A stretch of DNA of 64,000 nucleotides, taken from positions 11,062 to 75,061 of the forward strand of contig MFUM01000008.1 in the NCBI GenBank assembly GCA_001786955.1, given 5' to 3'. Source of the DNA: Candidatus Nomurabacteria bacterium RIFCSPHIGHO2_12_FULL_42_19. GTDB lineage: Bacteria > Patescibacteriota > Minisyncoccia > Phycocordibacterales > UBA9973. The notes beneath the pieces are model-generated. The model was not told where the DNA came from, ran no database searches, and was given only the letters and a program-made list of their open reading frames with translations. Shown piece after piece: positions 1-64,000 of the stretch (its first letter is position 1; the number at the start of each line of letters is the position of its first letter). Both the position numbers and the translations under genes were made by a program.

Positions 1-441
1 GAAGCTCGGGCGAAAGCTATTGATGCTTATTTTGCCAAGCGTGATATGCCGCTCGAAGGAGTAGGTATGAAAATGGTGCAAGCGGCGGAAGATAACGACC
101 TTGACTGGCGTCTTTTGCCGGCTATTGCCGTGCGGGAATCGACCGGGGGCAAAAATGCCTGCGATAGAGTAGAAAACAATTCCTTCGGCTGGGGTTCCTG
201 CAAAATCGGTTTTAAATCCAACGAAGAAGCGATTAAAACTGTAGCTAAAAATCTTGGCGGAAATAATCCGAATACCGCCCATCACTACGATAATAAAACC
301 ATCAAGCAGATTTTACGCGCCTATAATCCTCCTTACATTGTGCCTCGTTATGCCGAACAGGTAATGTCTATCATGAAAGCGATTGGGACAGAAGATATGG
401 CAATAAAAACGGAAATAGAAATAGCTGTCATTAAAACATAA
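1..441 (+). CDS. Partial CDS (5' end outside window); C-terminal region resembling a glucosaminidase/lysozyme-like peptidoglycan hydrolase domain
   Basis: Reading frame is open from base 1. The motif 'AIAVRESTGGK...NNSFGWGSCKIGF' resembles the glucosaminidase (FlgJ-like) 'ESGWG...NNLFGIK' signature. A hairpin terminator follows the stop. Confidence 0.4.
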   Translation, partial: EARAKAIDAYFAKRDMPLEGVGMKMVQAAEDNDLDWRLLPAIAVRESTGGKNACDRVENNSFGWGSCKIGFKSNEEAIKTVAKNLGGNNPNTAHHYDNKTIKQILRAYNPPYIVPRYAEQVMSIMKAIGTEDMAIKTEIEIAVIKT

Positions 442-444
442 CTA

Positions 445-472
445 AAAAATCCCGCTTAATGCGGGATTTTTT
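445..472. terminator. Bidirectional rho-independent terminator (aaaaaatcccgc-ttaat-gcgggatttttt)
   Basis: Perfect GC-rich stem flanked by A-run and T-run, between convergent genes. Confidence 0.7.
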
Positions 473-480
473 AGTTATGT

Positions 481-1560
481 TTATTCTAGATACACCAAGG
501 TCATCTTCTGGTCTTTTGGCTCAAAAAGTGTAATTTGGAAATTATAATTCTTGCCGAGTTCCAGTTTTTCGCGGAGTTTCGTCTCGGAAGGGAAAGTTGA
601 GTTGTGCACCAGCCCGGCCACGCCCTCTTTGATGGAAACGAGAGCGCCGTGCTTGTTGTATTTTATTACCACTCCCTTAATGATATCTCCTTTCTTTAAT
701 TTCCCTTCAAATTCTTTCCAAGGGTTTTCCTTGAGCGCTTTTATGGAAAGGGATATTTTCCCGTCTTTTATTTCAATCACTTTTGCTTTCACTTTATCTT
801 CCACTTTGAACATATTGCGCGGATCTTCCACTAGCCCCCAATCAAGTTCGGAAATATGCACGAGTCCTTCCAGCCCTTCTTCCAGCTTCAGGAACACGCC
901 GAAATCCACGATTCCGGCGACGATGCAATCCAAATTGTCGCCGATATTGTATTTGCTCAGGATTTCTTTTTTTTCTTCGGGATTGTTGTCTTTTTCGGAA
1001 AAAATCAATTTGCCTTCTTTCGGAAGCGTGGAAATAATCATCACGGAAATATGCTGACCAATAAGCTTTTTCAATTCTTTCAATATTTTATCTTTATCTG
1101 AATCTAAAACGCGAGGATAATGGTCCGCTTTGAGCTGGGAAGCGGGTAGGAACCCCTGGATACCCTGCCATTCTAAAATCAAGCCTCCTTTGTTCGCATC
1201 CTTTACTTCCAAATCTAGGACTGTCTTTGTCTTGATTGCCTTTTCCGCTTCGCTCCAGGCGAGTGCCTGCTTTGCCTCCTTCAGGGAAAGTTCCGTGTAG
1301 CCATCCTCATTTTCCACTTCGACGATTTTTGCCTTGATGATGTCGCCGAGGCTGATTTTTCTTATAATGTCTTTCGCGTTTATAAATTCCCGGCCGTAAA
1401 TAATGCCCGTGCCGAAAGGCGCCAAGTCTACGTAAACAGAGGATTTTTCCACTAAAATTACCGGACCTTCCACCAGAGAATCAACTTCCGGTCTATTGGC
1501 GCTGCGGTCAGTGATGGAACTCAAAATCAAATTTTCTTTGATTATTTCTTCTTTTATCAT
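481..1560 (-). CDS. rpsA: 30S ribosomal protein S1 (four S1 domains)
   Basis: Repeated S1/OB-fold modules with ~70-aa periodicity; length and composition typical of reduced-genome S1. Confidence 0.8.
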   Translation of the reverse strand: MIKEEIIKENLILSSITDRSANRPEVDSLVEGPVILVEKSSVYVDLAPFGTGIIYGREFINAKDIIRKISLGDIIKAKIVEVENEDGYTELSLKEAKQALAWSEAEKAIKTKTVLDLEVKDANKGGLILEWQGIQGFLPASQLKADHYPRVLDSDKDKILKELKKLIGQHISVMIISTLPKEGKLIFSEKDNNPEEKKEILSKYNIGDNLDCIVAGIVDFGVFLKLEEGLEGLVHISELDWGLVEDPRNMFKVEDKVKAKVIEIKDGKISLSIKALKENPWKEFEGKLKKGDIIKGVVIKYNKHGALVSIKEGVAGLVHNSTFPSETKLREKLELGKNYNFQITLFEPKDQKMTLVYLE

Positions 1561-1650
1561 ATGTTTGATTAAACCCCGACGATTCTGTCGGGGTCCCGAC
1601 TTTACGTCGGGATTAAAAAATCCGCCATAAAGCGGATATAAGGCTTAGGT
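1561..1650 (-). promoter_or_regulatory. rpsA 5' leader with three consecutive stem-loops and no obvious SD
   Basis: Hairpins ccccgac-gattct-gtcgggg, cccgac-ttta-gtcggg and atccgc-cataaa-gcggat lie directly upstream of the rpsA start codon. Confidence 0.35.
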
Positions 1651-1800
1651 TTTCCGACGCAAGGCCGGAAGGTTACCCTAAAACACGCTTTTAATAAATA
1701 TTTACTTGTATAAACATACTACTACAAAACCACAAAAATGCAAGTCGGAAGACGTATTCTTTATTTTCTTTTTCTTTGAAATTTTGCTATAATACATAGA

Positions 1801-2427
1801 ATGATAATCACATATTTCGGCAAGCAGTTTTTCAAAATTCAGCAAGGGGAGATGGTCCTGGCTTTTAATCCCGTCAGTAAAAGCTCAAAAACGGGCATTT
1901 CTGCCCATTTTGGCGCGGATATAGCCATGATAACCACTAATCATCCCGACTACAACGGCATTGAACAGCTCTCGCACGGCGAACGGGAACCTTTTGTTAT
2001 TACCGGACCGGGGGATTACGAGATAAAGGAAATTTTTATCAAAGGAGTATTGTCGGACGCGCTGATTGCCTCGAGAAAATATATTAATACCATTTATCTG
2101 TTTTCCGTCGATAATATTAGTATTGCTTTCCTCGGAGCCTTGTCGGATTCCGAACTTTCCAAAGAATCGCGCGAAGCCATAAATAGCCCGGATATTATTT
2201 TTATTCCAGTCGGCGGAAAGGGAATGCTGGACGCCAAGGCATCCGCCAAACTCGCTTCATCGCTGGAACCGAAGTTGGTAATCCCGATGGACTATGACGA
2301 GAGCACACTGAAAATATTTCTTAAAGAAATGGGTGAAGAAAAGGCCGAAACAGCGGACAAACTGACACTCAAGAGAAAAGATTTGGATAATAAAGAAGGG
2401 GAAGTGGTCGTTTTAAAAGCAACATAA
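1801..2427 (+). CDS. MBL-fold (UPF0173-like) metal-dependent hydrolase-like protein; metal-ligand motif appears degenerate
   Basis: The N-terminal 'ITYFG' and C-terminal 'LEPKLVIPMDYD' resemble UPF0173 'ITYLGH...KPKxVIPMHY'. The HxHxDH motif is replaced by 'TTNHPDY'. Confidence 0.45.
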   Translation: MIITYFGKQFFKIQQGEMVLAFNPVSKSSKTGISAHFGADIAMITTNHPDYNGIEQLSHGEREPFVITGPGDYEIKEIFIKGVLSDALIASRKYINTIYLFSVDNISIAFLGALSDSELSKESREAINSPDIIFIPVGGKGMLDAKASAKLASSLEPKLVIPMDYDESTLKIFLKEMGEEKAETADKLTLKRKDLDNKEGEVVVLKAT

Positions 2428-2466
2428 CAGATAGACCACAGGTCCGACCTGTGGAACAAAAAGATT

Positions 2467-2715
2467 ATGAAAAGAATAATTCATCATATAAGAAAACAGC
2501 CTGAAGAAGTCCGTAGGCACATTTTACATATCCTTACTTTTACGGCTGCCGTAGTTTTAATCCTTCTGTGGATTTATTTTCTGGGAACGACTTTATCGAG
2601 TCCGGATACGCAAGCGAAAATGAGTCAGGATTTAAAACCTCTTTCTGCATTAAAAGATAATATGACAGGCGGATACAACAGCATATTGGAGCCTAATTTG
2701 GGCGTTTCACAATAA
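2467..2715 (+). CDS. Small single-pass membrane protein, hypothetical
   Basis: 82-aa ORF with one hydrophobic helix, in tight spacing ahead of gyrA. Confidence 0.3.
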   Translation: MKRIIHHIRKQPEEVRRHILHILTFTAAVVLILLWIYFLGTTLSSPDTQAKMSQDLKPLSALKDNMTGGYNSILEPNLGVSQ

Positions 2716-2739
2716 TTTTTCCGCCAGAGGCGGACAGGT

Positions 2740-5199
2740 ATGGCAAAAAATAACGAAAAAACAAAAGAAGAATTACAAGCGGATACGATTCTTCCGGTTG
2801 ACGTTGTGGCGGAAATGAAAGAATCCTACCTGGCCTATGCGATGTCGGTTATTACTTCGCGCGCTTTGCCGGATGTTCGCGACGGGCTGAAGCCCGTGCA
2901 CCGCAGAATCCTGTTTGCTATGCACGAGATGGGCTTGACCTCCTCGGCGCGTTTTCGGAAATCTGCCGCAGTCGTCGGAGATGTGCTCGGGAAATATCAT
3001 CCGCATGGCGACACGGCTGTTTACGATTCCATGGTGGGGATGGCCCAGGAATTTTCTTATCGCTACCCTTTGGTTTTAGGGCAGGGGAACTTCGGTTCGA
3101 TTGACGGAGATAACGCCGCCGCAATGCGCTATACCGAAGCAAAAATGTCCAAGATTTCCTCCGAGCTTTTGCGGGATCTGGAAAAAGAAACGGTTGATTT
3201 CCGCCCGAACTACGACCAGACCCGCAAAGAACCGGTAGTCTTTCCTTCTTCCGTGCCGGCATTGCTTCTGAATGGCACGCTCGGCATTGCCGTCGGCATG
3301 GCGACAAATATTCCTTCGCACAATTTAGCGGAAGTGCTGGACGCGACAGATTATTTAATTGAAAATGACGATGCCACGACTGAAGATTTGATGCAATTTA
3401 TAAAAGGGCCCGATTTTCCGACCGGCGGGATTGCTTACGGATCCAAAGATATGCTCCATGCGTATTCATCGGGGCGGGGCGGGATAGTCTGCCGGGGCGA
3501 AGCGGAAATAGTCGAGCAAAAAGACGGGAACTTCTCTATCGTCATCACCTCGATTCCTTTCCGGATAAATAAATCTAATTTAATAATAAGCATTGCGGAG
3601 CTGGTCCAGGAAAAAAAGCTTGAAGGCATCAAAGGGCTCCGGGACGAGTCCGCAAAAGACATCAGAATTGTCATTGATTTAAAAAATAGCGCGCATCCCG
3701 AAAAAGTTTTAAATTATATTTACAAAAATACCCAACTTGAGTCGAATTTTAATTTTAATATGGTTGCTCTGGTGGACGGCGTGCCCCAGACTTTGTCGCT
3801 CAAGTCCATACTGACTGAATTTATCGCGCACCGGAAGGAAGTAGTGAAACGCAGGAGCGCATATGATTTGCGTAAAGCGGAAGAGCGCGAGCATATCCTA
3901 CTCGGTCTGAAAAAGGCTTTGGATAAGATAGACCGGGTGATTGCCGTTATCCGCGGGTCAAATAATTCCCAAATTGCCAAATTGAATTTAATCAAAGAAT
4001 TTAAATTTTCAGACCTGCAGGCGGCAGCCATTTTGGAAATGAAGCTGGCAAAGCTCGCAGGACTCGAGCGAAAAGCCGTCGAAGACGAGCTTGCGGAAAA
4101 ACAAAAATTTATTGCGGGAATGAAAGACCTGCTGGCCAGCCCTAAAAAAATATTGAAAACGATTGCCGGAGAATTGAAAGAAATCCGCGAAAAATATGCC
4201 GATGAGCGCCGCACCAAAATAGTAAAAGGCGGGGTTAAGGAAATTTCCGACGAGGATTTGGTTCCGGAAAAAGAAACAATGCTCGTGCTGACGGCCGGAG
4301 GGTATGTAAAATGCACCGACCCTTCCGAATACCGCGCGCAAAAGCGGGGCGGCGTGGGAGTGATTGACCTGGAAACCAAAGAAGAGGATTTTGTGACGAT
4401 GCTCGTTTCCGGCTCCACTCACAGCAATACTTTGTTCTTTACCAACCTTGGCAAGGTTTATCAGATGAAAATGTATGATATTCCGGAAGGCCGCCGGGCA
4501 ACCCGCGGCAAATCCATTATGAATTTTCTGGCACTTTCGGCGGAAGAAAAAGTAAGTTCCATTTTGGCATTACCAAAAGACATTGGGAAAAATCCTTCTT
4601 CCTTAATGCTTGTCACCAAACATGGCACGGCGAAAAAAATGTCTTCCGAAAGCTTCAAGGATGTGCGCCGGAGCGGTATTATTGCTATCCGACTGGACAA
4701 AAATGACCAGCTTATTTCCGCATTGGTGACGGAAAAAGGCGATGAAGTCATGATTGCGACAGCTGACGGTCAGTCTATCAGGTTTAAGGAATCCGACGTG
4801 CGCGAAATGGGCAGGACGGCCGGAGGAGTGAGCGGCATCAGGCTGGGAAAAAACGATCAAGTTATCGGAGTTGATGTGGTAAAGAAAGGAAGCGAAAAGG
4901 GCTCATTCCTGACAATGAGCGCCAATGGTTTTGGCAAAAAGACTGGCTTGAAAGAATATAAAGTCCAGAAACGCGGGGGTTCCGGAGTGAAGACAGCCAA
5001 GGTAACTGCAAAAACAGGCAAGCTTATCGTGGCGAAAGTACTGACCGGAGAAGAAATGGAACTGATTGCCATGTCCAAGAAAGGGCAGGTAATACGAACG
5101 GCGCTCAAAGATATTTCCTCTTTAGGTCGCCAGACGCAGGGCGTGACCGTTATGCGCTTGCGCGCGGGCGATGGTATTGCGTCTTTAGCTTGTATATAA
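2740..5199 (+). CDS. gyrA: DNA gyrase subunit A
   Basis: Canonical '[28 protein letters not shown]' and 'YHPHGD' motifs; C-terminal beta-pinwheel repeats; 819 aa. Confidence 0.95.
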
Positions 5200-5206
5200 T
5201 GTATAT

Positions 5207-5722
5207 ATGTTCTCCGACCCGGTAAAAAATTTAAAAGCTTTGGGTTTGCGAGAAAACGACATCGTGGCGGACTTGGGGGCGGGGACCGGGTATTATGCTG
5301 TCGCGGCCGGAACGCTCGTGCCGAAAGGAAAAGTGTATGCTGTTGAATTACAAAAAGATTTTTTAGATACGATCAGAAATAAGGCAAAAGAAGCCCATTT
5401 AGAGAATGTGGAAATCATCTGGGGGAATATTGAAAAAATCGGCGGAACGAAAATAGGCGATGGTGTCGCGGATGCGGTTATTGCTTCAAACGTACTTTTT
5501 CAAGTTGAAGAAAAAGATAAATTTATTGAAGAGGTAAAAAGAATATTGAAACAGAAAGGCCGGGTGTTATTGATCGACTGGTCAGAGTCATCGATTATGG
5601 GCGCAACCGCGGTTATTCCCAAAAACAAAGCCCGGGAAATGTTCGAGAAGAAAGGCTTTATTCCGGAGCGGGAAATTGATGCGGGAAACCACCATTATGG
5701 TATGATATTGATAAAGCAATGA
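5207..5722 (+). CDS. Class I SAM-dependent methyltransferase
   Basis: Motif I 'VADLGAGTGYYA', an acidic residue after the beta2 strand, and 'VLLIDW'. Overlaps the next gene by 4 nt. Confidence 0.7.
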   Translation: MFSDPVKNLKALGLRENDIVADLGAGTGYYAVAAGTLVPKGKVYAVELQKDFLDTIRNKAKEAHLENVEIIWGNIEKIGGTKIGDGVADAVIASNVLFQVEEKDKFIEEVKRILKQKGRVLLIDWSESSIMGATAVIPKNKAREMFEKKGFIPEREIDAGNHHYGMILIKQ

Positions 5723-7008
5723 GAGGAAATTTCCAACTTATCGTCATAATTGTGTTTATTGTTGCCGCTATTTTAGGCATTTTGGTTTTTTCCGGAGCAA
5801 TACCACTTGGGAGCGACGGAGCAGGCAGTCTCGGAACTGTCGTTTTGTGGGGAACTACCCCAACCCGGTCGATTGCCGGGGCACTGGAAGATTTTAATAA
5901 TACCAATCCTACTTTAATCGTGAAATATGAACAAAAATCTCCCGATACTTTCGACCAGGATTTGCTTGAAGCACTGGCTTCAGGCGCCGGTCCCGATATG
6001 TTTTTCCTGCCCGACAGCCTGGTTTTTAATTATGCCAATAAGATTTTTGCTATTCCATATGCAAGTTATCCGCTAAATACTTTTAAAAATATTTTCGCCG
6101 GCGCCGGAGAAGTGTTTTTGACTTCCAAGGGCGTTTTGGCTTTTCCGATAACCATTGATCCACTTATGATGTATTACAACAGGAGCATTCTGGATGCGAA
6201 CGGAGTTATTTACCCTCCGGCTTCCTGGGATGACTTAATGAATCTCGTGCCAGCCCTGACCAAAAAAGACGACTCAAATAAAATAATAAAAAGCGCGGTA
6301 GCGCTCGGGCATTTCCCGAATGTGGCTCATGCTAAAGACATCCTGGCTGCTCTTTTTATGCAGGCCGGCAATCCGATTGTTGCAGAAAAGGACGGAGTTT
6401 TTAGTTCGGTTTTGAATTCACCGGTTGGAAATTACAATCTTCCTTCAGTTTTAAAATTTTACACGGATTTTGCAGACCCGAGCAAACCTGTATATTCCTG
6501 GAACCGGTCTTTTCCCGATTCTGATAATGTTTTTTCGGCGGAAAATCTGGCATTTTATTTCGGTTATGCCAGCGAACTCCAGTCTTTGGTAAATAAAAAT
6601 CCCAATCAGAACTTTTTTGTCGCGCCAATGCCTCAGATTAAGAATTCCAATTTCAAGCTGACCGGAGCTCGTGTGACCGGTCTGGCTATCTCGTCTTTTT
6701 CCAAGAATTTTGATACGGCTTTCACGGCAGCGAGCCTGATGACTAATGGCGATTTTGCTTCCAAGTTTGCGGCTGCTTTAGATACGCCGCCGGCCCGCCG
6801 AGATTTGCTTGCTACAAAACCGGCTGATGCTTATTCTCCGATTTTTTACAGTTCGGCATTATACGCGAAAAGTTGGCTGGATCCGTCGCCGGAAGATACC
6901 GATAATATTTTCAGCGGAATGGTTAATGCAGTGCTTTCAAATAATCTATCGGTGGGTGATGCCGTCAAAGATGCCAGTTCCAAGCTGAGTCTTTTATTAT
7001 TCAAGTAG
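5719..7008 (+). CDS. Extracellular solute-binding protein (ABC transporter SBP family-1-like) with N-terminal membrane anchor
   Basis: 'TVVLWGT...ALEDFNNTNPTLIVKYEQ...LLEALASGAGPDMFF' matches the SBP_bac_1 N-lobe pattern. N-terminal TM helix present. Confidence 0.6.
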   Translation: MRGNFQLIVIIVFIVAAILGILVFSGAIPLGSDGAGSLGTVVLWGTTPTRSIAGALEDFNNTNPTLIVKYEQKSPDTFDQDLLEALASGAGPDMFFLPDSLVFNYANKIFAIPYASYPLNTFKNIFAGAGEVFLTSKGVLAFPITIDPLMMYYNRSILDANGVIYPPASWDDLMNLVPALTKKDDSNKIIKSAVALGHFPNVAHAKDILAALFMQAGNPIVAEKDGVFSSVLNSPVGNYNLPSVLKFYTDFADPSKPVYSWNRSFPDSDNVFSAENLAFYFGYASELQSLVNKNPNQNFFVAPMPQIKNSNFKLTGARVTGLAISSFSKNFDTAFTAASLMTNGDFASKFAAALDTPPARRDLLATKPADAYSPIFYSSALYAKSWLDPSPEDTDNIFSGMVNAVLSNNLSVGDAVKDASSKLSLLLFK

Positions 7009-7023
7009 TCGCGCTATAATGAC

Positions 7024-7051
7024 GGTTGCGCGACATGATTTCGCGAAATCA
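7024..7051 (+). promoter_or_regulatory. Conserved ~27-nt element (tgcgcgacatgatttcgcgaaatcaat) immediately upstream of pilin-like gene; copy 1
   Basis: 27/29 identical to the element at 7765-7798 upstream of the third pilin-like gene. Contains short inverted repeat cgcga-N8-tcgcg. Confidence 0.4.
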
Positions 7052-7450
7052 ATGAAAAAAACAAAAAAATTCCTAATTTTTATTTCAATATTTTTAATAC
7101 TAGTTATGCCGGTTCTGTCTTTGGCATACACACTTGGAGAACCCTTAGTGCCACCTTGCAGTACAGCAGCAGCACCAGAGCAATGTGGATGGGGTCAGCT
7201 AATGGGGCTTGTCGATAATGTTATTACTTTTATTTTGAAGTATATGGCTGTGCCGATTGCGGCGATAATGTTCGCTTATGCCGGTTTTCTTTTGGTCACA
7301 GCGGGCGGGGAAGCGGCTGGCGCCAGGACGAAAGCCAAGTCAATTTTTACCAATGCGGCAATTGGCTTGATTCTTGCCGTGGCCGCCTGGCTGATTATTA
7401 AGACGATATTGGCAATTTTGGGCTACGAAGGGGCTTGGATTGGATTTTAA
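7052..7450 (+). CDS. TrbC/VirB2-like (T4SS-pilin-like) small membrane protein; signal peptide plus two TM helices
   Basis: ORF track starts at 7019; an in-frame ATG at 7052 (MKKTKKFLIF...) gives a typical signal peptide. Two hydrophobic helices separated by the charged loop 'GGEAAGARTKAKS'. Confidence 0.5.
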   Translation: MKKTKKFLIFISIFLILVMPVLSLAYTLGEPLVPPCSTAAAPEQCGWGQLMGLVDNVITFILKYMAVPIAAIMFAYAGFLLVTAGGEAAGARTKAKSIFTNAAIGLILAVAAWLIIKTILAILGYEGAWIGF

Positions 7451-7737
7451 TATGTGTTACAATTAAAACGATGATTAATAATCCAATACCAAATATAACT
7501 TCAATACCCAATCTCATTCAAACCATTCTGGAAGGCGCGCTGAAAATCGGCATGCCAGTCGTGGCATTGGCGGTTATTTACTGCGGTTTTCTTTTTGTTT
7601 TTGCCCGGGGCAATCCAGAGAAATTGACTAAAGCCAGAGAAGCCCTTCTTTATACATTAATCGGCGCGGCAATACTTCTGGGATCGTGGGCTATTGCCAA
7701 GATGATATCTGCTACCGTGACCGGGCTTGGGTCTTAA
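7435..7737 (+). CDS. TrbC/VirB2-like (T4SS-pilin-like) small membrane protein, divergent paralog
   Basis: Two TM helices flanking the charged loop 'RGNPEKLTKAREA'; same architecture as neighbours. Start uncertain (overlaps previous ORF). Confidence 0.4.
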   Translation: MDWILICVTIKTMINNPIPNITSIPNLIQTILEGALKIGMPVVALAVIYCGFLFVFARGNPEKLTKAREALLYTLIGAAILLGSWAIAKMISATVTGLGS

Positions 7738-7764
7738 AATTATTATTAAGCGTCGCGCTTTAAT

Positions 7765-7798
7765 GGACTTTGCGCAACATGATTTCGTGAAATCAATT
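7765..7798 (+). promoter_or_regulatory. Conserved upstream element, copy 2 (tgcgcaacatgatttcgtgaaatcaat)
   Basis: Near-identical to 7024-7051; ends at the likely true start codon (7799). Confidence 0.4.
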
Positions 7799-8506
7799 AT
7801 GAAAAAATTATTTAAAATCATTCCCATACTTTTTTTTACAATCTTATTTCCAATTATTGCCTTGGCTGATTTTGTGGGTCCTTGTCCTACAGGTACTCAC
7901 TATACCATTTCAGGTTGTGTTCCTGACGGTTTGGGCGGTATATTATACAATATATCAAAACTCCTTAATTTAATTATCCCAGTTTTACTGTCTTTGGGCG
8001 TGGTCTATTTTGTTTGGGGAGTGGTGCGGTATGTTATTGGCGATAGTGAAGAAGCTAAAAAGAAAGGAAGGGACAGAATGATATATGGCATCATCGGCCT
8101 GACTGTTATCACCAGTTTATGGGGACTTGTGAATATCGTCGTTGAAACTTTTGGTATTGGTGGTGCTTCTGCGCCTTCATTAGAACCTTTAACCGGGCCG
8201 GCTTCTACCTGTAATCTTGCAGGCAATCCTAAATTTCAGGATCTTTTATGCTATATCACCCGCATTATTAACGATTCGGTAATTCCTTTGATTTTTGCCC
8301 TGGCTACGGTTATGTTTGTCTGGGGTATGGTAAACTTTTTTATACTTAATGCTGATGAAGAAGTTAAAAGGGCGCAGGGCAAGCAGTTTATGATTTGGGG
8401 GATTGTTGCTTTGGCGGTAATGCTTTCTGTCTGGGGATTGGTCGGAATACTTGGCAGCACCTTTAATGTTGACAGCTCAATTCTTCCACAGGTAACTCCG
8501 CCCTAA
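7799..8506 (+). CDS. Tandem double T4SS-pilin-like protein (two pilin modules fused in one ORF)
   Basis: Two copies of the module '...VYFVWGV..Y.IGDSEEAKKKGRDRMIYGIIGLTV...LWGLVNIV..TFG', starting near residues 80 and 170. ORF track start is 7727; likely start is 7799 (MKKLFKIIPILFF). Confidence 0.55.
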   Translation: MKKLFKIIPILFFTILFPIIALADFVGPCPTGTHYTISGCVPDGLGGILYNISKLLNLIIPVLLSLGVVYFVWGVVRYVIGDSEEAKKKGRDRMIYGIIGLTVITSLWGLVNIVVETFGIGGASAPSLEPLTGPASTCNLAGNPKFQDLLCYITRIINDSVIPLIFALATVMFVWGMVNFFILNADEEVKRAQGKQFMIWGIVALAVMLSVWGLVGILGSTFNVDSSILPQVTPP

Positions 8507-8703
8507 TTTGCCAGCTTATAGATGTTTTACTTTAATTATGCTTGTGCTATAATTAAGGAATAAGAGAAGGATAAATAAGCTTGCTTGTTTATCCCGAACG
8601 AAAGAGTTGATTATATTGTATTTAGTTATATAATTAAGGGACATTATTAGTTATTATAAGGTCGTTTTATTATTAACATTATTATTAGAATATTAGGAAT
8701 CAT

Positions 8704-9096
8704 ATGAAAAAGAAATTAATTGTGTTGTCGGGTTTCGTTTTAGGCTTGGCGCCGGTTGTGGCACTGGCTCAAACTACCGGTGGTTTGGTTGGGTGTACTG
8801 CTGCCAATGCCCCAGGAGGAACTATCCAATATTTAATATGTAAACTGGGTGATCTTCTTAATCTTGTTGTTCCGATTCTTATAGCGCTGGGAGTGGTTTA
8901 TTTTGTCTGGGGAGTCATTACTTATATGATTGGTAGTGATGAAGAGGCAAAAAAAGCGGGAAGAGACCGCATTATCTTTGGTATTATCGGTCTGGCTGTT
9001 ATTATAGCCTTGTGGGGGCTTGTAAGAATATTGACAAATACTTTTGGGGTTCCTACGGCTGGCCAAGGTGTTACTTTGCCGACCACACCTTACTAG
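8704..9096 (+). CDS. T4SS-pilin-like (TrbC/VirB2-like) protein
   Basis: Signal peptide (MKKKLIVLSGFVLGLAPVVALA) and the module 'VVYFVWGVITYMIGSDEEAKKAGRDRIIFGIIGLAVIIALWGLV', near-identical to the modules in 7799-8506. Confidence 0.6.
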   Translation: MKKKLIVLSGFVLGLAPVVALAQTTGGLVGCTAANAPGGTIQYLICKLGDLLNLVVPILIALGVVYFVWGVITYMIGSDEEAKKAGRDRIIFGIIGLAVIIALWGLVRILTNTFGVPTAGQGVTLPTTPY

Positions 9097-9121
9097 TTCA
9101 TAAAGAAAAAGAAGACAAAAT

Positions 9122-9436
9122 ATGGATTTATTTTCTACGAAGATAGTTTACGCCAGTCTTGATTCTTTTATTGGAAAGGTAGACCGGATGATTATAAATC
9201 CGCTTATTTTGTTTCTCTTTGCTTTGGCCGTGGCGTATTTTCTTTACGGTGTTCTGGAGTTTTTTTTAAATCAGGAAAATGATGAGAAAAAAACAACCGG
9301 CAAAAGCCATATGCTTTGGGGTGTTATCGGGATTACCATAATGCTCGGAGTTTGGACTATTCTTGGTATTATTACAAACACCCTAGGGATATCTGGTCAA
9401 ATAAATCCAGAGCAGGGAACAGTAGACTTGAGATAA
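9122..9436 (+). CDS. T4SS-pilin-like small membrane protein, divergent
   Basis: Two TM helices separated by 'NQENDEKKTTGKSHMLWGVIGITIML', similar to the module of its neighbours. Confidence 0.45.
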   Translation: MDLFSTKIVYASLDSFIGKVDRMIINPLILFLFALAVAYFLYGVLEFFLNQENDEKKTTGKSHMLWGVIGITIMLGVWTILGIITNTLGISGQINPEQGTVDLR

Positions 9437-9462
9437 TTGTAATAAATCCTGATGCAATAAAA

Positions 9463-9496
9463 ACAAAAAAAATCCCCCTATTGGGGGATTTTTTTA
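9463..9496. terminator. Bidirectional rho-independent terminator (aaaaaaaatccccc-tatt-gggggattttttt)
   Basis: Perfect stem with flanking A/T runs between convergent genes. Confidence 0.7.
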
Positions 9497-9504
9497 GGCT
9501 GAGC

Positions 9505-10035
9505 CTATTCGTGCTTCAATGGTGTTGCGTGATAGTTCTCTTTGGTGTTAAAAATTATTCTTGTCAATATAACCAGCAACAAAATGAGTATTGCAAACAT
9601 GATCCACTGGATTAATCCGGAAGGCAGGAAACCGCTTATCCCGTAAAAAGCATTGGCTGCGAGACCGCTGTAAGTGTTGGAATTTTTTGTAGATGCAGAT
9701 GATGCTACGGTTTTTACGGCGCTGGCTGTTTTTACTTTTGCTGTTTTTGGAACAGTTGCCGAGTTTTCCGCATTCGGATTTACGCTATTTGAATAGACTA
9801 TCGGTGTAGGCGCGGGAGCCGGAGGGGGAGTATAAATCGGCGGCTGATAAGGAGATTGATTGGCATTATAATAATAACCATCATTATAATAACCATGAAC
9901 CGGTACAAAAACTTCATTAGCAGAAGCCTTGTTAAAAGGCATAAAAATCAAGACAAACGCCAAAATAGCCAATATTTTCAAGCCATAATTTATTGATTTG
10001 TTGTTTATTTTCTTCATATGCAAGTAGTATATCAC
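9505..10035 (-). CDS. Secreted/cell-surface protein, Tyr/Pro-rich low-complexity region, C-terminal TM anchor; hypothetical
   Basis: Signal peptide after the internal Met (MKKINNKS...ASA, likely start ~10017), a 'YYNDGYYYN...PPIYTPPPAPAPTP' region, and a C-terminal hydrophobic helix. Confidence 0.4.
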   Translation of the reverse strand: MIYYLHMKKINNKSINYGLKILAILAFVLIFMPFNKASANEVFVPVHGYYNDGYYYNANQSPYQPPIYTPPPAPAPTPIVYSNSVNPNAENSATVPKTAKVKTASAVKTVASSASTKNSNTYSGLAANAFYGISGFLPSGLIQWIMFAILILLLVILTRIIFNTKENYHATPLKHE

Positions 10036-10083
10036 TTATTAAGATAAAAGTCAAGCGGTTTTCTGGGGACACAAATAGAAAAG

Positions 10084-10121
10084 GCATCGATGGTGCCCTT
10101 TCAGGAAACCGGTCGATGCCT
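10084..10121 (-). terminator. Hairpin terminator downstream of the GC-rich gene
   Basis: ggcatcgatggtgccc...ggtcgatgcc stem followed (minus sense) by a T-rich run; a second hairpin gacgggt-ccatcgaa-cccgtc at 10133-10153. Confidence 0.4.
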
Positions 10122-10158
10122 GGATTTATTAGACGGGTCCATCGAACCCGTCCGGCTA

Positions 10159-10635
10159 CTATCTGCGCCTGTAGCCGATGATGGGGGCGAACACCCCTTG
10201 CCCCCCCTGGAGTCCGCCGCCGTAGGGCGAGGGGACAACGACCTGCAACGGCCGGTGGTCGTCCCGGCTGTTGTCGCGGCGGACTTCGTTGTCCTGGCGC
10301 GATTGTTCGCCGATGTGGCGGAGTCGCTCGACCTCAGCCGTTGTTTCGGCGGCCAAGATTTTTTTCGCCGCTTCGAGAGCAGACTCGGCTTTCACGAGTG
10401 CCAGCTTCGCTTCAGCGATTTTCGTCGCTGCCTCGATTTCCGCGATCTTTTTGTCGGTCGCGGTGACCGTCGTGGCCGTCATGTCGGTCGCCGTCTGTGC
10501 CGACACCGCCAGTGTGCAAGCCTGCCCGGTCGTGGAGCTGAACGCTGCCCCGGCCGTACAGCCTGCCGGGAAGGTTTGCGCCGACGCGGTGCCGACGAGT
10601 CCGAGAGCGAACACGACGACGAGAGTGAGTTTCAT
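10159..10635 (-). CDS. GC-rich gene encoding a secreted coiled-coil protein (signal peptide MKLTLVVVFALGLVGTASA), likely horizontally acquired
   Basis: Strong SD (GAGGAG) 7 nt upstream of the ATG at 10635. Signal peptide, Thr/Ala-rich region, heptad-like 'KKIAEIEAATKIAEAKLALVKAESALEAAKK'. GC content and codon usage are visibly unlike the flanks. The ORF track's 10159..10731 version has an upstream in-frame Met judged unlikely. Confidence 0.5.
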   Translation of the reverse strand: MKLTLVVVFALGLVGTASAQTFPAGCTAGAAFSSTTGQACTLAVSAQTATDMTATTVTATDKKIAEIEAATKIAEAKLALVKAESALEAAKKILAAETTAEVERLRHIGEQSRQDNEVRRDNSRDDHRPLQVVVPSPYGGGLQGGQGVFAPIIGYRRR

Positions 10636-10806
10636 GGTAATCTCCTCGTGAACTGGCGGGGTTAGCCACCGGGTTGATGGTATCTTTTTTTGGGTCTCCG
10701 TGCCTGGAAGCACTAATTTTTTTACTTGCAAACACGGAAACCCAATTATTTTAAAGAGCTGACTACTGGGGATAGTATAGCATATCTATACACAAAAGTC
10801 AAGGGT

Positions 10807-10825
10807 GCCGGGAGGGAAACTCGGT
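10807..10825 (-). repeat. Duplicated 3'-end fragment of tRNA-Leu (tgccgggagggaaactcgg)
   Basis: 18/19 match to the 3' acceptor/T-arm end of tRNA-Leu(TAG) at 10921-10940; no complete cloverleaf. Confidence 0.5.
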
Positions 10826-10834
10826 CACAGGTAT

Positions 10835-10895
10835 TTTTCTACTGAAAAATCCTGCGACCCCGTCTCGGTACGTCTGCCTCCGACTTTCGAGTCTG
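10835..10895 (-). repeat. Repeated tRNA-leader motif (core ttttcagcagaaaa on minus strand), copy 1
   Basis: 14-nt core shared with 11050-11063 and 11663-11676, with a degenerate ~40-nt extension. Confidence 0.4.
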
Positions 10896-10920
10896 GCAAA
10901 AATATATCCCATATATTTTG

Positions 10921-11002
10921 TGCCGGGAGGGAGACTCGAACTCCCAAGGGTTGCCCCACTAGTTCCTAAAACTAGCGCGTATACCAATTCCGCCATCCCG
11001 GC
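10921..11002 (-). tRNA. tRNA-Leu (anticodon TAG), class II with long variable arm
   Basis: Cloverleaf folds by hand: acceptor GCCGGGA/TCCCGGC, anticodon stem CTAGT/ACTAG with loop TTTAGGA, T-loop GTTCGAGTC, discriminator A. Confidence 0.85.
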
Positions 11003-11049
11003 ATGTAAATTCTCTCGTGCTTCGGTCCGCACTTTGTGGTCAGGAATAG

Positions 11050-11095
11050 TTTTCTGCTGAAAACTTTCCCAACCCGGACTCGCTCCGTCTCGCAC
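11050..11095 (-). repeat. Repeated tRNA-leader motif, copy 2 (upstream of tRNA-Leu-TAG)
   Basis: Core ttttctgctgaaaa (plus-strand reading). Confidence 0.4.
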
Positions 11096-11113
11096 AAAGC
11101 ATCCCATGCTTTG

Positions 11114-11186
11114 TGCGCCCTGAAGGGATCGAACCTTCGACCTTATCCTTAAGAGGGATCTGCTCTACCAGCTGAGCTAAGGGCGC
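11114..11186 (-). tRNA. tRNA-Lys (anticodon CTT)
   Basis: Acceptor GCGCCCT/AGGGCGC, D-arm GCTCAGCTGGTAGAGC, anticodon loop CTCTTAA, T-arm GAAGGTTCGATCCCTTC. Confidence 0.85.
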
Positions 11187-11231
11187 AAATATTTTATTTT
11201 TTCAAGAAACAATTATTTATTATCTTATAAT

Positions 11232-11262
11232 CTTTCGACCTACCAAAACAGCTAAGGGCGCA
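11232..11262 (-). repeat. tRNA-Lys-derived fragment (T-arm piece fused to 5' acceptor/D piece)
   Basis: ctttcgacct...cagctaagggcgca matches two separated parts of the adjacent tRNA-Lys. Confidence 0.45.
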
Positions 11263-11348
11263 TATAAATTTTAAAACAGCTATGCCTGCCCGTCCGTAGC
11301 GTAAGCGAAGGCGGGGGCGCAAATAATTTATTTTTTTAAAAAACAAAG

Positions 11349-11432
11349 TGCCCGGGGTGGGAATCGAACCCACATGACCTTGCGGTCGGGAAATTTTAAG
11401 TCTCCTGCGGCTACCAATTACGCCACCCGGGC
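11349..11432 (-). tRNA. tRNA-Leu (anticodon TAA), class II
   Basis: Acceptor GCCCGGG/CCCGGGC, anticodon stem GGAGA/TTTCC with loop CTTAAAA, long variable arm, T-arm GTGGGTTCGATTCCCAC. Confidence 0.85.
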
Positions 11433-11464
11433 AATTATAATGTTTTAATTTTCAAATTACAAAC

Positions 11465-11536
11465 GGAGGCCTGGGGCGGAATTGAACCGCCGTATATTCC
11501 TTTTGCAGAGGAATGCCTTACCACTTGGCTACCAGG
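11465..11536 (-). tRNA. tRNA-Cys (anticodon GCA), discriminator U, CC encoded
   Basis: Acceptor GGCCTGG/CCAGGCC, anticodon stem TTCCT/AGGAA with loop CTGCAAA, T-arm GGCGGTTCAATTCCGCC. Confidence 0.85.
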
Positions 11537-11564
11537 CCTTACACTTTTTCTTGCTAATATTTTA

Positions 11565-11622
11565 TCCTCTGCGCAGAGGAATGGCATATTCGCTACGCTC
11601 ACGCCACTTGGCTACCAGGCCG
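11565..11622 (-). pseudogene. tRNA-Cys pseudo-copy: 5' half with an insertion in the D region, no T-arm
   Basis: ggcctggtagccaagtgg...attcctctgcgcagaggat parallels the tRNA-Cys 5' half up to the anticodon hairpin, then ends. Confidence 0.5.
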
Positions 11623-11662
11623 AATTTTTTTGAAATAGCTCTTCTCAAAATGCACACATAAT

Positions 11663-11710
11663 TTTCTGCTGAAAATTTGCTCTACTCGGCCCAGTCGGCC
11701 TGCGCAAGGC
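11663..11710 (-). repeat. Repeated tRNA-leader motif, copy 3 (upstream of the tRNA cluster)
   Basis: Core ttttctgctgaaaa. Confidence 0.4.
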
Positions 11711-11746
11711 ATTTCTCAAAGACTATTTCAAAACATTCAACTAATC

Positions 11747-12070
11747 CTAACCGTTTCGCAGCAGTTCGTCAATTTTCTGCCTGTTTTTTTCGCCCTGGTC
11801 TATCGCTACGTCCAGAAAAGGGATTATTTTTATCGGCATGCTCTTTTTCAAAAATTCTCGCAGTTCCGATCTCTTGCGTTTCGCAAATTCCAGCGCATCG
11901 TGTTCTTTGGCAGTCGGGAGCACGGTAATGAATATAGTAGCTCGTTTCAGGTCAGGCGAGGTGGTACAGGACATAACCGTGATGAGCGAAGTCCTGTTGT
12001 TTTCGCGCCCCAAAAATTGCGCTGCCAGTTCTTTGATTTGATTCGCTACTTTTTCATTCCTGTTTGTCAT
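11747..12070 (-). CDS. rbfA: Ribosome-binding factor A
   Basis: ~107 aa with a KH-like pattern ('RTSLITVMSCTTSPDLKRATIFITVL'); immediately downstream of infB (conserved infB-rbfA linkage); SD GGAGGAG upstream. Confidence 0.7.
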   Translation of the reverse strand: MTNRNEKVANQIKELAAQFLGRENNRTSLITVMSCTTSPDLKRATIFITVLPTAKEHDALEFAKRKRSELREFLKKSMPIKIIPFLDVAIDQGEKNRQKIDELLRNG

Positions 12071-12079
12071 GATGTTTTT

Positions 12080-12113
12080 CTCCTCCTGCGAAGGGGGAGA
12101 TTAAGAGGGGGTC
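12080..12113. repeat. Short C5/G5 motif element in the infB-rbfA intergenic spacer
   Basis: tctcctcctgcgaagggggagattaagagggggtc; also supplies the rbfA SD. Confidence 0.3.
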
Positions 12114-13690
12114 TATTTCTGCACTACGTTGAACGCTTCTATCATGTCTCCGGCCACAACTTCTATTTTTGATTCAATCATCATCCCAAACTCGGCGCCT
12201 TCTTCCACGATGCTTGTTTTTACCTTGTTTTTTTCTAAATTCACGATTTTTCCGCGGCCAATTTCAAATTCCCGGCGCATTATTTTTACCGTGCTATTCA
12301 GGTTGATTTGTCCTTCAATTACTTTGCCTCCGACTATTTGGCGTTCTTTTGTGCGGCTAAAAGCCCGGATAATTTTTGCCCGGCCAGTTGTTTCAATTGT
12401 TTCAATTCTCGGTCTTTTTTCTTCCATTTGTTCCTCGAGCCACTCGGTCAGTTTATAAATAATATTAAAAAAAGAAATTATTACTCCTCTTTTTTGCGCG
12501 ATTTCTATGGCGCTCTTGTCGGTCTTCACGTTGAATCCGATGACCAGCGCGTTAATGCCGGATGCCACTCCTTTTATATCCGATTCGGAAATAGGCCCGA
12601 TGCCTTTTCCGACAATTCTGAATTCGGCATTCTTGCTTACGGTGGCGTTAAGCTCGGAGTTTATTTTGGCGATTTCTTTTTCAATAGCTTCAATTGAGCC
12701 GGAAACGTCGGCTTTTAATATTATCGGTATTACTTTTTTACCACTCCCAACCCCCTCCTTATCAAGGCGGGGAATTTCTCCTCCTCGTTGAGGAGGAGTG
12801 TCTGAAGGGTGAGGTGGTAAATTTTTGGCATATTTTTCAGCGTCCGATTTTTTTTGAAAAGATTTGAATTGCGCTCCGACTCTCGGCATCTTGTCAAAAC
12901 CCACAATGCGTATCGGGGAAGAAAAACTGGCTTCGTCTATCATTTTTCCCGAAAAATTTTCAATTATTCGCGTGGAGCACAGGCTGTCTTCCACGACGAC
13001 GGTCATCCCTTTTTTAATTGACCCGTTTTTTATAATCAAAGTTGCCAGTATTCCGCGCCTGGAATCTAGATTTACTTCGATTACAAAGCCGGAAGCGTCT
13101 TCTTCAATGCTGCCGGTCAAATTTTCCATTTCAGCTAAAATCAAGATTAGCGACAGCAGATTGTCTATTCCCGTGCCGATTTTCGCGGAAATTTCCGCGT
13201 AAGGGACTTTTCCTCCGTAATTTTCCAGATAAATTTCATTTTCCGCCAATTCTTTTTTTGTTTTTTCTACATTGGCGCCCGGCTTATCTATTTTATTTAT
13301 TGCGACAATACACGGAGTTTTGGATTCTACGATGGTTTTCCAGGCCTCAATCGTTTGTGGTTTTACGCCATCTTCAGCCGAAACGACCAGAATGGCAATG
13401 TCAGCTATTTGCGCACCTCGTTCCCGCATTTTTGAAAAAGCCTCGTGTCCGGGAGTGTCCAAAAAAGTTATTTTTCTATCTTTCCCATTTTCACCTGCCT
13501 GCGCAGGCAGGTCTTTATGCACAACTTCATAAGCGGAGATTTTCTGAGTTATGCCTCCGGCTTCATTTTCAGTGATATTCGTCTTCCTGATATAATCAAG
13601 CAACGTTGATTTTCCGTGATCAATATGGCCCATAACAACTACTATAGGCGCACGAACCTCCAAATTTAATTTTTTGTCATTTTTTTCCAT
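12113..13690 (-). CDS. infB: Translation initiation factor IF-2 (short form lacking the N-terminal domain)
   Basis: G-domain 'VVVMGHIDHGKSTLLD', 'DTPGHEAF', 'NKIDK'; beta-barrel domains C-terminal to it. Carries an in-frame GC-rich insert (see repeat 12741-12817). Confidence 0.9.
   Translation of the reverse strand: MEKNDKKLNLEVRAPIVVVMGHIDHGKSTLLDYIRKTNITENEAGGITQKISAYEVVHKDLPAQAGENGKDRKITFLDTPGHEAFSKMRERGAQIADIAILVVSAEDGVKPQTIEAWKTIVESKTPCIVAINKIDKPGANVEKTKKELAENEIYLENYGGKVPYAEISAKIGTGIDNLLSLILILAEMENLTGSIEEDASGFVIEVNLDSRRGILATLIIKNGSIKKGMTVVVEDSLCSTRIIENFSGKMIDEASFSSPIRIVGFDKMPRVGAQFKSFQKKSDAEKYAKNLPPHPSDTPPQRGGEIPRLDKEGVGSGKKVIPIILKADVSGSIEAIEKEIAKINSELNATVSKNAEFRIVGKGIGPISESDIKGVASGINALVIGFNVKTDKSAIEIAQKRGVIISFFNIIYKLTEWLEEQMEEKRPRIETIETTGRAKIIRAFSRTKERQIVGGKVIEGQINLNSTVKIMRREFEIGRGKIVNLEKNKVKTSIVEEGAEFGMMIESKIEVVAGDMIEAFNVVQK
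12741..12817. repeat. G/C-rich palindromic mini-element inserted in-frame in infB (encodes ~PPHPSDTPPQRGGEIPRLDKEGVGSG)
   Basis: 'ccactcccaaccccctccttatcaaggcggggaa...gaggaggag...gaggtgg'. Shares its opening CCAC(C/T)CCCAACCCC(C)TCC with the typA insert at 19781-19797, and the ccttatcaagg core with mnmA copy C (26131-26207). Confidence 0.55.
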
Positions 13691-13693
13691 ATA

Positions 13694-14161
13694 TTATACT
13701 TTGGCTTTTTGCAGCGCCTCTTTTTCTTCAGCCGAGAGTTCGTATTCGGATTTTCCATTCTTGACAGGCTTGGCAAATACGCTCATTCGTTCACGGGAAT
13801 ATAAGCTTGAAATTACCAGACCATCGCCTTCCTCATCCAGCATTCCAATCGCAAAACTCTGATTGCTACCCTGGTCGGGAAACGGGTTGAAACGTATTGT
13901 CTCAAGCCCACGAATGCTTTTTTTAAGCTTGGTATTTATCACGGAAATATTTTTTTCCATGTTTTCTTTTGCGATTTTTAATTTGCCGATTTCTTGTTCC
14001 AGCACAACAATAGTATCCTCTAAATTCTTCGCTTTTTTACCGAGGAAAAATCTCTTTAGGCGTTTTTCGGTAACTATCGCCCAAACAGCGCCAATCAAAA
14101 CGGCGATTCCGATAAAAACAAAAAAAGCCAAGAGAAAAATATTATCGAGCTTTATATTCAT
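13694..14161 (-). CDS. DUF4446-like protein (N-terminal TM helix, coiled coil, conserved C-terminal 'RFNPF.D.GSNQSFA' domain)
   Basis: Pattern recalled from DUF4446 family members; identification from memory, not searched. Confidence 0.45.
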   Translation of the reverse strand: MNIKLDNIFLLAFFVFIGIAVLIGAVWAIVTEKRLKRFFLGKKAKNLEDTIVVLEQEIGKLKIAKENMEKNISVINTKLKKSIRGLETIRFNPFPDQGSNQSFAIGMLDEEGDGLVISSLYSRERMSVFAKPVKNGKSEYELSAEEKEALQKAKV

Positions 14162-14185
14162 GCACTTTCAATATATACTATTTTC

Positions 14186-15457
14186 ATGCCTAAATCAAAT
14201 AAAAATAAGCTAAAAAATATATATCTTGACTATGCCGCTTCGGTCTCGGCTAACCCAAGTTCGATACATTTACTGGGAACAGAAGCCAAAAATGAACTTC
14301 AAAATGCGCGGAGAGTTGTTGCGGGGGTTTTGGGCGTCCGATTCGAAGAAATAATTTTTACGAGCAACGGCACAGAAAGCAATAATCTTGCAATTCAGGG
14401 AATAATTTATGCTGCAGAAAAGCCAGGTTTTCTTCCGCATATTATAACCACCAATATAGAACATCCTTCTGTGTTTGAAACCTGTAAGTTGCTGCAAAAA
14501 AGAAAACTGGCGGAAATTTCTATCATACCGGTCGAGGAGAGTGGAATAGTGGACCCTAAAAAAATAAAAAGAGAAATTAAAAAAAACACGGTGCTTGTTT
14601 CGGTAATGTATGCGAACAATGAAATTGGAACCATCCAGCCGATAAAAGAAATTGCAAAAGAAATTAGACACTTTAAGAAAGTGAAGGCAGGAAGTTTTTC
14701 GAATGGTCTGGCCGGGATTGGGCTGGAATCTGCCCTAAAGACAGATTCCAAAGAGAACCGAGGACCTGAGAAAAATTTACTGCCTTCACGAACTTATCCT
14801 TTTTTCCACACTGATGCTGTGCAGGCGGCAAATTATCTTGATTTAAATGTGGAGAAACTCGGTGTAGATATGTTGACGCTCTCCGGTTCAAAAATTGAAG
14901 GAGCAGGCAGGGTGGGGGTTCTTTATAAAAAGAAGTCAGTACCGCTTGCACCGATATTCGGTGGAGGGGATCAGGAAATGGGACTGCGGCCTGGGACGGA
15001 AAATTTACCGGAGATTTTAAAATTTGTTGAAGCGTTAAAATTAGTCCAGAATGTAAAAGAAAAAGAGGCGAAACGTTTAGCCAAACTCCGCGATTATTTC
15101 ATAAATAAAATTTTTAAAAATACTAGAAACTCAGCGATAGCAGAAAGTTTAGTAATTTTGAATGGAGACGGTAAGAAGCGTTTACCGAATAATGTAAATA
15201 TTAGTTTTCCAAAAATTCCGAGTGATCTTTTAGTTATTGAACTTTCAGCCAAAGGTATAATGGTGTCTTCAAAAAGCGCCTGCAAAAGCGGAGAGAGTGG
15301 AGGTTCGTATGTTATCAAAGCGATACATCCTGAAATAGATTCTGAAACCGGCGGATTGCGTTTTTCATTAGGCCGACAGACAACTAAATCTGACATCGAT
15401 TATACCGTTAAAGTTTTATCCGAAATTTTGACAAAACTGAAAAAATGGTATAATTAA
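14186..15457 (+). CDS. Cysteine desulfurase (NifS/IscS family, class V aminotransferase) with a ~35-aa lineage-specific insertion
   Basis: 'LDYAASVS', 'FTSNGTESNN', 'HTDAVQA', PLP-lysine in 'LSGSKIEGAGRVGVLY'. Extra segment 'FKKVKAGSFSNGLAGIGLESALKTDSKENRGPEKNLLPSRT' lies between conserved blocks. Confidence 0.8.
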   Translation: MPKSNKNKLKNIYLDYAASVSANPSSIHLLGTEAKNELQNARRVVAGVLGVRFEEIIFTSNGTESNNLAIQGIIYAAEKPGFLPHIITTNIEHPSVFETCKLLQKRKLAEISIIPVEESGIVDPKKIKREIKKNTVLVSVMYANNEIGTIQPIKEIAKEIRHFKKVKAGSFSNGLAGIGLESALKTDSKENRGPEKNLLPSRTYPFFHTDAVQAANYLDLNVEKLGVDMLTLSGSKIEGAGRVGVLYKKKSVPLAPIFGGGDQEMGLRPGTENLPEILKFVEALKLVQNVKEKEAKRLAKLRDYFINKIFKNTRNSAIAESLVILNGDGKKRLPNNVNISFPKIPSDLLVIELSAKGIMVSSKSACKSGESGGSYVIKAIHPEIDSETGGLRFSLGRQTTKSDIDYTVKVLSEILTKLKKWYN

Positions 15458-15460
15458 AAA

Positions 15461-16234
15461 ATGGATATCAAGGAATTAAACAAATCACAACTTATATTAT
15501 TGGCAGTGCTTTTGAGTTTCATTACCTCTATCGCCACCGGCATTACGACTGTAACCCTGATGCAGCAGGCACCGGCATCTTTTACCGTGCCTGTTAACCG
15601 TATCATCAAGCAGACAATTGAAAAGATAGAGCAGGTGGAAGGCAAGACCACGGTCCAGACTGTAATTGTCAAAGAAGAAGATTTAGTGGTAGATGCCATA
15701 GCAAAAAGTAGGTCTGCCGTATTTGTCGTAAGCAAAGAGATCCTTGATACGGATGGAAAAACTATTGAAGTTTCAGCTGGCAGGGGATTTGCAGTTTCCG
15801 CGGACGGCATAGTCGCAGTTGATGCCAATCTTGTATCGGATAAGGGGGTTTATTACGTAAAAAATGACAGCGGAAAATTTAAAGCGGATTTTATGTCTTT
15901 AGACAAAGCGGGTTTTTCTTTCCTTAAAATAGGAGCCTCGCTTGACGAAAAGAATAAGCTTGTTTTTACCGTTCCCGCTTTTGGAGATCTGGAGAAGATG
16001 AAGATCGGACAGAAGGTTTTATTATTGGGCAATACAATATCTTCTTCTATTTTTGAAGGGAATAAAAATGTCAACATTAATGTTGCAAAATCAAATGCCG
16101 GAGGGCTGGTCCTTAATTTAGACGGCGAGGCTCTCGGCATCGCCCTCTTTGGTGACACGACAAATTTTGCTTCAATTGGAGCAATCACTGAGGCTTTAAA
16201 GTCAACAGAAACAGTAATTCCTAAAACGCCGTAA
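15461..16234 (+). CDS. Trypsin-like (S1/HtrA-like) protease-fold protein with degenerate catalytic triad; membrane anchored
   Basis: The oxyanion/Ser motif 'GNSGG' is replaced by 'SNAGG'; no His in the expected 'TNAHV' position. N-terminal TM helix. Confidence 0.45.
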   Translation: MDIKELNKSQLILLAVLLSFITSIATGITTVTLMQQAPASFTVPVNRIIKQTIEKIEQVEGKTTVQTVIVKEEDLVVDAIAKSRSAVFVVSKEILDTDGKTIEVSAGRGFAVSADGIVAVDANLVSDKGVYYVKNDSGKFKADFMSLDKAGFSFLKIGASLDEKNKLVFTVPAFGDLEKMKIGQKVLLLGNTISSSIFEGNKNVNINVAKSNAGGLVLNLDGEALGIALFGDTTNFASIGAITEALKSTETVIPKTP

Positions 16235-16283
16235 GCAATAAAATTATTTTAAAATTGAAAATTAGAAATCAATAATCAAATAT

Positions 16284-19004
16284 ATGCCGCCATTAAATAA
16301 ATTTACAACCAAAGCCAAAGACGCCATTAAAAAAGCCCATGAGCTGGCTATTGAGCGCGGGATGAACCACGTGTCTTCGCTTCACTTGCTGGCGGCGCTT
16401 TTGCTTCAGGAAGAGTCTATGGTGAATTCTATTTTGGATAAATTAGAGATTGACACGATGCTTTTGACTGATTCCGTCGTGGAACTAATCGAACTGCCGG
16501 AATCGCGCAGTACTCTTTCGCCGTCGTATCAAATTTATCTGAATCCCGATTTAGCCCAAGTCATCGAACAATCGGCCAAATTGGCGGAATATATGAAAGA
16601 CGATTTCGTTTCAACCGAACATCTTTTTATCGCTATCTTGGAAGTCACTAGTGAAGCGCGCGAGACTTTGGCGCGGTTCAGGATCCATAAAGACCAGGTA
16701 ATAAAAGTTTTAGAAGAGCTTCGCAGCCAGAATATCACCGATGTTTCCGAACCGAAAAAATTTAAATTATTGATAAAATACACCCGCAATCTGACCAAGC
16801 TGGCCAAAGAAGACAAGCTGGATCCGGTTATCGGCCGCGATAATGAAATAACCCGCATCATGCAGATACTCTCGCGCCGGACCAAGAATAATCCGATTTT
16901 GATAGGCGAAGCGGGAACTGGCAAGACAGCCGTGGTGGAAGGCCTGGCCCAGATGATTGCAAAAAATAATGTTCCCGAATCTTTAAAAGACAAAGAACTT
17001 GTTTCGCTTGATTTAGGATTGCTCGTGGCCGGCACAAAATATCGCGGAGAGTTTGAGGAAAGGCTGAAAGGCATTATGAAAGAAATTGAGCGGTCCGACG
17101 GAAAAATTATTCTCTTTATTGACGAGATTCATACAATTGTCGGCGCCGGAGGAGCCGAAGGCACGATGGATGCCTCAAATATGCTGAAGCCGGCGCTTTC
17201 TCGCGGGGAATTGCGGGCTATCGGCGCGACGACTTTGCGGGAATATCAGAAGCACATTGAAAAAGATCCGGCTCTGGCCCGCCGATTTCAGCCGGTTTAT
17301 ATTGACGAGCCCAGCGTGGAAGACGCTATTGCCATCCTGCGCGGACTTAAAGAAAAATACGAACTTTTTCATGGTATACGTATTACGGACGATAGCATAA
17401 TTGCCGCGGTCAATCTTTCTTCCCGCTACATCACCAACAGATTCCTACCGGATAAAGCCGTAGATTTGGTTGATGAAGCTTCTTCGTCGCTTAAAATAAT
17501 GCTTGAAAACAAGCCGCCAGTCTTAGAGGACGCGCACAGAAGGACAATGCGTCTAGAAATAGAGAAAGAAGCGCTGAAAAAAGAAATCATTTCTTCAAAT
17601 GGCGGTCAGAAAGATAAGCAAAAAGAAAAGGAAATCAAAAACAGAATTAAAGAAATAGACAAGGAAATAGGCAATTTGTCCGAAAAAACCAGGGAGCTTG
17701 AATTAAAATGGCAGAACGAAAAATCAACCGTAATTGAAATCCGGGCAATCAAGAAAGAATTGGAAAGCATCCGTCTGGAGGCCGAGGATGCGGAAATGAA
17801 AGCGAATCTTTCCCGGGCGGCTGAAATACGCTATGGAAAAATACCTGAGTTGAAAAAAGAACTTGAAATAAAGCTCGCGCGGCTGAAGAAATTGCAAAAA
17901 TCGCGCAGAATTTTGAAAGAAGAAATTACCGCCGAAGATATTGCCGAAGTAGTCGCTCGTTGGACCGGCATACCGCTTACCAAAATGCTTGAAGAAGAGC
18001 GCGAGAAGCTTGATAAGATGGAAACAGAATTAAGGAAAAGAATTGTCGGCCAGGATGCGGCAATCAAGCGGGTTGCCGACGTCATTCGCCGTTCGCGCGC
18101 CGGCATCGGGGATCCGAACCGCCCGATTGGTTCCTTCATATTTTTGGGACCGACCGGGGTCGGCAAGACCGAGCTCACCAAAGCCTTGGGTCAATTCATG
18201 TTCAATGACGACAATGCGATTATCCGGGTAGATATGTCCGAATACATGGAAAGGCATTCAATGTCCAAGCTAATCGGTTCTCCGCCGGGCTATGTGGGTT
18301 ATGATGAAGCGGGTCAGCTGACCGAAGCCGTCCGGCACCGGCCTTATGCCGTCATACTTTTTGACGAAATTGAAAAAGCTCACCCGGAAGTTTTCAATGT
18401 GCTTCTGCAGGTTATCGACGAAGGCAGACTGACTGACGGGAAAGGAAGAGTGGTTAACTTCAAAAACACCATTATTATTCTTACCTCCAATATCGGCTCG
18501 CAATTCGTGGAAAAAATGGAATCAATCGGATTTTCCAATAATTCCAAGAAACAGGATTACGGCAACATGAAGGAAAAAGTTATGGAAGCGTTGAAAGATA
18601 ATTTCCGCCCGGAATTTCTGAATCGCCTGGATGAAATTATTGTTTTTGACGTTTTGTCGGAAGAGTCTCTCAAAGAAATAGTCGGCCTACGGATTAAAAT
18701 AGTCCGGGATCGCCTGGCAGGCAAAGGAATAAATCTTGAAATTTCCGATGAGGCTCTTTCATACTTGGCAAAAGAAGGCTATGACCCGCACTATGGCGCT
18801 CGCCCCCTGAATCGCCTGATTCAAAATAAAATTTTGAATCCAGTCGCTTCATATATCATTTCAAACGGAGTCAAGAAAGGAGATGCTGTTTTTGTGTCTG
18901 TCAAAAATAGTGAACTTGCCATTGAAACCAAAAAAGGCCTGTTCACCGGTAGGCGTGGAAAGATTAAGAGTTCCATTCGCGTACAATCTCATTCTGCGGT
19001 ATAA
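16284..19004 (+). CDS. clpB: ATP-dependent chaperone ClpB
   Basis: Clp-N repeats; two AAA+ modules with Walker A 'GEAGTGKT' and 'GPTGVGKT'; long middle coiled coil between NBD1 and NBD2; 906 aa. Confidence 0.9.
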
Positions 19005-19088
19005 AAATCTATTAAAAAAGATGCAAAAATAACAATTTTGTGTTATTTTATACTTGTCCTGCCGAAACTTTAGTGAAGGCGGATGCAC

Positions 19089-19171
19089 GCGTCGGTGGTA
19101 GAGTGGTCAATTACAACAGACTGTAAATCTGTCGCCTTAGGGCTACGAAGGTTCGAATCCTTCCCGACGCA
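19089..19171 (+). tRNA. tRNA-Tyr (anticodon GTA), long variable arm
   Basis: Acceptor GCGTCGG/CCGACGC, anticodon stem ACAGA/TCTGT with loop CTGTAAA, T-arm GAAGGTTCGAATCCTTC, discriminator A. Confidence 0.85.
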
Positions 19172-19247
19172 CAAAAACTTGCAGTTTTTATAAAATTATG
19201 TTATAATATCAAGTAATAAGAAATATAGAGAAAGCCTGAAGGCTTTT

Positions 19248-21152
19248 TTGTTTGATTTATATAAAAATAAAATGGAAATCAGGAACATAGCAATTATAGC
19301 TCACGTGGACCACGGCAAGACGACTTTGACCGATGCGCTGATGAAGCAAAACGGTGGGCTTCAAGACGAGGGAGTATCAATGGATTCGAACGATCTTGAA
19401 AAAGAGCGCGGTATTACCATTTATTCTAAAAACACTTCTATCTACTATAAAGACACGAAAATTAATATTGTTGATACTCCCGGTCACGCGGATTTCGGTT
19501 CAGAAGTAGAACGCGTTCTTCGGGCTGTTGACTCGGTTTTACTGCTAGTCGACAGCGCGGAAGGGCCGATGCCGCAGACCCGGTTCGTTTTGAAAAAGTC
19601 TTTGGAACTGGGGCTGAAGCCGATAGTTGTCATAAATAAAATAGACAAACCAGCTTCCGACCCGCACAGGGTGCACGAGGAAATTCTGGAATTATTTTTT
19701 GAATTGGGGGCTAATGAAGAACAGGCAAATTTTGAAACGGTTTATGCAATCGGGCGCGAAGGACTGGCTTTTAGAAACTACCCCACCCCAACCCTCCCCA
19801 AAGGAGAGGGGGAAATTCACAGTCTCCCCCTTGGGGGGAGAGAAAGAGGGGGTGATCTCTCGCCGCTCCTTGACGTAATTTTGGAAAAAGTTCCGCCGGC
19901 TTCCGTAAATGAAAATGGAAAAATGTCCGCGCAAGTTTTTAATCTGGGTTATGATAATTTCTTGGGTCGGATGGCTGTTGCGCGTATTTATTCCGGAAAA
20001 ATATTGTCCGGAAGTCAGATTTTTGTAAAAGGAGAAAACGGCACAAGAAAGGGAAAAATAACGAAGCTTTTTAGTTTTAAGGGCATAGCGAGAAAAGAAA
20101 CAGATTCGGCAATTTCCGGCGACATCGTTCTTTTGGCCGGAATTCCGGACATATATATCGGGGAAACATTATGCGAAGACGAGAGTATCGAGCCGCTCCC
20201 GCATATCGCCATTGATGAGCCGACTCTTTCTCTCAATTTTTTAGTGAACGATTCTCCGTTTGCGGGTCGGGAAGGGAAATTTGTCACTTCTAGACAGCTT
20301 AAAGAAAGGCTGGAAAAAGAATTGGAAATCAACGTCGGCCTCAAAGTTGATTTTTCCCTGCCTGCGCAGACAGGTCCCGACCAAGGCAAAAATAAAATGG
20401 GTCCGTCTTTTTTCAAGGTATACGGCCGGGGAGAACTTCATGTTGCTATTCTGCTGGAAAATATGCGCCGGGAAGGTTTTGAAATGCAGGTATCCCAGCC
20501 GGAAGTTATTATCAAAGAAAATAATGGAGTTAAGACAGAGCCATATGAAGAGTTGATAGTTGATGTTCCGATGGAATATTCCGGAGGGGCGATTGAAAAA
20601 CTCAGCAAAAGGCGCGGTATTATGAAAGACATGGTGGAAAAAGAGGGCATTGCGAGGATTATTTTTGACATACCGACGCGTGGGCTATTGGGTTATCGCG
20701 GCGAATTTATCATAGATACGAAGGGAGAAGGCATAATGTCTTCGCGGGTTACGGGTTTTAAAGAATACGCCGGAGAAATAAAAAAGCGCGAATACGGTTC
20801 CATGACATCCATGGTCGCCGGCAAGGCAGTAGCTTTTTCCCTTGCAAATTTACAGGAACGTGGTATATTATATATTAGTCACGGAACCGAGGTTTATGAA
20901 GGCATGGTGGTTGGCAATGTTTTAAAAGGGGATGACATGTCGGTGAATCCCACAAAAGGGAAACAGCTTACCAATATGCGGGCTTCCGGCACAGACGAAG
21001 CCATAATCCTGAATCCTGTTTTTATTTTGAATATTGAGCGCGGCCTAGAAGTGATGAACGGAGATGATTATTTGGAAATCACGCCGAAATTTGTTAGACT
21101 CCGCAAGAAGTATCTGACGGAACTTGACCGGGTTAAGGCAAAGAGACAATAG
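19248..21152 (+). CDS. typA: Translational GTPase TypA/BipA
   Basis: 'NIAIIAHVDHGKTTLTDAL', 'DTPGHADF', 'NKIDK'; EF-G-like domain order. Carries an in-frame G/C-rich insert. The start may be the downstream Met at MEIRNIAII. Confidence 0.9.
   Translation: MFDLYKNKMEIRNIAIIAHVDHGKTTLTDALMKQNGGLQDEGVSMDSNDLEKERGITIYSKNTSIYYKDTKINIVDTPGHADFGSEVERVLRAVDSVLLLVDSAEGPMPQTRFVLKKSLELGLKPIVVINKIDKPASDPHRVHEEILELFFELGANEEQANFETVYAIGREGLAFRNYPTPTLPKGEGEIHSLPLGGRERGGDLSPLLDVILEKVPPASVNENGKMSAQVFNLGYDNFLGRMAVARIYSGKILSGSQIFVKGENGTRKGKITKLFSFKGIARKETDSAISGDIVLLAGIPDIYIGETLCEDESIEPLPHIAIDEPTLSLNFLVNDSPFAGREGKFVTSRQLKERLEKELEINVGLKVDFSLPAQTGPDQGKNKMGPSFFKVYGRGELHVAILLENMRREGFEMQVSQPEVIIKENNGVKTEPYEELIVDVPMEYSGGAIEKLSKRRGIMKDMVEKEGIARIIFDIPTRGLLGYRGEFIIDTKGEGIMSSRVTGFKEYAGEIKKREYGSMTSMVAGKAVAFSLANLQERGILYISHGTEVYEGMVVGNVLKGDDMSVNPTKGKQLTNMRASGTDEAIILNPVFILNIERGLEVMNGDDYLEITPKFVRLRKKYLTELDRVKAKRQ
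19779..19856. repeat. G/C-rich palindromic mini-element inserted in-frame in typA (encodes ~NYPTPTLPKGEGEIHSLPLGGRERGG)
   Basis: 'ccccaccccaaccctccccaaaggagagggggaaattcacagtctcccccttggggggagagaaagagggggtg'; self-complementary C5/G5 blocks. Confidence 0.55.
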
Positions 21153-21189
21153 GATTAACTTTAGAAAAAATAACTTTTAACCAATAATT

Positions 21190-22218
21190 ATGTCAGCAAT
21201 ATCTTTCAAGCCTAAAAAAGTCACCAAGAAAATAACTTCGCATCTTCAAGACCGCGCTTCGGACGTGATTATGAATCGTTTTGGCTTGACTTCTGACGGA
21301 AAGAAAAAAACTCTCGAAGAAATCGGCAAAAAATACAATATCACCAGAGAGCGCGTCCGGCAGGTGGAAGATGCAGCTCTGGCTCTCATCAAAAAGTCTA
21401 ACGCCTACAAGGGTGAACAGGCGGTTTTTGAAGAACTGAAGCAATTAATACACAAGCTGGGGTCAATTGTTGCCGAGCACGAACTCTTGTCTTATATTTC
21501 AAAGGACCAAACAACCCAAAACCACATTCATTTTTTCTTGGTGCTGGGCGATGCTTTTAAAAAATACCGTGAAGACGAGCATTTCCACGCCCGCTGGAGC
21601 GTAGATGATGCCATGACCGACAAAGTCCATGATTCTTTGAAGAAGCTTTACGCCAGCCTGAAAGACGAGGACCTTGTTCCGGAAACTGAAATGATTAAGA
21701 AGTTTTTTGACCAAATGAAAGATTTCGCGGAACAATACAAAAACGAAGAAGTGGCCCGCCGATGGCTTTCTATGTCCAAATCTGTCGCGAAAAATCCATT
21801 AGGCGAATGGGGCAAGGCCTCTTCGCCCAATATCCGTACTCGCGGGGTCAAAGATTATGCTTTTCTGGTGATGCGGCGCCATGGCTCGCCGATGCATTTC
21901 AGAGAAGTGGCGGATGCTATCTCTAAAACTTTCGGCAAGAAAACGCACTATGCCACCTGCCACAACGAGCTTATCAAAGATTCCCGGTTTGTTTTGGTCG
22001 GCAGAGGCATGTATGCTCTTGCCGAATGGGGCTATAAGACGGGTATTGCCCGTGAAGTCATTCAGGATATCTTGAGAAGAGAAGGGCCGCTATCCAAAGA
22101 TGAAGTTGTAAAAAAAATGATGAAAGAAAGGTATTTCAAAAAAAATACCATTTTGGTAAATTTGGCTAATCCGAAATATTTCAAGAAAAACAAAAGCGGG
22201 CTTTATACTGTTGTTTAA
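21190..22218 (+). CDS. DNA-binding protein with sigma-70 region-4-like HTH (N-terminal) and HARE-HTH-like domain (C-terminal); hypothetical regulator
   Basis: '[19 protein letters not shown]' is a region-4-like HTH. '[18 protein letters not shown]...[17 protein letters not shown]' resembles the RpoE-delta/HARE-HTH pattern. Confidence 0.4.
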
Positions 22219-22220
22219 AA

Positions 22221-22300
22221 AACTCTCCCCCAGTCTCTCCCTTGTCAGGGCGAGGAAAAAAGCAGCAAGTTCCCTTGATAAGGGGGACATAGGGGGTTTG
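22221..22300. repeat. G/C-rich palindromic mini-element, intergenic copy
   Basis: 'ctctcccccagtctctccc...tcccttgataagggggacatagggggtttg' contains the CCTTGATAAGGGGG core (reverse complement of the infB copy's ccttatcaagg). Confidence 0.5.
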
Positions 22301-22345
22301 TATTTTTTGCTTTGTATTTTTGCATTTCTGTATTAAAATATAAGC

Positions 22346-23695
22346 ATGATTGATGTTGTGATTTTTTGGGCGTATAAGATATTGATAGGTCTTTTACCTG
22401 TGGCTGGAGTGATAGCGCTTGGGTGGGTTGCTTGGAAATTCTGGGTTCACTACATACAGCAGGATTTTATTTCCGGAATAGACTTTGTCCTGCTTGAAAT
22501 AGTCCCGCCGCGCGATGTTTTACGGAGTCCGAAAGCAATGGAACTTTTTATAACTAATGCTCTTTATCACTGGAGCATGAAAGGAGGCAAGGAAGAATAT
22601 TGGCAAGGAGCCGTATGGTTTTGGTTTTCTCTGGAGATTGCGTCGATTGACGGGCAGGTGCATTTTTACATCCGGACGCCGACGCGCATCAGGGGCTTGA
22701 TTGAAACCCAAATGTATGCCCAATATCCCCAGGCGCAAGTCAAGGCAGTGGAGGACTATACTTTGGGAGTTGATGAGATAACTCCCAAGGGCGCCTGGAA
22801 CGGCTGGGGGTGCGAATTTAAGCTGACGAAACCCGAGGCGTTTCCTATCAGAACTTATGTTGATTATGGATTGGATAAAGACCCGGACGAGGAAGTGAAA
22901 GTTGACCCTATTTCTCCGGTGGTGGAATTTTTCGGGTCGCTAGGGAAAGGAGAACAAGCATGGATGCAGATTATTGTTACACCTTCAAAGAAAGTATATC
23001 GTACTAAGGGGACATTGTTTGGATATCACGACTGGGTTAGAGAATCCAGATTGCAGGTAGAAAAGTTTTTGAAACCTTTTACCCGTTTTCACCCGGACCC
23101 GACCGAACCCGGAAGATATGCGAAAGAAATTCGCGTTCCGGGATTTTTGGATGCTACCATGAAGGCCATGAGCGCGAAAACCTCCAAGCTTGGCTTTGAT
23201 ACCGGGGTTAGGTTAATGTATGTTGCCAAGAAAGAGATATATCCTCCAGGTTCTAGAACCAATAATTCTAGAGATATCCGTTTAGTTTTGCGTCAATATG
23301 CGAAACCTGACTGTAATGAGTTTTATCGCATAAATTCAGCCCAAGGAGATGCTCTTAATAGCAGCATACTTACGCTTTCCCGTTTTCAAGTAATGACTTT
23401 AGCAAATAGAATGCTTCATGAATATCGCGAAAGAGCATTTTTCCATCTCCCTCTTAGGCATCATATTTTTTCCGTACATATTTTTGAAGCTATATTTCCA
23501 AAACCCATTATTCATGCAATATTCATGACTATGATAAAACCATTTTTCTTGCCTTATGTGCACCACAAAACTTTCGTCTTAAATACCGAGGAGTTGGCGA
23601 CGATGTGGCACTTCCCGGGCCAGATTTTGAAAGTTCCTACTCTTGAACGCATTGAGTCCAAGGAAGCTTCTCCTCCTTCGAACTTACCGACTTAA
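22346..23695 (+). CDS. Membrane-anchored hypothetical protein (possibly a detached N-terminal module of the VirD4/TraD-like proteins)
   Basis: N-terminal TM helix, a large soluble domain, and a C-terminus '...TEELATMWHFPGQILKVP'. Confidence 0.3.
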   Translation: MIDVVIFWAYKILIGLLPVAGVIALGWVAWKFWVHYIQQDFISGIDFVLLEIVPPRDVLRSPKAMELFITNALYHWSMKGGKEEYWQGAVWFWFSLEIASIDGQVHFYIRTPTRIRGLIETQMYAQYPQAQVKAVEDYTLGVDEITPKGAWNGWGCEFKLTKPEAFPIRTYVDYGLDKDPDEEVKVDPISPVVEFFGSLGKGEQAWMQIIVTPSKKVYRTKGTLFGYHDWVRESRLQVEKFLKPFTRFHPDPTEPGRYAKEIRVPGFLDATMKAMSAKTSKLGFDTGVRLMYVAKKEIYPPGSRTNNSRDIRLVLRQYAKPDCNEFYRINSAQGDALNSSILTLSRFQVMTLANRMLHEYRERAFFHLPLRHHIFSVHIFEAIFPKPIIHAIFMTMIKPFFLPYVHHKTFVLNTEELATMWHFPGQILKVPTLERIESKEASPPSNLPT

Positions 23696-23698
23696 ATT

Positions 23699-24616
23699 AT
23701 GGAAAATGAAGAATTAAAAAGCTCTAATGGGATGGATAAAACCAGGAAAATTATTTTTTGCTTTTTGGGCGTATTTTTGTTTTTTATTTTAGTTTATATT
23801 TTTACTATTTCTGCTCCAAAGAATTTTCCCAAAGGCGTTATTTTTAACATAGAGCAAGGAGCCAGCTTAAGAAGCGTGTCTTTTAATTTGAAGAAAACGA
23901 ATATCATACGATCCCGTATTTTATTTGAGGCCTTCGTCATTATATATGGCGGAGACAAGCATGTTATTTCTGCTGATTATTTATTTGAAAATAAAATTCC
24001 AGTTTTTGAAGCTGCCAGGCGCATCTCCAGAGGTGAACGCCATTTGGCTCCCGTTAAAATTACGATTCCGGAAGGTTTTACTACCGAAGACATAGCATCC
24101 GCCTGCATTTCCAAGCTTCCATATTTTGATAAAGAAAAATTTTTGCTTTCCGCGAAAGGGTCCGAGGGGTATCTTTTCCCGGATACTTATTTCTTTTTTA
24201 CCACTGCAGACGAGAGAGATGTAATTAAATCCTTAACTGACAATTTTCAGAAGAAAGTTTCTTTTTTAGATAAGGATATAATACAAAATGGCAAGAGCAG
24301 GGAAGACATTATCACAATGGCTTCAATCATCGAGAGGGAGGCAAAGGGGGATATCGATAGGGGAGTCATTTCCGGGATTTTATGGAAAAGGATTAAAATC
24401 GGCATGCCGCTTCAGGCTGATGCTGCGCCCGGGACTTATAAAACAAAAGGATTACCCAAGAGTCCGATTTCAAACCCCGGATTGGAAGCCATAAAAGCGG
24501 CTATTTATCCGCAAAATTCGCCTTATCTTTACTATCTGCACGACAAAAATGGCATTATCCATTATGCGAAAAATTTTACGGAACATATGAAAAATATATC
24601 AAAATACTTAAAATAA
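23699..24616 (+). CDS. mltG: Endolytic murein transglycosylase MltG (YceG-like)
   Basis: N-terminal TM helix; 'EGYLFPDTY' and 'ASIIEREA' signatures of the YceG family. Confidence 0.75.
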   Translation: MENEELKSSNGMDKTRKIIFCFLGVFLFFILVYIFTISAPKNFPKGVIFNIEQGASLRSVSFNLKKTNIIRSRILFEAFVIIYGGDKHVISADYLFENKIPVFEAARRISRGERHLAPVKITIPEGFTTEDIASACISKLPYFDKEKFLLSAKGSEGYLFPDTYFFFTTADERDVIKSLTDNFQKKVSFLDKDIIQNGKSREDIITMASIIEREAKGDIDRGVISGILWKRIKIGMPLQADAAPGTYKTKGLPKSPISNPGLEAIKAAIYPQNSPYLYYLHDKNGIIHYAKNFTEHMKNISKYLK

Positions 24617-24617
24617 A

Positions 24618-25145
24618 ATGAGAAAACACAATTTTGCTTTTATTGACATAGAAACTACCGGACTGGATGTTATTAATCATGAAATCATTGAAATCGGTTG
24701 CGTCTTGACGACACCCGAACTTCAAGTTATAGAAGAATTTGAAATGAAAATAAAGCCGGAACACCTGGAAAATGCCGATCCGGTTTCGCTTAAAATCAGT
24801 CATTACGAGGAGAATTTATGGACGGATGCACTTACACTCAAAGAAGCGATTAAAACATTGTCGGAAAAAGTTCAGGATGCGATTATGGTCGGGCAGAATG
24901 TTGCTTTTGATTCGGGCTTTTTAGAACATGCATTTTCTAAAACCGGAGTAAAAAATAGCATGCATTATCACAAACTAGATACCATTGCTATCGCTTGGGC
25001 GAAGTTTCATCAAGATACGAGCTTCGAGCATTTTTCACTTCGGGAAATGTGCGAGCGTTTCGGCATAAAAAATGAACGCTCTCATACCGCCCTTTCTGAC
25101 GCGCGCGCGACTTTTGAGCTTTACAAAAAGCTGATGTCTATATAG
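24618..25145 (+). CDS. DEDDh 3'-5' exonuclease (DnaQ-like/oligoribonuclease-like)
   Basis: Exo I 'FIDIETTGLD', Exo II 'GQNVAFDSGFL', Exo III 'HTALSDARATFELY'. Confidence 0.7.
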   Translation: MRKHNFAFIDIETTGLDVINHEIIEIGCVLTTPELQVIEEFEMKIKPEHLENADPVSLKISHYEENLWTDALTLKEAIKTLSEKVQDAIMVGQNVAFDSGFLEHAFSKTGVKNSMHYHKLDTIAIAWAKFHQDTSFEHFSLREMCERFGIKNERSHTALSDARATFELYKKLMSI

Positions 25146-25254
25146 AATCAAATTGTCAAACTTTTCGAAACATGAATTTTTCCGGTACGGATTTTTTAAA
25201 GCTTAAAAAATCCTGAAATTCTCGCGCCGTCGCGCTCGAAACCCCTTCAAAATT

Positions 25255-26433
25255 ATGTTTCAAAAAGTTCTATTATTTATGAAGAAAAAAAAAGTATTTG
25301 TCGGACTTTCGGGGGGCGTAGATAGCGCTGTGAGTGCTGCAATCCTGAAGAAAAAAAATTATGAAGTTGTCGGGGTTTTTATCAAAACCTGGCACCCGGA
25401 CTTTTTAATATGCAATGAAGAAGAAGAACGCCGGGACGCTATGCGTGTGGCGGCCTTTTTAGATATCCCATTCCTGGCTTTTGATTTTGAAGATGTATAT
25501 AAAAAAGAAGTTGCCGATTATATGATTAGGGAATATAAAGCCGGCAAAACGCCTAATCCGGATGTGATGTGTAACAAAGAAGTGAAGTTCGGCATTTTTC
25601 TTAAAAAAGCGTTGTCTATGGGGGCGGATTATATAGCGACAGGACATTATGCAAGAGTGAGCGGGGCAGGGAATTCTTTTTCTCGGGAATATCCTGCTTC
25701 GCATCGTCACCACTCAAAAAAGTATTCCCTGCTCCGCTCCCCGGATAACACGAAAGACCAGAGTTATTTTCTTTGGACGCTCAAACAGGAGCAATTAAAG
25801 AAGATTTTATTTCCCATCGGGCATTTAAAAAAAACGAAAGTCCGCAAATTGGCAAAAAAATTCAATTTACCGGTTGCGGAAAAAAAAGACAGCCAAGGCA
25901 TATGCTTTTTGGGCGCGGTGGATTTAAAAGAATTTTTAAAGCATTATATCAAGTCTAAAAAGGGGAAAGTGTTGGACGAAAAAGGAGAAGAAATAGGTTT
26001 TCACGATGGCGTTGCATTTCATACACTGGGAGAAAGGCATGGTTTCACGATTACTAAAAAAAGTCCGGCTGGCGGTCCGTATTACATAGTAGGCAAAAAT
26101 GTAAAGAAGAATATTTTAATTGCTTCTCAAATCCCCCCTGATAAGGGGGGACAAAGGGGGGTTGAATTTAAAAAACCCCTCCCGACCTCCCCTTATCAAG
26201 GGAGGCTAAAAATACAAATAGAAAATACAAATTGGATTACTAAAGTCCCAAACCCAAAAAAGACTTACACGGCTCAAATCCGCTATCATGGCGAATTTTT
26301 ACCCTGCAAAGTAATTTGCGCAAAGTCGAATTTTGCACAGGTGATTTTTGAAAAGCCGATTTTAGTTGCCTCCGGCCAGTCTTGTGTTGTTTATGACAAA
26401 GATATTTGCTTGGGCGGGGGAGTAGTTGTATGA
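25255..26433 (+). CDS. mnmA: tRNA-specific 2-thiouridylase MnmA
   Basis: PP-loop 'VGLSGGVDSAV'; catalytic Cys regions 'NPDVMCNKE' and 'SQGICFLG'. Carries an in-frame G/C-rich insert. Confidence 0.85.
   Translation: MFQKVLLFMKKKKVFVGLSGGVDSAVSAAILKKKNYEVVGVFIKTWHPDFLICNEEEERRDAMRVAAFLDIPFLAFDFEDVYKKEVADYMIREYKAGKTPNPDVMCNKEVKFGIFLKKALSMGADYIATGHYARVSGAGNSFSREYPASHRHHSKKYSLLRSPDNTKDQSYFLWTLKQEQLKKILFPIGHLKKTKVRKLAKKFNLPVAEKKDSQGICFLGAVDLKEFLKHYIKSKKGKVLDEKGEEIGFHDGVAFHTLGERHGFTITKKSPAGGPYYIVGKNVKKNILIASQIPPDKGGQRGVEFKKPLPTSPYQGRLKIQIENTNWITKVPNPKKTYTAQIRYHGEFLPCKVICAKSNFAQVIFEKPILVASGQSCVVYDKDICLGGGVVV
26131..26207. repeat. G/C-rich palindromic mini-element inserted in-frame in mnmA (encodes ~IPPDKGGQRGVEFKKPLPTSPYQGRL)
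   Basis: 'atcccccctgataaggggggacaaaggggggttgaatttaaaaaacccctcccgacctccccttatcaagggagg'; contains both orientations of the CCTTATCAAGG/CCCTGATAAGGGG core. Confidence 0.55.
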
Positions 26434-26914
26434 TATATCTATGACTCAATTTTTTGCACAAAATAGTGAAATTATTATTAGATTATTAATAGCGGGAGGT
26501 CTTGGATTATTAATAGGGGGGGAAAGGCTTTTTGTACACAAAGAAGCCGGCATGAAGACTCATGCGCTTGTGTCGATGGGTTCAGCTTTGTTTGTAATTA
26601 TTTCGGAAATGATTGCCATTAAATATTCCAGTATTGGAGGTTTTGATCCGACGAGAATTGCTTCACAAATCATTGTCGGTATTGGATTTTTGGGCGCCGG
26701 GTCAATAATGTTACAAGGCTCCAGATTGAAAGGTCTAACCACAGCCAGTGGCCTCTGGGTAACAGCCGGCATAGGTATGGCTGCCGGTTTTGGATTTTTT
26801 AGTTTGGCTGTTATAACCATGGTTCTTGTGCTTTTTGTTTTTGTAGTTGTGAATAAATTTGAGAAGCCTATTAGAAAAATTTCCGAGAACAGTGAAGAGC
26901 AAGATTTTAATTAA
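26426..26914 (+). CDS. MgtC/SapB family membrane protein
   Basis: 'RLLIAGGLGLLIGGER' and 'AGMKTHALVSMGSALF' are characteristic of MgtC. Confidence 0.7.
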   Translation: MYDISMTQFFAQNSEIIIRLLIAGGLGLLIGGERLFVHKEAGMKTHALVSMGSALFVIISEMIAIKYSSIGGFDPTRIASQIIVGIGFLGAGSIMLQGSRLKGLTTASGLWVTAGIGMAAGFGFFSLAVITMVLVLFVFVVVNKFEKPIRKISENSEEQDFN

Positions 26915-28563
26915 TGAAACAAATGCAATCGGAAGAGATTAGGTCCAGGTTTTTAAAATTTTTTTCCGCCAAAGGCGGACCCGCCTCGGGCGGGGAAGGG
27001 CATAAAATAATTCCTTCCGCTTCTTTGGTGCCGGAAAACGACCCTTCGGTGCTTTTTACGACTGCCGGAATGCAGCAATTCAAGCTGTATTATACGGGCG
27101 AAAAAAATGCGGAAAAAGATTTTGAAACAAAAAATGTTGTTTCTGTACAAAAATGCATCAGAACTTCGGATATAGACGAAGTAGGGGACGACACGCATAA
27201 CACATTTTTTGAAATGTTGGGCAACTTCTCTTTCGGCGGGTATTGGAAGAAAGAAGCCATAGAATATGCTTATGAATTTATCACACAAGAATTGGAACTC
27301 ACGATAGATTATGTTTCTGTTTTTGAAGGAGATGCGGAAACGTCAGCCGACAATGAATCAAGAGAAATCTGGAAAAATATTAACCCGAAACTTGTTATTA
27401 AAAATCACAATCGCGCGGATAATTTTTGGGGACCAACTGGGGATGAAGGCCCCTGTGGCCCGACGACGGAGATATATATAAATGGGGTAGAAATATGGAA
27501 TATTGTTTTTAACGAGTTTTATAAAACCAAAGAAGGGAAGTATGAGCCTTTAAAAATAAAAGGAATTGATACGGGCATGGGACTTGAGAGACTTTTAGTG
27601 CAGGTGCAAAAGAAAAATAATATTTACGAGACTGATTTATTTAATAATGAAAAAACTAGAGAAGAACGCATCGTGGCTGACCACGTGAAAGCAGCTCTTT
27701 TTATGATTTCCGACGGAGTTACTCCTTCAAATACAGGAACTGGATATGTTTTACGGAGATTAATCAGGCGAGCAGTTAGATTTTCTAAAAATCCACTAAA
27801 GGAAGAAATTAAGAAAATTCAAAAAATATATAAAGATGTATATGTTTTAGATAGTAAAAGAGAAATAGAGAAAGAAGAAAATAAATTTAAAGAAACTTTA
27901 AATAAAGGTTTGAGAGAATTTGAAAAAGGCATTGATCCTTTTATTTTGGCAACTACTTATGGTTTTCCAATTGAATTAACTCTCGAACTTGCCAAAGAAA
28001 AAGGCCAAAATATAGACCTGGAAGATTTTAATAATAAACTAAAAGCGCATGTTATGCTTTCCCAGACTTCCTCGGCCGGAATGTTCAAGGGCGGGTTGGC
28101 TAATCACAATGAAAAAACAATAAAACTGCATACCGCTCACCACTTGCTCCTGGCGGGCCTACAGGCCATTGTGAGCCCGGAAATCAAGCAAAGGGGGAGC
28201 AACATTACCGAAGAGCGCTTACGCATGGATTTTTTATGCGACCATAAATTGACCGACGAGGAGAAGAAAAAAGTAGAAGATTGGGTAAATGACAAAATCA
28301 AGGAAGGTTTAAATATTGAACGCCGCGAAATGCCTCTAGCTGAAGCGAAAAAAATCGGAGCCGAAATGGAATTTGGCGCCAAATATCCGGATGTTGTATC
28401 CCTGTATTTCATAGAAGATAAAAACGGCAATCCTGTTTCTAAAGAATTTTGCGGAGGTCCGCACGTAAAAAATACCTCAGAATTGGGCCGATTTAAAATT
28501 CAAAAAGAAGAAGCGGTGGCACAGGGAATCAGGCGTATAAAGGCTGCACTTATGCTACAATAA
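26914..28563 (+). CDS. alaS: Alanyl-tRNA synthetase, short form (catalytic plus editing domain, no C-Ala domain)
   Basis: N-terminal 'EIRSRFLKFF...DPSVLFTTAGMQQFK'; editing-domain 'HTAHHLL' and 'CGGPHV' motifs; only 549 aa. Confidence 0.8.
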   Translation: MKQMQSEEIRSRFLKFFSAKGGPASGGEGHKIIPSASLVPENDPSVLFTTAGMQQFKLYYTGEKNAEKDFETKNVVSVQKCIRTSDIDEVGDDTHNTFFEMLGNFSFGGYWKKEAIEYAYEFITQELELTIDYVSVFEGDAETSADNESREIWKNINPKLVIKNHNRADNFWGPTGDEGPCGPTTEIYINGVEIWNIVFNEFYKTKEGKYEPLKIKGIDTGMGLERLLVQVQKKNNIYETDLFNNEKTREERIVADHVKAALFMISDGVTPSNTGTGYVLRRLIRRAVRFSKNPLKEEIKKIQKIYKDVYVLDSKREIEKEENKFKETLNKGLREFEKGIDPFILATTYGFPIELTLELAKEKGQNIDLEDFNNKLKAHVMLSQTSSAGMFKGGLANHNEKTIKLHTAHHLLLAGLQAIVSPEIKQRGSNITEERLRMDFLCDHKLTDEEKKKVEDWVNDKIKEGLNIERREMPLAEAKKIGAEMEFGAKYPDVVSLYFIEDKNGNPVSKEFCGGPHVKNTSELGRFKIQKEEAVAQGIRRIKAALMLQ

Positions 28564-28567
28564 CATT

Positions 28568-29749
28568 ATGAGTATTTTCCCCGGGTCTAAAGAAAAAGGC
28601 GAGTTGGTATTGGTTTTCAATATCGGGTCTTCTTCGGTCGGGGGAGCGCTTTTTTGGGCGCAAAGTTCTGGAATCCCCAAAATAATTTTTTCCATTCAAG
28701 AACCGGTGGCCATTGAAGATAAAATTGATATTGACCGATTTTTATTCCTAACGATGCAATCATTGAAAATTGTTGTTGAAAAAATTTATAAAGCTGGCGT
28801 GGGTGCTCCCTCCCGGATTTTTTGCGTTCTTTCCTCGCCTTGGTATGTTTCCCAAACGCGGATAATCAATCTTAAAAAAAACACACCTTTTATATTTACC
28901 GCAAAGCTGGCTGATGACTTGATTCAAAAAGAAGTAAATCTTTTTGAGGAAGAACATTCAAAAAGAAAAAAGAATATTGGCAACTCTGTCCGCACAATTG
29001 AGCTTAAAAATATAAAAATAATATTAAACGGCTATGAAACATCAAAACCCTTAAATCAAAAAACAAAAGAATTGGAAATGATTATTTTTATTTCCATGAG
29101 CGGGGAACAGGTGTTGAAAAAGATAGAAGATACAATCAGCAAGCATTTTCACTTCAAGCAAATAACTTTTTCTTCTTTTGTGATGGCATCTTTTACCGTG
29201 GTGCGCGATATGTACATGCAAAAGGGAGATTTTCTTTTGGTTGATATCGGCGGGGAGATGACGGATATTTCAATGATAAAGAAAAATATATTGCGCGAGT
29301 CGATTTCGTTTCCTTTAGGCCGGAATTTTTTGACACGCGGAGTCGCATCCAACCTGGGTTGCACCCTGGATGAAGCAGACCCCCTAATTTCTCTTTTTAA
29401 AGACAAGCACGCGGAAAAATCTGTAGTCAAAAAACTTACGCCAATTATGGACCAGTTAAAAACAGAATGGCTCAAGAAGTTTCAGGAATCTTTAGCCAAT
29501 CTTTCCAACGATCTTTCTATTCCGGCGACTATTTACATAGCCATTGATAAAGACTTGGCAGATTTTTTTTCCGAAACAATCAAAACTGAGCAATTTAATC
29601 AGTATACTTTGACGGAATCAAAATTTGAAATTATTTTTTTAAACACCCAGATGCTTCATGATACCGCAGTGTTTGAAGAAAACGTAATTCGCGAGCCATT
29701 TCTTATTATTGACTCTATTTACATTAATCGTTTTTTGACTAAAATATAA
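28568..29749 (+). CDS. Actin-like ATPase-fold protein (FtsA/PilM-like), hypothetical
   Basis: N-terminal 'LVLVFNIGSSSVGGALF' phosphate-1-like motif; ~390 aa. Confidence 0.3.
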   Translation: MSIFPGSKEKGELVLVFNIGSSSVGGALFWAQSSGIPKIIFSIQEPVAIEDKIDIDRFLFLTMQSLKIVVEKIYKAGVGAPSRIFCVLSSPWYVSQTRIINLKKNTPFIFTAKLADDLIQKEVNLFEEEHSKRKKNIGNSVRTIELKNIKIILNGYETSKPLNQKTKELEMIIFISMSGEQVLKKIEDTISKHFHFKQITFSSFVMASFTVVRDMYMQKGDFLLVDIGGEMTDISMIKKNILRESISFPLGRNFLTRGVASNLGCTLDEADPLISLFKDKHAEKSVVKKLTPIMDQLKTEWLKKFQESLANLSNDLSIPATIYIAIDKDLADFFSETIKTEQFNQYTLTESKFEIIFLNTQMLHDTAVFEENVIREPFLIIDSIYINRFLTKI

Positions 29750-29751
29750 CT

Positions 29752-30993
29752 ATGTCCAAACATTTACTGGAAGATATGGTAAGAGTTAAGCATATCAGAA
29801 AAGAAACTGAGGCGAAAGAAATGCGGGGAACGGGAGAAATCAAGACAAATCGCGCCAAAAACAGGCCCCGATACATGCTCTGGAGCGTGGCATTTATTTC
29901 GGTTGTTTTTTTTGTTTTTGCCCTCTCTTTTTTATTTTCCTCAGCGGAAGTCGCGGTTAATCCAAAAACGAAAGATATAGTTTTAAACGAAAATTTGTTT
30001 GCCAGCAAAGACTCTAAAATCGACGGTTTATCTTTTGACTTGGTGGTTATTTCCGGCGAAGAAAATGCAGCAGTAAAAGCATCGGGAGAGAAAGATATTT
30101 TTCAAAAAGCTACAGGCACCGTTGTAATTTACAATACTTTCAGTTTTTCTCCCCAGGCACTCAGCATAGATACGAGACTGGAAGGTTCAAATGGAAAAAT
30201 TTATAAAACACAGACCAAAACTGTTGTGCCCGGGGAGCCAAAAACCGGCACTCCGGGATCAGTCGAAGTGAAAATTTATGGAGCAGAAGCCGGGCAAGAA
30301 TACAACAGCGGTCCGCTTGATTTCAAGATTTTTGGCTTTAAAGGGACTCCCAAATACTCCAAATTTTACGCCAGATCCAAAGGAGAGATTACCGGCGGAT
30401 TCAAAGGCAAGGCTCCTGCTGTTTCTGATACCGAAAAAGCAGCCGCTGTCGGTAATTTGAAAACTGCCCTGCAAACGAAACTCCTGAAAAAAGCAATTGA
30501 TCAGATTCCGGGCGGATTTGTCTTATTCAAGGATGCGATTTTTCTTGATATAGATGACGCGAATACCCCACTTGCTACCAAAAATAATGAGTTAATTATG
30601 ACGCTTAAGGGCAAGCTATACGGTTTTCTTTTTAATGAGCAAAAACTGACGAAAAAAATTGCCGAGAATAATATTGAAAAATATGACGGAAATGAAGTTC
30701 TTATTCCAAACATCAGAGATTTGATTTTTTCCCTTTCCGGCAAAAACAATATTTCATTCGACAATATGAAAAATATAAATTTTAATTTATCAGGCGCGGC
30801 AAAAATTATCTGGAAACTTGATACAAATAAATTTACCGCTGATTTATTGGGCAAATCAAAAAAGGATTTTAATCAAATACTTTTACGATACCCGAACATT
30901 GATTCTGCCACTTTAACGCTCAGTCCTGCGTGGAAAACCTCCATCCCCGGCCAATTCAAAGATATAAAAATAAATGTAAATTATTCGAAATAA
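29752..30993 (+). CDS. Bitopic membrane protein with large extracytoplasmic domain, hypothetical (possible partner of the preceding actin-like protein)
   Basis: Basic cytoplasmic N-terminus, single TM helix (WSVAFISVVFFVFALSFLF), ~340-aa external domain. Confidence 0.3.
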   Translation: MSKHLLEDMVRVKHIRKETEAKEMRGTGEIKTNRAKNRPRYMLWSVAFISVVFFVFALSFLFSSAEVAVNPKTKDIVLNENLFASKDSKIDGLSFDLVVISGEENAAVKASGEKDIFQKATGTVVIYNTFSFSPQALSIDTRLEGSNGKIYKTQTKTVVPGEPKTGTPGSVEVKIYGAEAGQEYNSGPLDFKIFGFKGTPKYSKFYARSKGEITGGFKGKAPAVSDTEKAAAVGNLKTALQTKLLKKAIDQIPGGFVLFKDAIFLDIDDANTPLATKNNELIMTLKGKLYGFLFNEQKLTKKIAENNIEKYDGNEVLIPNIRDLIFSLSGKNNISFDNMKNINFNLSGAAKIIWKLDTNKFTADLLGKSKKDFNQILLRYPNIDSATLTLSPAWKTSIPGQFKDIKINVNYSK

Positions 30994-31056
30994 TCTTTTT
31001 CCTACCAGTATTGGTTTGACATAATCTCTTAATTTTATTATAGTTATAACCTATAC

Positions 31057-31323
31057 ATGAATGAGCCCAAAAGTGAAAAAATCGTAACAGCAAAAGGAAT
31101 TGTTACCGAGGCCCTGCCTAGTACTTTGTTTAAAGTCAAAATACATGCCCGTCCTCACGATGGTTTAGGAGCAAGCGGGGAAGATAAAGACGGCGAGAAG
31201 GAGATTCTCGCATACCTTGGAGGGAAAATGCGGATGCATAGAATTAAAGTTCTGATTGGAGATTCAGTAGAAGTTGTGCTCGATTCTTATGGCGGGAAAG
31301 GCAGGATAATTAAAAGGTTGTAA
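31057..31323 (+). CDS. infA: Translation initiation factor IF-1 with a ~14-aa insertion in a loop
   Basis: S1-like fold signature '...LFKVKI...ILAYLGGKMRMHRIKVLIGDSVEV...GRII' matches IF-1. Insert 'RPHDGLGASGEDKD'. Confidence 0.75.
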   Translation: MNEPKSEKIVTAKGIVTEALPSTLFKVKIHARPHDGLGASGEDKDGEKEILAYLGGKMRMHRIKVLIGDSVEVVLDSYGGKGRIIKRL

Positions 31324-31442
31324 TTTTTTTTAATATGGTGTATTATAGGGCTTGCGGTTTGTTGGCGGTTTTTAAAAAGTTATAGCATTGAAAAATAAGG
31401 GTTTTTTCCTTATTTTTCTTCTGTCATTTTAAAAAAGTTTTT

Positions 31443-31553
31443 ATGAAAATAAGGTCATCTGTAAAAAAAATTTGCGATAATTGTAAAATGGTCAGACGAG
31501 CCAGGCATTTAAGGATAATTTGCTCTAATCCGAAACATAAGCAAAAACAATAA
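31443..31553 (+). CDS. rpmJ: 50S ribosomal protein L36 (36 aa; below the ORF-track length cutoff)
   Basis: Translates to [36 protein letters not shown], with the zinc-ribbon C-x2-C...C-x4-H pattern of L36; conserved infA-rpmJ-rpsM order. Confidence 0.85.
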
Positions 31554-31556
31554 TTT

Positions 31557-31937
31557 ATGAGAATTCTTGGAATTACTGTGCCAAATGAGAAAAGACTTGA
31601 AATCGGCCTGACCTGCCTTTACGGTATAGGCATTCCATCCGCCCGTAAAATTTTAGATCAAGTCGGCATTAATCGCGGAAAGAAGGCTAAGGATTTGACC
31701 CCAGATGAAGAAAATAAAATTCGCCTTGTTGTGGAAAAAATTTTGATTGAAGGAAATTTAAAAAGGGAAATATCGGCGAATATCAAAAGATTGAAAGATA
31801 TAAAAAGCTACAGGGGTATCCGCCATACAAAAAGATTGCCGGTTCGGGGACAGCGCACCAAGACGAATTCCCGAACCATCAGAGGCAATGTCCGAAAAAC
31901 GATGGCGTCAGGCAAGAGGAAGGAAAGCAAGACCTAA
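31557..31937 (+). CDS. rpsM: 30S ribosomal protein S13
   Basis: 'MRILGITVPNEKRLEIGLTCLYGIG...YRGIRHTKRLPVRGQRT'. Confidence 0.9.
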   Translation: MRILGITVPNEKRLEIGLTCLYGIGIPSARKILDQVGINRGKKAKDLTPDEENKIRLVVEKILIEGNLKREISANIKRLKDIKSYRGIRHTKRLPVRGQRTKTNSRTIRGNVRKTMASGKRKESKT

Positions 31938-31983
31938 AATTAGTGGCTAGGGGCTAGGGACTAGAAAAATCTAGAACCTAAAA

Positions 31984-32005
31984 CCTAGAAACTAGAACCT
32001 AATTT
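31984..32005 (+). promoter_or_regulatory. 22-nt CTAG-rich leader motif cctagaaactagaacctaattt directly before rpsK (preceded by more degenerate CTAG units from 31944)
   Basis: Identical 22-mer recurs at 34134-34155 directly before rplQ. Confidence 0.4.
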
Positions 32006-32009
32006 ATTT

Positions 32010-32471
32010 ATGGGAAAGACAAAAATTACAACAGAAAAAAATAATGAAGAAATCGGAGCAAAAGCGGAAATCCGCTCTGCCGAAAATGAGGCAAAAAAGG
32101 CTCCGTCAAAAACGCCAAAAAAGAAAGTAATTTCCGGTATTTTGCATGTTGAAGCTACCTTCAATAATACGAAAGTCCTTTTTGGAGACAAATTGGGCAA
32201 TACGTTATTTTGGTCAAGCGCGGGAAGTTTGGGTTTTAGGGGGGCTAAGAAAGGAACTCCTTTTGCGGCTTCCAAGGTAGGCGATGCAATTGGCAGCAAG
32301 GCTTCAGTGCTTGGAGTAAAAGATGCGGATGTGGTTGTTTTGGGAGTCGGGTCCGGACGCGAACCGGCCATCAGGTCTTTTATGGCTCACGGGATTGAAA
32401 TTACCTCCATATTGGATGCGACACCGGTGCCTCACAACGGGCCGAAAGCCAAAAAGCCGCGAAGAGTTTAA
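32010..32471 (+). CDS. rpsK: 30S ribosomal protein S11 (with Lys-rich N-terminal extension)
   Basis: 'GILHVEATFNNTKV...GFRGAKKGTPFAA...AHGIEITSILDATPVPHNG'. Confidence 0.9.
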   Translation: MGKTKITTEKNNEEIGAKAEIRSAENEAKKAPSKTPKKKVISGILHVEATFNNTKVLFGDKLGNTLFWSSAGSLGFRGAKKGTPFAASKVGDAIGSKASVLGVKDADVVVLGVGSGREPAIRSFMAHGIEITSILDATPVPHNGPKAKKPRRV

Positions 32472-32489
32472 AAAGCAAGGAAAAAATTT

Positions 32490-33092
32490 ATGATATCCAA
32501 ACCAAAATTTAAAATTTGCAGAAGACTGGGTCCGGGGGTTTATGACAAATGTCAAACCGCCAAATTTTCCTCATCCTCAAAGGGGTCTTTGTCGGGCGGA
32601 CGCCGTCCCAAGGCTCCTACGGAGTATGGGGCGCAACTCATAGAAAAGCAAAAAATACGTTTTTCATACGGCATATCCGAACGCCAGCTTTCCAATTATG
32701 TTAAAAAAGCCTCTCACATTAAAGGTGCCGGCACAGCTGAAAAGCTTTATGAGAGCCTGGAGTCCCGTCTTGATAATGTAATCTATCGGATGGGCTTGGG
32801 TAGCAGCAGGCGCGCCACCAGGCAAATGGTTTCCCATGGGCACTTTATTGTCAATAATCACAGGGTTACCATCCCGTCTTTTGAAATTAAAACAGGAGAT
32901 ATCGTAAAAATTCGCGAAGGAAGCAAAAGCAAGAAAATTTTTGAAAACCTGACCGACCGGCTGAAAGATTACAGTGCTCCGGTCTGGGTGGCATTTGACC
33001 CGAACAATATGGAAGGAAAAATTTTAGCCAAACCGAAAAAAATCGAAACCTTTCTTGACCTTAATGCCGTGCTTGAATTTTACAGCCGCTAA
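32490..33092 (+). CDS. rpsD: 30S ribosomal protein S4
   Basis: 'LESRLDNVIYRMGLGSSRRATRQMVSHGHFIVNNHRV'. Confidence 0.9.
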   Translation: MISKPKFKICRRLGPGVYDKCQTAKFSSSSKGSLSGGRRPKAPTEYGAQLIEKQKIRFSYGISERQLSNYVKKASHIKGAGTAEKLYESLESRLDNVIYRMGLGSSRRATRQMVSHGHFIVNNHRVTIPSFEIKTGDIVKIREGSKSKKIFENLTDRLKDYSAPVWVAFDPNNMEGKILAKPKKIETFLDLNAVLEFYSR

Positions 33093-33140
33093 TTTTATTA
33101 TTTTGTTTATTTATTATTAAAAATTAAGATTACAAAAATT

Positions 33141-34124
33141 ATGCCTGAATATAAAATAATTATGCCTTCCAAGCCTCGTGTTGTTTTAGAAGAAGGTAAT
33201 AAGGGAGTATTTGAAATAGACGGCTTATACCCCGGGTACGGCCATACTTTAGGCAACAGCTTGAGGAGAATAATTCTTTCTTCATTACCGGGAGCCAGCA
33301 TTGTCTCTGTCAAGATTGACGGAGTATCGCACGAATTTCAAACAATGAATGGAATCAAAGAAGATGTAATCATAATAATTCTGAACCTGAAAAAAATTCG
33401 TTTCAGAATGCTGTCCGACGAGCCTCAGACGGTCACGCTCTCCATCAAAGGCCCGAAGGAAGTCACGGCAACAGACATAAAAACCGGGGGGCAAGTGGAG
33501 ATTTTAAATCCGGAACTCCACATAGCGGAGGTTACAGGCAAGGTGAATTTGAACATAGAAATGAAAATTGAAAAGGGCTTGGGTTTTATTCCGAAAGAAA
33601 TTTTTCAAAAAGAAAAAGTTGATGTCGGCACTATTGCGGTTGATGCGATTTTTACCCCGATTCGCCGGGTTGCCTATGAAGTTGAAAATATGCGTGTTGG
33701 CGACAAGACCAACCACAATCGCCTGAGAATTTCAATCGAGACGGACGGTACTTTGACCGCCCGCGAGGCTCTTTCGCATTCTATTGAAATTATGATAAAT
33801 CAACTGAAAGCTATTATTGATTTTAAGGAAACAGAAGAAGTTCCAGTTGAGAACAAAGAAGAAGAGAAAAAACCTGCCCGCAATGCTTCGCATAGCGAAG
33901 CAGGTGGGGGAGGTGATTTCGTTGACATTTTAAAAACCCGCACGGACAGCCTGGATCTTTCCACCAGAACCCTAAATGCGCTTACTTCCGCGAATATCCG
34001 GACACTGGGAGGCTTGGCTCGAAAAAAGCGCGAAGATTTGTTGGAAGTGGAAGGCATCGGCGAGAAAGGAATTACGGAAATTAAAAAAGTTTTAAATAAA
34101 TTCGGACTTAACCTGAAGGAATAA
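33141..34124 (+). CDS. rpoA: DNA-directed RNA polymerase subunit alpha
   Basis: N-terminal domain 'GYGHTLGNSLRRILLSSLPG'; C-terminal domain 'LDLSTRTLNALTSANIRTLGGL'. Confidence 0.9.
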   Translation: MPEYKIIMPSKPRVVLEEGNKGVFEIDGLYPGYGHTLGNSLRRIILSSLPGASIVSVKIDGVSHEFQTMNGIKEDVIIIILNLKKIRFRMLSDEPQTVTLSIKGPKEVTATDIKTGGQVEILNPELHIAEVTGKVNLNIEMKIEKGLGFIPKEIFQKEKVDVGTIAVDAIFTPIRRVAYEVENMRVGDKTNHNRLRISIETDGTLTAREALSHSIEIMINQLKAIIDFKETEEVPVENKEEEKKPARNASHSEAGGGGDFVDILKTRTDSLDLSTRTLNALTSANIRTLGGLARKKREDLLEVEGIGEKGITEIKKVLNKFGLNLKE

Positions 34125-34133
34125 TTACTAGCA

Positions 34134-34155
34134 CCTAGAAACTAGAACCTAATTT
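34134..34155 (+). promoter_or_regulatory. Second copy of the 22-nt CTAG-rich leader motif, abutting the rplQ start codon
   Basis: Identical to 31984-32005. Confidence 0.4.
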
Positions 34156-34509
34156 ATGAGACACCACAACAATACAAGAAAATTCGGTAGGGGTAAAACA
34201 CAAAGGCATGCATTGCTTAATTCTTTGGCGCTTAATTTGATTGTGCGTGAAAAAATAAAAACAACCGAACCGAAAGCCAAAGAGTTGAGACCTTTTATGG
34301 AAAAACTTGTGACTCGAGCCAAGAAAGGCGATTTGGCGACCCGCAGGTCGGTTATTTCCAAACTTTCTAACCGCAGCAAAGAAGTGAAAAAGCTTTTTGA
34401 AGTTATTGCGCCCAAATACGCGGATAAAAAAGGAGGATATACGAGAGTTTTAAAATTAGGAGCCAGAAAATCGGACGGCGCCAAGATGGCGGTTATAGAA
34501 TTTGTATAA
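34156..34509 (+). CDS. rplQ: 50S ribosomal protein L17
   Basis: 'MRHHNNTRKFGRGKTQRHALLNSLA...TTEPKAKELR'. Confidence 0.9.
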   Translation: MRHHNNTRKFGRGKTQRHALLNSLALNLIVREKIKTTEPKAKELRPFMEKLVTRAKKGDLATRRSVISKLSNRSKEVKKLFEVIAPKYADKKGGYTRVLKLGARKSDGAKMAVIEFV

Positions 34510-34540
34510 ATATAGAAAATAAAGTAGGATAAAGCAACCA

Positions 34541-34897
34541 ATGAATAATAAAACTTTAAAAACAATAGACGCGGCAGGAAGGACCCTGGGAAGGGTTGCG
34601 AGCGAAGTTGCTATGTCGCTGATGGGCAAGACCAAGGCGACTTTTGAACGTAATAAATATTCAGGTTTTCCCGTCCGAGTGGTAAATGCTTCCAAGCTCC
34701 GCATCACGGATAAAAAACTGGAAGAAATTTATCATACCCGATATTCCGGCATTCCGGGCGGGCTCCGCATTTTAAAAGGCACGGAAACAGCCGATAAAAA
34801 GGGTTTAAAAGAATTAATCAGGCTTGCGACATACCAAATGCTGCCTTCAAACAAATTGCGCAGAATCATGATGAAAAATTTAAGGATCGAAGACTAG
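34541..34897 (+). CDS. rplM: 50S ribosomal protein L13
   Basis: 'IDAAGRTLGRVASEVAMSLMGK...YHTRYSGIPGG'. Confidence 0.9.
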   Translation: MNNKTLKTIDAAGRTLGRVASEVAMSLMGKTKATFERNKYSGFPVRVVNASKLRITDKKLEEIYHTRYSGIPGGLRILKGTETADKKGLKELIRLATYQMLPSNKLRRIMMKNLRIED

Positions 34898-34904
34898 AAA
34901 CACT

Positions 34905-35366
34905 ATGAAAAAAGAAACAAAAGAAAAATCTCTTGGCCATAAACCTGCGAGCGAGGCAAAAGGAAAATATATCGAAGCCGTGGGAAGACGCAAAACCTCT
35001 ACCGCTAGAGTGCGGATTTGGAAAGGTGATAAAGCGGATTTTATTGTAAACGGAAAAAGTGCCAAAGAATATTTTAAAACGGAAGACCAACGTCGTTTGA
35101 TTTTAGACCCGATAATGAAAGGAATACCCGCTGGCCCAGCCAAAAATCTAAAGTGGGTCGTGGAGGTGCATACATCAGGCGGCGGAATTCATTCCCAAGC
35201 TGAAGCTGTTCGTCATGGATTATCCCGTGCCCTAGTAGCATCAGATGCGAGCCTGCGCGGGAATTTAAAAAGTTTAGGATTTTTGAAACGCGACCCGAGA
35301 GCCAAAGAACGCAGAAAATTCGGTCTCAAAAAAGCAAGAAAAGCGCCACAGTGGAGCAAGCGCTAG
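34905..35366 (+). CDS. rpsI: 30S ribosomal protein S9
   Basis: 'GRRKTSTARVRI...SGGGIHSQAEAVRHGLSRAL...RRKFGLKKARKAPQWSKR'. Confidence 0.9.
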   Translation: MKKETKEKSLGHKPASEAKGKYIEAVGRRKTSTARVRIWKGDKADFIVNGKSAKEYFKTEDQRRLILDPIMKGIPAGPAKNLKWVVEVHTSGGGIHSQAEAVRHGLSRALVASDASLRGNLKSLGFLKRDPRAKERRKFGLKKARKAPQWSKR

Positions 35367-35373
35367 AAAATAG

Positions 35374-35396
35374 CCGGCCTGCGCCGGCTTTTTTTG
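35374..35396 (+). terminator. Rho-independent terminator after rpsI (gccggcctgcgccggc + T7)
   Basis: GC stem followed by ttttttt. Confidence 0.7.
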
Positions 35397-35505
35397 CGCT
35401 TGCTCGGCCGGAGCTTTATTGTGAGTAGTAGCGAACAAAAGCGAGGCGGGGGCTGCGACCGAGTCTGAGCGACGGCGAGGACGAGAGTTGTGGTCTAAGA
35501 GATAA

Positions 35506-35538
35506 TAAAAAAATCCCTCTTCCGAGAGGGATTTTTTT
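35506..35538. terminator. Second hairpin terminator (aaaaaaatccctct-tccg-agagggattttttt) before grpE
   Basis: Perfect stem with A/T runs on both sides. Confidence 0.6.
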
Positions 35539-35555
35539 ATGCTAATATATCACTT

Positions 35556-36164
35556 ATGAGCGATGAAGAAGATAAAAAACCGGAAAATATCGAGCCAAAA
35601 GAAGAATCAAAGCAAGACGACTCCGAAGTTTTAGAGTTTGAATTCAACGAGGACGGGGAAGAAGACCTCAAAAAAACTTTAAAAAAATTGAGGGCCGACT
35701 TGAAGCAGGCCAAAAAGGAAAAGGAAGAGTATCTGACCGGCTGGCAGAAAGAGCGGGCGGATTTTATCAACTACAAGAAGCAGGAAGACGACCGAAGGAC
35801 CGTTTTTTCCGAAGCCATACGGGAGCGGATTCTGACTCGTTTTCTTTCGGTGATTGACAGTTTTAATATGGCTTTTGCCAGCAAGGAAGCCTGGGATAAA
35901 ATTGACGAAACATGGCGCAAGGGGGTGGAACATATTTACGCGCAAATGAATGGAATCTTTGAAGAATACGGAGTGAAACCTGTGGGGGAAGCCGGGGAAA
36001 ATTTTGACCCGAATATTCACCAGTCCATAGATGTAGTAGAGACAGATAATAAAGATTTAGAGCACAAAGTCGCAACTGTAATCCAAAAAGGATACAAATT
36101 AGGTGAACGCGTAATTCGTCCGGCGAGGGTAAATATTTATGAGTTTAAGGAAAGTGAGCAATAA
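35556..36164 (+). CDS. grpE: Nucleotide exchange factor GrpE
   Basis: Acidic N-terminus, coiled-coil, and 'ERADFINYKKQ' motif typical of GrpE; normally followed directly by dnaK. Confidence 0.85.
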   Translation: MSDEEDKKPENIEPKEESKQDDSEVLEFEFNEDGEEDLKKTLKKLRADLKQAKKEKEEYLTGWQKERADFINYKKQEDDRRTVFSEAIRERILTRFLSVIDSFNMAFASKEAWDKIDETWRKGVEHIYAQMNGIFEEYGVKPVGEAGENFDPNIHQSIDVVETDNKDLEHKVATVIQKGYKLGERVIRPARVNIYEFKESEQ

Positions 36165-36193
36165 TCTATTCTATAATTCTATAGAATATTAGA
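36165..36193. promoter_or_regulatory. Near-palindromic 29-bp element tctattctataattctatagaatattaga abutting the start codon of Cys-rich paralog 1
   Basis: Identical copy at 47813-47841; inverted copy at 39676-39708. Contains TATAAT/TAGAAT -10-like hexamers around the dyad core ttctatagaa. Confidence 0.5.
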
Positions 36194-37849
36194 ATGAAAA
36201 CAGAAGCAAAAATCTGTGTTGATTGTAAAAAAGAATTCGAAATAAATTCGGGTGATTTGAATTTATACGAAAAAGTCGATATTGAATTGCCGACACTCTG
36301 TTTTTTTTGCCGAATAAAACTGCATTTATCTTTCTGGATGTTTGGAAAATTTCGTAAAGGTAAATCAGACCTCTCGGGGAAAAGTCTGATTACGGTTTTA
36401 CCGGAGATAAACAGGTATCCTATTTATACGCTTCACGAATGGCATAGTGATAAATGGGATGCTATGAATTTCGGGATAGATTATGATTCAAGCAGACCTT
36501 TTTTTGAGCAATTAAAAGAATTACAGGAAAAAGTTCCTCATCCGCATCAAAATGGCATAAAAAATACCGGATGCGATTGGTGCGATGATGTTTGGAATTC
36601 TAAAAATTGCTACCTTTCTCGTTCAATGGAAGAATGTGAAGATTTATACTATTCATATCGAAATGTTAAGGTGAAGAATTCTATAGATATGACCATCTGC
36701 TTTAACACAGAAAAATCTTATGATTCCGGTGATTGTCATAATTCATTCAGACTCTTTTATTCCAAGCATTCTCGTGATTGCATAGATTCACTTTTTTTAT
36801 ATGATTGCCGAAATTGCCAGAATTGTTTTATGTGCTGGAATTTACGCAATAAGTCATATTACATAGAGAATATTCAATACACAAAAGAAGCATACGAAGA
36901 AAAATTAAAATCATTTCAACTCGGTTCATATAAATTTATTCAATCTCTTAAAAAAAATTTTGAAGAAATAATCAAGAAAGAAGCAATTCATAGGGGAAAC
37001 TTCAACTTAAGAACATATAATTCAGACGGAGACTACTTATTGGATGTTAAAAACTGCCATAACTGTAATACCATTAGTGATTCGGAAGATTGTTGTAATT
37101 GCATTCGCGGGTTACATCAAAAATCCGACATTGATTCCGATGGTTGCTGGTATTCCGAAATGATAGGAAATTGTAGTTGTTGTATAGGGGGATATGCTCT
37201 TAAGTATTCTACTTGGTCCTCTTCGCGATATTCAGAGTATTTGGATTTGTGTATTGAGTGTGAATATTGCTTCGGCTGTATTGGATTAAAGAAAAAAAAG
37301 TATTGCATTTTAAATAAGCAATATAATAAAGAAGAATATGAGATTTTGAAAAATAAAATTATTTCTGACATGAGAAAAAGAGGGGAATACGGTCAATTTC
37401 TGCCCTATTCTATGAGCGCTGGTCCCTTCAACTTTTCTACCAGTTTTTTATATTTTCCGGAAACCAAAAAGGAAGATATTTTTAAACTCGGCGGTTATTG
37501 GGAAGATATAAGCGAAAATCAAATTGAAGGTATGCCGACGAACGAACTGCCCGACGATATAAAAGATGTTCCGGACACCATAATAAAAGAGGCTCTGATA
37601 TGCCCCGAAACAGGTTGGCGTTTCAATATTGCCCAAAATGAGCTTTCTTTCTATAAGGAAAACAATATTCCACTTCCGCGATATCATTTTGATGTACGAA
37701 CCAAAAATGCCCTGAAATACCTGACTGTCCTGGAATCTTACCCTTACAAATGTTTTTACTGCAAAAAGGATATAATGGCCTATTATCCGCCGGAATGGGG
37801 CTACCAAAAAATAGCCTGCGAGGAATGTTATAAACAGAATATCGCATAA
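36194..37849 (+). CDS. Cys-rich paralog 1 (551 aa; most divergent; N-terminal CxxC-x17-CxxC zinc-ribbon-like motif, Cys-rich central modules)
   Basis: Shares 'CRNCQNCFMCWNLRNKSYYIENIQYTKEAY' and 'CFGCIGLKKKKYCILNKQYNKEEYE...GEYGQFLP' blocks with the other five paralogs. No signal peptide. Confidence 0.6.
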   Translation: MKTEAKICVDCKKEFEINSGDLNLYEKVDIELPTLCFFCRIKLHLSFWMFGKFRKGKSDLSGKSLITVLPEINRYPIYTLHEWHSDKWDAMNFGIDYDSSRPFFEQLKELQEKVPHPHQNGIKNTGCDWCDDVWNSKNCYLSRSMEECEDLYYSYRNVKVKNSIDMTICFNTEKSYDSGDCHNSFRLFYSKHSRDCIDSLFLYDCRNCQNCFMCWNLRNKSYYIENIQYTKEAYEEKLKSFQLGSYKFIQSLKKNFEEIIKKEAIHRGNFNLRTYNSDGDYLLDVKNCHNCNTISDSEDCCNCIRGLHQKSDIDSDGCWYSEMIGNCSCCIGGYALKYSTWSSSRYSEYLDLCIECEYCFGCIGLKKKKYCILNKQYNKEEYEILKNKIISDMRKRGEYGQFLPYSMSAGPFNFSTSFLYFPETKKEDIFKLGGYWEDISENQIEGMPTNELPDDIKDVPDTIIKEALICPETGWRFNIAQNELSFYKENNIPLPRYHFDVRTKNALKYLTVLESYPYKCFYCKKDIMAYYPPEWGYQKIACEECYKQNIA

Positions 37850-37963
37850 CAGATTTTCACGGTCGCGATAAAGTGTTATATTTAAAAATGAATCAAGAAA
37901 CTAAACAATGCCAAAACCCCGAACCAGAGCGAAGCTCGGTACGGGGCAGGTTGTAAAAAAGAT

Positions 37964-39667
37964 ATGGAGTATAAATCACAAAATGTGGTGTGTCAGAACT
38001 GTAAAGGTAATTTTATAATAGAGCCGGAGGATTTTTATTTCTATGAAAAAATAAAAGTCCCTCCGCCAACCTGGTGCCCGGAATGCCGGCAGCTTCGCCG
38101 CTATGCCTGGCGTAATGAACGCACCCTATACAGAAGGAACTGCGATTTATGCGGCAAGAACACGGTAACGATTTATTCTCCAAATAAGCCGCACAAGATG
38201 TATTGCCAGCCCTGTTGGTGGGGCGACGGCTGGGATCCGGCTTCCTATGGCCGTGATTTTGATTTTTCTCGGCCTTTTTTCGATCAATTTGCCGAATTGC
38301 AATTGGATGTGCCCCGCATGGCGCTCCTGAGTAAAAACAGCGTAAATTCAGAATACACCAACCATTCAGGGGACAATAAGAATGTTTACCTTTCTTTTGC
38401 AGCTTGGTCAGCCGAAGACGTTCTTTATAGCACCTGGGTTATGAAGTCCCGTGATTGTATGGACTGCAGTTTTGTTTACGATAAAGGCGAACGGCTGTAT
38501 GAAATAATCGATTCCCGAACCTCTTACGAGTGCCAGTACGGGCTATTTTTAAAAGATTGTTCCTCTTGTTACTATTGCTATGATTGCCGCGGGTGCAACC
38601 ATTGTTTTATGTCTTCTAACTTGCGCAATAAAAGTTATGTTTTTAAAAACAAACAATACACTCGGGAGGAATATTTAAAAAAAATAAAAGAATACGAATT
38701 ATCTTCTTTCTCAGCGCGAGAAAAACTGCAAAAAGAATTCCAGGACTTGATTGAAAAGGGTTCCATTCACCGCTACATAATCAGCGAACGTAATGTGAAT
38801 TCTGTCGGTTCTCTGATTTTTGACTGCAAAAATGTGACTCAATCTTTTGAAGTGAACAATGGGGAAGACAGCAAGTATATCTACGGCGCTCTGGATTTGA
38901 AAGATTGTATGGATATATATCATGTTGGATGGGCCACTACCGCGCTTGATTACGAATGCCATGGCTGCACTCGGATTTATGATTGTAAATTCTGCCATCT
39001 TTGTTATGACGACAACGGCGTGTCGTATTCCGACAGTTGCCAAAACAGCCAGAACCTTTTTGGTTGCGTGAGTATAAAAAAGGGCGAATATATGATTTTC
39101 AATAAAAAATACTCAAAAACCAATTATCTAGCGCTTAAGGAAAAAATAATAGAGCATATGAGAAAAATAGGAGAGTATGGGGGATTTTTCCCGCCGGCAA
39201 TTTCCCCAGTCGGCTACAACGAAACACAGGGGGCACTCTATGCTCCAATGACAAAAGAAGAAGTTTTGGCCAAGGGCTGGAAATGGGAGGAAAACATTCT
39301 GGGCACTTTCGGCAAAGAAACTATATTTCTCTCCGACATACCGGACAAAATTGAGGATGTTCCCGATAGTTTCTTGAAAGAAGTATTTTCCTGTATGGAA
39401 TGTTCCAAGAATTACAATATTACTCAAAATGAACTTCTTTTTTTGAAAAAAGAAAAAATTCCTTTACCCAGAAAGTGCCCGAATTGTCGTTACAAAAGAA
39501 GATTTAACCTCCGGCCTTTGCGAAAATTATGGCACCGGAGTTGTATGTGCGGTAAATCGGAGCACGGGCATTCGGCTAAATGCCCGAACGAATTTAAGAC
39601 CCCCTATGCCCCCGACCGGCCGGAAAAAGTGTATTGTGAGAGCTGCTACAACAAAGAAGTGTATTAA
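37964..39667 (+). CDS. Cys-rich paralog 2 (567 aa); double zinc-ribbon-like N-terminus and C-terminus
   Basis: N-term 'CQNCKGNFIIEPEDFYFYEKIKVPPPTWCPECR...CDLCGK...YCQPC'. C-term 'CMECSKNYNITQNELLFLKKEKIPLPRKCPNCR...CMCGKSEHGH..KCPNEFKTPYAPDRPEKVYCESCY'. Confidence 0.6.
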   Translation: MEYKSQNVVCQNCKGNFIIEPEDFYFYEKIKVPPPTWCPECRQLRRYAWRNERTLYRRNCDLCGKNTVTIYSPNKPHKMYCQPCWWGDGWDPASYGRDFDFSRPFFDQFAELQLDVPRMALLSKNSVNSEYTNHSGDNKNVYLSFAAWSAEDVLYSTWVMKSRDCMDCSFVYDKGERLYEIIDSRTSYECQYGLFLKDCSSCYYCYDCRGCNHCFMSSNLRNKSYVFKNKQYTREEYLKKIKEYELSSFSAREKLQKEFQDLIEKGSIHRYIISERNVNSVGSLIFDCKNVTQSFEVNNGEDSKYIYGALDLKDCMDIYHVGWATTALDYECHGCTRIYDCKFCHLCYDDNGVSYSDSCQNSQNLFGCVSIKKGEYMIFNKKYSKTNYLALKEKIIEHMRKIGEYGGFFPPAISPVGYNETQGALYAPMTKEEVLAKGWKWEENILGTFGKETIFLSDIPDKIEDVPDSFLKEVFSCMECSKNYNITQNELLFLKKEKIPLPRKCPNCRYKRRFNLRPLRKLWHRSCMCGKSEHGHSAKCPNEFKTPYAPDRPEKVYCESCYNKEVY

Positions 39668-39675
39668 ATATAAAG

Positions 39676-39708
39676 TATTCTAATATTCTATAGAATTATA
39701 GAATAGAT
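39676..39708. promoter_or_regulatory. Inverted copy of the near-palindromic element, upstream of Cys-rich paralog 3
   Basis: tattctaatattctatagaattatagaatagat is the reverse complement of the 36165-36193 element. Confidence 0.5.
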
Positions 39709-39712
39709 AATT

Positions 39713-41455
39713 ATGAAAAGCGAGACAAAAAACTGCCAAAATTGCAAAAAGGATTTCACGATAGAACCGGATGATTTTGGGTTTTATGAGAAAATAAAAG
39801 TTCCGCCGCCGACTTTTTGTCCGGAATGCCGGCTTATTCGTCGGCTTGTCTGGCGCAACGAGAGAATATTATATCGCCGGATTTGTAATCTTTGCAATAA
39901 GAATATCATTTCCATGTATCATGAATCTGTGCCTTTTCCTGTGTATTGTCGGGAGTGCTGGTATGGGGACGGCTGGGACCCCACCTCTTACGGACGGGAA
40001 TACGATATGGCAAGGCCGTTTTTTGAGCAATATAAAGAGTTTTCCAATACTGTCCCGAGGCTGATGTTTTGGCAAAGAAATGCGATTAACTCGGATTATT
40101 CAAATCATGTAGCAGAATCAAGGAATGCTTACATGTCTGCATCTGTGATAAAAGAGTCGGAGAATGTTTTTTATTCAAAAAATATAGATGATTCAAGGGA
40201 TATAGTAGACTGTTTAAATATAATAAACGGATCGGAGCAACTATATGAGACCGTAGAAGCGCAGGGGAATTACAACTCGCAATATCTTCTCCTTTGCCGG
40301 AACACCCTGGATTCGTATTATTCGTTTGATTGCATAAATTGCAGTAATTGTTTTCTTTCTTATAACCTGCGCAATAAAAAATTCTGTATTAGAAATAAAC
40401 AATATTCGCAAAAAGAATATTTTCAAGAACTGGAAAAATTTAACTTAAAAAGCAGAACTTCGCGCGAGGTTTTACTTAAAGAATTTGAAGAGGTTAAAAA
40501 ACAAGCCATCTTCCGCTTTGGCAATATAACCAAGTGTGTGAATGTTACGGGTAACAATATGCTGAATGTGAAAAACGGCAAAAATTGTTTTGAAATATAT
40601 AATATAGAAAATGCAAGTTATTGTTATAGAATTCTTGATTCTAAAGATTGTGTGGATACGAGTTTTAGTATGAAATCAGAGTTACTCTATGAATATAGCT
40701 CGGGTGGTATGAATGATTACAATGTAAAATTTTCCTATTCCGCCATGAATTTTGTCCGAAATGCGGATTATGCCGAGTCCTGTATGAATTGCAGCAATAT
40801 TTTCGGCTGTATCTCACTTCGCGATGCGGAAAATGCCATTTTAAACAAAGTTTATTCCAAAAAAGAATTTGAAACACTAAGGTCAGAAATCATCAAGCAA
40901 ATGAGCGCCTTGCCTTTCATAGATAAAGGCGGAAGAAAATACGAGTACGGGGAATTTTTTCCCATAGAAATCAGTCCATGGGCATATAATGAAACATCAG
41001 CACAAGAAATTGCTCCCCTAAGCAAAGAATCAGCCCAAAAAAGCGGCTATTCGTGGCGCGACGCAGATGAAAAAAATTTCAATATTACAATGTCGGGAAA
41101 TATGATACCGGACAATATAGACGAAGTAGGGGAGAGTATTCTGAAAGAAGTTTTGGGCTGCGCGCATGAAGGGAAATGCAACCATCAATGTAATATCGCT
41201 TTTCGTATAACCGATTACGAGTTTAAGTTTTACAAAAAACACGACATACCTTTGCCGATTTTTTGCCCGAATTGCCGTTATTATGAGAGATTTAAAGTGA
41301 TGCCAGGGCTAAAATTATATAAAAGAAATTGCATGTGCGACAAAGCCGGTCACGGGCACAATGAAAAATGCCCGAATGAATTTGAGACAAGTTATTCCCC
41401 CGACCGGCCGGAAAAAGTGTATTGCGAAAGTTGTTACAACAAAGAAGTTTACTGA
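39713..41455 (+). CDS. Cys-rich paralog 3 (580 aa)
   Basis: Same architecture as paralog 2; C-terminus '...FCPNCRYYERF...CMCDKAGHGHNEKCPNEFETSYSPDRPEKVYCESCYNKEVY' is nearly identical to the paralog 2 C-terminus. Confidence 0.6.
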   Translation: MKSETKNCQNCKKDFTIEPDDFGFYEKIKVPPPTFCPECRLIRRLVWRNERILYRRICNLCNKNIISMYHESVPFPVYCRECWYGDGWDPTSYGREYDMARPFFEQYKEFSNTVPRLMFWQRNAINSDYSNHVAESRNAYMSASVIKESENVFYSKNIDDSRDIVDCLNIINGSEQLYETVEAQGNYNSQYLLLCRNTLDSYYSFDCINCSNCFLSYNLRNKKFCIRNKQYSQKEYFQELEKFNLKSRTSREVLLKEFEEVKKQAIFRFGNITKCVNVTGNNMLNVKNGKNCFEIYNIENASYCYRILDSKDCVDTSFSMKSELLYEYSSGGMNDYNVKFSYSAMNFVRNADYAESCMNCSNIFGCISLRDAENAILNKVYSKKEFETLRSEIIKQMSALPFIDKGGRKYEYGEFFPIEISPWAYNETSAQEIAPLSKESAQKSGYSWRDADEKNFNITMSGNMIPDNIDEVGESILKEVLGCAHEGKCNHQCNIAFRITDYEFKFYKKHDIPLPIFCPNCRYYERFKVMPGLKLYKRNCMCDKAGHGHNEKCPNEFETSYSPDRPEKVYCESCYNKEVY

Positions 41456-41558
41456 AAACTCTTGAAAACAACTTTTTGCAGGGGTTTTGAGCTTGACGGA
41501 GCGAAAACTTCAGAATTTTTTAAGCTTCAAAAAATTCGTACCGGAAAAAAGTTTGTTT

Positions 41559-42071
41559 TCAGGGTTTTTTCCCAAAAGCTTCAAATAAAATTTTCTTTGT
41601 TTCCTCGTCAATATTTTCGCTGACAATAATCATCATTTCGGTTGTCAGGCCCAAATCTTTTTTTATATTTGTAAATAAATGCTCAAAAGGGTAAGGAGAA
41701 ATCCAGGCGGAATTTTTCAGGCAGACGAAGCCGGCTTTTTTCAAAAGGTAGCGTAGGGATTCGCGTTCACTTTTTCTGCTCTCCGGCAAGTCGAGCAAAA
41801 TAATTCTCCAGAATCCGTCCCAACTTACCGGCACCGGCATCTCCTCATTCACCAACGTAATGCTGTGCAACTTCGCCTTACCTTTTTGGGTAATGCGTAA
41901 AAATGGCTGGTTGTCGGAGTTCTGTATCTCCGCATATCCGCCTTCTACCAGGTTTTTTACTGATCGGGTAAGGGCATAGGATGTTTTAAGCTCTGCAGTC
42001 GGTATAGCCGGTTTTTGGCCCAAAACCTCCAATATTTTCTTTGTATATCCTGATTTACTTGACATACCCAT
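41559..42071 (-). CDS. PaaX-family-like transcriptional regulator (N-terminal winged HTH, PaaX_C-like C-terminal domain)
   Basis: 'WDGFWRIILLDLPESRKSERESLRYLLKKAGFVCLKNSAWISPYP' matches the PaaX C-domain pattern as I recall it. Confidence 0.45.
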   Translation of the reverse strand: MGMSSKSGYTKKILEVLGQKPAIPTAELKTSYALTRSVKNLVEGGYAEIQNSDNQPFLRITQKGKAKLHSITLVNEEMPVPVSWDGFWRIILLDLPESRKSERESLRYLLKKAGFVCLKNSAWISPYPFEHLFTNIKKDLGLTTEMMIIVSENIDEETKKILFEAFGKKP

Positions 42072-42122
42072 ATATTATAATATATATTACCTTTTGACAA
42101 GCATTCCGCGACCACGAAATAC

Positions 42123-42151
42123 TTGCTAAAAATAAATGATTGGTATATAAT
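42123..42151 (+). promoter_or_regulatory. Sigma-70-like promoter for dnaK (TTGCTA-17 nt-TATAAT)
   Basis: Near-consensus hexamers with 17-nt spacer ~125 nt upstream of dnaK. No CIRCE (TTAGCACTC-N9-GAGTGCTAA) was found. Confidence 0.35.
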
Positions 42152-42274
42152 GAGTTTACAAAATTATTTATAAGCATTGCTCGAAGAAAATCAAACTTTC
42201 CTGCGTTAGGTCATAAGGATAATGCTCTTGGAAAGTTTATTTTCTTCTCGCAATAATTAATTATTAAAAAATAT

Positions 42275-44179
42275 ATGTCAAAAATAATAGGTATAGATTT
42301 GGGGACAACAAATTCGGCAGTTGCTGTGATTGAAGGAGGTGCGCCGAAAATTATTGAAAACGTTGAAGGCAACCGCACGACGCCTTCCGTTGTCGCGACC
42401 GCAAAAAATGGCGACCGCATCGTCGGTCTTCTTGCCAAGAGGCAGGCGGTGACAAATCCGGAAAACACGATAGCTGAAATCAAGCGTCTTATGGGGCACC
42501 GCTTTGATGACGTGGAAGTGCAGAAAGATAAGGAAACGGCCGCATTTAAAATTGAAGCGGGAGACGGCGGCGGAACGAAAGTAAAAATGTCGGACAAGTT
42601 CTACCGGCCAGAAGAAATCTCCGCGATGATTTTACAGAAAATAAAAACCGATGTTGAAGCAAAACTGGGAGAAAAAATTACCGAAGCGGTTATTACCGTG
42701 CCGGCCTATTTCAATGATGCGCAGAGAAAAGCGACCAAAGATGCCGGGGCCATCGCCGGACTGGATGTAAAACGCATCATCAACGAGCCGACGGCTGCCG
42801 CGTTGGCTTACGGATTTAATAAAAAGAAAAATGAAAAGATAGTCGTCTACGACTTCGGCGGAGGAACTTTTGATGTATCGGTGCTGGAAATCGGCGATGA
42901 TGTCATTGAAGTCAAGTCCACCGACGGCGACAGCCATATGGGCGGGGGCGACATAGACAGAAAGATAATAGCTTACATTGCCGAAGAATATAAAAAAGAT
43001 TCCGGTATTGATGTAATCAAAGACCCTCTGGCGCACCAGAGATTGAAGGAAGCGGCCGAAAAAGCCAAACACGAGCTTTCAACTACGATTGAAACCGAAA
43101 TCAACATACCCTTTATTACCTCAGATAGCTCCGGGCCAAAGCATTTATTGATGAAAATGACCCGCGCGACTTTGGAGTCTCTCGCCAAAGACTTGATTGA
43201 CCGTTCCATTGAAATTACCAAGAGAGCCTTGGCTGCTTCGCCGTTCAAGATGAATGAAATTAATGAAATTATTATGGTCGGCGGGCAGACCCGCATGCCG
43301 ATGATTGTGGAAGCCGTCAAGAATCTTTTCGGCAAAGACCCGAATATGTCCATCAATCCGGACGAAGTCGTCGCCTTGGGCGCCGCGGTCCAAGCCGGAG
43401 TGCTTCAGGGCGACGTGCGCGATGTTTTACTGCTTGATGTCATACCGCTTTCTTTGGGGATAGAGACATTGGGAGGCGTGGCCACAAAATTAATTGAAAG
43501 AAACACAACTATTCCTTCAAGCAAATCCCAGACATTCTCAACTGCCGCCGATAACCAAACTTCTGTGGAAATACACATTGTCCAGGGAGAGCGCCCGATG
43601 GCCTCCGACAACAAATCTCTCGGGCGATTTATCCTGGACGGAATTCCACCGGCGCCTCGGGGCATGCCGCAGATTGAAGTTGCTTTTGATGTGGATGCGA
43701 ATGGAATTCTGAATGTGGCGGCCAAAGATAAGGCTTCCGGCAAAAGCCAGTCCATTAGGATAGAAGCAAGCTCCGGACTGAAAGAAGAAGATATAAAGAA
43801 AATGCAGGCGGATGCGGAACTGCATGCCGAGGAAGACAAGAAGAAAAAAGAAAATGCCGAAGTGAAAAATACCGCGGAGATGATTATTTATACTGCCGAG
43901 AAAGCGCTAAAAGATAATGAAGAGAAAATTCCTGCAGATGTAAAAGATGGCGTAAATGCCAAGATAACCGCCTTGCGGGGAGTGAAAGATGGTGCCGACG
44001 GAGAGGCCATTAAAAAAGCCACCGAAGAGCTTTCCGCCGAAATGTCCAAAATTGGCGAAGCGATGGCCAAGGCCGGCGCAACTCCTCAATCTCCCAAAAC
44101 TCCCGAAGAGCAAAATCCCGAAGTTCACGATGCAGAATTCAAGGAGAAAAAAGAAGGGGAGGAAGGCGAAGTAAAATAA
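42275..44179 (+). CDS. dnaK: Chaperone DnaK (Hsp70)
   Basis: '[14 protein letters not shown]', '[10 protein letters not shown]', 'VGGQTRMP'; substrate-binding domain; C-terminal acidic tail. Confidence 0.95.
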
Positions 44180-44976
44180 TGAAATTACCCCTAAATAATT
44201 TAAATTATCCAGTAAAAATTTCAATTGGAAATAGCTCTGGCTCTGGTTTTTTGATTAGTTATGAGAATAATATATACCTTGTTACAGCTAAACATGTTGT
44301 TTATCAGCAAGACAACATAACAAAAAATTATGTATTATTTGGCGATAAATTAAAAATTACTTGCTATACCTTCCTAGAGCAGTTATCACCACATATACCA
44401 AGAGTATATGAAATTGAAGTTACAAAAATTTTATTAGATAATAATTTAAAGTCTCATCCTACAGCAGATATTGTAGTTATAAAATTAGGGTCCAAAGACG
44501 ACAAATCAGTACTTAGTTTTGTGCCTGGTATTTCAGTAATACAAAATGCCGAAGGGGCACTTGTCCATTATTTAATGGATGGGTCAAGAAAATTTGATGA
44601 TTTAGAAATAACAAATGATGTATTCGTCTTAGGGTATCCAGTTTCCTTGAGTACTTCGGAAATGAAACAAATAAATTATGATGCACCCCTTGTACGTAAG
44701 GGAATAATAGCAGGTAAGAATTATGAAAATAAAACTATTGTGTTAGATTGCCCAGTATATGGTGGAAATAGTGGAGGCATGGTACTTGAAATGAATTCAG
44801 AAAAATCAAAAATACATTTGATTGGAGTAGTAGTACAATTTATTCCGTTTGTGGATCAATGGAGGAATGTTAGATTTCCAGAACTTTACAATTCGAATTT
44901 CCAAAATTCTGGCTATTCGATTGCCCTGCCAGTAGATTATATATACGATTTGATTAAAGAAATTGGAACAACTTAA
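44179..44976 (+). CDS. Trypsin-like serine protease (chymotrypsin fold), apparently intact triad
   Basis: His in 'LVTAKHVV', Asp in 'ADIVVIKL', Ser in 'GGNSGGMV'. Start overlaps the dnaK stop (ATGA). Confidence 0.55.
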   Translation: MKLPLNNLNYPVKISIGNSSGSGFLISYENNIYLVTAKHVVYQQDNITKNYVLFGDKLKITCYTFLEQLSPHIPRVYEIEVTKILLDNNLKSHPTADIVVIKLGSKDDKSVLSFVPGISVIQNAEGALVHYLMDGSRKFDDLEITNDVFVLGYPVSLSTSEMKQINYDAPLVRKGIIAGKNYENKTIVLDCPVYGGNSGGMVLEMNSEKSKIHLIGVVVQFIPFVDQWRNVRFPELYNSNFQNSGYSIALPVDYIYDLIKEIGTT

Positions 44977-44991
44977 ATAGGGCTTTTTGGT

Positions 44992-45666
44992 TTGGCTAAT
45001 TTTTGCTATAATTTAAAAATGAAATACTCTGCGGTGATTTTTGACTGGGACGGGACACTAGGAATGACGCTTCATATATGGCTGGAAGCATATAAAAGTG
45101 AACTAAAAAATCTAGGTATAGAACTATCAGACCAAACTATTATTGAGGATTTTTTCTATGAGCACAAAAAGACAGCAACAAAATATCCAAATATTGATTT
45201 CGATCCTTATATAGAAAAAGTCCGCAAATATATGATTAGTCATGCACCTTTAATGAAACTTTATTCCGGAGTGAATGAGACATTAGAGAAATTACAAACG
45301 AGAGGTATTGTTCTCGCTTTGGTTTCTTCAAGCCCCAGAAAATTACTTGAAGAAGTGCTTGAACTGACCGGGCTGTCGAAATTTTTCTCAGCCATTTCCG
45401 GGTTTGACGATATTATGAAACACAAACCTGACCCAGAACCTTTTTTGTATATTATGGAAATTGCAAAACTTGATCCGAAAACCACAATTATTTTAGGAGA
45501 TTCACCACACGACATCATTGCCGCAAAAGCAGCAGGCATAGATTCTTGTCTTTTCTTGCCTCCGGAAAATAAAATATTTTATGATTTCGATCAGCTTAAA
45601 AAGACAAACCCAAATTATTCCATTGAAACTCTGGAAGAATTTTTGGAGCTTATTTTAAATAGTTAA
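44992..45666 (+). CDS. HAD-superfamily hydrolase (phosphatase, subfamily IA-like)
   Basis: Motif I 'VIFDWDGTL', motif II 'LVSSS', motifs III/IV 'K...GDSPHDIIAAKAAG'. Confidence 0.7.
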   Translation: MANFCYNLKMKYSAVIFDWDGTLGMTLHIWLEAYKSELKNLGIELSDQTIIEDFFYEHKKTATKYPNIDFDPYIEKVRKYMISHAPLMKLYSGVNETLEKLQTRGIVLALVSSSPRKLLEEVLELTGLSKFFSAISGFDDIMKHKPDPEPFLYIMEIAKLDPKTTIILGDSPHDIIAAKAAGIDSCLFLPPENKIFYDFDQLKKTNPNYSIETLEEFLELILNS

Positions 45667-45707
45667 AAATACTGGCAAAAAAGACCATTTTATTGTAAAA
45701 TATTAAC

Positions 45708-47810
45708 ATGGATTTGCCGGAAATACCCATAAATAAAGATGTTACTTATCTCGGTCTAACGACTTATCGGGACAAAAACACACTTTTTGGCATTAAGCGC
45801 AAAGACCGGCGTCAGCATGTTTATCTGCTCGGAAAATCCGGGACCGGTAAATCTGTCCTAATGTTCAACATGATTATCCAGAATATCCAGAACGGCGAAG
45901 GGGTTTGCTTGGTTGACCCGCACGGAGAGAATGTTGAAGCGGTTTTATCCGCCATTCCGCCTCATCGCATGAAAGATGTCATTTATTTTAATCCGGCCGA
46001 TGCGGACTATCATATCGGTTTTAACGTTTTGGAGCTGATTGACCCGCAATACAAGCATCTGGTGGCTTCCGGCTTGATGGGTATTTTTACCAAAATCTGG
46101 GCCAATGCTTGGAGTGCCCGGATGGAATATATTTTAAATAATACGATTTTGGCCCTGCTGGATACGCCGGGCACGACGCTTCTTGGTATTCCCCGAATGC
46201 TGGTGGATAAAGATTACCGTCAGAAAATAATTTCCAATTTGAAAGACCCCGTCATCAAGGCTTTTTGGGTTCACGAATACGAAGCTTGGCAGGATAAATT
46301 CAGAAATGAAGCCATTGCGCCGATTCAGAACAAAGTTGGGCAGTTTCTTTCCACTTCTATCATCCGGAATGTTGTCGGCCAGTCCAAAAGCACCATCAAT
46401 GTTTTTGACATGATGAATGAGGGAAAGATTTTCCTGGTAAATGTTTCCAAAGGGCGTATCGGCGAAGACAACTCCGCCTTGCTGGGCGGCATGATTATTA
46501 CCAAAATCCAGCTGGCAGCCATGGAACGTGTGCGCATTCCCGAAGAACATCGCAGGGACTTTTACCTTTACGTGGATGAATTCCAGAATTTCGTGACGGA
46601 TGCTTTCGCGGGCATTTTATCCGAAGCCAGAAAATACAGACTGAATCTGACCGTGGCTCATCAATATACTGCCCAACTTGTTTCGGATAAAAGCACGGCG
46701 GTGCGCGATGCCGTTTTCGGCAACGTCGGGACGATGATAGTTTTTCGTGTTGGTGCGGACGATGCCGATTTTCTGGAAAAAGAATTCGAACCGGAATTTA
46801 TTCCTCAGGACATAGTTAATTTACCGAACTATAAAGTTTATATGAAATTAATGATAGACGGCGTAACTTCCAGGCCGTTTTCCGCCAAGACTTTGCCACA
46901 GATGGTAAAGTCCGGTGATAAAAAAATAGAAGAAGAGGTTATCCAGTCTTCGCGCGCCCTTTATTGCCGTCCGAAAGAGGTTGTGGAGCGGGAAATCAAT
47001 GACTGGAGCGGAATGTCTCTCGGCAATGACAATGAAACTGCCCCGGGAAGCCTGGAAAAATTTCCGGCTGTTTGTTCATTTTGCAAGAAAGAAACAACCG
47101 TGCCTTTCAAGCCGGAGCCGGGCAGGACAGTTTATTGCAAAGATTGCATAGCCAGAATAAAATCCGGGGAGATAAAAGTGGAAAAGAGCGGAGAACATCA
47201 AATCAAGCATGATGAAACAAAATTTTTTAAGCCATTAGCCGACATAGGGATAGAGTTTGAACAAAAAGACAGGGGTAAAATAGAAGAAGGGGAGAGATAT
47301 CCGGAGCGGGGAGATCACCACTTGGATAAACCTAAATCTGGAGTATTCGGAGCGATTAAAAAAGTTTTTACCTCGCCGCCGAAAGTTTCTAAACCTGCCC
47401 ACGCAGGCGGGGATAATTCGGCCTTGAGAGAAGTTTTAAAAAAGATAGATGAACCTATTTCACTCGATACGCTAAAAAATAAAACTAAAGAAGTCAGTAA
47501 AATTTCTATGCCCTCAAAAGACAGAGCCGCCAGCCCGGAAGATATGAATAAATTAAAAGATTTGATTGCGGAAAAAATTCCTGCCCGCAATGCTTCTAGC
47601 ATAGCTGATGCAGGCGGGGAACCCAAAGAAGAAAACACCACCCCGGCTAAAGCCACCCCTCCTCCGAAAGGAGGGGAAGAAATTCCCCAAAAACCTACAC
47701 CCGTCTCTACTCAAGGCTCCGGCGAGGCAAAGCCAGTTCAAGAGCCTCCACTGACAAAAGGAAACATTCAAGAAATCCCCGAAGATGTCTTAAGAAAAAT
47801 TTTAGAATAG
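45708..47810 (+). CDS. VirD4/TraD/TrwB-like (type IV coupling protein-like) P-loop ATPase, cytoplasmic, with C-terminal CxxC-x13-CxxC zinc ribbon and acidic/Pro-rich tail
   Basis: Walker A 'LLGKSGTGKS', Walker B 'FYLYVDEFQNF', coupling-protein-like 'LTVAHQYTAQL' motif. No TM helices. C-terminus 'CSFCKKETTVPFKPEPGRTVYCKDC'. Confidence 0.55.
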   Translation: MDLPEIPINKDVTYLGLTTYRDKNTLFGIKRKDRRQHVYLLGKSGTGKSVLMFNMIIQNIQNGEGVCLVDPHGENVEAVLSAIPPHRMKDVIYFNPADADYHIGFNVLELIDPQYKHLVASGLMGIFTKIWANAWSARMEYILNNTILALLDTPGTTLLGIPRMLVDKDYRQKIISNLKDPVIKAFWVHEYEAWQDKFRNEAIAPIQNKVGQFLSTSIIRNVVGQSKSTINVFDMMNEGKIFLVNVSKGRIGEDNSALLGGMIITKIQLAAMERVRIPEEHRRDFYLYVDEFQNFVTDAFAGILSEARKYRLNLTVAHQYTAQLVSDKSTAVRDAVFGNVGTMIVFRVGADDADFLEKEFEPEFIPQDIVNLPNYKVYMKLMIDGVTSRPFSAKTLPQMVKSGDKKIEEEVIQSSRALYCRPKEVVEREINDWSGMSLGNDNETAPGSLEKFPAVCSFCKKETTVPFKPEPGRTVYCKDCIARIKSGEIKVEKSGEHQIKHDETKFFKPLADIGIEFEQKDRGKIEEGERYPERGDHHLDKPKSGVFGAIKKVFTSPPKVSKPAHAGGDNSALREVLKKIDEPISLDTLKNKTKEVSKISMPSKDRAASPEDMNKLKDLIAEKIPARNASSIADAGGEPKEENTTPAKATPPPKGGEEIPQKPTPVSTQGSGEAKPVQEPPLTKGNIQEIPEDVLRKILE

Positions 47811-47812
47811 AG

Positions 47813-47841
47813 TCTATTCTATAATTCTATAGAATATTAGA
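47813..47841. promoter_or_regulatory. Near-palindromic 29-bp element, second direct copy, abutting the start of Cys-rich paralog 4
   Basis: Identical to 36165-36193, including the next 12 nt of coding sequence (ATGAAAACAGAA). Confidence 0.5.
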
Positions 47842-49602
47842 ATGAAAACAGAAACAAGAAATTGTCAAAACTGTAAAAAGGACTTCACGATAGAACCCGA
47901 GGATTTTAATTTCTACGAGAAAATCAAAGTTCCTCCGCCGACCTTTTGTCATTTGTGTCGGGCACAGAGGAGATTGGCCTTTAGAAATGAGAGAAAACTT
48001 TTTAAAGTAAAAGATGCTTTTACTGGAGAAAGTATTTTTTCCACTTTTCCCACAGAAAGTGGCAGAAAGATAATTAAGAGAGAAATCTGGATGGGAGACA
48101 CTTGGGATGGCATGGAATACGGTCGGGAGTATGATTTTTCAAAACCTTTTCTACAGCAGTTGCGCGAACTTATCAACTCTTTGCCGATATACAATTTTAA
48201 CGTTATACGCATGGTAAATAGTCCATATTCTTTCAATGCTACGGACCTCAAAAATAGTTATCTTGTCTGCAACTCAAGTTATTCAGAGGATTGCATGTAC
48301 GGGAACGCCATTGATAATTGTAAAGATTGTGTAGATAACTCTCATATTCATGAGTCCGAGCGGTGTTATGAATCCTTTTGGCTCGCCAAATGTTATCAAT
48401 GCTATTTTACCCAGAGGGCAGAGGAGTCCAGAAATCTATGGTTTTGTCGTGGGTGTGTAGGCTGCCAAGATTGTTTCGGGTGTGCTAATTTAGTCAATGC
48501 TTCGTATTGCATTTTTAATAAAAAATATAACCCAGATGAATATCGTAATATTATAAAAGGAATGGAGTTAGATACATACGAAGGAATAATGGTGGCCAGA
48601 GAAAAGGCGCGCGTATTTTGGGATACCCAGCCCGTAAAAAGTATTCAAGGAATAAAGAATGTGAACTCTTCTGGTTCCTATATTACTCACTGCAGGAATG
48701 TTAAGGATAGTTATTTAGTTCGGGAGAGTGAAAACATCCGCTACTGCCAATATCTGCAAGTACCCTCCAGTAAAGAGAATTACGATGTGACAGTGTGGGG
48801 AAACAATACCGAGCTTTGTTACGAGACGGTAGAGTGCGGAGATGATTCGTATAATAATAAATTTACTTGGAATTGTTGGCCTGCTTGTAGAAATCTTGAA
48901 TACTCTACGCATCTTTTCAGTTCTTCGGATTGTTTTGGATGTTCAGGACTAAAGAAAAAACAATATTGCATTTTAAACAAGCAGTATACGAAAGAGGACT
49001 ATAAAGCAATGGTGGAGAAGATTAAAAAACACATGGATGAAATGCCTTATGTCGATGTTCGTGGCCTAATCTATAAATACGGAGAATTTTTACCAATAGA
49101 ATTTTGTCCTTTCGGTTATAACAATACTTTAGCAGGCCAGCATTTTACCTTATCTAAAGAAGAAGCGCTAAAGAATAATTATGGATGGGTTGACGGAGAA
49201 CGAGGAGAATACACTATTACTAAAAAATCTTCGGAACTCCCGGAGTCTATTACCAGCACTTCAGATGATATTTTGAAAGAAGTTTTCGAATGTCAATCAT
49301 GCAAAAATGCTTACCGCGTTCTCGAAAATGAATTGATTTTTTTGCGCAAGGAAAATTTGTCGGCTCCACGTCTCTGTAGTGAATGTAGGCATGAGCGTAG
49401 AATCAACGACAGGCTGAAATTATTTTTATACGAAAGATCCTGTATGTGCGCTGGTATTACCGACCAGACCAATACATATAAAAATACCATTTCTCATAAT
49501 CACAAAGATTTTCCGTGTGGAGAGGTATTCAAAACCGGCTATGCTCCAGACCGCCCGGAAATTGTTTACTGCGAGAAATGTTACCAACAAGAAGTGTATT
49601 GA
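47842..49602 (+). CDS. Cys-rich paralog 4 (586 aa)
   Basis: N-term 'CQNCKKDFTIEPEDFNFYEKIKVPPPTFCHLCR'; central 'CVGCQDCFGCANLVNASYCIFNKKYNPDEY' and 'CFGCSGLKKKQYCILNKQYTKEDY...YKYGEFLP'; C-term '...PDRPEIVYCEKCYQQEVY'. Confidence 0.6.
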   Translation: MKTETRNCQNCKKDFTIEPEDFNFYEKIKVPPPTFCHLCRAQRRLAFRNERKLFKVKDAFTGESIFSTFPTESGRKIIKREIWMGDTWDGMEYGREYDFSKPFLQQLRELINSLPIYNFNVIRMVNSPYSFNATDLKNSYLVCNSSYSEDCMYGNAIDNCKDCVDNSHIHESERCYESFWLAKCYQCYFTQRAEESRNLWFCRGCVGCQDCFGCANLVNASYCIFNKKYNPDEYRNIIKGMELDTYEGIMVAREKARVFWDTQPVKSIQGIKNVNSSGSYITHCRNVKDSYLVRESENIRYCQYLQVPSSKENYDVTVWGNNTELCYETVECGDDSYNNKFTWNCWPACRNLEYSTHLFSSSDCFGCSGLKKKQYCILNKQYTKEDYKAMVEKIKKHMDEMPYVDVRGLIYKYGEFLPIEFCPFGYNNTLAGQHFTLSKEEALKNNYGWVDGERGEYTITKKSSELPESITSTSDDILKEVFECQSCKNAYRVLENELIFLRKENLSAPRLCSECRHERRINDRLKLFLYERSCMCAGITDQTNTYKNTISHNHKDFPCGEVFKTGYAPDRPEIVYCEKCYQQEVY

Positions 49603-49639
49603 AAACTAAGATTTCTGCTATCGCAGAGTTTTAAGTAAA

Positions 49640-51391
49640 ATGAATACAAAAACAGAAACTAGAATATGCCAGAACTGTAAAAAGGACTTCACGATAGAAC
49701 CGGAGGATTTTAATTTTTATGAGAAAATGGCGGTGCCAGCTCCGACTTGGTGTCCTGATTGTCGTTTGCAGAGGCGCCTCACTTTTCGCAACGAAAGAAC
49801 TTTTTACAAACGCCCATGCGATCTATGTGGTGTAAGCACTATTTCAAGATATGATCCCTCTAAGGGAGAGTTAAGTTATTGTGGGGAATGCTGGTGGAGT
49901 GACAAATGGAATCCCGCAAGCTACGGACAGGGCTATGATTTTTCGAGACCATTTTTTGAGCAATTTTCGGAGCTTATGAAAAAAGTTCCGCATCAAAATC
50001 TATCTGTAAGCTATAAGACACTCACTAACAGTGATTTTACAAACATGAATCATTACTTGAAAAATTGTTATTATATATTTAACTCCGACTACGATGAGAG
50101 ATGTTTGTACGGAGAGGAGATAGAACACAGTGCCGATTGTATGGATATGACGATGGCCGAAAACACCCAACTTGCCTATGAGAGCGTAAATTGCAATAAA
50201 TGCTATCAAATTTATTATTCCGTAGATTGCGAAAGTTCCCATGATATTTGGTTTTCTAAGAATTTAGTTGGCTGTTCGAATTGCTTCAGTTGTATTAATT
50301 TGCGTGGTCAACAATATTGCATTTTCAACGAAAAATATAGCCGAGAAGATTATCTAAAAAAACTACAGAAGTTTAATCTAGGTTCTTATGCTGGCACTCA
50401 AGGAATTAAAAAAGAAGCTGCAGGATTCTGGCTCAAATTCCCAAATAAATACATGCATGGAATTCAGAATTTGGATTCCACCGGTGACTATATCTATAAT
50501 TCCAAATATGTAAAAAAATCATTCGTTATTGCAGGAGGAGAATATTGCAAATATTGTTTCCTGCTGATTGGTAAAAATAATAAAGAATGTTATGACTTCA
50601 CGCAGTTTGGCGAGAACACGGAAAAAGTATACGAATCATTAGTTTCTGGGAATGGCATCAGTAATGTTATTGGGGGCATCGTGACTCTCGAAGGAAGAAA
50701 TATAAGATATTCTGTGGATTGCCGTGATAGCAATAGATTTGGTTGTGTAGGGATACGTGATAAAAAACATTATATTTTCAACAAAGAATATACAAAGGAG
50801 GAATATGAAAATTTAGTGCCGAAAATAGTTGAACACATGAATAGCATGCCTTATATTGACAAGAAGGGCTGCCAATATGTTTACGGCGATTTCTTCCCGA
50901 CAGAAATTTCTCCCTATAGTTATAATGAAACCACTGCTCAGGAATTTTTTCCATTAACTAAGCAAGAAGCCGGAGAACAAGGATATTCATGGAAAGAACC
51001 GAAGGAAAGAAATTATAAAATAACTATAGAATCGGAAAATTTACCCGATAATATTAAGGATATTCCAGACGATATGGTATCCGCGGTAATCGGTTGTGAG
51101 CATGGAGGTAAATGCAAAGAACAATGCACTATCGCTTTTAAAATCATAGAACCTGAATTGCAATTTTATAAATCACAAAATTTGCCACTTCCGCATTTGT
51201 GTCCTAATTGCAGACATTACCAAAGAGTTTTAAACAGAAACCCAAATAAATTTTGGCATAGACAATGCATGTGCGACAAAAAGCATGTTCATCACGAAGG
51301 GCAATGTGAAGTCGAATTTGAGACTTCATACGCCCCCGAGCGACCAGAAATTGTATATTGCGAAAAATGTTACCAGCAAGAGGTGTATTAA
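49640..51391 (+). CDS. Cys-rich paralog 5 (583 aa)
   Basis: Same architecture; N-term 'CQNCKKDFTIEPEDFNFYEKMAVPAPTWCPDCRLQRR'; C-term 'CPNCRHYQRV...CMCDKKHVHHEGQCEVEFETSYAPERPEIVYCEKCYQQEVY'. Confidence 0.6.
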   Translation: MNTKTETRICQNCKKDFTIEPEDFNFYEKMAVPAPTWCPDCRLQRRLTFRNERTFYKRPCDLCGVSTISRYDPSKGELSYCGECWWSDKWNPASYGQGYDFSRPFFEQFSELMKKVPHQNLSVSYKTLTNSDFTNMNHYLKNCYYIFNSDYDERCLYGEEIEHSADCMDMTMAENTQLAYESVNCNKCYQIYYSVDCESSHDIWFSKNLVGCSNCFSCINLRGQQYCIFNEKYSREDYLKKLQKFNLGSYAGTQGIKKEAAGFWLKFPNKYMHGIQNLDSTGDYIYNSKYVKKSFVIAGGEYCKYCFLLIGKNNKECYDFTQFGENTEKVYESLVSGNGISNVIGGIVTLEGRNIRYSVDCRDSNRFGCVGIRDKKHYIFNKEYTKEEYENLVPKIVEHMNSMPYIDKKGCQYVYGDFFPTEISPYSYNETTAQEFFPLTKQEAGEQGYSWKEPKERNYKITIESENLPDNIKDIPDDMVSAVIGCEHGGKCKEQCTIAFKIIEPELQFYKSQNLPLPHLCPNCRHYQRVLNRNPNKFWHRQCMCDKKHVHHEGQCEVEFETSYAPERPEIVYCEKCYQQEVY

Positions 51392-51434
51392 TATCTTATT
51401 CTAGTGTTTTGCAAAAGACTGAAATAATAAAAAC

Positions 51435-53207
51435 ATGAAAAGCGAAACTAAAAATTGTCAAAATTGCAAAAAAGATTTCATGATAGAATCGGAGGATTTT
51501 AATTTTTATGAGAAAATTAAAGTTCCTCCGCCGACTTTTTGCCCTGAATGTAGGCTAATTCGCAGAATGACTTGGCGCAACGAGCGATCACTTTTTAAAA
51601 GAGTTTGCGCAAAAACGGGAGAACAAATAATAACCATGTTTCATCCCGAAATTAATATGGTGGTGTATGACCACGACGTGTGGTGGAGCGATAAATGGGA
51701 GCCGACGGATTACGGAAAAGATTACGATTTTTCTCGACCTTTTTTTGAACAGTTTAGGGAACTATTCCAAAAAGTACCGCTTGCAAATTTAGGGAATTCA
51801 AACTGTAAAGGAAGTCCGTACGGTAATCACAATGCGGATTGCAAATATTGCTATTTGACATACGCTTCTTTTAATAATGAACGAACACATTATTCTTATG
51901 GAGTAGTTGAAACGAAAGATTGTGTAGATATGTATAAATGCGGTAAATCTGAATTAAGTTACAACGACACCCTTTGTGCCGGCTTATATAAAACCCATTT
52001 TTCTTACGATTCCGATGAGTCGATAAATTCTTTTTTCTTAAAGTATTGCAAAAATCTGCAGGATTGCATTGGCTGTGTTAATTTAAGGAACAAGAGTCAT
52101 TGCATTTTAAATGTGCAATATACGAAGGAAGAATATAAAAAGAAAAAAAAAGAATTGGACTTCGGCAGCTATCGAATTCTCTCTGAATTTAAAGATTCTT
52201 ACGACAAATTTGTTCTTAATTTTCCAAACAGATACGCAAGTATTATAAAATCCACCGAAGCAACTGGCGACGAAATTATGAATTCCAAAAATATAAAAAA
52301 TTCTTTTGATATTTTTGGAGAGGCTGAAGATTCAAAATATTTATTTCACTGCGTAAGTATTAAAGACAGTTATGACATGTATGGCGCCGGATTGGCGTCT
52401 CTTATGTATGAGGGGATAGATGCTGGCATAGACGCGTCAAAAGAACTGTTCTGCGCGATTGCCCATAGTTGTTTGGATATTTATTATTCTTATATGTGTT
52501 TTAGCTCAAAAAATCTTTTTGGCTGTATTGGGTTGCGAGGTAAGCAATATTGTATTTTAAATAAGCAATATTCCAAAGAGGAATACTTTAATTTATTACC
52601 TAAAATTATTGAACACATGAACACCATGCCTTTTAAAGATAAAAAAGGTCTAATTTACAAATATGGAGAATTTTTTCCATCCGAATTGTCGCCTTTTGCT
52701 TATAATGAAACGATGGCTCAGGAGTATTTTACTAAAACAAAAGAAGAAATAATTCAAAAGGGGCATGTTTACCGAACACCAACTGAAAAAGATTATCAAG
52801 TTACCATATTGAGTAAAGATTTGCCGGATCACATCAGAGATGTTCCTGAAACCATACTTGAGGAAATTATCGCTTGTCCTAACAATGGACAAGAATCAAC
52901 TCAATGCACTAAGGCTTATCGCATCACTAAACCGGAATTAGATTTTTTAAAAAATAATAATATTACACTACCAAGATATTGTCCGAATTGTAGACACTAC
53001 GGAAGGCTGAAGCAAAGAAATCCGTTTCATCTTTGGCGAGGCAAATGCCAGTGTGCTGGAGATTATTCCAAAAACAAAAAATATAAAAACACAATGGAGC
53101 ATATCCACGGAAACAAACCATGTCTGAATGAGTTTGAAACCCCATACGCTCCCGAGCGGTCGGAAATAATTTACTGCGAAAAGTGTTATCAGCAGGAAGT
53201 ATATTAG
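51435..53207 (+). CDS. Cys-rich paralog 6 (590 aa)
   Basis: Same architecture; N-term 'CQNCKKDFMIESEDFNFYEKIKVPPPTFCPECRLIRR'; C-term '...ETPYAPERSEIIYCEKCYQQEVY'. Confidence 0.6.
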   Translation: MKSETKNCQNCKKDFMIESEDFNFYEKIKVPPPTFCPECRLIRRMTWRNERSLFKRVCAKTGEQIITMFHPEINMVVYDHDVWWSDKWEPTDYGKDYDFSRPFFEQFRELFQKVPLANLGNSNCKGSPYGNHNADCKYCYLTYASFNNERTHYSYGVVETKDCVDMYKCGKSELSYNDTLCAGLYKTHFSYDSDESINSFFLKYCKNLQDCIGCVNLRNKSHCILNVQYTKEEYKKKKKELDFGSYRILSEFKDSYDKFVLNFPNRYASIIKSTEATGDEIMNSKNIKNSFDIFGEAEDSKYLFHCVSIKDSYDMYGAGLASLMYEGIDAGIDASKELFCAIAHSCLDIYYSYMCFSSKNLFGCIGLRGKQYCILNKQYSKEEYFNLLPKIIEHMNTMPFKDKKGLIYKYGEFFPSELSPFAYNETMAQEYFTKTKEEIIQKGHVYRTPTEKDYQVTILSKDLPDHIRDVPETILEEIIACPNNGQESTQCTKAYRITKPELDFLKNNNITLPRYCPNCRHYGRLKQRNPFHLWRGKCQCAGDYSKNKKYKNTMEHIHGNKPCLNEFETPYAPERSEIIYCEKCYQQEVY

Positions 53208-53245
53208 AACCCTTCCCGCCTGCGAAGGAGGGGATTGAGGGGTGG

Positions 53246-53983
53246 TTAGATGCCTTTTACCGTCCGGTAAGTGGCTATAATGGCGGCAGTTTCGGCGCGT
53301 AGAGTAAGTGACCCCAGGGAATAAATATTATAACCAGAATTTTTTGCCAAGTTTATCTCCTTTTCCGTAAAACCGCCTTCGGGACCGATAAAAATGCTGA
53401 TATTCTGTGCTTCCTTGTTCGGGATATATAAATTATTTCCTAAATGAAAAATTATTTTTTCTTCTGCTTTGTTTCCGTCAGTTAAGGCGTCTTTAAATTT
53501 TAGAATAGGAAATAATTCCGGGACGAAACTTCTCCCGGACTGCTCACTTGCTTCCAAGATTATTTTTTTTAGACGGTCTGTGTTTAATCCGGTTTTTATT
53601 GTTCTTTCAGTGATTGTCGGTATGATTTCCGAAACTCCGGCCTCAACCGCTTTCTGTACCGCTAACTCGAAATTTTCTTTTTTCAAAATTGCCAGATACA
53701 GACTCACTTTTCTTTTGGTTTTGTCTTTTTTTTCTACTTTATTAATGATACCCGTAACTTTATTTGCAGATACTAGAACCAAAGTTACTTCCGCATTATT
53801 TCCCTTGCCATCTGCGAGAATTATTATATCGTCTTTTTTTAATCTCAAAACGCCCTTTATTTGCTTGATTATTTTGGTATCAAGAATTTCCACTTCTGTA
53901 CCCGAGATAAATCCCTGTCCGCCTTTGGTGGAATAGTTCCCGATAAATCTGTTTAGTCGCATTCTTTTATGATACACTTTCAA
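53246..53983 (-). CDS. rsmE: 16S rRNA (uracil1498-N3)-methyltransferase RsmE
   Basis: SPOUT-fold C-terminal region 'IGPEGGFTEKEI...TLRAETAAI'; N-terminal PUA-like region. Confidence 0.75.
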   Translation of the reverse strand: MKVYHKRMRLNRFIGNYSTKGGQGFISGTEVEILDTKIIKQIKGVLRLKKDDIIILADGKGNNAEVTLVLVSANKVTGIINKVEKKDKTKRKVSLYLAILKKENFELAVQKAVEAGVSEIIPTITERTIKTGLNTDRLKKIILEASEQSGRSFVPELFPILKFKDALTDGNKAEEKIIFHLGNNLYIPNKEAQNISIFIGPEGGFTEKEINLAKNSGYNIYSLGSLTLRAETAAIIATYRTVKGI

Positions 53984-54004
53984 CGTTGAACAATCAATAA
54001 ATAA

Positions 54005-55534
54005 GTGTTAAAATCATTAATATCTATGGCCAAACCGAATCGAGTGCAAATAATCAAATACGGTCCGCCGCCGCCGGAACTGCCTATATTCGGGAAGGTC
54101 AAGCCCGAAGAGGTTTCTTTTATCGGCCGGACCAATTATGTCGCGGCTCTGGAAGAAAAAAAGTTTATTTTCGGCATCAAACGGGTGGACCGCCGGAGGC
54201 ATCTTTACATTATCGGCAAATCGGGGGTAGGCAAATCGAAACTTTTGGAACTTCTGGTCAGGCAGGATGTAAGTTATGGGCATGGATTGTGTTTTATTGA
54301 TCCGCACGGCGATGAATTTAAAAACATTCTGGATTTTGTTCCCAAGGAACGCATTGAGGATGTTTGTGTGATTGATCCCACTGACGTTGATTTCCCGGCT
54401 TCATTTAATCCTCTGGCCAACGTTGATCCCGCTTTTAAATTCATTTTGACCCAAGGGTTGATTGAGGTATTTCAAAAACAATTCGGAGCAAATTGGACGC
54501 CCCGCCTGGAGCACGTTTTTCGTTTTACTTGCCTAGCGCTGCTGGATTATCCTCATGCCACTATGCGCGGAATGATTTCCATGCTGACGGACCGGAATTA
54601 CCGGCAGAAAGTAGTGGAGTATATTACGGACGACATGGTAAAAAGATTCTTCGCGATTGAATTCGCGGACTGGTCGGAAAAATTTGATACGGATGCGATT
54701 ATCCCGCTGGTTAACAAACTCGGACAATTTCTTTCGGATCCGCTTCTGCGAAATATCTTCGGTCAGAAAGAAAATAAAATAGACATTAGCAAACTGATGA
54801 ATGAAGGCAAAATTATCCTGATAAACATTTCCAAAGGCCGACTCGGAGAAGAGAATTCCTCTTTTCTCGGTTCTATCTTTTTGACGAAAATAAAACAGGC
54901 CGGCATGGAGCGCGCTTCAATGGACGAGTCTGCGCGCACGGATTTCTATCTCTATGTGGACGAGTTCCAAAATGTGGTAACCCAAACCTTTGAAAATATT
55001 TTATCGGAGGCCCGTAAATACGGACTTAATCTGACTATCGCGCATCAGTATGTGGGCCAGATTATTACCAAGGTGCACCAAGCCGTACTCGGTAATTGCG
55101 GCAGTATTATAACTTTCCGTGTGGGTGGCGAAGACGCGGTAAAAATGAAGCCGGAATTCGCTCCGCTTTTTGATGTGAAAGATATGATCAACCTGGCTGT
55201 CGGTGAAATCTATATAAAAATGACGATAGACGGCGAATCTTATGATCCATTCTCTGCCGAAACCCTAAGAGTCCTTCCCCCGACTCATCCATCCTATCGA
55301 GAGGAAATTATAGAGGCTTCGCATCGAAAATATACGATACCGAAAGATGCGGCCGCCAAGCTTATCGCCGAAGAAGAAGCGACAATTATCCGGAGCGCCG
55401 AAGAAAAAGCGATAATTGAAGGGAGGGCTAAAAGGAAAGCAAGAGAGCGCGGGGAGACGGTAGAGACGGATGACGGCGGCGAAAAAGAAGAAATAAAAGA
55501 AAAAACTTCACAAGAGGCCGAGCCCATGATTTAG
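54005..55534 (+). CDS. VirD4/TraD-like ATPase, second paralog (no zinc ribbon; acidic C-terminal tail)
   Basis: Walker A 'IIGKSGVGKS', Walker B 'FYLYVDEFQNV', 'LTIAHQYVGQI'; collinear with the 45708-47810 protein over ~400 aa. Confidence 0.55.
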   Translation: MLKSLISMAKPNRVQIIKYGPPPPELPIFGKVKPEEVSFIGRTNYVAALEEKKFIFGIKRVDRRRHLYIIGKSGVGKSKLLELLVRQDVSYGHGLCFIDPHGDEFKNILDFVPKERIEDVCVIDPTDVDFPASFNPLANVDPAFKFILTQGLIEVFQKQFGANWTPRLEHVFRFTCLALLDYPHATMRGMISMLTDRNYRQKVVEYITDDMVKRFFAIEFADWSEKFDTDAIIPLVNKLGQFLSDPLLRNIFGQKENKIDISKLMNEGKIILINISKGRLGEENSSFLGSIFLTKIKQAGMERASMDESARTDFYLYVDEFQNVVTQTFENILSEARKYGLNLTIAHQYVGQIITKVHQAVLGNCGSIITFRVGGEDAVKMKPEFAPLFDVKDMINLAVGEIYIKMTIDGESYDPFSAETLRVLPPTHPSYREEIIEASHRKYTIPKDAAAKLIAEEEATIIRSAEEKAIIEGRAKRKARERGETVETDDGGEKEEIKEKTSQEAEPMI

Positions 55535-55611
55535 AATTAGATTCTAAGTTCTGGTGATTAAGTTCTAGAAAAAATATTGAAATTTTATAAAAATCTGTTA
55601 ATATATAGTTT

Positions 55612-56715
55612 ATGTCAAAAGACTACTATGAGACATTGGGAGTAAATAAGAGCGCATCCAAAGACGAGATTAAGAAGGCTTTTTATAAATTGGCGCACAA
55701 GTATCATCCCGACAAAAAAGGCGGCAATGAAGCGAAATTCAAGCAGGTCAACGAGGCTTATCAGGTGCTTTCGGATGATGCCAAGCGCACAAAATATGAC
55801 CAGTTCGGTAGCGCCTACGCCGAAGGCTTCGGCGGTTCGCAGTCCGGTGGATTTAAAGGCGGTTTTGAAGGTTTTGATTTTTCCGGAAGAGGCGGACAAG
55901 CATACGGCGGCGCGGATTTTGACTTCGGGAATCTTAACGATATTTTCAGCGATTTTTTCGGAGGCGGAATGGGGGAAGAAAGGTCACAGGCGCGCCGCGG
56001 CCGGGATATTTCCACCGAAATTCAGATTTCTTTTTCCGATTCTATTTTTGGAATGAATCGGAAAATTCTAATTACTAAAACTTCAAATTGTCTCACTTGC
56101 AATGGTTTCGGCGCCAAGGCCGGCTCCAAGATGGAGACTTGCAAGCATTGCAATGGCCAAGGTAAGATTCGCGAATCCAAGAGAACGATTTTTGGGACTA
56201 TCGCCAATACAAAGATTTGCGAAGCCTGTCTGGGGACGGGAGAAGTGCCGAAAGAGATTTGCGACAGATGTAAGGGCAGGGGGGTGCTTCGCCGCGAAGA
56301 GGAAGTTTCAATTATTATTCCTCCGGGCATACGCGACGGCGAGATGGTCCGGATGACGAGCTATGGCGAAGCGATTTCCAGGGGAACAGCGGGGGATCTT
56401 TATATAAAAATAAATGTAACACCGCATCCCGTCTTCAAACGGGAAGGCAATGATTTGGCAATGAACTTAAATCTGAAGCTTTCTGACGCGCTTCTCGGAA
56501 CCAAATATCCGATTCAAACTCTGGATGGGGATATTGAGGTTACGATTCCGGAGGGCGTCGCGATGAATGAAATTCTGCGAGTGCGGGGGAAAGGTGTGCC
56601 GGTTTCCAAGAACAAACGCGGCGATTTGTTAATTAAACTCAACATAAAACTCCCCGGCAGGCTTTCCCGCAAATCTCAAGAACTCATCGAGGAGCTCAAA
56701 AAAGAGGGGATCTAA
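55612..56715 (+). CDS. dnaJ: Chaperone DnaJ
   Basis: J-domain 'DYYETLGV...HPDKK', G/F-rich region, four CxxCxGxG zinc-finger repeats, C-terminal domains. Confidence 0.9.
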   Translation: MSKDYYETLGVNKSASKDEIKKAFYKLAHKYHPDKKGGNEAKFKQVNEAYQVLSDDAKRTKYDQFGSAYAEGFGGSQSGGFKGGFEGFDFSGRGGQAYGGADFDFGNLNDIFSDFFGGGMGEERSQARRGRDISTEIQISFSDSIFGMNRKILITKTSNCLTCNGFGAKAGSKMETCKHCNGQGKIRESKRTIFGTIANTKICEACLGTGEVPKEICDRCKGRGVLRREEEVSIIIPPGIRDGEMVRMTSYGEAISRGTAGDLYIKINVTPHPVFKREGNDLAMNLNLKLSDALLGTKYPIQTLDGDIEVTIPEGVAMNEILRVRGKGVPVSKNKRGDLLIKLNIKLPGRLSRKSQELIEELKKEGI

Positions 56716-56721
56716 GAAATT

Positions 56722-57315
56722 ATGCTTCCTGAACAAATTATTTATCTTACTTTTGCCTTTTACATCCCCGGGTATTATTTTTATCTGCGGGATATTGTCT
56801 ACGGACAAAACAAACCGAATTTAATTTCCTGGTTTTTTTGGATGTTGGGCCCGTTCCTTGGTGCTTTTTTTCAATTTAAGGCGGGGGCGGGATTGGTTGC
56901 GCTCCCTACTTTTATGGCGGGTTTTGGCCCGCTTGTAGTAGTCCTTTTTTTTATTTGGCACAAAAATGCATACTGGAAATTAACGGTTTTTGATATTTTT
57001 TGCGGAGTGTTTTCGTTATTAGCATTGATATTATATACAATAACACACAACTTGGTCGTTTCGATTATTTTTGCCATTTTGAGCGATTTCTTTGCCGCTA
57101 TTCCAACCTTTACAAAATCCTGGAAGTTTCCGGAAAACGAATCGCCCCAACCATATATAATCGGTCTGGCTACTAATATGTTCGGTTTATTAATCGTAAA
57201 AAACTGGATTTTCTCCTTTTATTCTTTCGGGATTTATCTCATACTCCTCAATCTGGTAATGACGTTTTTTATCTATCGTAAAAAGATTTTAAAAACTACT
57301 TCAATTTCTTCCTGA
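56722..57315 (+). CDS. Polytopic membrane protein, hypothetical
   Basis: ~6 predicted hydrophobic helices; no recognisable family. Confidence 0.3.
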   Translation: MLPEQIIYLTFAFYIPGYYFYLRDIVYGQNKPNLISWFFWMLGPFLGAFFQFKAGAGLVALPTFMAGFGPLVVVLFFIWHKNAYWKLTVFDIFCGVFSLLALILYTITHNLVVSIIFAILSDFFAAIPTFTKSWKFPENESPQPYIIGLATNMFGLLIVKNWIFSFYSFGIYLILLNLVMTFFIYRKKILKTTSISS

Positions 57316-58186
57316 ATTTATTTGTCATGATTTTATAGCAGAGCAGGGCAGCGCCGAATTCGGTAAGGACTGACCCGGATATCGTGGAGACTTCCACGAT
57401 ATCCGCGCCGATTACGTTTTTTTCCCGGAACAATTTTTCTATCAGATTGAGCGTATAATTCCAGTCCAGTCCTCCCTGTACCGGCGTGCCGGTGCCGGGC
57501 ATAAAACCGGGATCTATGCCATCCACATCCAGAGATAAATAAACCTTTTTTGTTTTAATGGATTTTACAATATCGCCGATTTTGGGAATTTTGTTGTCCT
57601 TGGTCCAGGGAAATACTTTTATTGTTTTTTTATTTTTTTGCCAAAAATTATATTCATATTTGGAAAAAGTTCGGATGCCGACCTGGACAATGGGAAAACC
57701 AATATCATGCGCCCTGCGCATTGTGCAGGAATGGGCGTATTTTGTAATATGGTCGCTATAATCACTGTTGTCTTCTCGCAAATCCTGATGAGCGTCTATT
57801 TGGAAAATAGTGATATCTTCCGGATTTTCTTTTTTTAGGATTGCGTCCAATGCGCCGAGCGCCACTGTATGCTCGCCGCCAAGCATGATTACAAATTTTT
57901 TATCACTGAATAGTTTCTCATATTCGGAACTTATTTTCTTGATTGCTTTTTCCGGAATAAGTTTTTTAAGGCCGGATATTTCCCTGTGAGCGGTTTTTAT
58001 TTTTTTTGCCGGCTCGCACAATAAATCGGTATCAAAAAGCTCCAAATTTTCATTAAGAATTTTCAGTATTTTTTGGGGTGCTTTCGCGGTTCCTCCCATA
58101 AAAGAAACACCCCCCTCATAGGGAGCACTTAGTATCACAATGTCGGCTTTTTTTGCATCTTTTGTATTTATGACAGTATCTATCAT
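57296..58186 (-). CDS. Arginase-family ureohydrolase (agmatinase/formiminoglutamase-like)
   Basis: Mn-ligand motifs 'GGEHTV', 'DAHQDLR', 'SLDVDGIDP'. Confidence 0.65.
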   Translation of the reverse strand: MIDTVINTKDAKKADIVILSAPYEGGVSFMGGTAKAPQKILKILNENLELFDTDLLCEPAKKIKTAHREISGLKKLIPEKAIKKISSEYEKLFSDKKFVIMLGGEHTVALGALDAILKKENPEDITIFQIDAHQDLREDNSDYSDHITKYAHSCTMRRAHDIGFPIVQVGIRTFSKYEYNFWQKNKKTIKVFPWTKDNKIPKIGDIVKSIKTKKVYLSLDVDGIDPGFMPGTGTPVQGGLDWNYTLNLIEKLFREKNVIGADIVEVSTISGSVLTEFGAALLCYKIMTNKFRKKLK

Positions 58187-58224
58187 AAAATATATGTTAT
58201 CAGTTTTCAGTTTTTATGCAAATT

Positions 58225-59643
58225 TCAGATTTTCTTTTTTGTAAAAGTGGTTCCTGTTGCTGTATTTTTTACTTCATATTCCCACTTTTTTTCTATTTTT
58301 TCTCTTATTCTATCAGATTCTTTGAAGTTTTTATTTTTACGAGCCTCCTCTATTTTTTCGCCTAACTTCAATATTTCCTCCGGAATTATTTCTTCTTTTA
58401 AATCTGCAAAACCAAGTCCAAATATTTTATCAAAATCCAGAATTGTCGCTTTTTTGTCGGCATTTGAGATATTTTCGTCTTTGAATACATCCCACAACAG
58501 CGACAATGCCCGTGGCGTATCCAGGTCGTCCTCCAGGAATTCTTTGAACTTATTTTGATATTCCTGGTGAATGTGTCCAACCTGCCCCGTCCTTGGCGGG
58601 GTCTCGTTTTCCAGGTCCAAATAGAGCCCATATAGGCGTTTTAAGGCTGTTTCTGCGCCCTCCAGGGCTTCCCAGACAAAGTTTACTTTAGTGCGGTAGT
58701 TTGCCATTAATAGCCAAAAACGGTAGGTTGCAGGGCTGATATTCTTAACAGCCAAACTTTCCAGTCTCAGAAAATTGTTTTCTGATTTTGACATTTTTAC
58801 GCCGCCAGTATCAACAAATTCACTGTGCATCCAAAACCTGACGAAAGGTTTTTTACCGGTTGCGCATTCCGACTGGGCTATTTCATTAGTGTGATGCGTG
58901 GGAATAAGGTCAATGCCCCCCGTGTGAATATCAAATTGTTCGCCTAAAAATTTCATGCCCATGGCAGAACATTCTATATGCCAGCCCGGAAAGCCTTTGC
59001 CCCATGGAGATTCAAAACCGATTTTTGAATTAAATTTCCAAAGCGCGAAATCTTCCGAGTTTATCTTTTCTGAATTTTCAATAATTCTTGACCTGGATTC
59101 CTCTCGATTTTTAGCAACTCCCCACAATATTCCATAATCAGGCATTTTTGAAGTATTAAAATAAATTCCATCGCTTATTTTGTATGTATATCCTTTTTCT
59201 TCCAACTTCTGCACAAGTTCTATATCTTCTTTCACATAATCGCTTGCATAATAAATATTCTCCGGTATTTCAATGTTTAATGCCTGCAAATCCTCTTTAA
59301 ATTTTTCTGTATAAAATTCTGCCATCTCCCGCATATTTTTGAGCGTGAATTCTTTGCCTTCGCGCAAAAGGCCTTTCGTCATTTTATCTTCTCCCGAATC
59401 CGCATCGCTGGAAAGATGCCCGATGTCGGTAATATTCATTACTCGCCTGACTTTATATCCGCTATATTCTAAAGTTTTTTGCAAAATATCGGCAAAGACA
59501 TAGGCTCGTAAATTGCCAATGTGGGCATAATCATAAACCGTCGGTCCGCAGGAATAAAAACTTACGTCCGGCGGATTAATCGGGGCAAAAATTTCTTTTT
59601 TCCGCGAGAGTGTATTATAAAATTGGATTTTGCTTGAATTCAT
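58225..59643 (-). CDS. cysS: Cysteinyl-tRNA synthetase
   Basis: 'CGPTVYDYAHIGN' (HIGH region) and 'KMSKS'; Cys-binding Zn ligand region. Confidence 0.9.
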   Translation of the reverse strand: MNSSKIQFYNTLSRKKEIFAPINPPDVSFYSCGPTVYDYAHIGNLRAYVFADILQKTLEYSGYKVRRVMNITDIGHLSSDADSGEDKMTKGLLREGKEFTLKNMREMAEFYTEKFKEDLQALNIEIPENIYYASDYVKEDIELVQKLEEKGYTYKISDGIYFNTSKMPDYGILWGVAKNREESRSRIIENSEKINSEDFALWKFNSKIGFESPWGKGFPGWHIECSAMGMKFLGEQFDIHTGGIDLIPTHHTNEIAQSECATGKKPFVRFWMHSEFVDTGGVKMSKSENNFLRLESLAVKNISPATYRFWLLMANYRTKVNFVWEALEGAETALKRLYGLYLDLENETPPRTGQVGHIHQEYQNKFKEFLEDDLDTPRALSLLWDVFKDENISNADKKATILDFDKIFGLGFADLKEEIIPEEILKLGEKIEEARKNKNFKESDRIREKIEKKWEYEVKNTATGTTFTKKKI

Positions 59644-60637
59644 TTCTATATATGGAAATCAAAGTGTAAAGCAGACTTATAACCAAAGGCCCGACCAGGA
59701 TTCCAACCGGACCCAGGAGCGACAATCCGCCCAGCACCGCAAAAAGAATGAGGAGCGGAGGCACATTAGTTTTCTCGGAGATTATGAGCGGGCTTAAAAA
59801 GTTGTCCACCATTCCTACCATAATAACAGACCAGATTAAGAGGCCGATAGCGGGTGCGGCGTTTCCCGCGATAAAGAGAAAAACAATTGCCGGAACCGAG
59901 ACTAGGGCAGTTCCGATGGTTGGCAGAAGAGAAGCGACAGCGGCCACGATACCCCAAAGCGCGCTGTTTGGTATGCCGAAAATCCAAAGCCCGATACCCA
60001 TAAGCACGCCCTGAACGAGGGCGATAAAAAGACTTCCTTTTATCACGCTGTTGATAGCTTGTCTTAATCTCATGATTATTTTTTCATCATCACGGTCGGA
60101 AAGGGGACTAAGCACGACGATAGCCCTTCTCCATTGAGCTCCGTCTTTCAGGAAATAAAAAATAATCAGCAGCATTAACAGAAATGAAAAGAAAGCGGAA
60201 ATAGTGCTGCTGAATATACTGGCTATGTTTTGCGAGACAAAAGAAATAAAATCCGTTGCTTTTTCGTTTGCATCAAAAACTATGCCCTCCGGCAATATAT
60301 TATTAATTTTATTGCTTATGGAATTCATAAATGGCCCTACGCTCCCATTATCAACAACAACATGATAAACGTCCTGGCTTTGGTTGAAAATTATAACGCC
60401 GATGCCCAAAAGCGGCCCGCAAAGTATTATTACAAAAATAAAAACAGTTACGAGCGAAGAAAGCCAGTGGGGCAGACGTCTCTTATTCAGCCATTCATAA
60501 AAAGGATAAAAAACAATGGAAAAGGAAATGCCCAATACCAGTATTGTCCAAAAGGGCCGGAATATCAGGAAAGTAAAAATTAGAGTGGCGAGCAATAGCC
60601 CGAAGAAAAAATACTTCTCAATAATTTTTGTTTGCAT
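59615..60637 (-). CDS. AI-2E (PerM/YdiK-like) family transporter
   Basis: ~8 TM helices with the conserved central loop pattern of UPF0118/AI-2E proteins. Confidence 0.55.
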   Translation of the reverse strand: MQTKIIEKYFFFGLLLATLIFTFLIFRPFWTILVLGISFSIVFYPFYEWLNKRRLPHWLSSLVTVFIFVIILCGPLLGIGVIIFNQSQDVYHVVVDNGSVGPFMNSISNKINNILPEGIVFDANEKATDFISFVSQNIASIFSSTISAFFSFLLMLLIIFYFLKDGAQWRRAIVVLSPLSDRDDEKIIMRLRQAINSVIKGSLFIALVQGVLMGIGLWIFGIPNSALWGIVAAVASLLPTIGTALVSVPAIVFLFIAGNAAPAIGLLIWSVIMVGMVDNFLSPLIISEKTNVPPLLILFAVLGGLSLLGPVGILVGPLVISLLYTLISIYRNEFKQNPIL

Positions 60638-60696
60638 AGGAGCTATTATAGCAAAAACCTTGCTTTTTTACAAAAATTCATATAATATAGGCCGAT

Positions 60697-61023
60697 ATGA
60701 GCAAAGAAGAATTTGCAATAATACAAACTGGCGGAAAGCAATACAAGGTCTCCAAAGGGAGCCTTGTTTCCATTGAAAAAATAAAGGGGGAGTATACCAA
60801 AGGAGATAAAATTTCTTTTGACAAAGTTTTGCTCGTTGATGACGGCAAAGACACAACTATTGGCACACCTTATATAAAAGGCGCAAAAGTAGATGCGGAA
60901 ATCGTAGAAATCGGCCGTTCCAGAAAAATTATGGTTATAAAATATAAACAAAAATCCCGTTATCTTCGCCGCAACGGCCACCGCCAGCCATTCTTTAGAG
61001 TAAAGATTACCTCTATAAAATAA
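60697..61023 (+). CDS. rplU: 50S ribosomal protein L21
   Basis: 'FAIIQTGGKQYKVSKG...KVLLV...KVDAEIVE...KYKQKSRYLRRNGHRQPFFRVKI'. Confidence 0.9.
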   Translation: MSKEEFAIIQTGGKQYKVSKGSLVSIEKIKGEYTKGDKISFDKVLLVDDGKDTTIGTPYIKGAKVDAEIVEIGRSRKIMVIKYKQKSRYLRRNGHRQPFFRVKITSIK

Positions 61024-61050
61024 AAAACGAAGGTTGGTCCTTCGTTTTTT
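61023..61050. terminator. Bidirectional terminator (aaaaaacgaagg-ttgg-tccttcgtttttt)
   Basis: Stem-loop with flanking A/T runs between convergent genes. Confidence 0.65.
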
Positions 61051-62041
61051 ATTTGAACAATTTGCTCAACTTTCTTTCAATAGGTGTTAATTTTTTTTCT
61101 GCCTCCAAAAGATGTCCAATTGATACTTTTGTTAAAAATTGCTCAGATAATTTGTTATCAATATAGTATTCTATTCCATGAAGCACAATACCCAGAACAT
61201 AATAATGAAGCATATTTATAAGTTCAATTTTTTCTTTTTTACTTAATTTTCTGGTGCCAGTATATCCTAGATAAAATTGTTTCATCTTTTTTAGATTAAA
61301 TTCATTGTTTTCATAGCTATACCAAATAAGTGCGCCAGCTAAATCAAGGATTAAGGGTCCATTATATGAATTATCAAAATCAACAACGCCAGTTAATTTT
61401 CCATTATGGAATAAAACATTTTCAGGTCTGATATCAAGGTGCATCGCGCCGTCCGGCAATAATTTATCTATTTTGTATTTAAATGCATTTTTTTCTATAT
61501 ACGTGATAGCATTTTTTATTTTTTTATTTATTATAAAGTTTCTCGCCCGAAGTACGTGATTCATTTTTGAATGCGTAATACCATATAATTCATTTCTTTT
61601 TATCTTTGAGTGAAAATTTCTTGTCTGGAGATGAAGTTTTGCCAAAAATTTTCCGACAGCAGATGAAATTTTGTGATTTATATTCTCTGTCTTTTTCCCT
61701 GGCAGATAGGGATAGAGTAATATTTGATGTTTTTTATACATCACCAAAAATTTACCGTTTCTTGCTTTTAGGGGCTTGGGAATCGGAAGATTTTTTATTT
61801 TATTTAATAGTTCAACTTCATAATTAACCCGATAAGGGTTGTTGCGTATAACAATTTTTAAAACGAAATTACCTTTCGTTGTTTTTATTTTATAAACAAC
61901 ATTTGCTACTCCGCCTTCAAGTTTTTTAAAATTAAGAACCCTGCCTATATTAGGATAGTGGCTTAAATGTTTTTCCAAACTTTCTTCGGTGAAAGTTGGG
62001 GACTTCAAGATATTCATTTTATTGTCTATTTTTGAGGGCAT
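61049..62041 (-). CDS. Phosphotransferase-family kinase (APH/choline-kinase/homoserine-kinase-II-like)
   Basis: Brenner motif 'HLDIRPENVLF' and 'VVDFDNS'; N-terminal Lys in 'FVLKI'. Confidence 0.6.
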   Translation of the reverse strand: MPSKIDNKMNILKSPTFTEESLEKHLSHYPNIGRVLNFKKLEGGVANVVYKIKTTKGNFVLKIVIRNNPYRVNYEVELLNKIKNLPIPKPLKARNGKFLVMYKKHQILLYPYLPGKKTENINHKISSAVGKFLAKLHLQTRNFHSKIKRNELYGITHSKMNHVLRARNFIINKKIKNAITYIEKNAFKYKIDKLLPDGAMHLDIRPENVLFHNGKLTGVVDFDNSYNGPLILDLAGALIWYSYENNEFNLKKMKQFYLGYTGTRKLSKKEKIELINMLHYYVLGIVLHGIEYYIDNKLSEQFLTKVSIGHLLEAEKKLTPIERKLSKLFK

Positions 62042-62630
62042 TTTTGAGCGTGTCGTTGTCCGAATATTCCAACTCGGTGCCGGTAGAGAGGCCCTTGCCG
62101 AGGGAGGAGATTTTGATGTTTAATTTTTCCGCAACTTCTTTCAATTGGGTTCGCACATAAGAGTCAGTATGGTCGCCTTGGGGGCTTAGGGAAAAAGCCA
62201 GAATAATTTCTTTCAAATTTTTTTCTTTTTTAACTCTCTCCTTTAATTCTTCAATCCGGACCCGGCTTTTGGTGTTTTTTTCCACAATCGGCACCAGTCC
62301 GCCCAAGATAAAATATTTGCCGTGATAAACTCTGCTCTTTCGGATGCTTTCCAAATCCGAATCTTTTTCCACAGCCATCAGCAAGCTGTTGTCGGTATTC
62401 GGATTTCTGCAAATTTCACACAACTTTTCTTTTTTATTGTTTAAAATAAAAAACCTAAAACATTCTCCACATTGGGCTACTTCTTTTTTCAATTCCACTA
62501 TTAAACCGGATAAATTTTCGGAATAAGCCGGAGTTCTGGACATTAAAAAATAAACGAAGCGCCGCGCCTGCCTTTCCCCGATACCGGGAAATTCCTTAAA
62601 AATTTCGGTTAATTTGTCTATGATATCCAT
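62019..62630 (-). CDS. recR: Recombination protein RecR
   Basis: N-terminal HhH 'LTEIFKEFPGIGERQARRF', C4 zinc finger 'CGECFRF...CEIC', Toprim domain. Confidence 0.8.
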   Translation of the reverse strand: MDIIDKLTEIFKEFPGIGERQARRFVYFLMSRTPAYSENLSGLIVELKKEVAQCGECFRFFILNNKKEKLCEICRNPNTDNSLLMAVEKDSDLESIRKSRVYHGKYFILGGLVPIVEKNTKSRVRIEELKERVKKEKNLKEIILAFSLSPQGDHTDSYVRTQLKEVAEKLNIKISSLGKGLSTGTELEYSDNDTLKNALKNRQ

Positions 62631-62645
62631 AATTTATATTATATA

Positions 62646-62697
62646 CCCCCTCCGCCTCTGGCACCTCCCCCTATGTAGGGGGAGGATGGGAGGGGGT
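62646..62697. repeat. G/C-rich palindromic mini-element, intergenic copy between recR and dnaB
   Basis: ccccctccgcctctggcacctccccctatgtagggggaggatgggagggggt: nested inverted repeats of C5/G5 blocks. Confidence 0.5.
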
Positions 62698-62700
62698 AAT

Positions 62701-64000
62701 TTAGAATTCATCCAGATCGCCTTTTATTTTTGACGGGGCAAATTCGCTGACATTGCTTTTTTCAAGATTCAGAAATGTCGTGGTTTTTTCGTCAAAATAA
62801 AGTTCGATTTTTCCCGTCGGGCCGTTGCGATGCTTTTCAATCAGAATCTCGGCGATATTTGTTTTTTCCGATTCGTTTTTGCCTTTATCCTCACGATGGA
62901 TAAACATCACGACATCCGCGTCCTGCTCGATGGAACCAGAATCGCGCAGGTCGGAAAGCCGGGGCTTGCCGCCTCTTGACTCTACCGCGCGGGAAAGCTG
63001 CGAAAGCGCGAGCACCGGCACATCCAGTTCTTTCGCCAAGCTCTTCAACGATCTTGAAATCTCCGTCACTTGGTTGACCATTGAATCATAATTTTTTGAA
63101 GTAGTCATCAACTGCAGGTAATCCACCACGATTAAGTCAAGCCCTTTTTCGGCTTTTAGCCGGCGGGAAAGAGCCTTCATCCGAACAATTGAATTTCCGG
63201 GCTGGTCGTCAATATAAATTTTAGCTTTAGCCAGCTTGTCCAGCGAATCCCGGAGCATTGAAAATTCCCGGTCGGAAGACAGGCGCCCGGTGCGGAGGTT
63301 CCAAGCATTTACCCGGCTTTCCGCAGAAAGCATACGGTCCACCAATTGCTGGGAAGACATTTCCAGGGAAAATATTACTACCGATTTTTCATGCAGGACT
63401 CCGGACATGCGCGCGATGTCAAGAGCCAGCGTAGTCTTGCCCATGCTTGGCCGCGCGGCAATAATAATCAAATCGGATTTCTGCAAACCGGAAAGCATCA
63501 CATCCAAATCCTTGAATCCGGTTGCCAGCCCGCGGAGCATTCCCTTATTTTCGTGCAATTTTTCCAGGCGCTCGTAAGCCTCGGGCAGGGCATCTTTTAA
63601 ATTTACATATTTTTGGTTCTTGGGAGACGAGACGACGCTGAATATTTTCTTTTCCGCCATATCCAGGATGTCATCCATGTGGTCGTCGCTTTCTTCAAAA
63701 GCGAGTTCCGATACATAATCCGCTGCTTCAATCAGGCTCCGGAGGACATATTTCTTTTGCACGATGTCGGCATAATGCCTGACATTGGCGGAAGAGGGAA
63801 CGATATTTACAATCTCGGCAAGATATTGATTGCCTCCGACGCTATCGAGCAACTTCTGTTCACTTAGTTTGGTGGAGAGCGAAAGCATATCTATCGGTTC
63901 GTTTTTTATAGATAGGTCAAGCATTGCCCGAAAAATCATCTTATGCTTTTCAACATAAAAAGAATCCGGGCCGAGCATGTCTTCAACCTCGTGCATTGCG
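62701..64000 (-). CDS. dnaB: Replicative DNA helicase DnaB (N-terminus probably beyond the window end)
   Basis: Walker A 'ARPSMGKTTLALD', Walker B 'LIVVDYLQL', RecA-like C-terminal domain. Upstream frame is still open at base 64000. Confidence 0.85.
   Translation of the reverse strand, partial: AMHEVEDMLGPDSFYVEKHKMIFRAMLDLSIKNEPIDMLSLSTKLSEQKLLDSVGGNQYLAEIVNIVPSSANVRHYADIVQKKYVLRSLIEAADYVSELAFEESDDHMDDILDMAEKKIFSVVSSPKNQKYVNLKDALPEAYERLEKLHENKGMLRGLATGFKDLDVMLSGLQKSDLIIIAARPSMGKTTLALDIARMSGVLHEKSVVIFSLEMSSQQLVDRMLSAESRVNAWNLRTGRLSSDREFSMLRDSLDKLAKAKIYIDDQPGNSIVRMKALSRRLKAEKGLDLIVVDYLQLMTTSKNYDSMVNQVTEISRSLKSLAKELDVPVLALSQLSRAVESRGGKPRLSDLRDSGSIEQDADVVMFIHREDKGKNESEKTNIAEILIEKHRNGPTGKIELYFDEKTTTFLNLEKSNVSEFAPSKIKGDLDEF

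Follow-up and report, generated by a model that had tools for sequence, protein, structure and literature searches.

Tandem arrays of VirB2-like pilin genes have already been published for Patescibacteria, in which 441 arrays of 2 to 11 pilin genes are on record; paralogues within an array share 25% identity on average and 54% at most (PMC12102498). In Southlakia epibionticum, an array of six VirB2-like pilins is essential (PMC10633639, PMC12857230). Metatranscriptomes of Paceibacteria place T4SS pilins among the most highly expressed secreted proteins (PMC10936435). Of the 1,948 assemblies in which both VirB2-like pilins and VirB4 were detected, no more than 1,135 have the pilin gene near virB4 (PMC12102498), so that proximity to virB4 is not obligatory for this kind of array. 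In these papers a patescibacterial T4SS pilus is raised as a possibility only, and none of them shows a visualised one.

The locus described here lies in a 64-kb stretch (the window) of a Candidatus Nomurabacteria genome. An original prediction, made from the sequence alone, had pointed to five consecutive small ORFs preceded by a solute-binding protein (SBP) and a methyltransferase. The five ORFs, named P1 to P5, are indeed present on the + strand (7052-9436), and Pfam matches identify both preceding genes. The features of the locus are as follows.

5207-5722, + strand: class I SAM-dependent methyltransferase, 171 aa (Pfam Methyltransf_31/11/25)
5719-7008, + strand: family-1 SBP, 429 aa, membrane-anchored (PF01547, 6.8e-18)
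7008-7051, + strand: leader element, copy 1 (covariance model match, 76 bits)
7052-7450, + strand: pilin P1, 132 aa (PF18895, 33.3 bits)
7471-7737, + strand: pilin P2, 88 aa (PF18895, 37.5 bits)
7752-7798, + strand: leader element, copy 2 (covariance model match, 65.6 bits)
7799-8506, + strand: pilin P3, 235 aa, double (PF18895, 67.9 bits, two stretches)
8526-8553, + strand: sigma-70-like promoter match, TTTACT-16-TG-n-TATAAT (consensus scan only)
8704-9096, + strand: pilin P4, 130 aa (PF18895, 35.5 bits)
9122-9436, + strand: pilin P5, 104 aa (PF18895, 27.3 bits, marginal)
9466-9495, both directions: hairpin resembling an intrinsic terminator, 13 bp between A and T runs

The methyltransferase stop codon overlaps the SBP start (ATGA). 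The SBP has an N-terminal TM anchor without a lipobox and is only weakly similar to MalE; no ABC permease or ATPase gene adjoins it among the neighbouring genes checked. The second pilin gene had been thought to begin at a TTG (7435), for which the ATG at 7471 is most likely to be substituted, as gene callers and orthologue alignments concur. The P3-P4 spacer (197 nt) is AT-rich and contains the promoter match, and the hairpin at 9466-9495 ends both the pilin operon and a convergent gene (9505-10035).

All five genes exceed the gathering score (26.6 bits) of the Pfam family T4SS_pilin, PF18895. P5 is marginal against this profile, yet its orthologues are clear (median identity 67%). The family name given in the original prediction was thus correct, the HMM search proposed along with it being passed by five of five genes; so was the attribution to CPR bacteria, since the genome is patescibacterial. 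Likeness to TrbC/VirB2 pilins held at the level of the T4SS_pilin profile, but not at that of the classical profile PF04956, whose cut-off of 27.9 bits was reached by none of the five proteins: P2 scored best (23.1 bits, E 9e-5), P1 reached 14.2 bits, and P3, P4 and P5 gave no match. The best NCBIfam match for four of the five genes was NF045849, 'Mbov_0395 pilin-like conjugal transfer protein', with scores for P2, P3, P4 and P5 of 25.1 to 31.3 bits (E 1e-5 to 1e-7), short of that family's threshold of 40. No solved pilin was matched when all PDB sequences were searched with a profile, and fold searches were non-discriminating. Neither plasmids (72,556, tblastn with P2) nor phage records (50,697, tblastn with P4) yielded a match. 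Type IV pilus (T4P) pilins were considered and rejected: class III signal peptides and the G/F(M)xxxE prepilin motif are absent from all five proteins, and no T4P Pfam family was matched.

Two VirD4-like ATPases, also foreseen, lie elsewhere in the window (45708-47810 and 54005-55534); six paralogues of about 580 aa near them were examined as ATPases and rejected as such. No VirB4, VirB6 or VirB3 was found within the window or 10 kb upstream, and TrsD was likewise not recognised in the window. For the near-identical assembly GCA_000997645.1, VirB4 (KKS24061.1) and three T4CPs are listed (Quinonero-Coronel et al. 2025, PMC12102498, Tables S1/S3). P1 (KKS24170.1, identical) and P3 (KKS24172.1), retrieved by the CONJScan Tfc9/Tfc10 pilin profiles, appear in Table S3 of that survey as VirB2 homologues with 'VirB4 proximity: No', and the block does lie far from virB4. 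Profile similarity to pilins and other T4SS components in the genome, the absence of which had been named as evidence against the prediction, are therefore both present; together they support a T4SS-pilin interpretation of an already known kind.

With a module HMM, exactly six modules were detected in the 64 kb, all within P1-P5. Each is a hairpin of two hydrophobic helices of about 35 residues, connected through a short loop that is first acidic, then basic ([DE][DE]x[KR][KR]..G[KR]). Identity is 51.5% between the P3 N-module and P4, 36% between the P3 C-module and P4, 35.5% between the two P3 modules, and 15 to 32% for the remaining pairs, in agreement with the three good and three divergent copies first described; P4 is the paralogue closest to the P3 modules. 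A signal peptide and two TM helices had been expected in all five proteins. The helices are found in all, but the N-terminal Sec-type signal peptide (beginning MKK..., with a hydrophobic core and an SLA/ALA motif for cleavage) only in P1, P3 and P4, whose variable N-terminal segment also contains a Cys pair; by hydropathy, P2 and P5 consist of two hydrophobic helices only, with neither feature. In P1, cleavage is predicted at about SLA/Y, and the exposed N-terminal segment with the Cys pair is followed by two long helices and a conserved C-terminus, GYxGxWIGF. P4 combines a signal peptide (ALA/Q), Cys31 and Cys46, invariant in the orthologue alignment, helices at 41-76 and 80-113 (AF2 model, pLDDT 72), the basic loop DEEAKKAGRDR and a conserved C-tail, LPTxPY. 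P2, which gave the best sub-threshold TrbC/VirB2 match, is the most conserved paralogue (median identity 70%), and P5 has a conserved N-terminus, MDLFSTKIAYAS.

The proposed fusion of two modules in ORF 7799-8506 was borne out by the two PF18895 stretches. P3 is a head-to-tail fusion of two complete mature pilin units behind a single signal peptide (N-module about 7868-8203, C-module about 8204-8503), with four TM helices in total; in its linker, module 1 has kept its C-tail motif and module 2 its Cys-pair segment. The AF2 model shows two helical hairpins (45-80/84-117 and 146-181/188-221, pLDDT 60.7). Many of the 1189 P3 homologues are full length, and their alignment includes three-module relatives. 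Among 77 related loci, at least 62 have a two-module ORF in place of P3, a position that gains and loses modules among these loci. Across the family fused pilins are frequent, their modules numbering from 2 up to 17 per protein. We conclude that the fused P3 is a conserved feature of an otherwise known kind of array.

The order methyltransferase-SBP-P1-P2-P3-P4-P5 is kept in about 77 species-level genomes (77 complete related loci). The methyltransferase is always directly upstream of the SBP (74 related loci), and the SBP always directly upstream of the pilin genes, adjoining P1 in 76 related loci (median identity 68%); P1 orthologues were found in 76 loci. Each paralogue has its own 1:1 orthologues at its own position, with median identities of 55 to 70%, and the total number of modules is six in 45 of the 77 loci and seven in 19. 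The dN/dS ratio is 0.04 to 0.29 in helices and loops, compared to 0.3 to 0.66 in the exposed ends, and exceeds 1 in no region of the pilin paralogues, a comparison that had been suggested at the outset. Helices and loops are under purifying selection. The 'diversified' subunits of the original prediction are therefore diversified in the sense of an ancient divergence, now conserved, and not of ongoing diversifying selection: the five genes are a fixed, heteromeric set rather than a cassette for variation. The surrounding region (S1, gyrA etc.) is also syntenic in the related genomes, the block itself adjoining gyrA, so that adjacency alone is weak evidence for a link between SBP and pilins. 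All relatives retrieved with the SBP were at least 71% identical, and the SBP-pilin adjacency is thus seen within the clade.

A near-identical 27-nt element had been placed upstream of two genes, at 7024 and 7765. It is real, but its positions are 7027-7053 and 7771-7797; the copies are identical at 25 of 27 positions, with 0 matches expected by chance. The element is part of a leader of about 45 nt with two hairpins, assessed by a covariance model and pair counts. In copy 1, hairpin 1 pairs GTCGCGC (7008-7014) with GCGCGAC (7028-7034) across a 13-nt loop, and hairpin 2 pairs TGATTT (7036-7041) with AAATCA (7046-7051) across CGCG; this copy abuts the P1 ATG and occupies the whole SBP-P1 spacer. 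In copy 2, hairpin 1 (7752-7758 with 7772-7778) has one C.A mismatch, and hairpin 2 (7780-7785 with 7790-7795) is followed by ATT and the P3 ATG. The start codons guessed earlier, 7052 and 7799, are retained because the upstream in-frame ATGs (7019 and 7763) are not kept in frame in related copies, where a loop longer by 1 nt makes the upstream frame run into TGA.

The leader is not pilin-specific. In five related loci the P3-P4 spacer carries it in place of the promoter match, SBP genes of some genomes have it, and on other contigs of the same lineage it precedes the genes for EF-Tu, S12, L11, L7/L12, S5, rpoB, SecE, ClpP and SHMT. Its presence on EF-Tu, ribosomal-protein, rpoB and secE genes indicates that it marks high expression, which would imply that P1 and P3 are highly expressed.

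On balance, we favour the view, with reasonable though not strong confidence, that the locus encodes structural subunits of a T4SS-associated surface filament or conduit, in an ultrasmall, monoderm, probably host-attached Nomurabacteria cell from groundwater. Family membership and the literature suggest that the products form such a surface apparatus. By the positive-inside rule, the basic loop of every module would face the cytoplasm and both termini the outside (N-out/C-out), as in VirB2/TraA propilins, and the fusion would be topologically neutral, since TM2 of module 1 could act as the signal sequence of module 2. A VirB4 ATPase encoded elsewhere would then pull the pilins out of the membrane and assemble them into a polymer. 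The product would be heteromeric because the paralogues are non-interchangeable, with P4 and P3 as the likely bulk subunits, P1, P2 and P5 as specialised ones, and the fused P3 holding two adjacent positions at a 1:1 ratio. The exposed, faster-evolving surface would consist of the Cys-framed N-terminal segments and the C-tails. The apparatus would most likely serve host contact or exchange, and not conjugation.

Several observations speak against the favoured view: relatives with up to 17 fused modules do not fit easily with a simple helical homopolymer, VirB4, VirB6 and VirB3 are missing from the window and the 10 kb upstream, the classical TrbC/VirB2 profile is not reached, no solved pilin in the PDB is matched by sequence, P2 and P5 differ from classical pilins in having no cleavable signal peptide, and the papers cited treat a patescibacterial T4SS pilus as a possibility only. 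Fused proteolipid subunits occur in the rotor rings of V/A-type ATPases, which offers an analogy for fused hairpins. The products might form a short, stoichiometrically defined ring or channel spanning the membrane or wall, which could be the translocation pore of a reduced monoderm T4SS, with fusion setting subunit number and order. The fixed module number, the strict paralogue order, the covalent fusions, the strong constraint on the helices and the reserve of the literature about a pilus are all consistent with a ring. We nevertheless regard it as unlikely, given that the family is related, though weakly, to the pilus-forming VirB2/TrbC and Tfc9/10 pilins, that very high expression suits a polymer better than a single pore, and that the variable Cys-framed ecto-segments suggest an exposed surface.

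An interchangeable repertoire of major pilins for antigenic or host-range variation, a role proposed for the VirB2 arrays that Bartonella and Anaplasma possess, and also suggested in the case of Patescibacteria (PMC12102498), would account for the low paralogue identity (15 to 52%, like published arrays), the faster evolution of the exposed N-terminal segments and the module turnover at the P3 position. It appears improbable here: every paralogue has a positional orthologue throughout the 77 or so genomes, the paralogues differ in kind (signal peptide, Cys pair, distinct conserved termini), dN/dS is nowhere above 1, and the locus has neither silent cassettes nor recombination repeats, its sole repeat being the general leader. 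Finally, the family name might mislead at this locus, and the six hairpins with their twelve TM helices might join the SBP in an uptake system that depends on it and has nothing to do with type IV secretion. This reading can point to an adjacency invariant in the clade within a block that is never interrupted, to an SBP devoid of nearby ABC partners, to the distance from virB4 and to the leader shared by SBP copies in some genomes. We consider it very improbable, however, as VirB2-like pilin genes (CONJScan profiles, PF04956/PF18895) lie near virB4 in 1135 assemblies (PMC12102498) and pilins are essential together with T4SS genes in S. epibionticum (PMC12857230); moreover, neither signal peptides nor exposed Cys loops are features of a transporter, and the adjacency, known within the clade only, belongs to a region that is syntenic as a whole.

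The preferred filament or conduit can be compared with several described systems. The likeness to T4P pilins is in name only, both being 'pilins' used by Patescibacteria at the host interface, while fold and assembly machinery differ. Like the arrays of Bartonella and Anaplasma (cited in PMC12102498), the locus reflects tandem amplification and divergence of T4SS pilin genes; those arrays are read as variation repertoires, whereas the paralogues here are individually conserved, architecturally distinct and in fixed order. Mbov_0395 of the Mycoplasma ICE (NF045849) is a two-helix protein of about 80 residues from monoderm, MPF-FATA-type conjugation, a likeness that fits the published link of the patescibacterial T4SS to monoderm conjugation systems, although the window genes are chromosomal and not on an ICE. 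With VirB2/TrbC/TraA, the locus shares small helical hairpins with a short basic loop, predicted N-out/C-out, a Sec signal peptide in three of five genes, and VirB4 and VirD4 homologues in the genome; it differs in its monoderm host, its multi-paralogue set with fused modules, and the lack of a cleavable signal peptide in P2 and P5.

The closest relatives are the patescibacterial arrays (Wang et al. 2023, Cell, PMC10633639; Quinonero-Coronel et al. 2025, Microb Genom, PMC12102498), with which the locus has in common PF18895, the phylum and tandem low-identity genes: its five genes and six modules, at 15 to 52% mutual identity, form an array in the sense of at least two tandem pilin genes of low mutual identity, and its module number is about that of Southlakia epibionticum. 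The 2025 survey (PMC12102498), which covered this genome, recorded two of the five genes only, and mentions neither fusions nor an SBP link. Unlike these arrays, the present locus lies away from the virB4 cluster, within a fixed block that also comprises a methyltransferase and an SBP next to gyrA, and counts among its members a fused double pilin and two proteins without a signal peptide.

Each of the five small genes that follow the gene of a membrane-anchored solute-binding protein (SBP) exceeded the curated Pfam threshold of PF18895 ('T4SS_pilin'), and the third (P3) had two separate matches to this family. The genes and the terminator of the region are as follows.

2740-5199: gyrA, upstream of the methyltransferase, SBP and pilin genes
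5207-5722, plus strand: small methyltransferase gene, after gyrA
5719-7008, plus strand: SBP gene (membrane-anchored, family 1), after the methyltransferase gene
7052-7450, plus strand: pilin gene P1
7471-7737, plus strand: pilin gene P2, without signal peptide or cysteine pair
7799-8506, plus strand: pilin gene P3, two modules fused
8704-9096, plus strand: pilin gene P4
9122-9436, plus strand: pilin gene P5, without signal peptide or cysteine pair
9466-9495, both strands: strong bidirectional terminator, end of the pilin operon

The original prediction of five tandem pilin-like genes, one encoding a fused double pilin, is borne out by this arrangement of five adjacent genes on the plus strand, and the family name that had been proposed was the right one. 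The second module gene, which had been placed from 7435, most likely starts at the ATG at 7471. A module HMM found six modules in the 64 kb, every one of them inside the cluster, and on these profile matches the membership of the locus in PF18895 can be regarded as firm. Proteins identical to those of the region occur in groundwater Candidatus Nomurabacteria MAG entries (GW2011_GWC2_41_8, locus tags UU82_C0010G0017-20; UU58_C0004; the RIFCSP A2823_ series); these MAGs are Parcubacteria/Paceibacteria, within Patescibacteria (CPR). P3 (235 aa) is present in databases as gene calls of 247 and 259 aa.

Two long hydrophobic helices make up a module, and the short loop that joins them is acidic first and then basic (EEAKKKGRDR, DEEVKRAQGKQ, DEEAKKAGRDR, NPEKLTKARE, NDEKKTTGKSH and GEAAGARTKAKS). 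The common architecture that had been described, a signal peptide followed by two transmembrane helices, holds for the helices and loop in each module, but the signal peptide, like the cysteine pair, is found in P1, P3 and P4 only. AlphaFold2 models gave one helical hairpin for P4 (helices 41-76 and 80-113, pLDDT 72) and two for P3 (pLDDT 60.7). By the positive-inside rule, the loops would be cytoplasmic and both ends of every module outside. The P3 fusion would be topologically neutral, because TM2 of its first module leaves the chain outside, where the second module starts. The P3 linker, about 30 residues long, still has the C-tail motif found in complete pilins (TFG...P.L.P) and continues with a Cys-pair segment like that after the P4 signal peptide; P3 therefore consists of two mature units joined exactly head to tail. 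The linker also contains a conserved Ala-Pro after an AXA-like site. Proline at +1 inhibits signal-peptidase cleavage, which argues against processing within the linker.

Fusions of this kind turned out to be widespread. The double pilin had 1189 detectable homologues, of which many span its full length (220-260 aa); three modules occur in some of them. A six-module profile retrieved 31,934 representative clusters from 1.84 billion proteins; most of the best 150 of these clusters had at least two modules, with single polypeptides of 5, 6, 7, 8, 11 and 17 modules. The tandem arrays of the pilin unit are visible in the sequences of P0380 (606 aa) and P0478 (1775 aa), two proteins from this search; these, together with P0491 and P0385, carry 7, 8, 11 or 17 tandem PF18895 modules, and a Cys pair and a basic loop recur in every module. 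Because most of the best-scoring clusters are multi-module, fused 'poly-pilins' can be considered, on sequence grounds, a general trait of PF18895. A literature search found no mention of fused VirB2 pilins or poly-pilins. These natural head-to-tail fusions, of two modules in the window, three in close relatives and as many as 17 in the wider family, indicate which termini must lie next to each other after assembly, and any structural model of a pilus or ring must meet this constraint.

Conservation was assessed in 81 related loci, 80 found by scanning the species-representative genomes of GTDB release 232 and one from a complete genome. Gene order was constant in all of them: S1 (minus strand), a metallo-beta-lactamase-fold protein (Lactamase_B_3), a small ORF, gyrA, methyltransferase, SBP, P1, P2, P3, P4 and P5, and every ORF in this order was closest to the window paralogue of equal position. 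Insertions were found in the gap between gyrA and the methyltransferase gene and downstream of P5, never from the methyltransferase gene to P5. Median identity to the window proteins was 88% for GyrA, 68% for SBP, 70% for P2, 67% for P5, 61% for P4, 57% for P3 and 55% for P1. Module architectures were counted in the 77 complete loci.

1-1-2-1-1: 43 loci
1-1-1-2-1-1: 12 loci
1-1-1-1-1: 11 loci
1-1-2-1-1-1: 6 loci

The P3 position is thus where most of the change occurs. In helices and loops, dN/dS was 0.04-0.29 by pooled Nei-Gojobori estimation; in the exposed parts, namely the N-terminal segments framed by Cys and the C-tails, it was 0.3-0.66. These values are rough, since dS is about 1 and near saturation. 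A check for diversifying selection among the paralogues had been proposed; no region had a dN/dS above 1. Together, the conservation and the dN/dS pattern are the signature of paralogues that diverged anciently and are each individually constrained. They point to a heteromeric set rather than a repertoire under diversifying selection.

The small ORF directly 5' of gyrA (2467-2715, 82 aa, one TM helix) is conserved throughout the clade. The leader element of the pilin genes also precedes this ORF in many of the related genomes, but it is absent from this position in the window. The convergent gene at 9505-10035 (minus strand) encodes a protein of 176 aa that has a hydrophobic stretch near its N-terminus, a low-complexity central part rich in Tyr and Pro, and a TM helix at its C-terminus; most related loci also have a counterpart of this gene after the pilin block, though it is poorly conserved (about 35% identity). 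Farther on, the segment 10090-10735 is GC-rich and falls in the window's sole 2-kb bin of about 50% G+C (bins range from 34 to 50%). Long ORFs of the two strands overlap here. The plus-strand ORF (191 aa) is the one chosen by public gene callers; the minus-strand ORF 10159-10731, if read from an internal Met, has a plausible signal peptide and a segment rich in Ala, Glu and Lys that by eye resembles a coiled coil. A tRNA cluster (10920-11538, minus strand; Leu-TAG, Lys-CTT, Leu-TAA, Cys-GCA) lies about 1.5 kb past the pilin operon, and a tRNA-Tyr (19089-19172, plus strand) is separate from it.

The near-identical 27-nt element that had been noticed before two of the genes is real (25 of 27 positions identical, none expected by chance), but its true position is 7027-7053 and 7771-7797. 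It forms the 3' two-thirds of a unit of about 45 nt, found at 7008-7051 before P1 and at 7752-7798 before P3, which reads GTCGCGC, a 12-14-nt loop ending in GGACGRTT, GCGCGAC, A, TGATTT, CGYR and AAATCA, with the start codon 0-8 nt further (in compact form, GTCGCGC...GGACGRTTGCGCGAC A TGATTT CGYR AAATCA). Pairing was observed in 98-99% of cells, with changes on both sides in four to five pairs, a result that no column shuffle attains; in shifted registers the paired fraction falls to 20-50%. Compensated variants of hairpin 2 include CGATTC/GAATCG, CGATTT/AAATCG and TAATTT/AAATTA, and some copies contain a tandem second hairpin-2 unit that is fully compensated (CGATTC CGCA GAATCG). Folding z-scores are about -3 in canonical copies, and -0.7 and -1.1 in the two window copies; support for the two predicted hairpins thus comes from the other copies and the compensatory changes, the folding of the window copies being non-significant alone.

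The element was found by a covariance model in 17 of the 81 related loci (copies in L011-L083), always in gene orientation, before P1, P3, P4, SBP or the small ORF preceding gyrA. Among the matches listed, more than 118 metagenome contigs contained an exact 24-mer (copies in L086-L203). In a sample of ten, the genes directly downstream were confirmed with Pfam as encoding EF-Tu, S12, L11, L7/L12, S5, SecE, SecF, ClpP, SHMT and FKBP isomerase; L2, L18, S18, L31, EF-Ts, RpoB and MurG were recognized by N-terminal sequence only, and pilins P1, P3 and P4 by matching to the window proteins. In many Nomurabacteria-like contigs, then, the element lies immediately 5' of the start codons of EF-Tu, many ribosomal-protein genes, rpoB, secE, secF, clpP, glyA, murG and pilins. 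Judged by these downstream genes, it is a predicted lineage-wide leader of highly expressed genes and not a pilin signal. To our knowledge, the promoters and translation signals of the phylum are essentially uncharted; a leader shared by pilin, EF-Tu, ribosomal-protein, rpoB and secE genes would represent a strongly conserved expression signal. A high-expression leader fits the published report that T4SS pilins, in Paceibacteria metatranscriptomes, belong to the secreted proteins with the highest expression (PMC10936435).

Neither Rfam (at the gathering threshold and at E<=10) nor a literature search returned the element, and no Shine-Dalgarno sequence is visible between it and the ATG. That the sequence is so highly conserved suggests a role not just for structure but also for a conserved factor that recognizes it; the element may be a 5'-UTR or, alternatively, a promoter or operator. 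Three other interpretations were rejected. The TATAAT in hairpin 1 is not a -10 box, as the loop varies here between copies (CTAAGGGG and CTCGGAC are examples). A three-codon uORF in hairpin 2 (ATG ATT TCG TAA) is ruled out by compensated variants in which its ATG is ACG, ATA or GTG. As for N-terminal extensions of the pilins from ATG 7019 or 7763 or from TTG 7727, the corresponding ATG in other copies is out of frame and runs into a TGA, and the differences between the two window copies would all be non-synonymous.

No VirB4, VirB3 or VirB6 was found within the 64-kb window. For the near-identical assembly GCA_000997645.1, a VirB4 (KKS24061.1) and three T4CPs have been reported (Quinonero-Coronel et al. 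2025, PMC12102498). Two VirD4-like ATPases, as predicted, are encoded in the window (45708-47810 and 54005-55534). Near them lie six paralogues of 551-590 aa with 27-45% mutual identity, in two triplets (36194-37849, 37964-39667 and 39713-41455; 47842-49602, 49640-51391 and 51435-53207), each starting with a CxxC-x17-CxxC zinc ribbon. None had a confident Pfam match (E<=0.001), 37964-39667 having a weak sub-threshold match to zinc-finger PF23477, and 36194-37849, the sole paralogue compared with NCBIfam, had no match. The zinc-ribbon domain is also present in the ATPase 45708-47810 (PF23477, residues 451-482). The six were rejected as VirD4-like ATPases because they have no clear nucleotide-binding P-loop (a weak Walker-A pattern, GKFRKGKS, in one of six); they could be partners or substrates of coupling proteins. 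Elsewhere, the conserved ORFs 22346-23695 (449 aa) and 29752-30993 (413 aa) had no Pfam match even at E<=5; the latter follows an FtsA/actin-like ATPase (28568-29749), with which it might form a pilus- or division-related pair.

In the best-supported reading, which we consider probable, P1-P5 would be abundantly expressed, membrane-inserted VirB2-like subunits that a VirB4 machine encoded elsewhere builds into a heteromeric filament or conduit at the cell surface that serves interaction with a host, with P3 fixing two neighbouring positions. The fixed module number and the poly-fusions would also suit a short stoichiometric ring or channel instead of a pilus, which we regard as an unlikely but serious alternative. 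An interchangeable variation repertoire is contradicted by the orthology pattern: across a large Paceibacteria clade the paralogues are fixed, ordered and individually conserved, which argues for a heteromeric structure, and we hold such a repertoire to be very improbable.

Two readings give the SBP a leading part. The six modules may be non-interchangeable blocks of one heteromeric, covalently templated T4SS-type tube, whose neighbour order and stoichiometry the fusions would dictate; the orphan, membrane-anchored SBP, encoded next to the modules without exception, would cooperate with the tube in the import of host-derived solutes, not in conjugation. This would be a T4SS-derived import conduit of undescribed kind, and seems rather improbable. 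That the locus encodes an SBP-dependent uptake system unrelated to T4SS is suggested only by adjacency, within a fully syntenic clade, and hardly deserves credence; the relatives listed in a search for SBP homologues all had at least 71% identity.

How closely these proteins resemble known pilins can be specified. PF18895 membership is firm, but the VirB2 label is weaker, because the pilins fell short of the cut-off of the classical TrbC/VirB2 model (best 23.1 versus 27.9 bits), matched the mycoplasma ICE 'pilin-like' NCBIfam model only below its cut-off, and had no related solved structure when a sequence profile was compared with all PDB chains (spurious GPCR TM matches only). Fold searches with the models returned generic helical hairpins, and tblastn gave no match in a plasmid collection (P2 query) or a phage collection (P4 query). 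What speaks for the VirB2 name is thus a set of weak profile matches together with published work, in which KKS24170.1 and KKS24172.1 (P1 and P3) are listed as VirB2 homologues 'not near VirB4' via Tfc10/Tfc9 profiles (PMC12102498). In the same study, 441 arrays were recorded in Patescibacteria, with 2-11 VirB2-like genes each. In Southlakia epibionticum, a six-pilin array is essential, pilus formation being only a possibility (Wang et al. 2023, PMC10633639; 2025 review, PMC12857230); a T4SS and a VirB2-like pilin array are essential to the epibiotic life of the one genetically tractable patescibacterium. Because the arrays, the Southlakia example and the table entries, which include two of its genes, are already published, this type of locus is known. 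The finding is nevertheless real and its original interpretation supported. Should the fixed set, the fusions and the leader fail, the locus would be one more example of the published array type. Relative to these arrays, three features appear to be new: an operon with an SBP that is fixed across the clade, a conserved fused pilin that belongs to a broader pattern of poly-pilins, and the shared two-hairpin leader.

Follow-up and report, generated by a model that had tools for sequence, protein, structure and literature searches.

A persistently GC-rich cassette for a predicted secreted coiled-coil protein in a variable chromosomal slot of Nomurabacteria

Organization of the cassette and its slot

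The window, i.e. the whole stretch of 64,000 nucleotides that was analysed, carries on its minus strand a short, GC-rich gene located between a tRNA-Leu gene and the gene of a second secreted protein, nbr170. The features of the locus are as follows; L001 is a second Nomurabacteria genome.

7019-9436, plus strand: paralogous T4SS-pilin genes (PF18895) in a cluster that forms the conserved surroundings of the slot
9505-10017, minus strand: nbr170, coding for a secreted protein of 170 aa that is rich in Tyr and Pro and has a membrane anchor at its C-terminus
10026-10054, minus strand: nbr170 promoter (TTGACT, N17, TATACT with TG), downstream border of the slot
10072-10121, minus strand: terminator hairpin with the closing stem AGGCAUCGA/UCGAUGCCU, followed by a U tract; motif conserved in the family
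10131-10153, minus strand: 3' hairpin 1, GACGGGUUC-GAU-GGACCCGUC, with 2 base pairs showing compensatory changes among 7 cassettes
10159-10635, minus strand: CDS of 158 aa plus stop, 65% GC, GC3 0.78, core dN/dS ~0.09 against L001
10162-10248, minus strand: Gly/Pro/Val-rich disordered tail ending in YRRR (pLDDT <50)
10338-10249, minus strand: charged motif AEVERLRHIGEQSRQDNEVRRDNSRDDHRP, conserved across the family
10261-10530, minus strand: single long alpha-helix, aa 36-125, probably a coiled coil (AlphaFold2 model)
10579-10635, minus strand: predicted signal peptide MKLTLVVVFALGLVGTASA with cleavage at ASA|Q, read from the sequence
10636-10766, minus strand: 5'UTR of ~130 nt, with a long hairpin at ~10745-10690 in the whole-transcript fold
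10647-10642, minus strand: Shine-Dalgarno sequence GAGGAG, within the 5'UTR
10774-10802, minus strand: cassette promoter, TTGACT, 17-nt spacer and extended -10 element TGCTATACT
10805-10823, minus strand: 19-nt copy of the tRNA-Leu(UAG) 3' end (18/19 identical to 10920-10938), abutting the cassette promoter
10824-10919, minus strand: 96-nt spacer homologous to the native tRNA-Leu(UAG) leader (alignment)
10920-11002, minus strand: tRNA-Leu(UAG), upstream border of the variable slot

The GC content of the 500-bp interval 10101-10600 is 64.2%, the maximum of the 64 kb and ~4.6 SD above its mean of 41.1% (SD 5.0%). Within the CDS, GC1, GC2 and GC3 are 0.64, 0.52 and 0.78, respectively, while GC3 averages 0.42 (SD 0.07) over 60 long ORFs of the window. 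The GC island is real, and the original prediction that the block 10090-10700 is GC-rich, third codon positions included, is confirmed. The analysis also supports the presence of a complete, compositionally aberrant gene for a secreted protein. The search for the same gene at the same site in related genomes revealed a 50%-identical orthologue in L001, and we consider the gene real because the conserved core differs from this orthologue with a dN of 0.17 and a dS of ~2, indicating purifying selection in the CDS frame. Two details had to be corrected: the product has 158 and not 159 residues, and the Shine-Dalgarno spacing is GAGGAG-N6-ATG instead of GAGGAG-N7-ATG. The remaining elements were present as described, namely the signal peptide, the Thr/Ala linker, the Ala/Lys helix, the Gly-rich tail and two hairpins downstream of the CDS (10153-10131 and 10121-10082, then a T tract), which show compensatory changes.

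Judged from its sequence elements, the region 10072-10802 of the minus strand is a single self-contained transcription unit, apparently built for high expression, with a consensus extended -10 promoter, a strong Shine-Dalgarno sequence and a strong terminator. Its promoter is one of just three TTGAC-N16-19-TATAMT sites in the 64 kb, and the 96-nt 3' region has a folding z of -5.4. In other family members the 5'UTR contains a GC-rich stretch (judged by eye to be a hairpin) and then a Shine-Dalgarno-region motif, e.g. CTTCGACAAGGAGA.

Sequence searches of the protein against Pfam, NCBIfam, PHROGs and PDB returned only noise, so no known family could be assigned; the PF18895 pilin profile did not match it either, whereas it matched four neighbouring ORFs. 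The AlphaFold2 monomer model shows one long helix, with pLDDT >90 at aa 61-100 and 89-91 at aa 101-120. The AxA|Q cleavage site recurs in the family members P0002-P0009. A lipobox occurs in some family members (L092, L029, P0009); the window protein lacks a canonical one, and its last three residues are RRR. The tails of most relatives are Gly/Tyr-rich, and the C-terminal residue is basic or aromatic in nearly all of them. The product is predicted to be exported via the Sec pathway and would have a role at the cell surface. We think it most likely that an elongated coiled-coil protein is made for the cell envelope or surface, probably in abundance and with a disordered, basic, Gly-rich tail, and that this protein probably works together with the anchored nbr170 protein and the T4SS-type pilins.

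The surroundings are those of a core chromosome, with a tRNA cluster, rbfA and infB on one side and pilins, SBP and gyrA on the other. Pfam analysis of all large ORFs within ~10 kb identified S1, MBL, GyrA, methyltransferase, SBP, pilin, DUF4446, aminotransferase and BipA proteins and no integrase or transposase. The pilin cluster is also present in L001 and L083. According to the original prediction, a tRNA-Leu 3' fragment 12 nt away pointed to site-specific integration. The fragment lies 96 nt from the tRNA, and since it sits between the tRNA and the cassette promoter, it does not bracket the gene. The two repeats enclose just 96 nt of the tRNA's own leader, and because this spacer is homologous to that leader, the spacer and the stub together are explained as a tandem duplicate of the leader-tRNA unit with an internal deletion. 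This unit stands in tandem in L043, and the stub abutting the promoter recurs in L003. We also considered the promoters flanking the gene as a target-site duplication and rejected it, as only the consensus elements agree and the spacers match at 6 of 14 positions (own count).

Among the other related genomes, the site was covered in 21 at species level, and a recognisable homologue is missing there in all of them. The slot is empty in L007, where the nbr170 promoter follows directly after the tRNA, and likewise in L009, L010 and L046; L003, L025, L029 and L043 have other cassettes there, and L023 has an rve transposase. These data support the view that the cassette is an accessory gene and the site an insertion hotspot.

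A family of cassettes with conserved untranslated modules

A search of 1.84 billion representative proteins at a threshold of E ≤ 1e-3 yielded nine relatives, all on CPR-type contigs of 36-50% GC, where most of them form GC-rich islands. The family as defined here comprises the window cassette, P0002-P0009, L091, L092 and the distant L029. The window cassette shares the family traits of an export signal, a long helix, a Gly/Tyr/Arg-rich disordered tail and a GC3 well above its flanks. Cassette GC3 ranges from 0.45 to 0.87 against a flank GC of 0.36-0.50, is the higher value in 13 of 13 comparisons and correlates with flank GC (Spearman rho 0.62-0.71). The least GC-rich copies are L088 and the truncated copy of L083; as L088 is intact and has a near-native GC3 of 0.45, the high GC is not obligatory. 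Neither the 1.84 billion representatives nor the collections of phages and plasmids yielded a homologue in a high-GC context, and viral contigs, phage records and plasmids gave no match to a cassette copy. Scans of GTDB genomes and JGI metagenomes seeded with patterns from a two-protein alignment produced no confirmed relatives.

Family members are found in two slots. One, site A, is immediately upstream of nbr170, the constant downstream neighbour of its cassettes. The upstream contexts of site-A copies vary (tRNA-Leu, atpH, or ClpB plus tRNA); in the window and in L001 the upstream neighbour is tRNA-Leu(UAG). Site B, between RNase R and rpsP, is found in another clade, and all five site-B loci are occupied and syntenic. 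At this site the S16 proteins are 79-87% identical while the cassette proteins are only 21-40% identical, and the cassette coding region evolves 7-10 times faster than the neighbouring S16. The slots as such are hypervariable: depending on the lineage, the occupant is a cassette of the family, another small secreted protein or lipoprotein with a Gly/Tyr tail or an IS element, and in some lineages the slot is empty. On an IF-2 tree the distribution of the family is patchy: the window and L001 belong to different subclades, separated by at least 11 intervening genomes without a recognisable homologue, a pattern that fits lateral spread and repeated loss alike.

The untranslated parts of the cassette are better conserved than the protein. 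All 11 cassettes examined have the same CPR-type promoter, made up of TTGAC(A/T) and TATA(C/T)T with 16-17 nt between them, and in 10 of them the -10 element is extended by a TG; the window cassette follows this pattern at 10774-10802, together with a GC-rich 5'UTR element and the Shine-Dalgarno sequence. The 3' module, consisting of hairpin 1 and an AAGGCRTCG...CGAYGCCTTTT terminator, is shared by most of the relatives and has a mean nucleotide identity of 80%, while the proteins are 21-50% identical. The window copy fits this consensus, and in the 745 kb searched the terminator motif was found solely behind family genes. With a covariance model of the module the window scores 83 bits, but as it was one of the seven training sequences, it matches by construction; the held-out L090 scored 34.5 bits. 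L084 and L087 gave no match with this model and have two 3' hairpins of different sequence instead. A DNA scan for the 3' module recovered two extra cassettes whose proteins are no longer recognisably homologous. The 3' modules group by chromosomal site, A versus B.

Our literature search found neither this family nor persistently GC-rich CPR genes described, and we regard the family as undescribed so far. By its sequence record it appears to be a rare and very fast-evolving cassette family that is restricted to Nomurabacteria-like CPR bacteria.

Persistence of the high GC content and its explanation

The orthologue of L001 has a GC3 of 0.79, while the flanking genes have GC3 values of 0.35-0.54 and dS values of 1.0-1.5. 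Between the two cassettes pS is 0.68-0.70, and 0.67 is expected for unrelated sequences. The synonymous sites are thus fully randomised, and both genes still have a GC3 of ~0.78. High GC is therefore a long-standing trait of the cassette family that persists through synonymous turnover, and since it outlasts complete turnover, some GC-favouring force must act on the cassette. Strong expression alone does not yield high GC, because nbr170 shares the promoter type of the cassette, yet has normal GC. Our best guess is that selection on the transcript, for a stable, structured and RNase-resistant mRNA, would keep the GC high. In synonymous-codon shuffles the mean z was -2.75 for family genes and -0.73 for controls (one-sided Mann-Whitney p = 0.02), a family-wide result that hints at selection on mRNA structure; the window gene alone had a z of -1.2, which is inside the control range and not significant. 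The GC-rich sequence itself may ultimately stem from an ancient transfer.

On balance, we consider it somewhat more probable than not that the locus as a whole is a cassette of a CPR family encoding a highly expressed, secreted coiled-coil surface protein, the GC content of which is kept high by a GC-favouring force, most likely selection. More tentatively, we propose that GC3 is held at 0.6-0.87 in CPR genomes of 36-50% GC, far from their mutational equilibrium, by a dedicated force, likeliest the need for a stable mRNA of an abundant envelope protein, and that the untranslated modules serve as expression "bookends" around a rapidly diversifying surface protein that works with the T4SS-type pilus of these episymbionts. 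Within this proposal, the force might alternatively be localised GC-biased conversion tied to frequent recombination at the slot.

The original prediction took the composition to suggest a transfer from a high-GC donor, with an actinobacterial host as one possibility if the genome is that of an episymbiont, and pointed to site-specific integration beside tRNA-Leu. The strong compositional contrast, the adjacent tRNA cluster, the 19 nt of the tRNA 3' end that recur as a direct repeat, and the lack of the gene in the closest relatives speak for such an event, and the accessory character of the gene at an insertion hotspot has stood. The recent import from a high-GC source has not: no high-GC homologue was found, family members occur in other CPR contexts away from tRNA genes, the promoter is of the native type, the gene lies outside the repeats, and no integrase was detected within ~10 kb. 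Moreover, the L001 orthologue, which comes from a distant relative and occupies the same site, is equally GC-rich despite its saturated synonymous sites, and a decaying foreign signature is therefore not supported. L088 (GC3 0.45) and the truncated L083 copy come part of the way to the AT-rich orthologue that had been named beforehand as evidence against transfer. Recent site-specific integration is thus largely refuted and very improbable. Still less credible, to the point of being negligible, is an artefact, that is, a chimeric assembly or a GC island that is in fact a non-coding RNA or an antisense gene. RNA genes do often form GC islands in AT-rich genomes, and a 191-aa antisense ORF spans the GC-rich block. 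However, a separate assembly has both junctions at 100% identity, and several samples show this architecture again, which disposes of the chimeric join about which the original prediction had cautioned, and the sense frame is under purifying selection. The RNA-gene reading was rejected because Rfam matched only four tRNAs in the cassette region and nothing at the site-B loci. An antisense gene was rejected as well: the antisense frame is interrupted in 5 of the 10 other cassettes examined, and such an ORF is expected as a by-product, since the cassette avoids TTA, CTA and TCA codons.

Two further explanations were considered. The cassette could be a moron-like element whose promoter, gene and terminator spread jointly among CPR from a GC-rich mobile pool (an unsampled CPR phage, a plasmid or a higher-GC CPR lineage), entering by homologous recombination via the conserved flanks or untranslated modules; its high GC would then mirror the pool, with copies replaced before they ameliorate. 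The patchy distribution on the IF-2 tree, the differing upstream contexts of site-A copies, the autonomous unit of deviating composition, the conserved modules around a hypervariable CDS and the readiness of the slot to take other cassettes and an IS element would all agree with this. Against it, no copy was found in the viral contigs, phage records and plasmids searched or in any GC-rich context, the 3' modules cluster by chromosomal site, the occupied site-B loci are syntenic, and the cassette dS against L001 is as saturated as that of the flanks, fitting co-divergence. We consider spread from such a pool unlikely. Lower still we place an ancient, one-time transfer to an ancestor of these CPR lineages from a high-GC donor, followed by passive, slow amelioration with no force acting, which we regard as improbable. 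It would account for GC1 and GC2 being raised like GC3, for a protein rich in Ala, Gly, Arg and Thr, and for the spread of GC3 from 0.45 to 0.87, as if members had ameliorated to differing degrees, with the truncated L083 copy and L088 the least GC-rich. Yet synonymous sites are randomised while GC3 is 0.6-0.87 in most copies, compared with ~0.3-0.5 in neighbouring genes, and neutral decay at such turnover should leave GC3 near the genomic value. In addition, no donor family was found among the 1.84 billion representatives; a donor homologue could have escaped the sequence searches, because family proteins diverge beyond recognition, as those of L091 and L092 have.

Atypical GC is routinely taken as a sign of recent transfer, a shortcut that fails for this cassette. 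As the unusual composition is a stable property of a gene family confined to its lineage, composition-based calls of horizontal transfer in CPR can mislead. The locus marks a slot of hypervariable content next to the T4SS-type pilin cluster of Nomurabacteria that holds rapidly evolving, probably highly expressed secreted proteins, which are plausible candidates for the surface molecules by which these ultra-small, uncultured bacteria attach to their hosts. Through the conserved untranslated modules, further cassettes can be traced even when their proteins have diverged past recognition.

Comparison with known systems

The morons of lambdoid phages are autonomous promoter-gene-terminator units of deviant base composition. 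Like them, the cassette consists of one gene with its own sigma-70 promoter and intrinsic terminator, has a deviant composition and a patchy distribution, and is inserted between two unrelated genes. Unlike morons, it sits in a core chromosomal context, at the same site across deep divergence, and its core neighbours and the lack of matches in the viral, phage and plasmid sequences searched give no indication of a prophage or phage location. With tRNA-linked islands that tyrosine recombinases integrate, the cassette shares the adjacent tRNA, the atypical GC, the accessory and patchy occurrence and a nearby direct repeat derived from the tRNA 3' end. It differs from them in that no integrase or transposase was found within ~10 kb, the repeats bracket only the tRNA leader, and other family members are not next to tRNAs. 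The features of a recent acquisition are likewise absent, with no closer or comparable high-GC homologue among the sequences searched and with pS against L001 saturated.

Integron cassettes are similar in being single-gene units with an imperfect hairpin element that is better conserved than the gene. In contrast to them, the present cassette has its own promoter, no intI and no cassette array; by inspection, its 3' element lacks the R''-L''/L'-R' organisation of attC and is a plain two-hairpin terminator region.

A purely functional analogy may be drawn with Braun's lipoprotein Lpp and similar abundant alanine-zipper envelope proteins. Lpp, which forms a trimeric coiled coil attached to the cell wall, is a small exported protein with one long Ala-rich helix and a short basic C-terminus (YRK in Lpp, YRRR in the cassette protein), and its transcription unit, like that of the cassette, bears the marks of very strong expression and of an mRNA that is stable. 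The two are nevertheless distinct, as the hhalign probability is 1% and the window protein has neither a lipobox nor a C-terminal Lys and carries a long disordered tail; in addition, no outer membrane that could be tethered is known from CPR envelopes.

Hypervariable surface-protein loci, such as slots for variable antigens or pilin accessories, offer a further parallel. None of the silent copies, invertases or DGR-type machinery of such loci was seen here, and a persistent GC excess is unusual among them. As in those loci, however, a conserved promoter/5'UTR and 3' module surround a fast-evolving coding region, and unrelated secreted proteins alternate in a slot adjacent to a pilin cluster.

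The GC-rich gene and its surroundings

The GC content reaches 64.2% in the 500-bp segment 10101-10600, the maximum of the 64 kb, as compared with a window mean of 41.1% (SD 5.0%), which confirms the GC-rich block predicted beside the tRNA cluster; the GC-rich run cited in the original prediction is located at about 10218-10265. The predicted minus-strand gene is complete, with a Shine-Dalgarno sequence before the ATG and two downstream hairpins, but its product has 158 rather than 159 amino acids and the spacing to the ATG is 6 nt instead of 7. Its GC1/2/3 values are 0.64/0.52/0.78, while GC3 averages 0.42 (SD 0.07) in 60 long ORFs of the window. The gene and its flanking signals, here called the cassette, are:

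10802-10774, minus strand: near-perfect promoter, TTGACT, 17-nt spacer, TGCTATACT
following the promoter, minus strand: 5'UTR of about 130 nt with a long hairpin, then GAGGAG-N6-ATG
10635-10159, minus strand: CDS of the GC-rich gene
10153-10131 and 10121-10082, minus strand: two 3' hairpins, followed by a U tract

Only three sites of this promoter type, the cassette's own included, are found in the 64-kb window, and the 96-nt 3' region has a folding z of -5.4. The cassette lies among core genes, in this order:

One side: S1, MBL-fold protein, GyrA, methyltransferase, SBP, four PF18895 (T4SS pilin) ORFs, then nbr170 (encoding a 170-aa Tyr/Pro-rich anchored protein)
Onward from nbr170: GC-rich gene, tRNA-Leu(UAG), Lys, Leu(UAA), Cys
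Other side of the tRNAs: RbfA, IF-2, DUF4446, aminotransferase, 906-aa ORF, tRNA-Tyr, BipA

No integrase or transposase is present among these genes. IF-2 (12113-13690, minus strand) has orthologues of 62-84% identity in MAGs mostly labelled Candidatus Nomurabacteria, Paceibacterota or Patescibacteria; some carry other labels, probably erroneous. The four pilin ORFs (7019-9436) followed by nbr170, an arrangement kept across Nomurabacteria loci, are probably a surface-appendage locus.

Chimeric assembly, which the original prediction wished to see excluded, is ruled out. The 2.8-kb contig L002, the product of a separate assembly, matches window 8943-11389 at 100% identity and covers both cassette junctions. 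The same gene order is seen in L001, a 212-kb contig (41% GC) that comes from a different sample; its ClpB is syntenic with the 906-aa ORF, and at the same position it encodes a protein (P0002) 50% identical to the window protein, from a gene with 65% GC and a GC3 of 0.79. Beyond 11389, the identity of L002 (1-342) stops inside tRNA-Leu(UAA) and a different tRNA context follows, either by strain-level rearrangement at tRNA genes or by an assembly switch between tRNA paralogues.

The cassette family and its two chromosomal sites

A word-indexed search with the window protein retrieved only the identical protein and P0002. An exhaustive HMMER search of 1.84 billion representatives gave nine proteins at E<=1e-3, and a profile search of 5.8 billion clusters gave the same set. 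All contigs encoding them have 36-50% GC outside the cassette gene, which is a GC island on most. Two further cassettes, L091 and L092, were recovered from JGI metagenomes by a DNA-pattern scan for the 3' module. Their proteins are built like those of the family, from an export signal or a lipobox, a Thr-rich linker, a short helix and a Gly/Tyr tail that ends in RR or RRR, without detectable sequence similarity to the family.

Cassette GC3 at further loci
L084/L085: 0.83
L086: 0.87
L087: 0.65
L089: 0.75
L090: 0.74
L091: 0.74; flanks 37-38% GC
L092: 0.59; flanks 37-38% GC
L088, exception to the GC-island pattern: 0.45
L083, truncated copy fused behind atpH: 0.49

Downstream of a KH-domain gene, L092 (37% GC) also has another GC-rich stretch of some 400 bp (~327-722, native coordinates; 53-57% GC), with no convincing ORF and no Rfam match.

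Common to all cassettes are a promoter, TTGAC(A/T)-about N17-TATA(C/T)T, whose -10 is extended by a TG (TGCTATACT) in all except L084, a GC-rich 5'UTR element and a Shine-Dalgarno sequence. Most also have a 3' module, consisting of hairpin 1 and an AAGGCRTCG...CGAYGCCTTTT terminator. Its mean nucleotide identity is 80% over seven cassettes whose proteins are just 21-50% identical, with compensatory changes at three pairs. A search of 745 kb of related loci, together with the window, found it behind family genes only.

The cassettes occupy two slots. At site A, immediately upstream of nbr170 and the pilin cluster, are the window gene, its counterparts in L001 and L083 and, to judge by an nbr170-type promoter where the contig ends, probably the copies of L088 and L090 as well. 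Site B is bordered by RNase R and rpsP and is occupied in L086, L087, L089, L091 and L092; its flanks are mutually orthologous in all five loci (S16 79-90% identical). At site B the cassette dN is 0.64-0.99 as compared with about 0.1 for S16, so the coding part evolves 7-10 times faster than its neighbour. The 3' modules group by site, a pattern consistent with inheritance at each of the two sites.

The original interpretation is right in part: the gene is accessory, anomalous in composition and located in a hotspot. Site A is hypervariable, a homologue being recognisable in none of the 21 other related genomes covering it, and its contents differ between loci:

L007, L046, L009, L010: empty, the tRNA-Leu(UAG) 3' end abutting the nbr170 promoter or within ~40-80 nt of the gene
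L003: secreted protein, 253 aa, YQTG repeats
L025: lipoprotein, Gly/Tyr/Asn tail
L029: GC-elevated lipoprotein, Gly/Tyr/Arg tail, related terminator (weak covariance-model match, E = 0.16)
L043: GC-rich Pro-rich protein with the cassette's promoter type, and AT-rich Tyr/Gly protein
L023, 12559-13449: rve-family (IS-type) transposase between tRNA-Leu(UAG) and nbr170

A neighbour-joining tree of IF-2 places the window and L001 in different subclades, with at least 11 site-covered, homologue-free genomes among them.

Fragments and repeats in the tRNA region

A 19-nt copy of the tRNA-Leu 3' end (10805-10823) immediately precedes the cassette promoter. The duplication had been predicted, although at 12 nt from the tRNA; the distance is 96 nt. 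These 96 nt align to the tRNA's own upstream leader, TTTTCAGYAGAAAA hairpin included, and the stub is therefore part of a tandem copy of the leader-tRNA unit that has suffered an internal deletion. The stub is also present in L003. Because it does not bracket the GC-rich gene, and the gene of L001 has no stub, it is not the integration footprint that had been proposed; it does mark a recombination-prone junction.

Related repeats were seen nearby. In L043, tandem 120-bp units (tRNA-Leu leader plus 20-nt tRNA 3' end; two full copies and the beginning of a third) lie at 12940-13200 downstream of tRNA-Leu(UAG), and the variable-slot genes come after them. In the window, partial copies of the tRNA-Cys 5' end (18-nt perfect and 16-nt; 11573-11621) and a 27-nt copy of the tRNA-Lys 5' end (11240-11266) lie just upstream of the respective intact genes; the latter is conserved in L007 (GCGCCCATAGCTGTTTTGGTAAGTCGAAAGATT) and is therefore old or functional. 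Three copies of a leader element with the hairpin TTTTCTGCTGAAAA precede tRNA genes or tRNA fragments (10831-10862, 11046-11077, 11658-11689). Related copies are present in L001 and L043, and the element may serve as a tRNA leader or in tRNA processing. A 240-aa AT-rich ORF of L001 (8846-9568; 33% GC) between tRNA-Leu(UAA) and tRNA-Lys, absent from the window and with just weak N-terminal HTH matches, may be a homing-endonuclease-like insertion. In L027 (45% GC), a 258-aa secreted-protein gene without Pfam match (11912-12688, between rbfA and tRNA-Cys) lies in a GC island with a 200-bp peak of 64%, apparently a further compositional island, distinct from the cassette, within this tRNA region.

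Origin of the GC excess and the encoded protein

The original prediction, read as a recent transfer from a high-GC donor, was rejected. No cassette homologue was found in any high-GC context among the 1.84 billion representatives or in phage and plasmid records, and the promoter is of the lineage's own type. Window and L001 orthologues differ at 68-70% of synonymous sites, where 67% is expected for unrelated sequences of that composition, and the flanking genes are saturated to the same degree (dS 1.0-1.5). Cassette GC3 nevertheless stays at 0.78-0.79 in both, with flanks at 0.35-0.54. Site-B cassettes likewise keep their GC3 despite synonymous divergence. With saturated synonymous turnover and AT-biased mutation, we infer that most of the GC excess should be gone under neutral decay. 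Cassette GC3 exceeds flank GC in 13/13 loci, and the two are correlated (rho 0.62-0.71, p ~0.01-0.02), as would be expected if the cassette tracks the resident genome with a constant upward offset.

Transcription-linked mutational bias alone is unlikely to explain this, because nbr170, which also has a promoter of this type, is normal in GC. We prefer a reading in which selection on the transcript would hold the GC high. The cassette has all the features typical of very strong expression and a stable mRNA (consensus extended -10 promoter, 5' hairpin, strong Shine-Dalgarno, 3' hairpin, strong terminator). In synonymous-codon shuffles, family CDSs fold more stably than expected (mean z -2.75 versus -0.73 for ten control genes; one-sided Mann-Whitney p = 0.02), with just -1.2 for the window gene itself. 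Localised GC-biased conversion and turnover from an unsampled GC-rich mobile pool are possible alternatives to such selection.

The gene encodes a real protein, which belongs to no known family. When window and L001 are compared, dN is 0.17 and dS ~2 in the conserved core, with many purely synonymous changes inside the motif AEVERLRHxGEQxRQDNEVRRDNSRDDHRP, and the window protein has no match in Pfam, NCBIfam, PHROGs, PDB, phage records or plasmid records. AlphaFold2 predicts a signal-peptide helix, a single continuous helix over residues 36-125 (pLDDT >90 over 61-100; 89-91 over 101-120) and a disordered tail. We conclude that the gene belongs to a new cassette family for predicted secreted coiled-coil proteins. 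The family is rare, evolves fast, is found in Nomurabacteria-like CPR bacteria, and is unusual in that its expression modules are conserved and its GC excess persists. The closest functional analogy that we can name is E. coli Lpp, to which the window protein has no sequence relationship.

Follow-up and report, generated by a model that had tools for sequence, protein, structure and literature searches.

A structured repeat family apparently linked to the 3′ flanks of tRNA genes in uncultured small-genome bacteria

Many uncultured bacteria with small genomes apparently carry a family of structured elements just behind their tRNA genes. The family appears to be previously undescribed, as our literature search found no paper describing the element or carrying its core sequence. 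Three copies are located in a tRNA cluster within a 64-kb stretch of DNA from a Candidatus Nomurabacteria bacterium (hereafter the window). We consider it an even bet (probability roughly 0.5) that the elements are non-autonomous, tRNA-associated palindromic repeats that are co-transcribed with the tRNAs; a real RNA function of the element may exist as well.

A preliminary description of the window had reported four intact minus-strand tRNAs, three tRNA-derived pieces and a repeated 14-nt core. Both ARAGORN and Rfam found the four tRNAs, which were the only tRNA genes called, and the three pieces proved to be real, with slightly shifted coordinates (10805-10823, 11232-11261 and 11565-11621). 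The core, TTTTCAGCAGAAAA, is present on the minus strand in two exact copies at 11662-11675 and 11050-11063 and in one copy with a single mismatch at 10835-10848, and no further site with at most one mismatch was found in the 64-kb window. The features discussed here are the following:

11630-11731, minus strand: element copy A (type A), between rbfA and pseudo-Cys (model R1, folding, orthologues)
11565-11621, minus strand: pseudo-Cys, a 5′ copy of tRNA-Cys without T-arm (alignment to tRNA-Cys, folding)
11465-11538, minus strand: intact tRNA-Cys-GCA (ARAGORN; Rfam tRNA, 68.3 bits)
11348-11432, minus strand: intact tRNA-Leu-TAA (ARAGORN, Rfam)
11273-11346, minus strand: duplicated tRNA-Lys leader (11321-11346), then the first mini-Lys copy (alignment)
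11232-11261, minus strand: second mini-Lys copy, tRNA-Lys nt 1-12 plus GTTTTGGTAGGTCGAAAG (alignment)
11113-11186, minus strand: intact tRNA-Lys-CTT (ARAGORN, Rfam)
11032-11117, minus strand: element copy B, trailer type (model R1, folding, orthologues)
10920-11002, minus strand: intact tRNA-Leu-TAG (ARAGORN, Rfam)
10805-10922, minus strand: element copy C, T-loop type (model R1, folding, relatives)
10774-10802, minus strand: sigma-70-type promoter TTGACT-17-TATACT, after the tRNA-Leu remnant
10026-10635, minus strand: GC-rich orphan gene region, with the coding sequence at 10159-10635 (64.6% GC) and a terminator at 10078-10102
35393-35494, plus strand: 'long type' copy, GC-rich and with two hairpins, between the rpsI terminator and grpE (alignment to relatives)

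The core is the apical hairpin of a conserved unit of about 70-115 nt. This unit comprises two hairpins. The short one has a GACG loop flanked by GA dinucleotides; the long one contains a G·U pair close to its base and ends in the conserved stem-loop UUUUC-AGCA-GAAAA at its apex. Many copies also have an outer helix that closes the hairpins into a three-helix fold. In alignments fitted to the model, from which all covariation counts were taken, compensatory changes were observed in 4 pairs among 8 sequences; with 18 distinct sequences pairing holds at 97.5% of the positions, and both sides have changed in 13 of 19 pairs (reached in 0 of 500 shuffles), and with 121 distinct sequences 98.8% pair and 16 of the 19 pairs show compensatory changes. 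When the partners were shifted against each other as a sliding control, pairing fell to 38-56%. There is almost no variation in the G·U pair, which was retained in 118 of 120 cases. Compensatory changes together with strand-specific G·U pairs mark the element as a structured RNA, with the alignments being fitted to the model.

The outer helix differs between types. In the T-loop type, an upstream complementary stretch pairs with a copy of the last 18-20 nt of the preceding tRNA, from the T-loop to the discriminator, whereas in the trailer type the helix is made with the tRNA 3′ end and its trailer instead. The tail copy is usually perfect and its complementary partner degenerate. A first test of this helix, ungapped and with one mismatch tolerated at most, hardly showed a signal (8.65 versus 8.04 bp), because T-arm sequences are common to all tRNAs. 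The duplex energy gave a clearer, though modest, difference (−11.4 kcal/mol versus −8.6 for mismatched flanks, p = 2e-6).

In the window, copy C is of the T-loop type (R1 match 74.7 bits, E about 1e-16; MFE −47.8 kcal/mol, z −4.65). Its trailer hairpin takes in the 3′ end of tRNA-Leu-TAG, and GCC-AGACTCG is complementary to CGAGTCT..GGC of the tRNA. This is followed by AAAGTCGGAG, the hairpin GGCA-GACG-TACC, the long hairpin P3 (10823-10859) with the core and finally the duplicated tRNA 3′ end. Three relatives' loci are organised alike, each with an exact repeat of the species' own tRNA tail, and one of them (L045) harbours two tandem units. Copy B is of the trailer type (70.6 bits, E about 1e-15; MFE −42.2 kcal/mol, z −6.77). 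Here the tRNA-Lys 3′ end pairs with CTTTGTGCG in a hairpin at 11091-11117, the junction reads GAGACGGAGCGAG, the GACG hairpin is cleanly deleted, P3 lies at 11038-11074, and the 3′ flank CACAAAG is able to pair with CTTTGTG. Orthologues of copy B are present in the same spacer of nine relatives. Copy A gave a weaker match to R1 (11648-11702, 35 bits, E about 1e-6; MFE −37.9 kcal/mol, z −4.96). It has an outer stem TTGAAATAG..AAATGC / GCATTT..CTATTTCAA, an inner helix GCGCA/UGUGC, a hairpin GGCC-GACUG-GGCC and the apical hairpin with the core. Its orthologues lie upstream of tRNA-Cys in two relatives, with a compensatory change in the outer stem.

In total, the 64 kb hold six related copies, three in the cluster and at least three further. 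The long-type copy between rpsI and grpE was not detected by model R1 at E ≤ 1, and it aligns to long-type copies of five relatives. It folds better on the plus strand (−36.9 kcal/mol) than on the minus strand (−19.7) and contains the loops GAGTAGTAGCGAA and GAGCGACGGCGAG. The preliminary description had rightly pointed to a motif common to the tRNA cluster and the 35.4-kb region: just two sites in the window match GTAGCG..AGCGA.GGCGGGGGC, 11296-11318 and 35428-35453, both in plus orientation, and none of 100 shuffles contained a match to this pattern, which was set after the data were seen. Two additional occurrences of GGCGGGGGC, at 42941 and 56880, were discarded as unrelated, both being located within coding sequence (dnaK and a membrane protein). 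A second body type (CACCTGGCTATGTARTAGCC) with the same architecture and tRNA position was found in relatives and is not present in the window.

The tRNA-Leu 3′ duplicate is the tail copy that belongs to the outer helix of copy C. It is identical to 10920-10938 at 18 of 19 positions and is the only other match to the tRNA-Leu 3′ end in 64 kb at up to three mismatches, where 0 are expected. Exact 19-nt tRNA-tail repeats were found in six relatives. In relatives that lack the element, the 3′ end of tRNA-Leu runs straight onto the promoter that follows the remnant in the window, and in filled relatives the order is tRNA, element, 19-nt copy and promoter. Since the intact tRNA abuts the same downstream promoter in the element-free relatives, the comparison supports the copy as a probable true target-type duplication. 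As the tail copies lack CCA, which the gene does not encode, they were not copied from a mature tRNA.

Related Candidatus Nomurabacteria species carry the element in the same spacers, and in the relatives' clusters every copy is oriented in the tRNA sense. Furthermore, we searched metagenomes and obtained at least 120 stretches. A tRNA on the same strand lies within 400 nt upstream in 85 of 109 copies, covering about 30 different anticodons; an opposite-strand tRNA within this distance was found upstream of none. Within 400 nt downstream, any tRNA was present for 23 of 120 copies. A tRNA-tail copy of at least 13 nt, mostly identical, was seen in 29 copies, and in 27 of these it starts 17-20 nt from the tRNA end. 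Some copies are located far from tRNAs. At three relatives' loci (L008, L010 and L012), element copies in a cysteine-desulfurase-like gene are translated in frame, and ORFs of 444-445 aa in L012 and L010 stay open through the element. Presence is patchy between sister species in an IF2 tree, with 2-4 copies per locus and up to 4 in one 13.6-kb locus. In one relative (L004) there is a hint of empty and filled alleles coexisting in a single population.

The remaining pieces, pseudo-Cys and mini-Lys, represent another two mini-elements that derive from tRNAs and recur. Pseudo-Cys reproduces nt 1-18 of tRNA-Cys (18/18, at 11604-11621) and nt 24-34 (11/11). An 18-nt insert follows nt 18, a hairpin capped by the loop GAGCGTAGCGAA (11589-11600) precedes the copy of nt 24-34, and the anticodon arm is converted to a perfect palindrome, TCCTCTGCGCAGAGGA, at 11565-11580. 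The construct is also present upstream of tRNA-Cys in eight relatives, and L045 carries a variant without the insert. Group I introns have been reported at tRNA position 35/36 (10.1101/2025.07.03.662931). The pseudo-Cys copy stops at this same position, with no intron here.

The first mini-Lys copy consists of GCGCCC (11315-11320), a 31-nt GC-rich insert (11284-11314), which carries GTAGCG..GGCGGGGGC on its plus strand, and ATAGCTGTTTT (11273-11283). The second retains tRNA-Lys nt 1-12 and overlaps a promoter-like sequence, TTGGTA-16-GATAAT (11219-11246). Mini-Lys is also found 40-60 nt upstream of tRNA-Lys in seven relatives, one of them (L031) with two copies. Both mini-elements occupy the former site of the original tRNA 5′ ends, and in relatives they mostly track their own tRNA; pseudo-Cys agrees with the tRNA-Cys allele of each species. 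This recurrence of pseudo-Cys, mini-Lys and the 3′-end copies in several other species, most matching each species' own tRNA allele, speaks against the idea that they are randomly decaying pseudogenes. Intron-containing or split tRNAs were rejected, as neither ARAGORN nor the Rfam tRNA family (RF00005, E ≤ 10) called a tRNA on any fragment.

The tRNA locus is a hot spot of rearrangement and insertion. The loci of relatives show block inversions, swapped tRNA alleles and a LAGLIDADG endonuclease gene (in L031), and the spacers in their clusters range from 1 nt to more than 1.3 kb. In the window, the 64.6% GC gene is an orphan cassette that is missing from the relatives examined, has no Pfam family and has just two database relatives. 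The promoter is present in a second copy at 10026-10054 (minus strand), preceding a conserved 176-aa gene. The earlier proposal of repeated rearrangement or integration at this locus stands as far as the hot spot is concerned; the duplication of promoter/leader-plus-tRNA units that came with it does not, nor does a reading of the fragments as randomly decaying pseudogenes.

According to the reading that we prefer, the elements would be selfish repeats that are frequently gained and lost. Insertion would duplicate the tRNA end, and thereby a single-copy tRNA would be kept intact. The element would be transcribed as part of the pre-tRNA, and its compact fold would allow the tRNA still to be processed. 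A candidate trans-acting enzyme would move the element by recognising conserved loops on a single strand. Several observations run against this. No integrase, transposase or reverse transcriptase was found within 3.5 kb of 120 copies, where clustered ORFs belong to housekeeping families only, nor among the 44 window ORFs scanned, which gave no match to Phage_integrase or any other recombinase family. Viral contigs gave 0 matches to the element, by which a phage origin was rejected. A functional RNA would be expected to show just such a near-invariant G·U pair, conserved loops and strict sense orientation, a perfect tail copy next to a degenerate partner is not predicted by simple decay after insertion, and the covariation counts come from model-fitted alignments.

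Alternatively, the element could be a functional cis-acting RNA domain of the pre-tRNA, or a released small RNA or small ribozyme, which we regard as possible but rather unlikely. The helix formed with the tail copy would then mimic that of the acceptor and T-arm, or rival the tRNA 3′ end in pairing with the complementary stretch, and could steer 3′ processing, quality control or termination. In line with this are the strand-specific structure with its G·U pair and loops, the position always in sense orientation behind tRNAs, the perfect tail copies and the lack of mobility genes found nearby. Moreover, alternative pairings that covary by species are possible among the 3′ end of the tRNA, the stretch complementary to it and the copy downstream, for instance ATTGTG with CACAAT in L010 and GGACTCG with CGAGTCC in L008. 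However, presence at the same spacer differs between sister species, which argues that the element is dispensable, and copies also occur away from tRNAs, antisense and in frame in a coding gene. The clean loss of the GACG hairpin from copy B does not fit either. The families of Rfam 15 (including hammerhead, twister, pistol, hatchet, HDV-like and tmRNA) gave no element match at the gathering score, no known ribozyme or riboswitch family was matched, and at E ≤ 10 the element copies gave only chance-level or terminator-driven matches.

Integration into a tRNA gene classically leaves direct repeats that extend from the T-loop to the 3′ end of the tRNA, and the tRNA-Leu 3′ copy is a direct repeat of exactly this extent. 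The tRNA-end duplicates could be attL/attR scars of larger, integrase-borne elements (a prophage or island) that entered at the T-loop and lost their interior. tRNA fragments that result from integration have been reviewed (PMC9897764), and foreign cargo is found at the locus in the form of the GC-rich orphan gene and the LAGLIDADG gene. We nevertheless hold att scars to be improbable: the approximately 96 nt between the repeats form a conserved unit that covaries and keeps its boundaries across many species and next to many different tRNAs, and are not random deletion debris, no integrase is found nearby, and the GC-rich gene lies outside the repeat-bounded segment. That promoter/leader-plus-tRNA units were duplicated locally in tandem and then decayed, with the 14-mer as a promoter or leader signal along the lines first described, is very improbable. 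Such a duplication would account for the tRNA-Lys leader plus GCGCCC being duplicated over 32 nt (11315-11346 versus 11181-11212, 29/32 identical), for the promoter-like sequence overlapping mini-Lys and for every core being upstream of a tRNA or tRNA fragment. Yet none of the seven promoter-like sites in 9900-12200 overlaps a core, the core forms the end of a hairpin that covaries, the element follows tRNAs family-wide and does not precede them, and the fragments are conserved across species without decay.

A more far-reaching interpretation, which we put forward as doubtful, is that the element represents a genetic parasite or RNA device of a new class, directed at tRNA genes and without an element-encoded protein. 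A conserved RNA (or single-stranded DNA) scaffold might employ the copied tRNA tail, paired or unpaired, as a target-recognition or mimicry module that directs its insertion behind tRNA genes or into the T-loop while regenerating the tRNA end, or that hijacks tRNA-processing enzymes. In these tiny candidate-phyla genomes there is one gene per tRNA, and repeats that regenerate the tRNA end would show how selfish DNA survives there. The family also accounts for 'tRNA fragments' that confuse annotation, and its copies flag sites of frequent recombination through which orphan genes come into these genomes. Being widespread, strongly structured and not in Rfam, it is a concrete candidate for a novel RNA function tied to tRNAs, or for a novel insertion mechanism, and lends itself to testing.

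Among known systems, the omega RNA of TnpB/IscB consists of a conserved scaffold and a 3′ guide from the flank. The element resembles it, in appearance only, in that its conserved scaffold runs directly into 18-20 nt that are specific to the locus and identical to the tail of the neighbouring tRNA. In contrast to omega RNA, the element itself contains the complement with which this 'guide' pairs, neither a nuclease nor a transposase gene was found in or near any copy, and no transposon ends were identified. RNAs are also derived from pre-tRNA spacers and trailers, such as the E. coli 3′ETS-leuZ sponge and plant mitochondrial t-elements. With these the element shares a structured, conserved sequence, presumably co-transcribed with tRNAs, and tRNA-like pieces as possible processing signals, but sister species can do without it, and some copies are remote from tRNAs. 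As in att duplications of tyrosine integrases with T-loop sublocation, an intact tRNA is followed by an insert and a direct repeat from the T-loop to the 3′ end; here, however, the insert is a conserved structured unit of about 96 nt without integrase or cargo, and a complementary tRNA-tail copy is also present.

Rickettsia palindromic elements (RPEs) and MITE-like repeats (ERIC, Correia, REP) are short, palindromic and multi-copy, their enzyme is not encoded in cis, and RPEs are found in frame in genes. Likewise, the element is about 100 nt long, has no ORF and no mobilising enzyme in cis, occurs in multiple copies with long hairpins and is patchy among relatives. Its in-frame presence in protein-coding genes without breaking them recalls RPEs, a likeness of behaviour. 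It is a MITE in the general sense, being short, non-coding and multi-copy with pairing outer arms. It lacks the fixed terminal inverted repeats, fixed short target duplication and nearby transposase of a MITE in the strict sense; its arms are locus-specific and tRNA-derived, and its direct repeat measures 18-20 nt or about 7 nt, depending on the type. Unlike RPEs and MITEs, the element is strongly and directionally tied to the tRNA 3′ flank, builds its outer helix from a copy of the local tRNA tail, and folds into a branched structure whose loops are conserved in sequence and which contains an invariant G·U pair.

The four minus-strand tRNA genes of the window have infB (12113-13690) and rbfA (11747-12070) directly upstream, and are followed by a strong promoter, an orphan gene of 64.6% GC and a conserved gene of 176 aa. 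Contigs identical to the window were found in the groundwater genome bins GCA_001787115.1 and GCA_000997645.1, and at species level its nearest relatives carry the label Candidatus Nomurabacteria or Paceibacterota. ARAGORN and Rfam agreed on the four intact tRNAs and made no other tRNA call in the cluster region. Three tRNA-derived pieces, three copies of a 14-nt core and a motif common to the cluster and 35.4 kb had been reported in a preliminary description; all are present beyond chance, with coordinates off by a few bases at most, and the interpretation given there was partly supported. The cluster contains:

10805-10922, minus strand, copy C of a structured repeat (the element)
10920-11002, minus strand, tRNA-Leu-TAG
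11032-11117, minus strand, element copy B
11113-11186, minus strand, tRNA-Lys-CTT
11232-11261, mini-Lys, a tRNA-derived piece
11273-11346, split copy of mini-Lys
11348-11432, minus strand, tRNA-Leu-TAA
11465-11538, minus strand, tRNA-Cys-GCA
11565-11621, pseudo-Cys, a tRNA-derived piece
11630-11731, minus strand, element copy A

Between tRNA-Cys and tRNA-Leu-TAA, whose spacer measures 26 nt, a promoter-like TTGTAA-17-TATAAT (11434-11462, minus strand) stops 2 nt short of the tRNA; a coincidental match in AT-rich spacer is the probable explanation.

Exact matches to the core occur in the same cluster of other species (related loci L008, L012, L024, L025, L040 and L045). Alignment of the flanks revealed a long hairpin whose apical stem-loop, UUUUC-AGCA-GAAAA, is the core; the core is not, as previously proposed, a promoter or leader, an idea that may hold at mini-Lys alone, where a promoter-like site overlaps. 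The basal stem carries compensatory substitutions (for example GGTTGGGAA/TTCCTGACC, GGTCGCAGG/CCTGTGACC and GGTCGCGAG/CTTGTGACC), and a short GACG-loop hairpin between GAG and CGAG precedes the long one. A covariance model built from 8 copies scored 74.7, 70.6 and 35.1 bits on the three window copies and also matched copies in 13 related species. Pairing reached 97.5% in 18 distinct sequences, with both-side changes at 13 of 19 pairs, and 98.8% in 121 distinct sequences (16 of 19 pairs), counts that are somewhat inflated because the alignments were fitted to the model. None of 500 shuffles attained the observed values in either set, and sliding the partners by 1-3 columns collapsed the pairing. 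One G·U pair is retained in 118 of 120 sequences, and G·U, G-C and A-U replace one another at a second position; the fold is therefore a property of the tRNA-sense strand, as RNA or single-stranded DNA.

A metagenome scan with the hairpin pattern returned at least 120 stretches. Among the matches listed, 109 copies had at least 200 nt of upstream sequence; a same-strand tRNA lay within 400 nt upstream in 85 of these, an opposite-strand tRNA in none. About 30 different anticodons were represented, and the long hairpin lay a median of ~88 nt from the tRNA end. In 29 cases, again among the matches listed, 13 nt or more of that tRNA's tail are repeated directly after the long hairpin; this copy begins 17-20 nt from the annotated tRNA end in 27 of the 29 and is mostly identical. 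A degenerate complement of the tail sits upstream of the junction AAAGCCGGAG, therefore an outer helix can close the element (duplex energy -11.4 kcal/mol; mismatched flanks give -8.6, p = 2e-6). For closure, a second subtype, including copy B, uses the tRNA trailer hairpin's 3′ arm together with CACAAAG, a short trailer-start repeat. Its closing partners covary within each species, as in ATTGTG with CACAAT at L010.

Comparison of relatives accounts for the duplicated tRNA-Leu 3′ end. In element-free relatives (L009, L021, L047 and L048) the promoter TTGAC(A/T)..TATACT directly follows tRNA-Leu-TAG, whereas the window, L008, L019 and L045 have between the two the element and then a 19-nt copy of the species' own tRNA tail. 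The duplicate is thus a target-type duplication that accompanies the element. L045 holds two 120-nt units in tandem, and L005, L012, L025 and L028 carry another element body with the same architecture and tRNA position (behind tRNA-Leu-TAG, tRNA-Leu-TAA or tRNA-Lys). The acceptor-stem alleles of tRNA-Leu-TAG differ widely among close relatives, and L006 has kept a 3′ remnant of an allele other than that of its intact gene.

Pseudo-Cys consists of tRNA-Cys nt 1-18, a hairpin capped by GAGCGTAGCGAA, and nt 24-34 prolonged into a hairpin. At least 8 other species have the construct ahead of their real tRNA-Cys, and in most of them the two segments are identical to their own tRNA-Cys, even where the anticodon stem differs; L049 shows one or two mismatches, and the L045 variant looks derived from a different allele. 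In an inverted Cys block, pseudo-Cys occupies the exact tRNA site of element-free relatives, directly after a TTGAAA-N-TAGATT promoter. Seven other species carry mini-Lys (tRNA-Lys nt 1-12 plus GTTTTGGTAGGTCGAAAG) upstream of tRNA-Lys, at a distance of 40-60 nt. The window has it twice; a 31-nt GC-rich insert interrupts the first copy, before which stands a duplicate of the ancestral Leu-TAA/Lys spacer. Unrelated hairpins in these genomes, some of them tRNA trailer hairpins, have as their cap a 12-nt loop, GAGYRWAGCGAA (window 11589-11600, 35423-35435 and several other loci); the loop contains GCGAAGC or GCGTAGC, similar to a DNA mini-hairpin motif of very high stability.

The preliminary description had called rearrangement or integration at the locus consistent with the adjacent GC-rich orphan gene. 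The databases contain only two relatives of this gene and no Pfam family covers it; it is absent from the relatives' loci examined. The gene makes up a self-contained cassette, having a promoter copy and a terminator of its own, and is inserted in front of the conserved downstream gene's resident promoter; two diverged TTGACT-17-TATACT copies (10026-10054 and 10774-10802, each with a TG extension) flank the gene and terminator (10078-10102). The gene lies outside the repeat-bounded element. Its presence shows that foreign DNA is accepted at the locus; the tRNA fragments are not explained by it.

Other rearrangements were seen in related clusters. L031 carries a free-standing LAGLIDADG homing-endonuclease gene (9614-10261; Pfam LAGLIDADG_3, E = 3e-8) between tRNA-Lys and tRNA-Leu-TAG, adjoining two tandem mini-Lys copies and extending into the tRNA-Leu gene. 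Sub-blocks (Cys plus Leu-TAA, or Lys plus Leu-TAG) are inverted in several species; tRNA-cluster loci noted were L005, L034, L040, L044, L046 and L049. Elsewhere in the window, two runs of three adjacent ORFs of ~550-590 aa without Pfam match (36194-41455 and 47842-53207) are close to genes similar to those for type IV secretion coupling proteins (45708-47810 and 54005-55534), and T4SS-pilin-like genes lie at 7019-9436.

On an IF2 tree, sister species differ in element presence at the same spacer (L008 vs L012, L005 vs L009, L022 vs L021, L010 vs L011 and L014), and loci carry 2-4 copies. Further copies were found outside the cluster:

window 35393-35494, GC-rich copy
window 25150-25262, minus strand, related three-helix element, intergenic
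window 41462-41574, plus strand, the same, 86% identical
L010 4878-4943, L012 5232-5285 and L008 5181-5242, antisense and in frame inside a cysteine-desulfurase-like gene

The two three-helix copies share the hairpin GAG-GCGC-GACG-GCGC-GAG; their long hairpin (GGAUUUUUUAAGCUUUAAAAAAUCC) is another one, and their outer stems are specific to each locus and differ in a compensatory way. The ORFs of 444-445 aa stay open through the in-frame copies. The arms of the L010 copy resemble tRNA-Leu allele ends (GGGCAAG...CTTGCCC), as if moved with the element. In the window's own cysteine-desulfurase-like protein (14186-15457, plus strand) the HTDAVQA motif is preceded by a long variable insert, which may be a decayed copy, since relatives hold intact copies at the same site. 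The metagenome contig L004 is 100% identical to the window over 5960 nt up to the tRNA-Lys 3′ end (L004 5958-5960; window about 11111-11113) and continues with 80-92% identical sequence without copy B. The contig is a chimera of assembly or else comes from a recombinant strain whose breakpoint coincides exactly with the element boundary.

Taken together, we consider a conserved, structured, tRNA-linked element family close to certain (about 95%). No Rfam 15 family matches it, and our literature search found no paper describing it. The odds that the family is selfish and non-autonomous, a repeat and not a functional RNA domain, are about even. The strict sense orientation, conserved loops, nearly invariant G·U pair and perfect tRNA-tail copies would fit a role at the RNA level, yet such a domain is rather unlikely. 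Gain, loss and mobility are indicated by the differences between sister species, the multiple copies per locus, the further copies in the window and the in-frame copies inside a gene. Against a simple transposon, no integrase, transposase or reverse transcriptase was found near the 120 copies among the matches listed or among 44 window ORFs scanned, and the hairpin pattern had no match in viral contigs.

With integrase att scars, the element has in common a direct repeat running from the T-loop to the tRNA end, but it comes without integrase and cargo. Its in-frame copies in a gene whose ORF stays open behave as Rickettsia palindromic elements do. Closest in working are small palindromic non-autonomous repeats, from which the element differs in being tied, in a fixed orientation, to tRNA 3′ flanks, in building its outer helix with the tRNA tail and in having a conserved branched fold.
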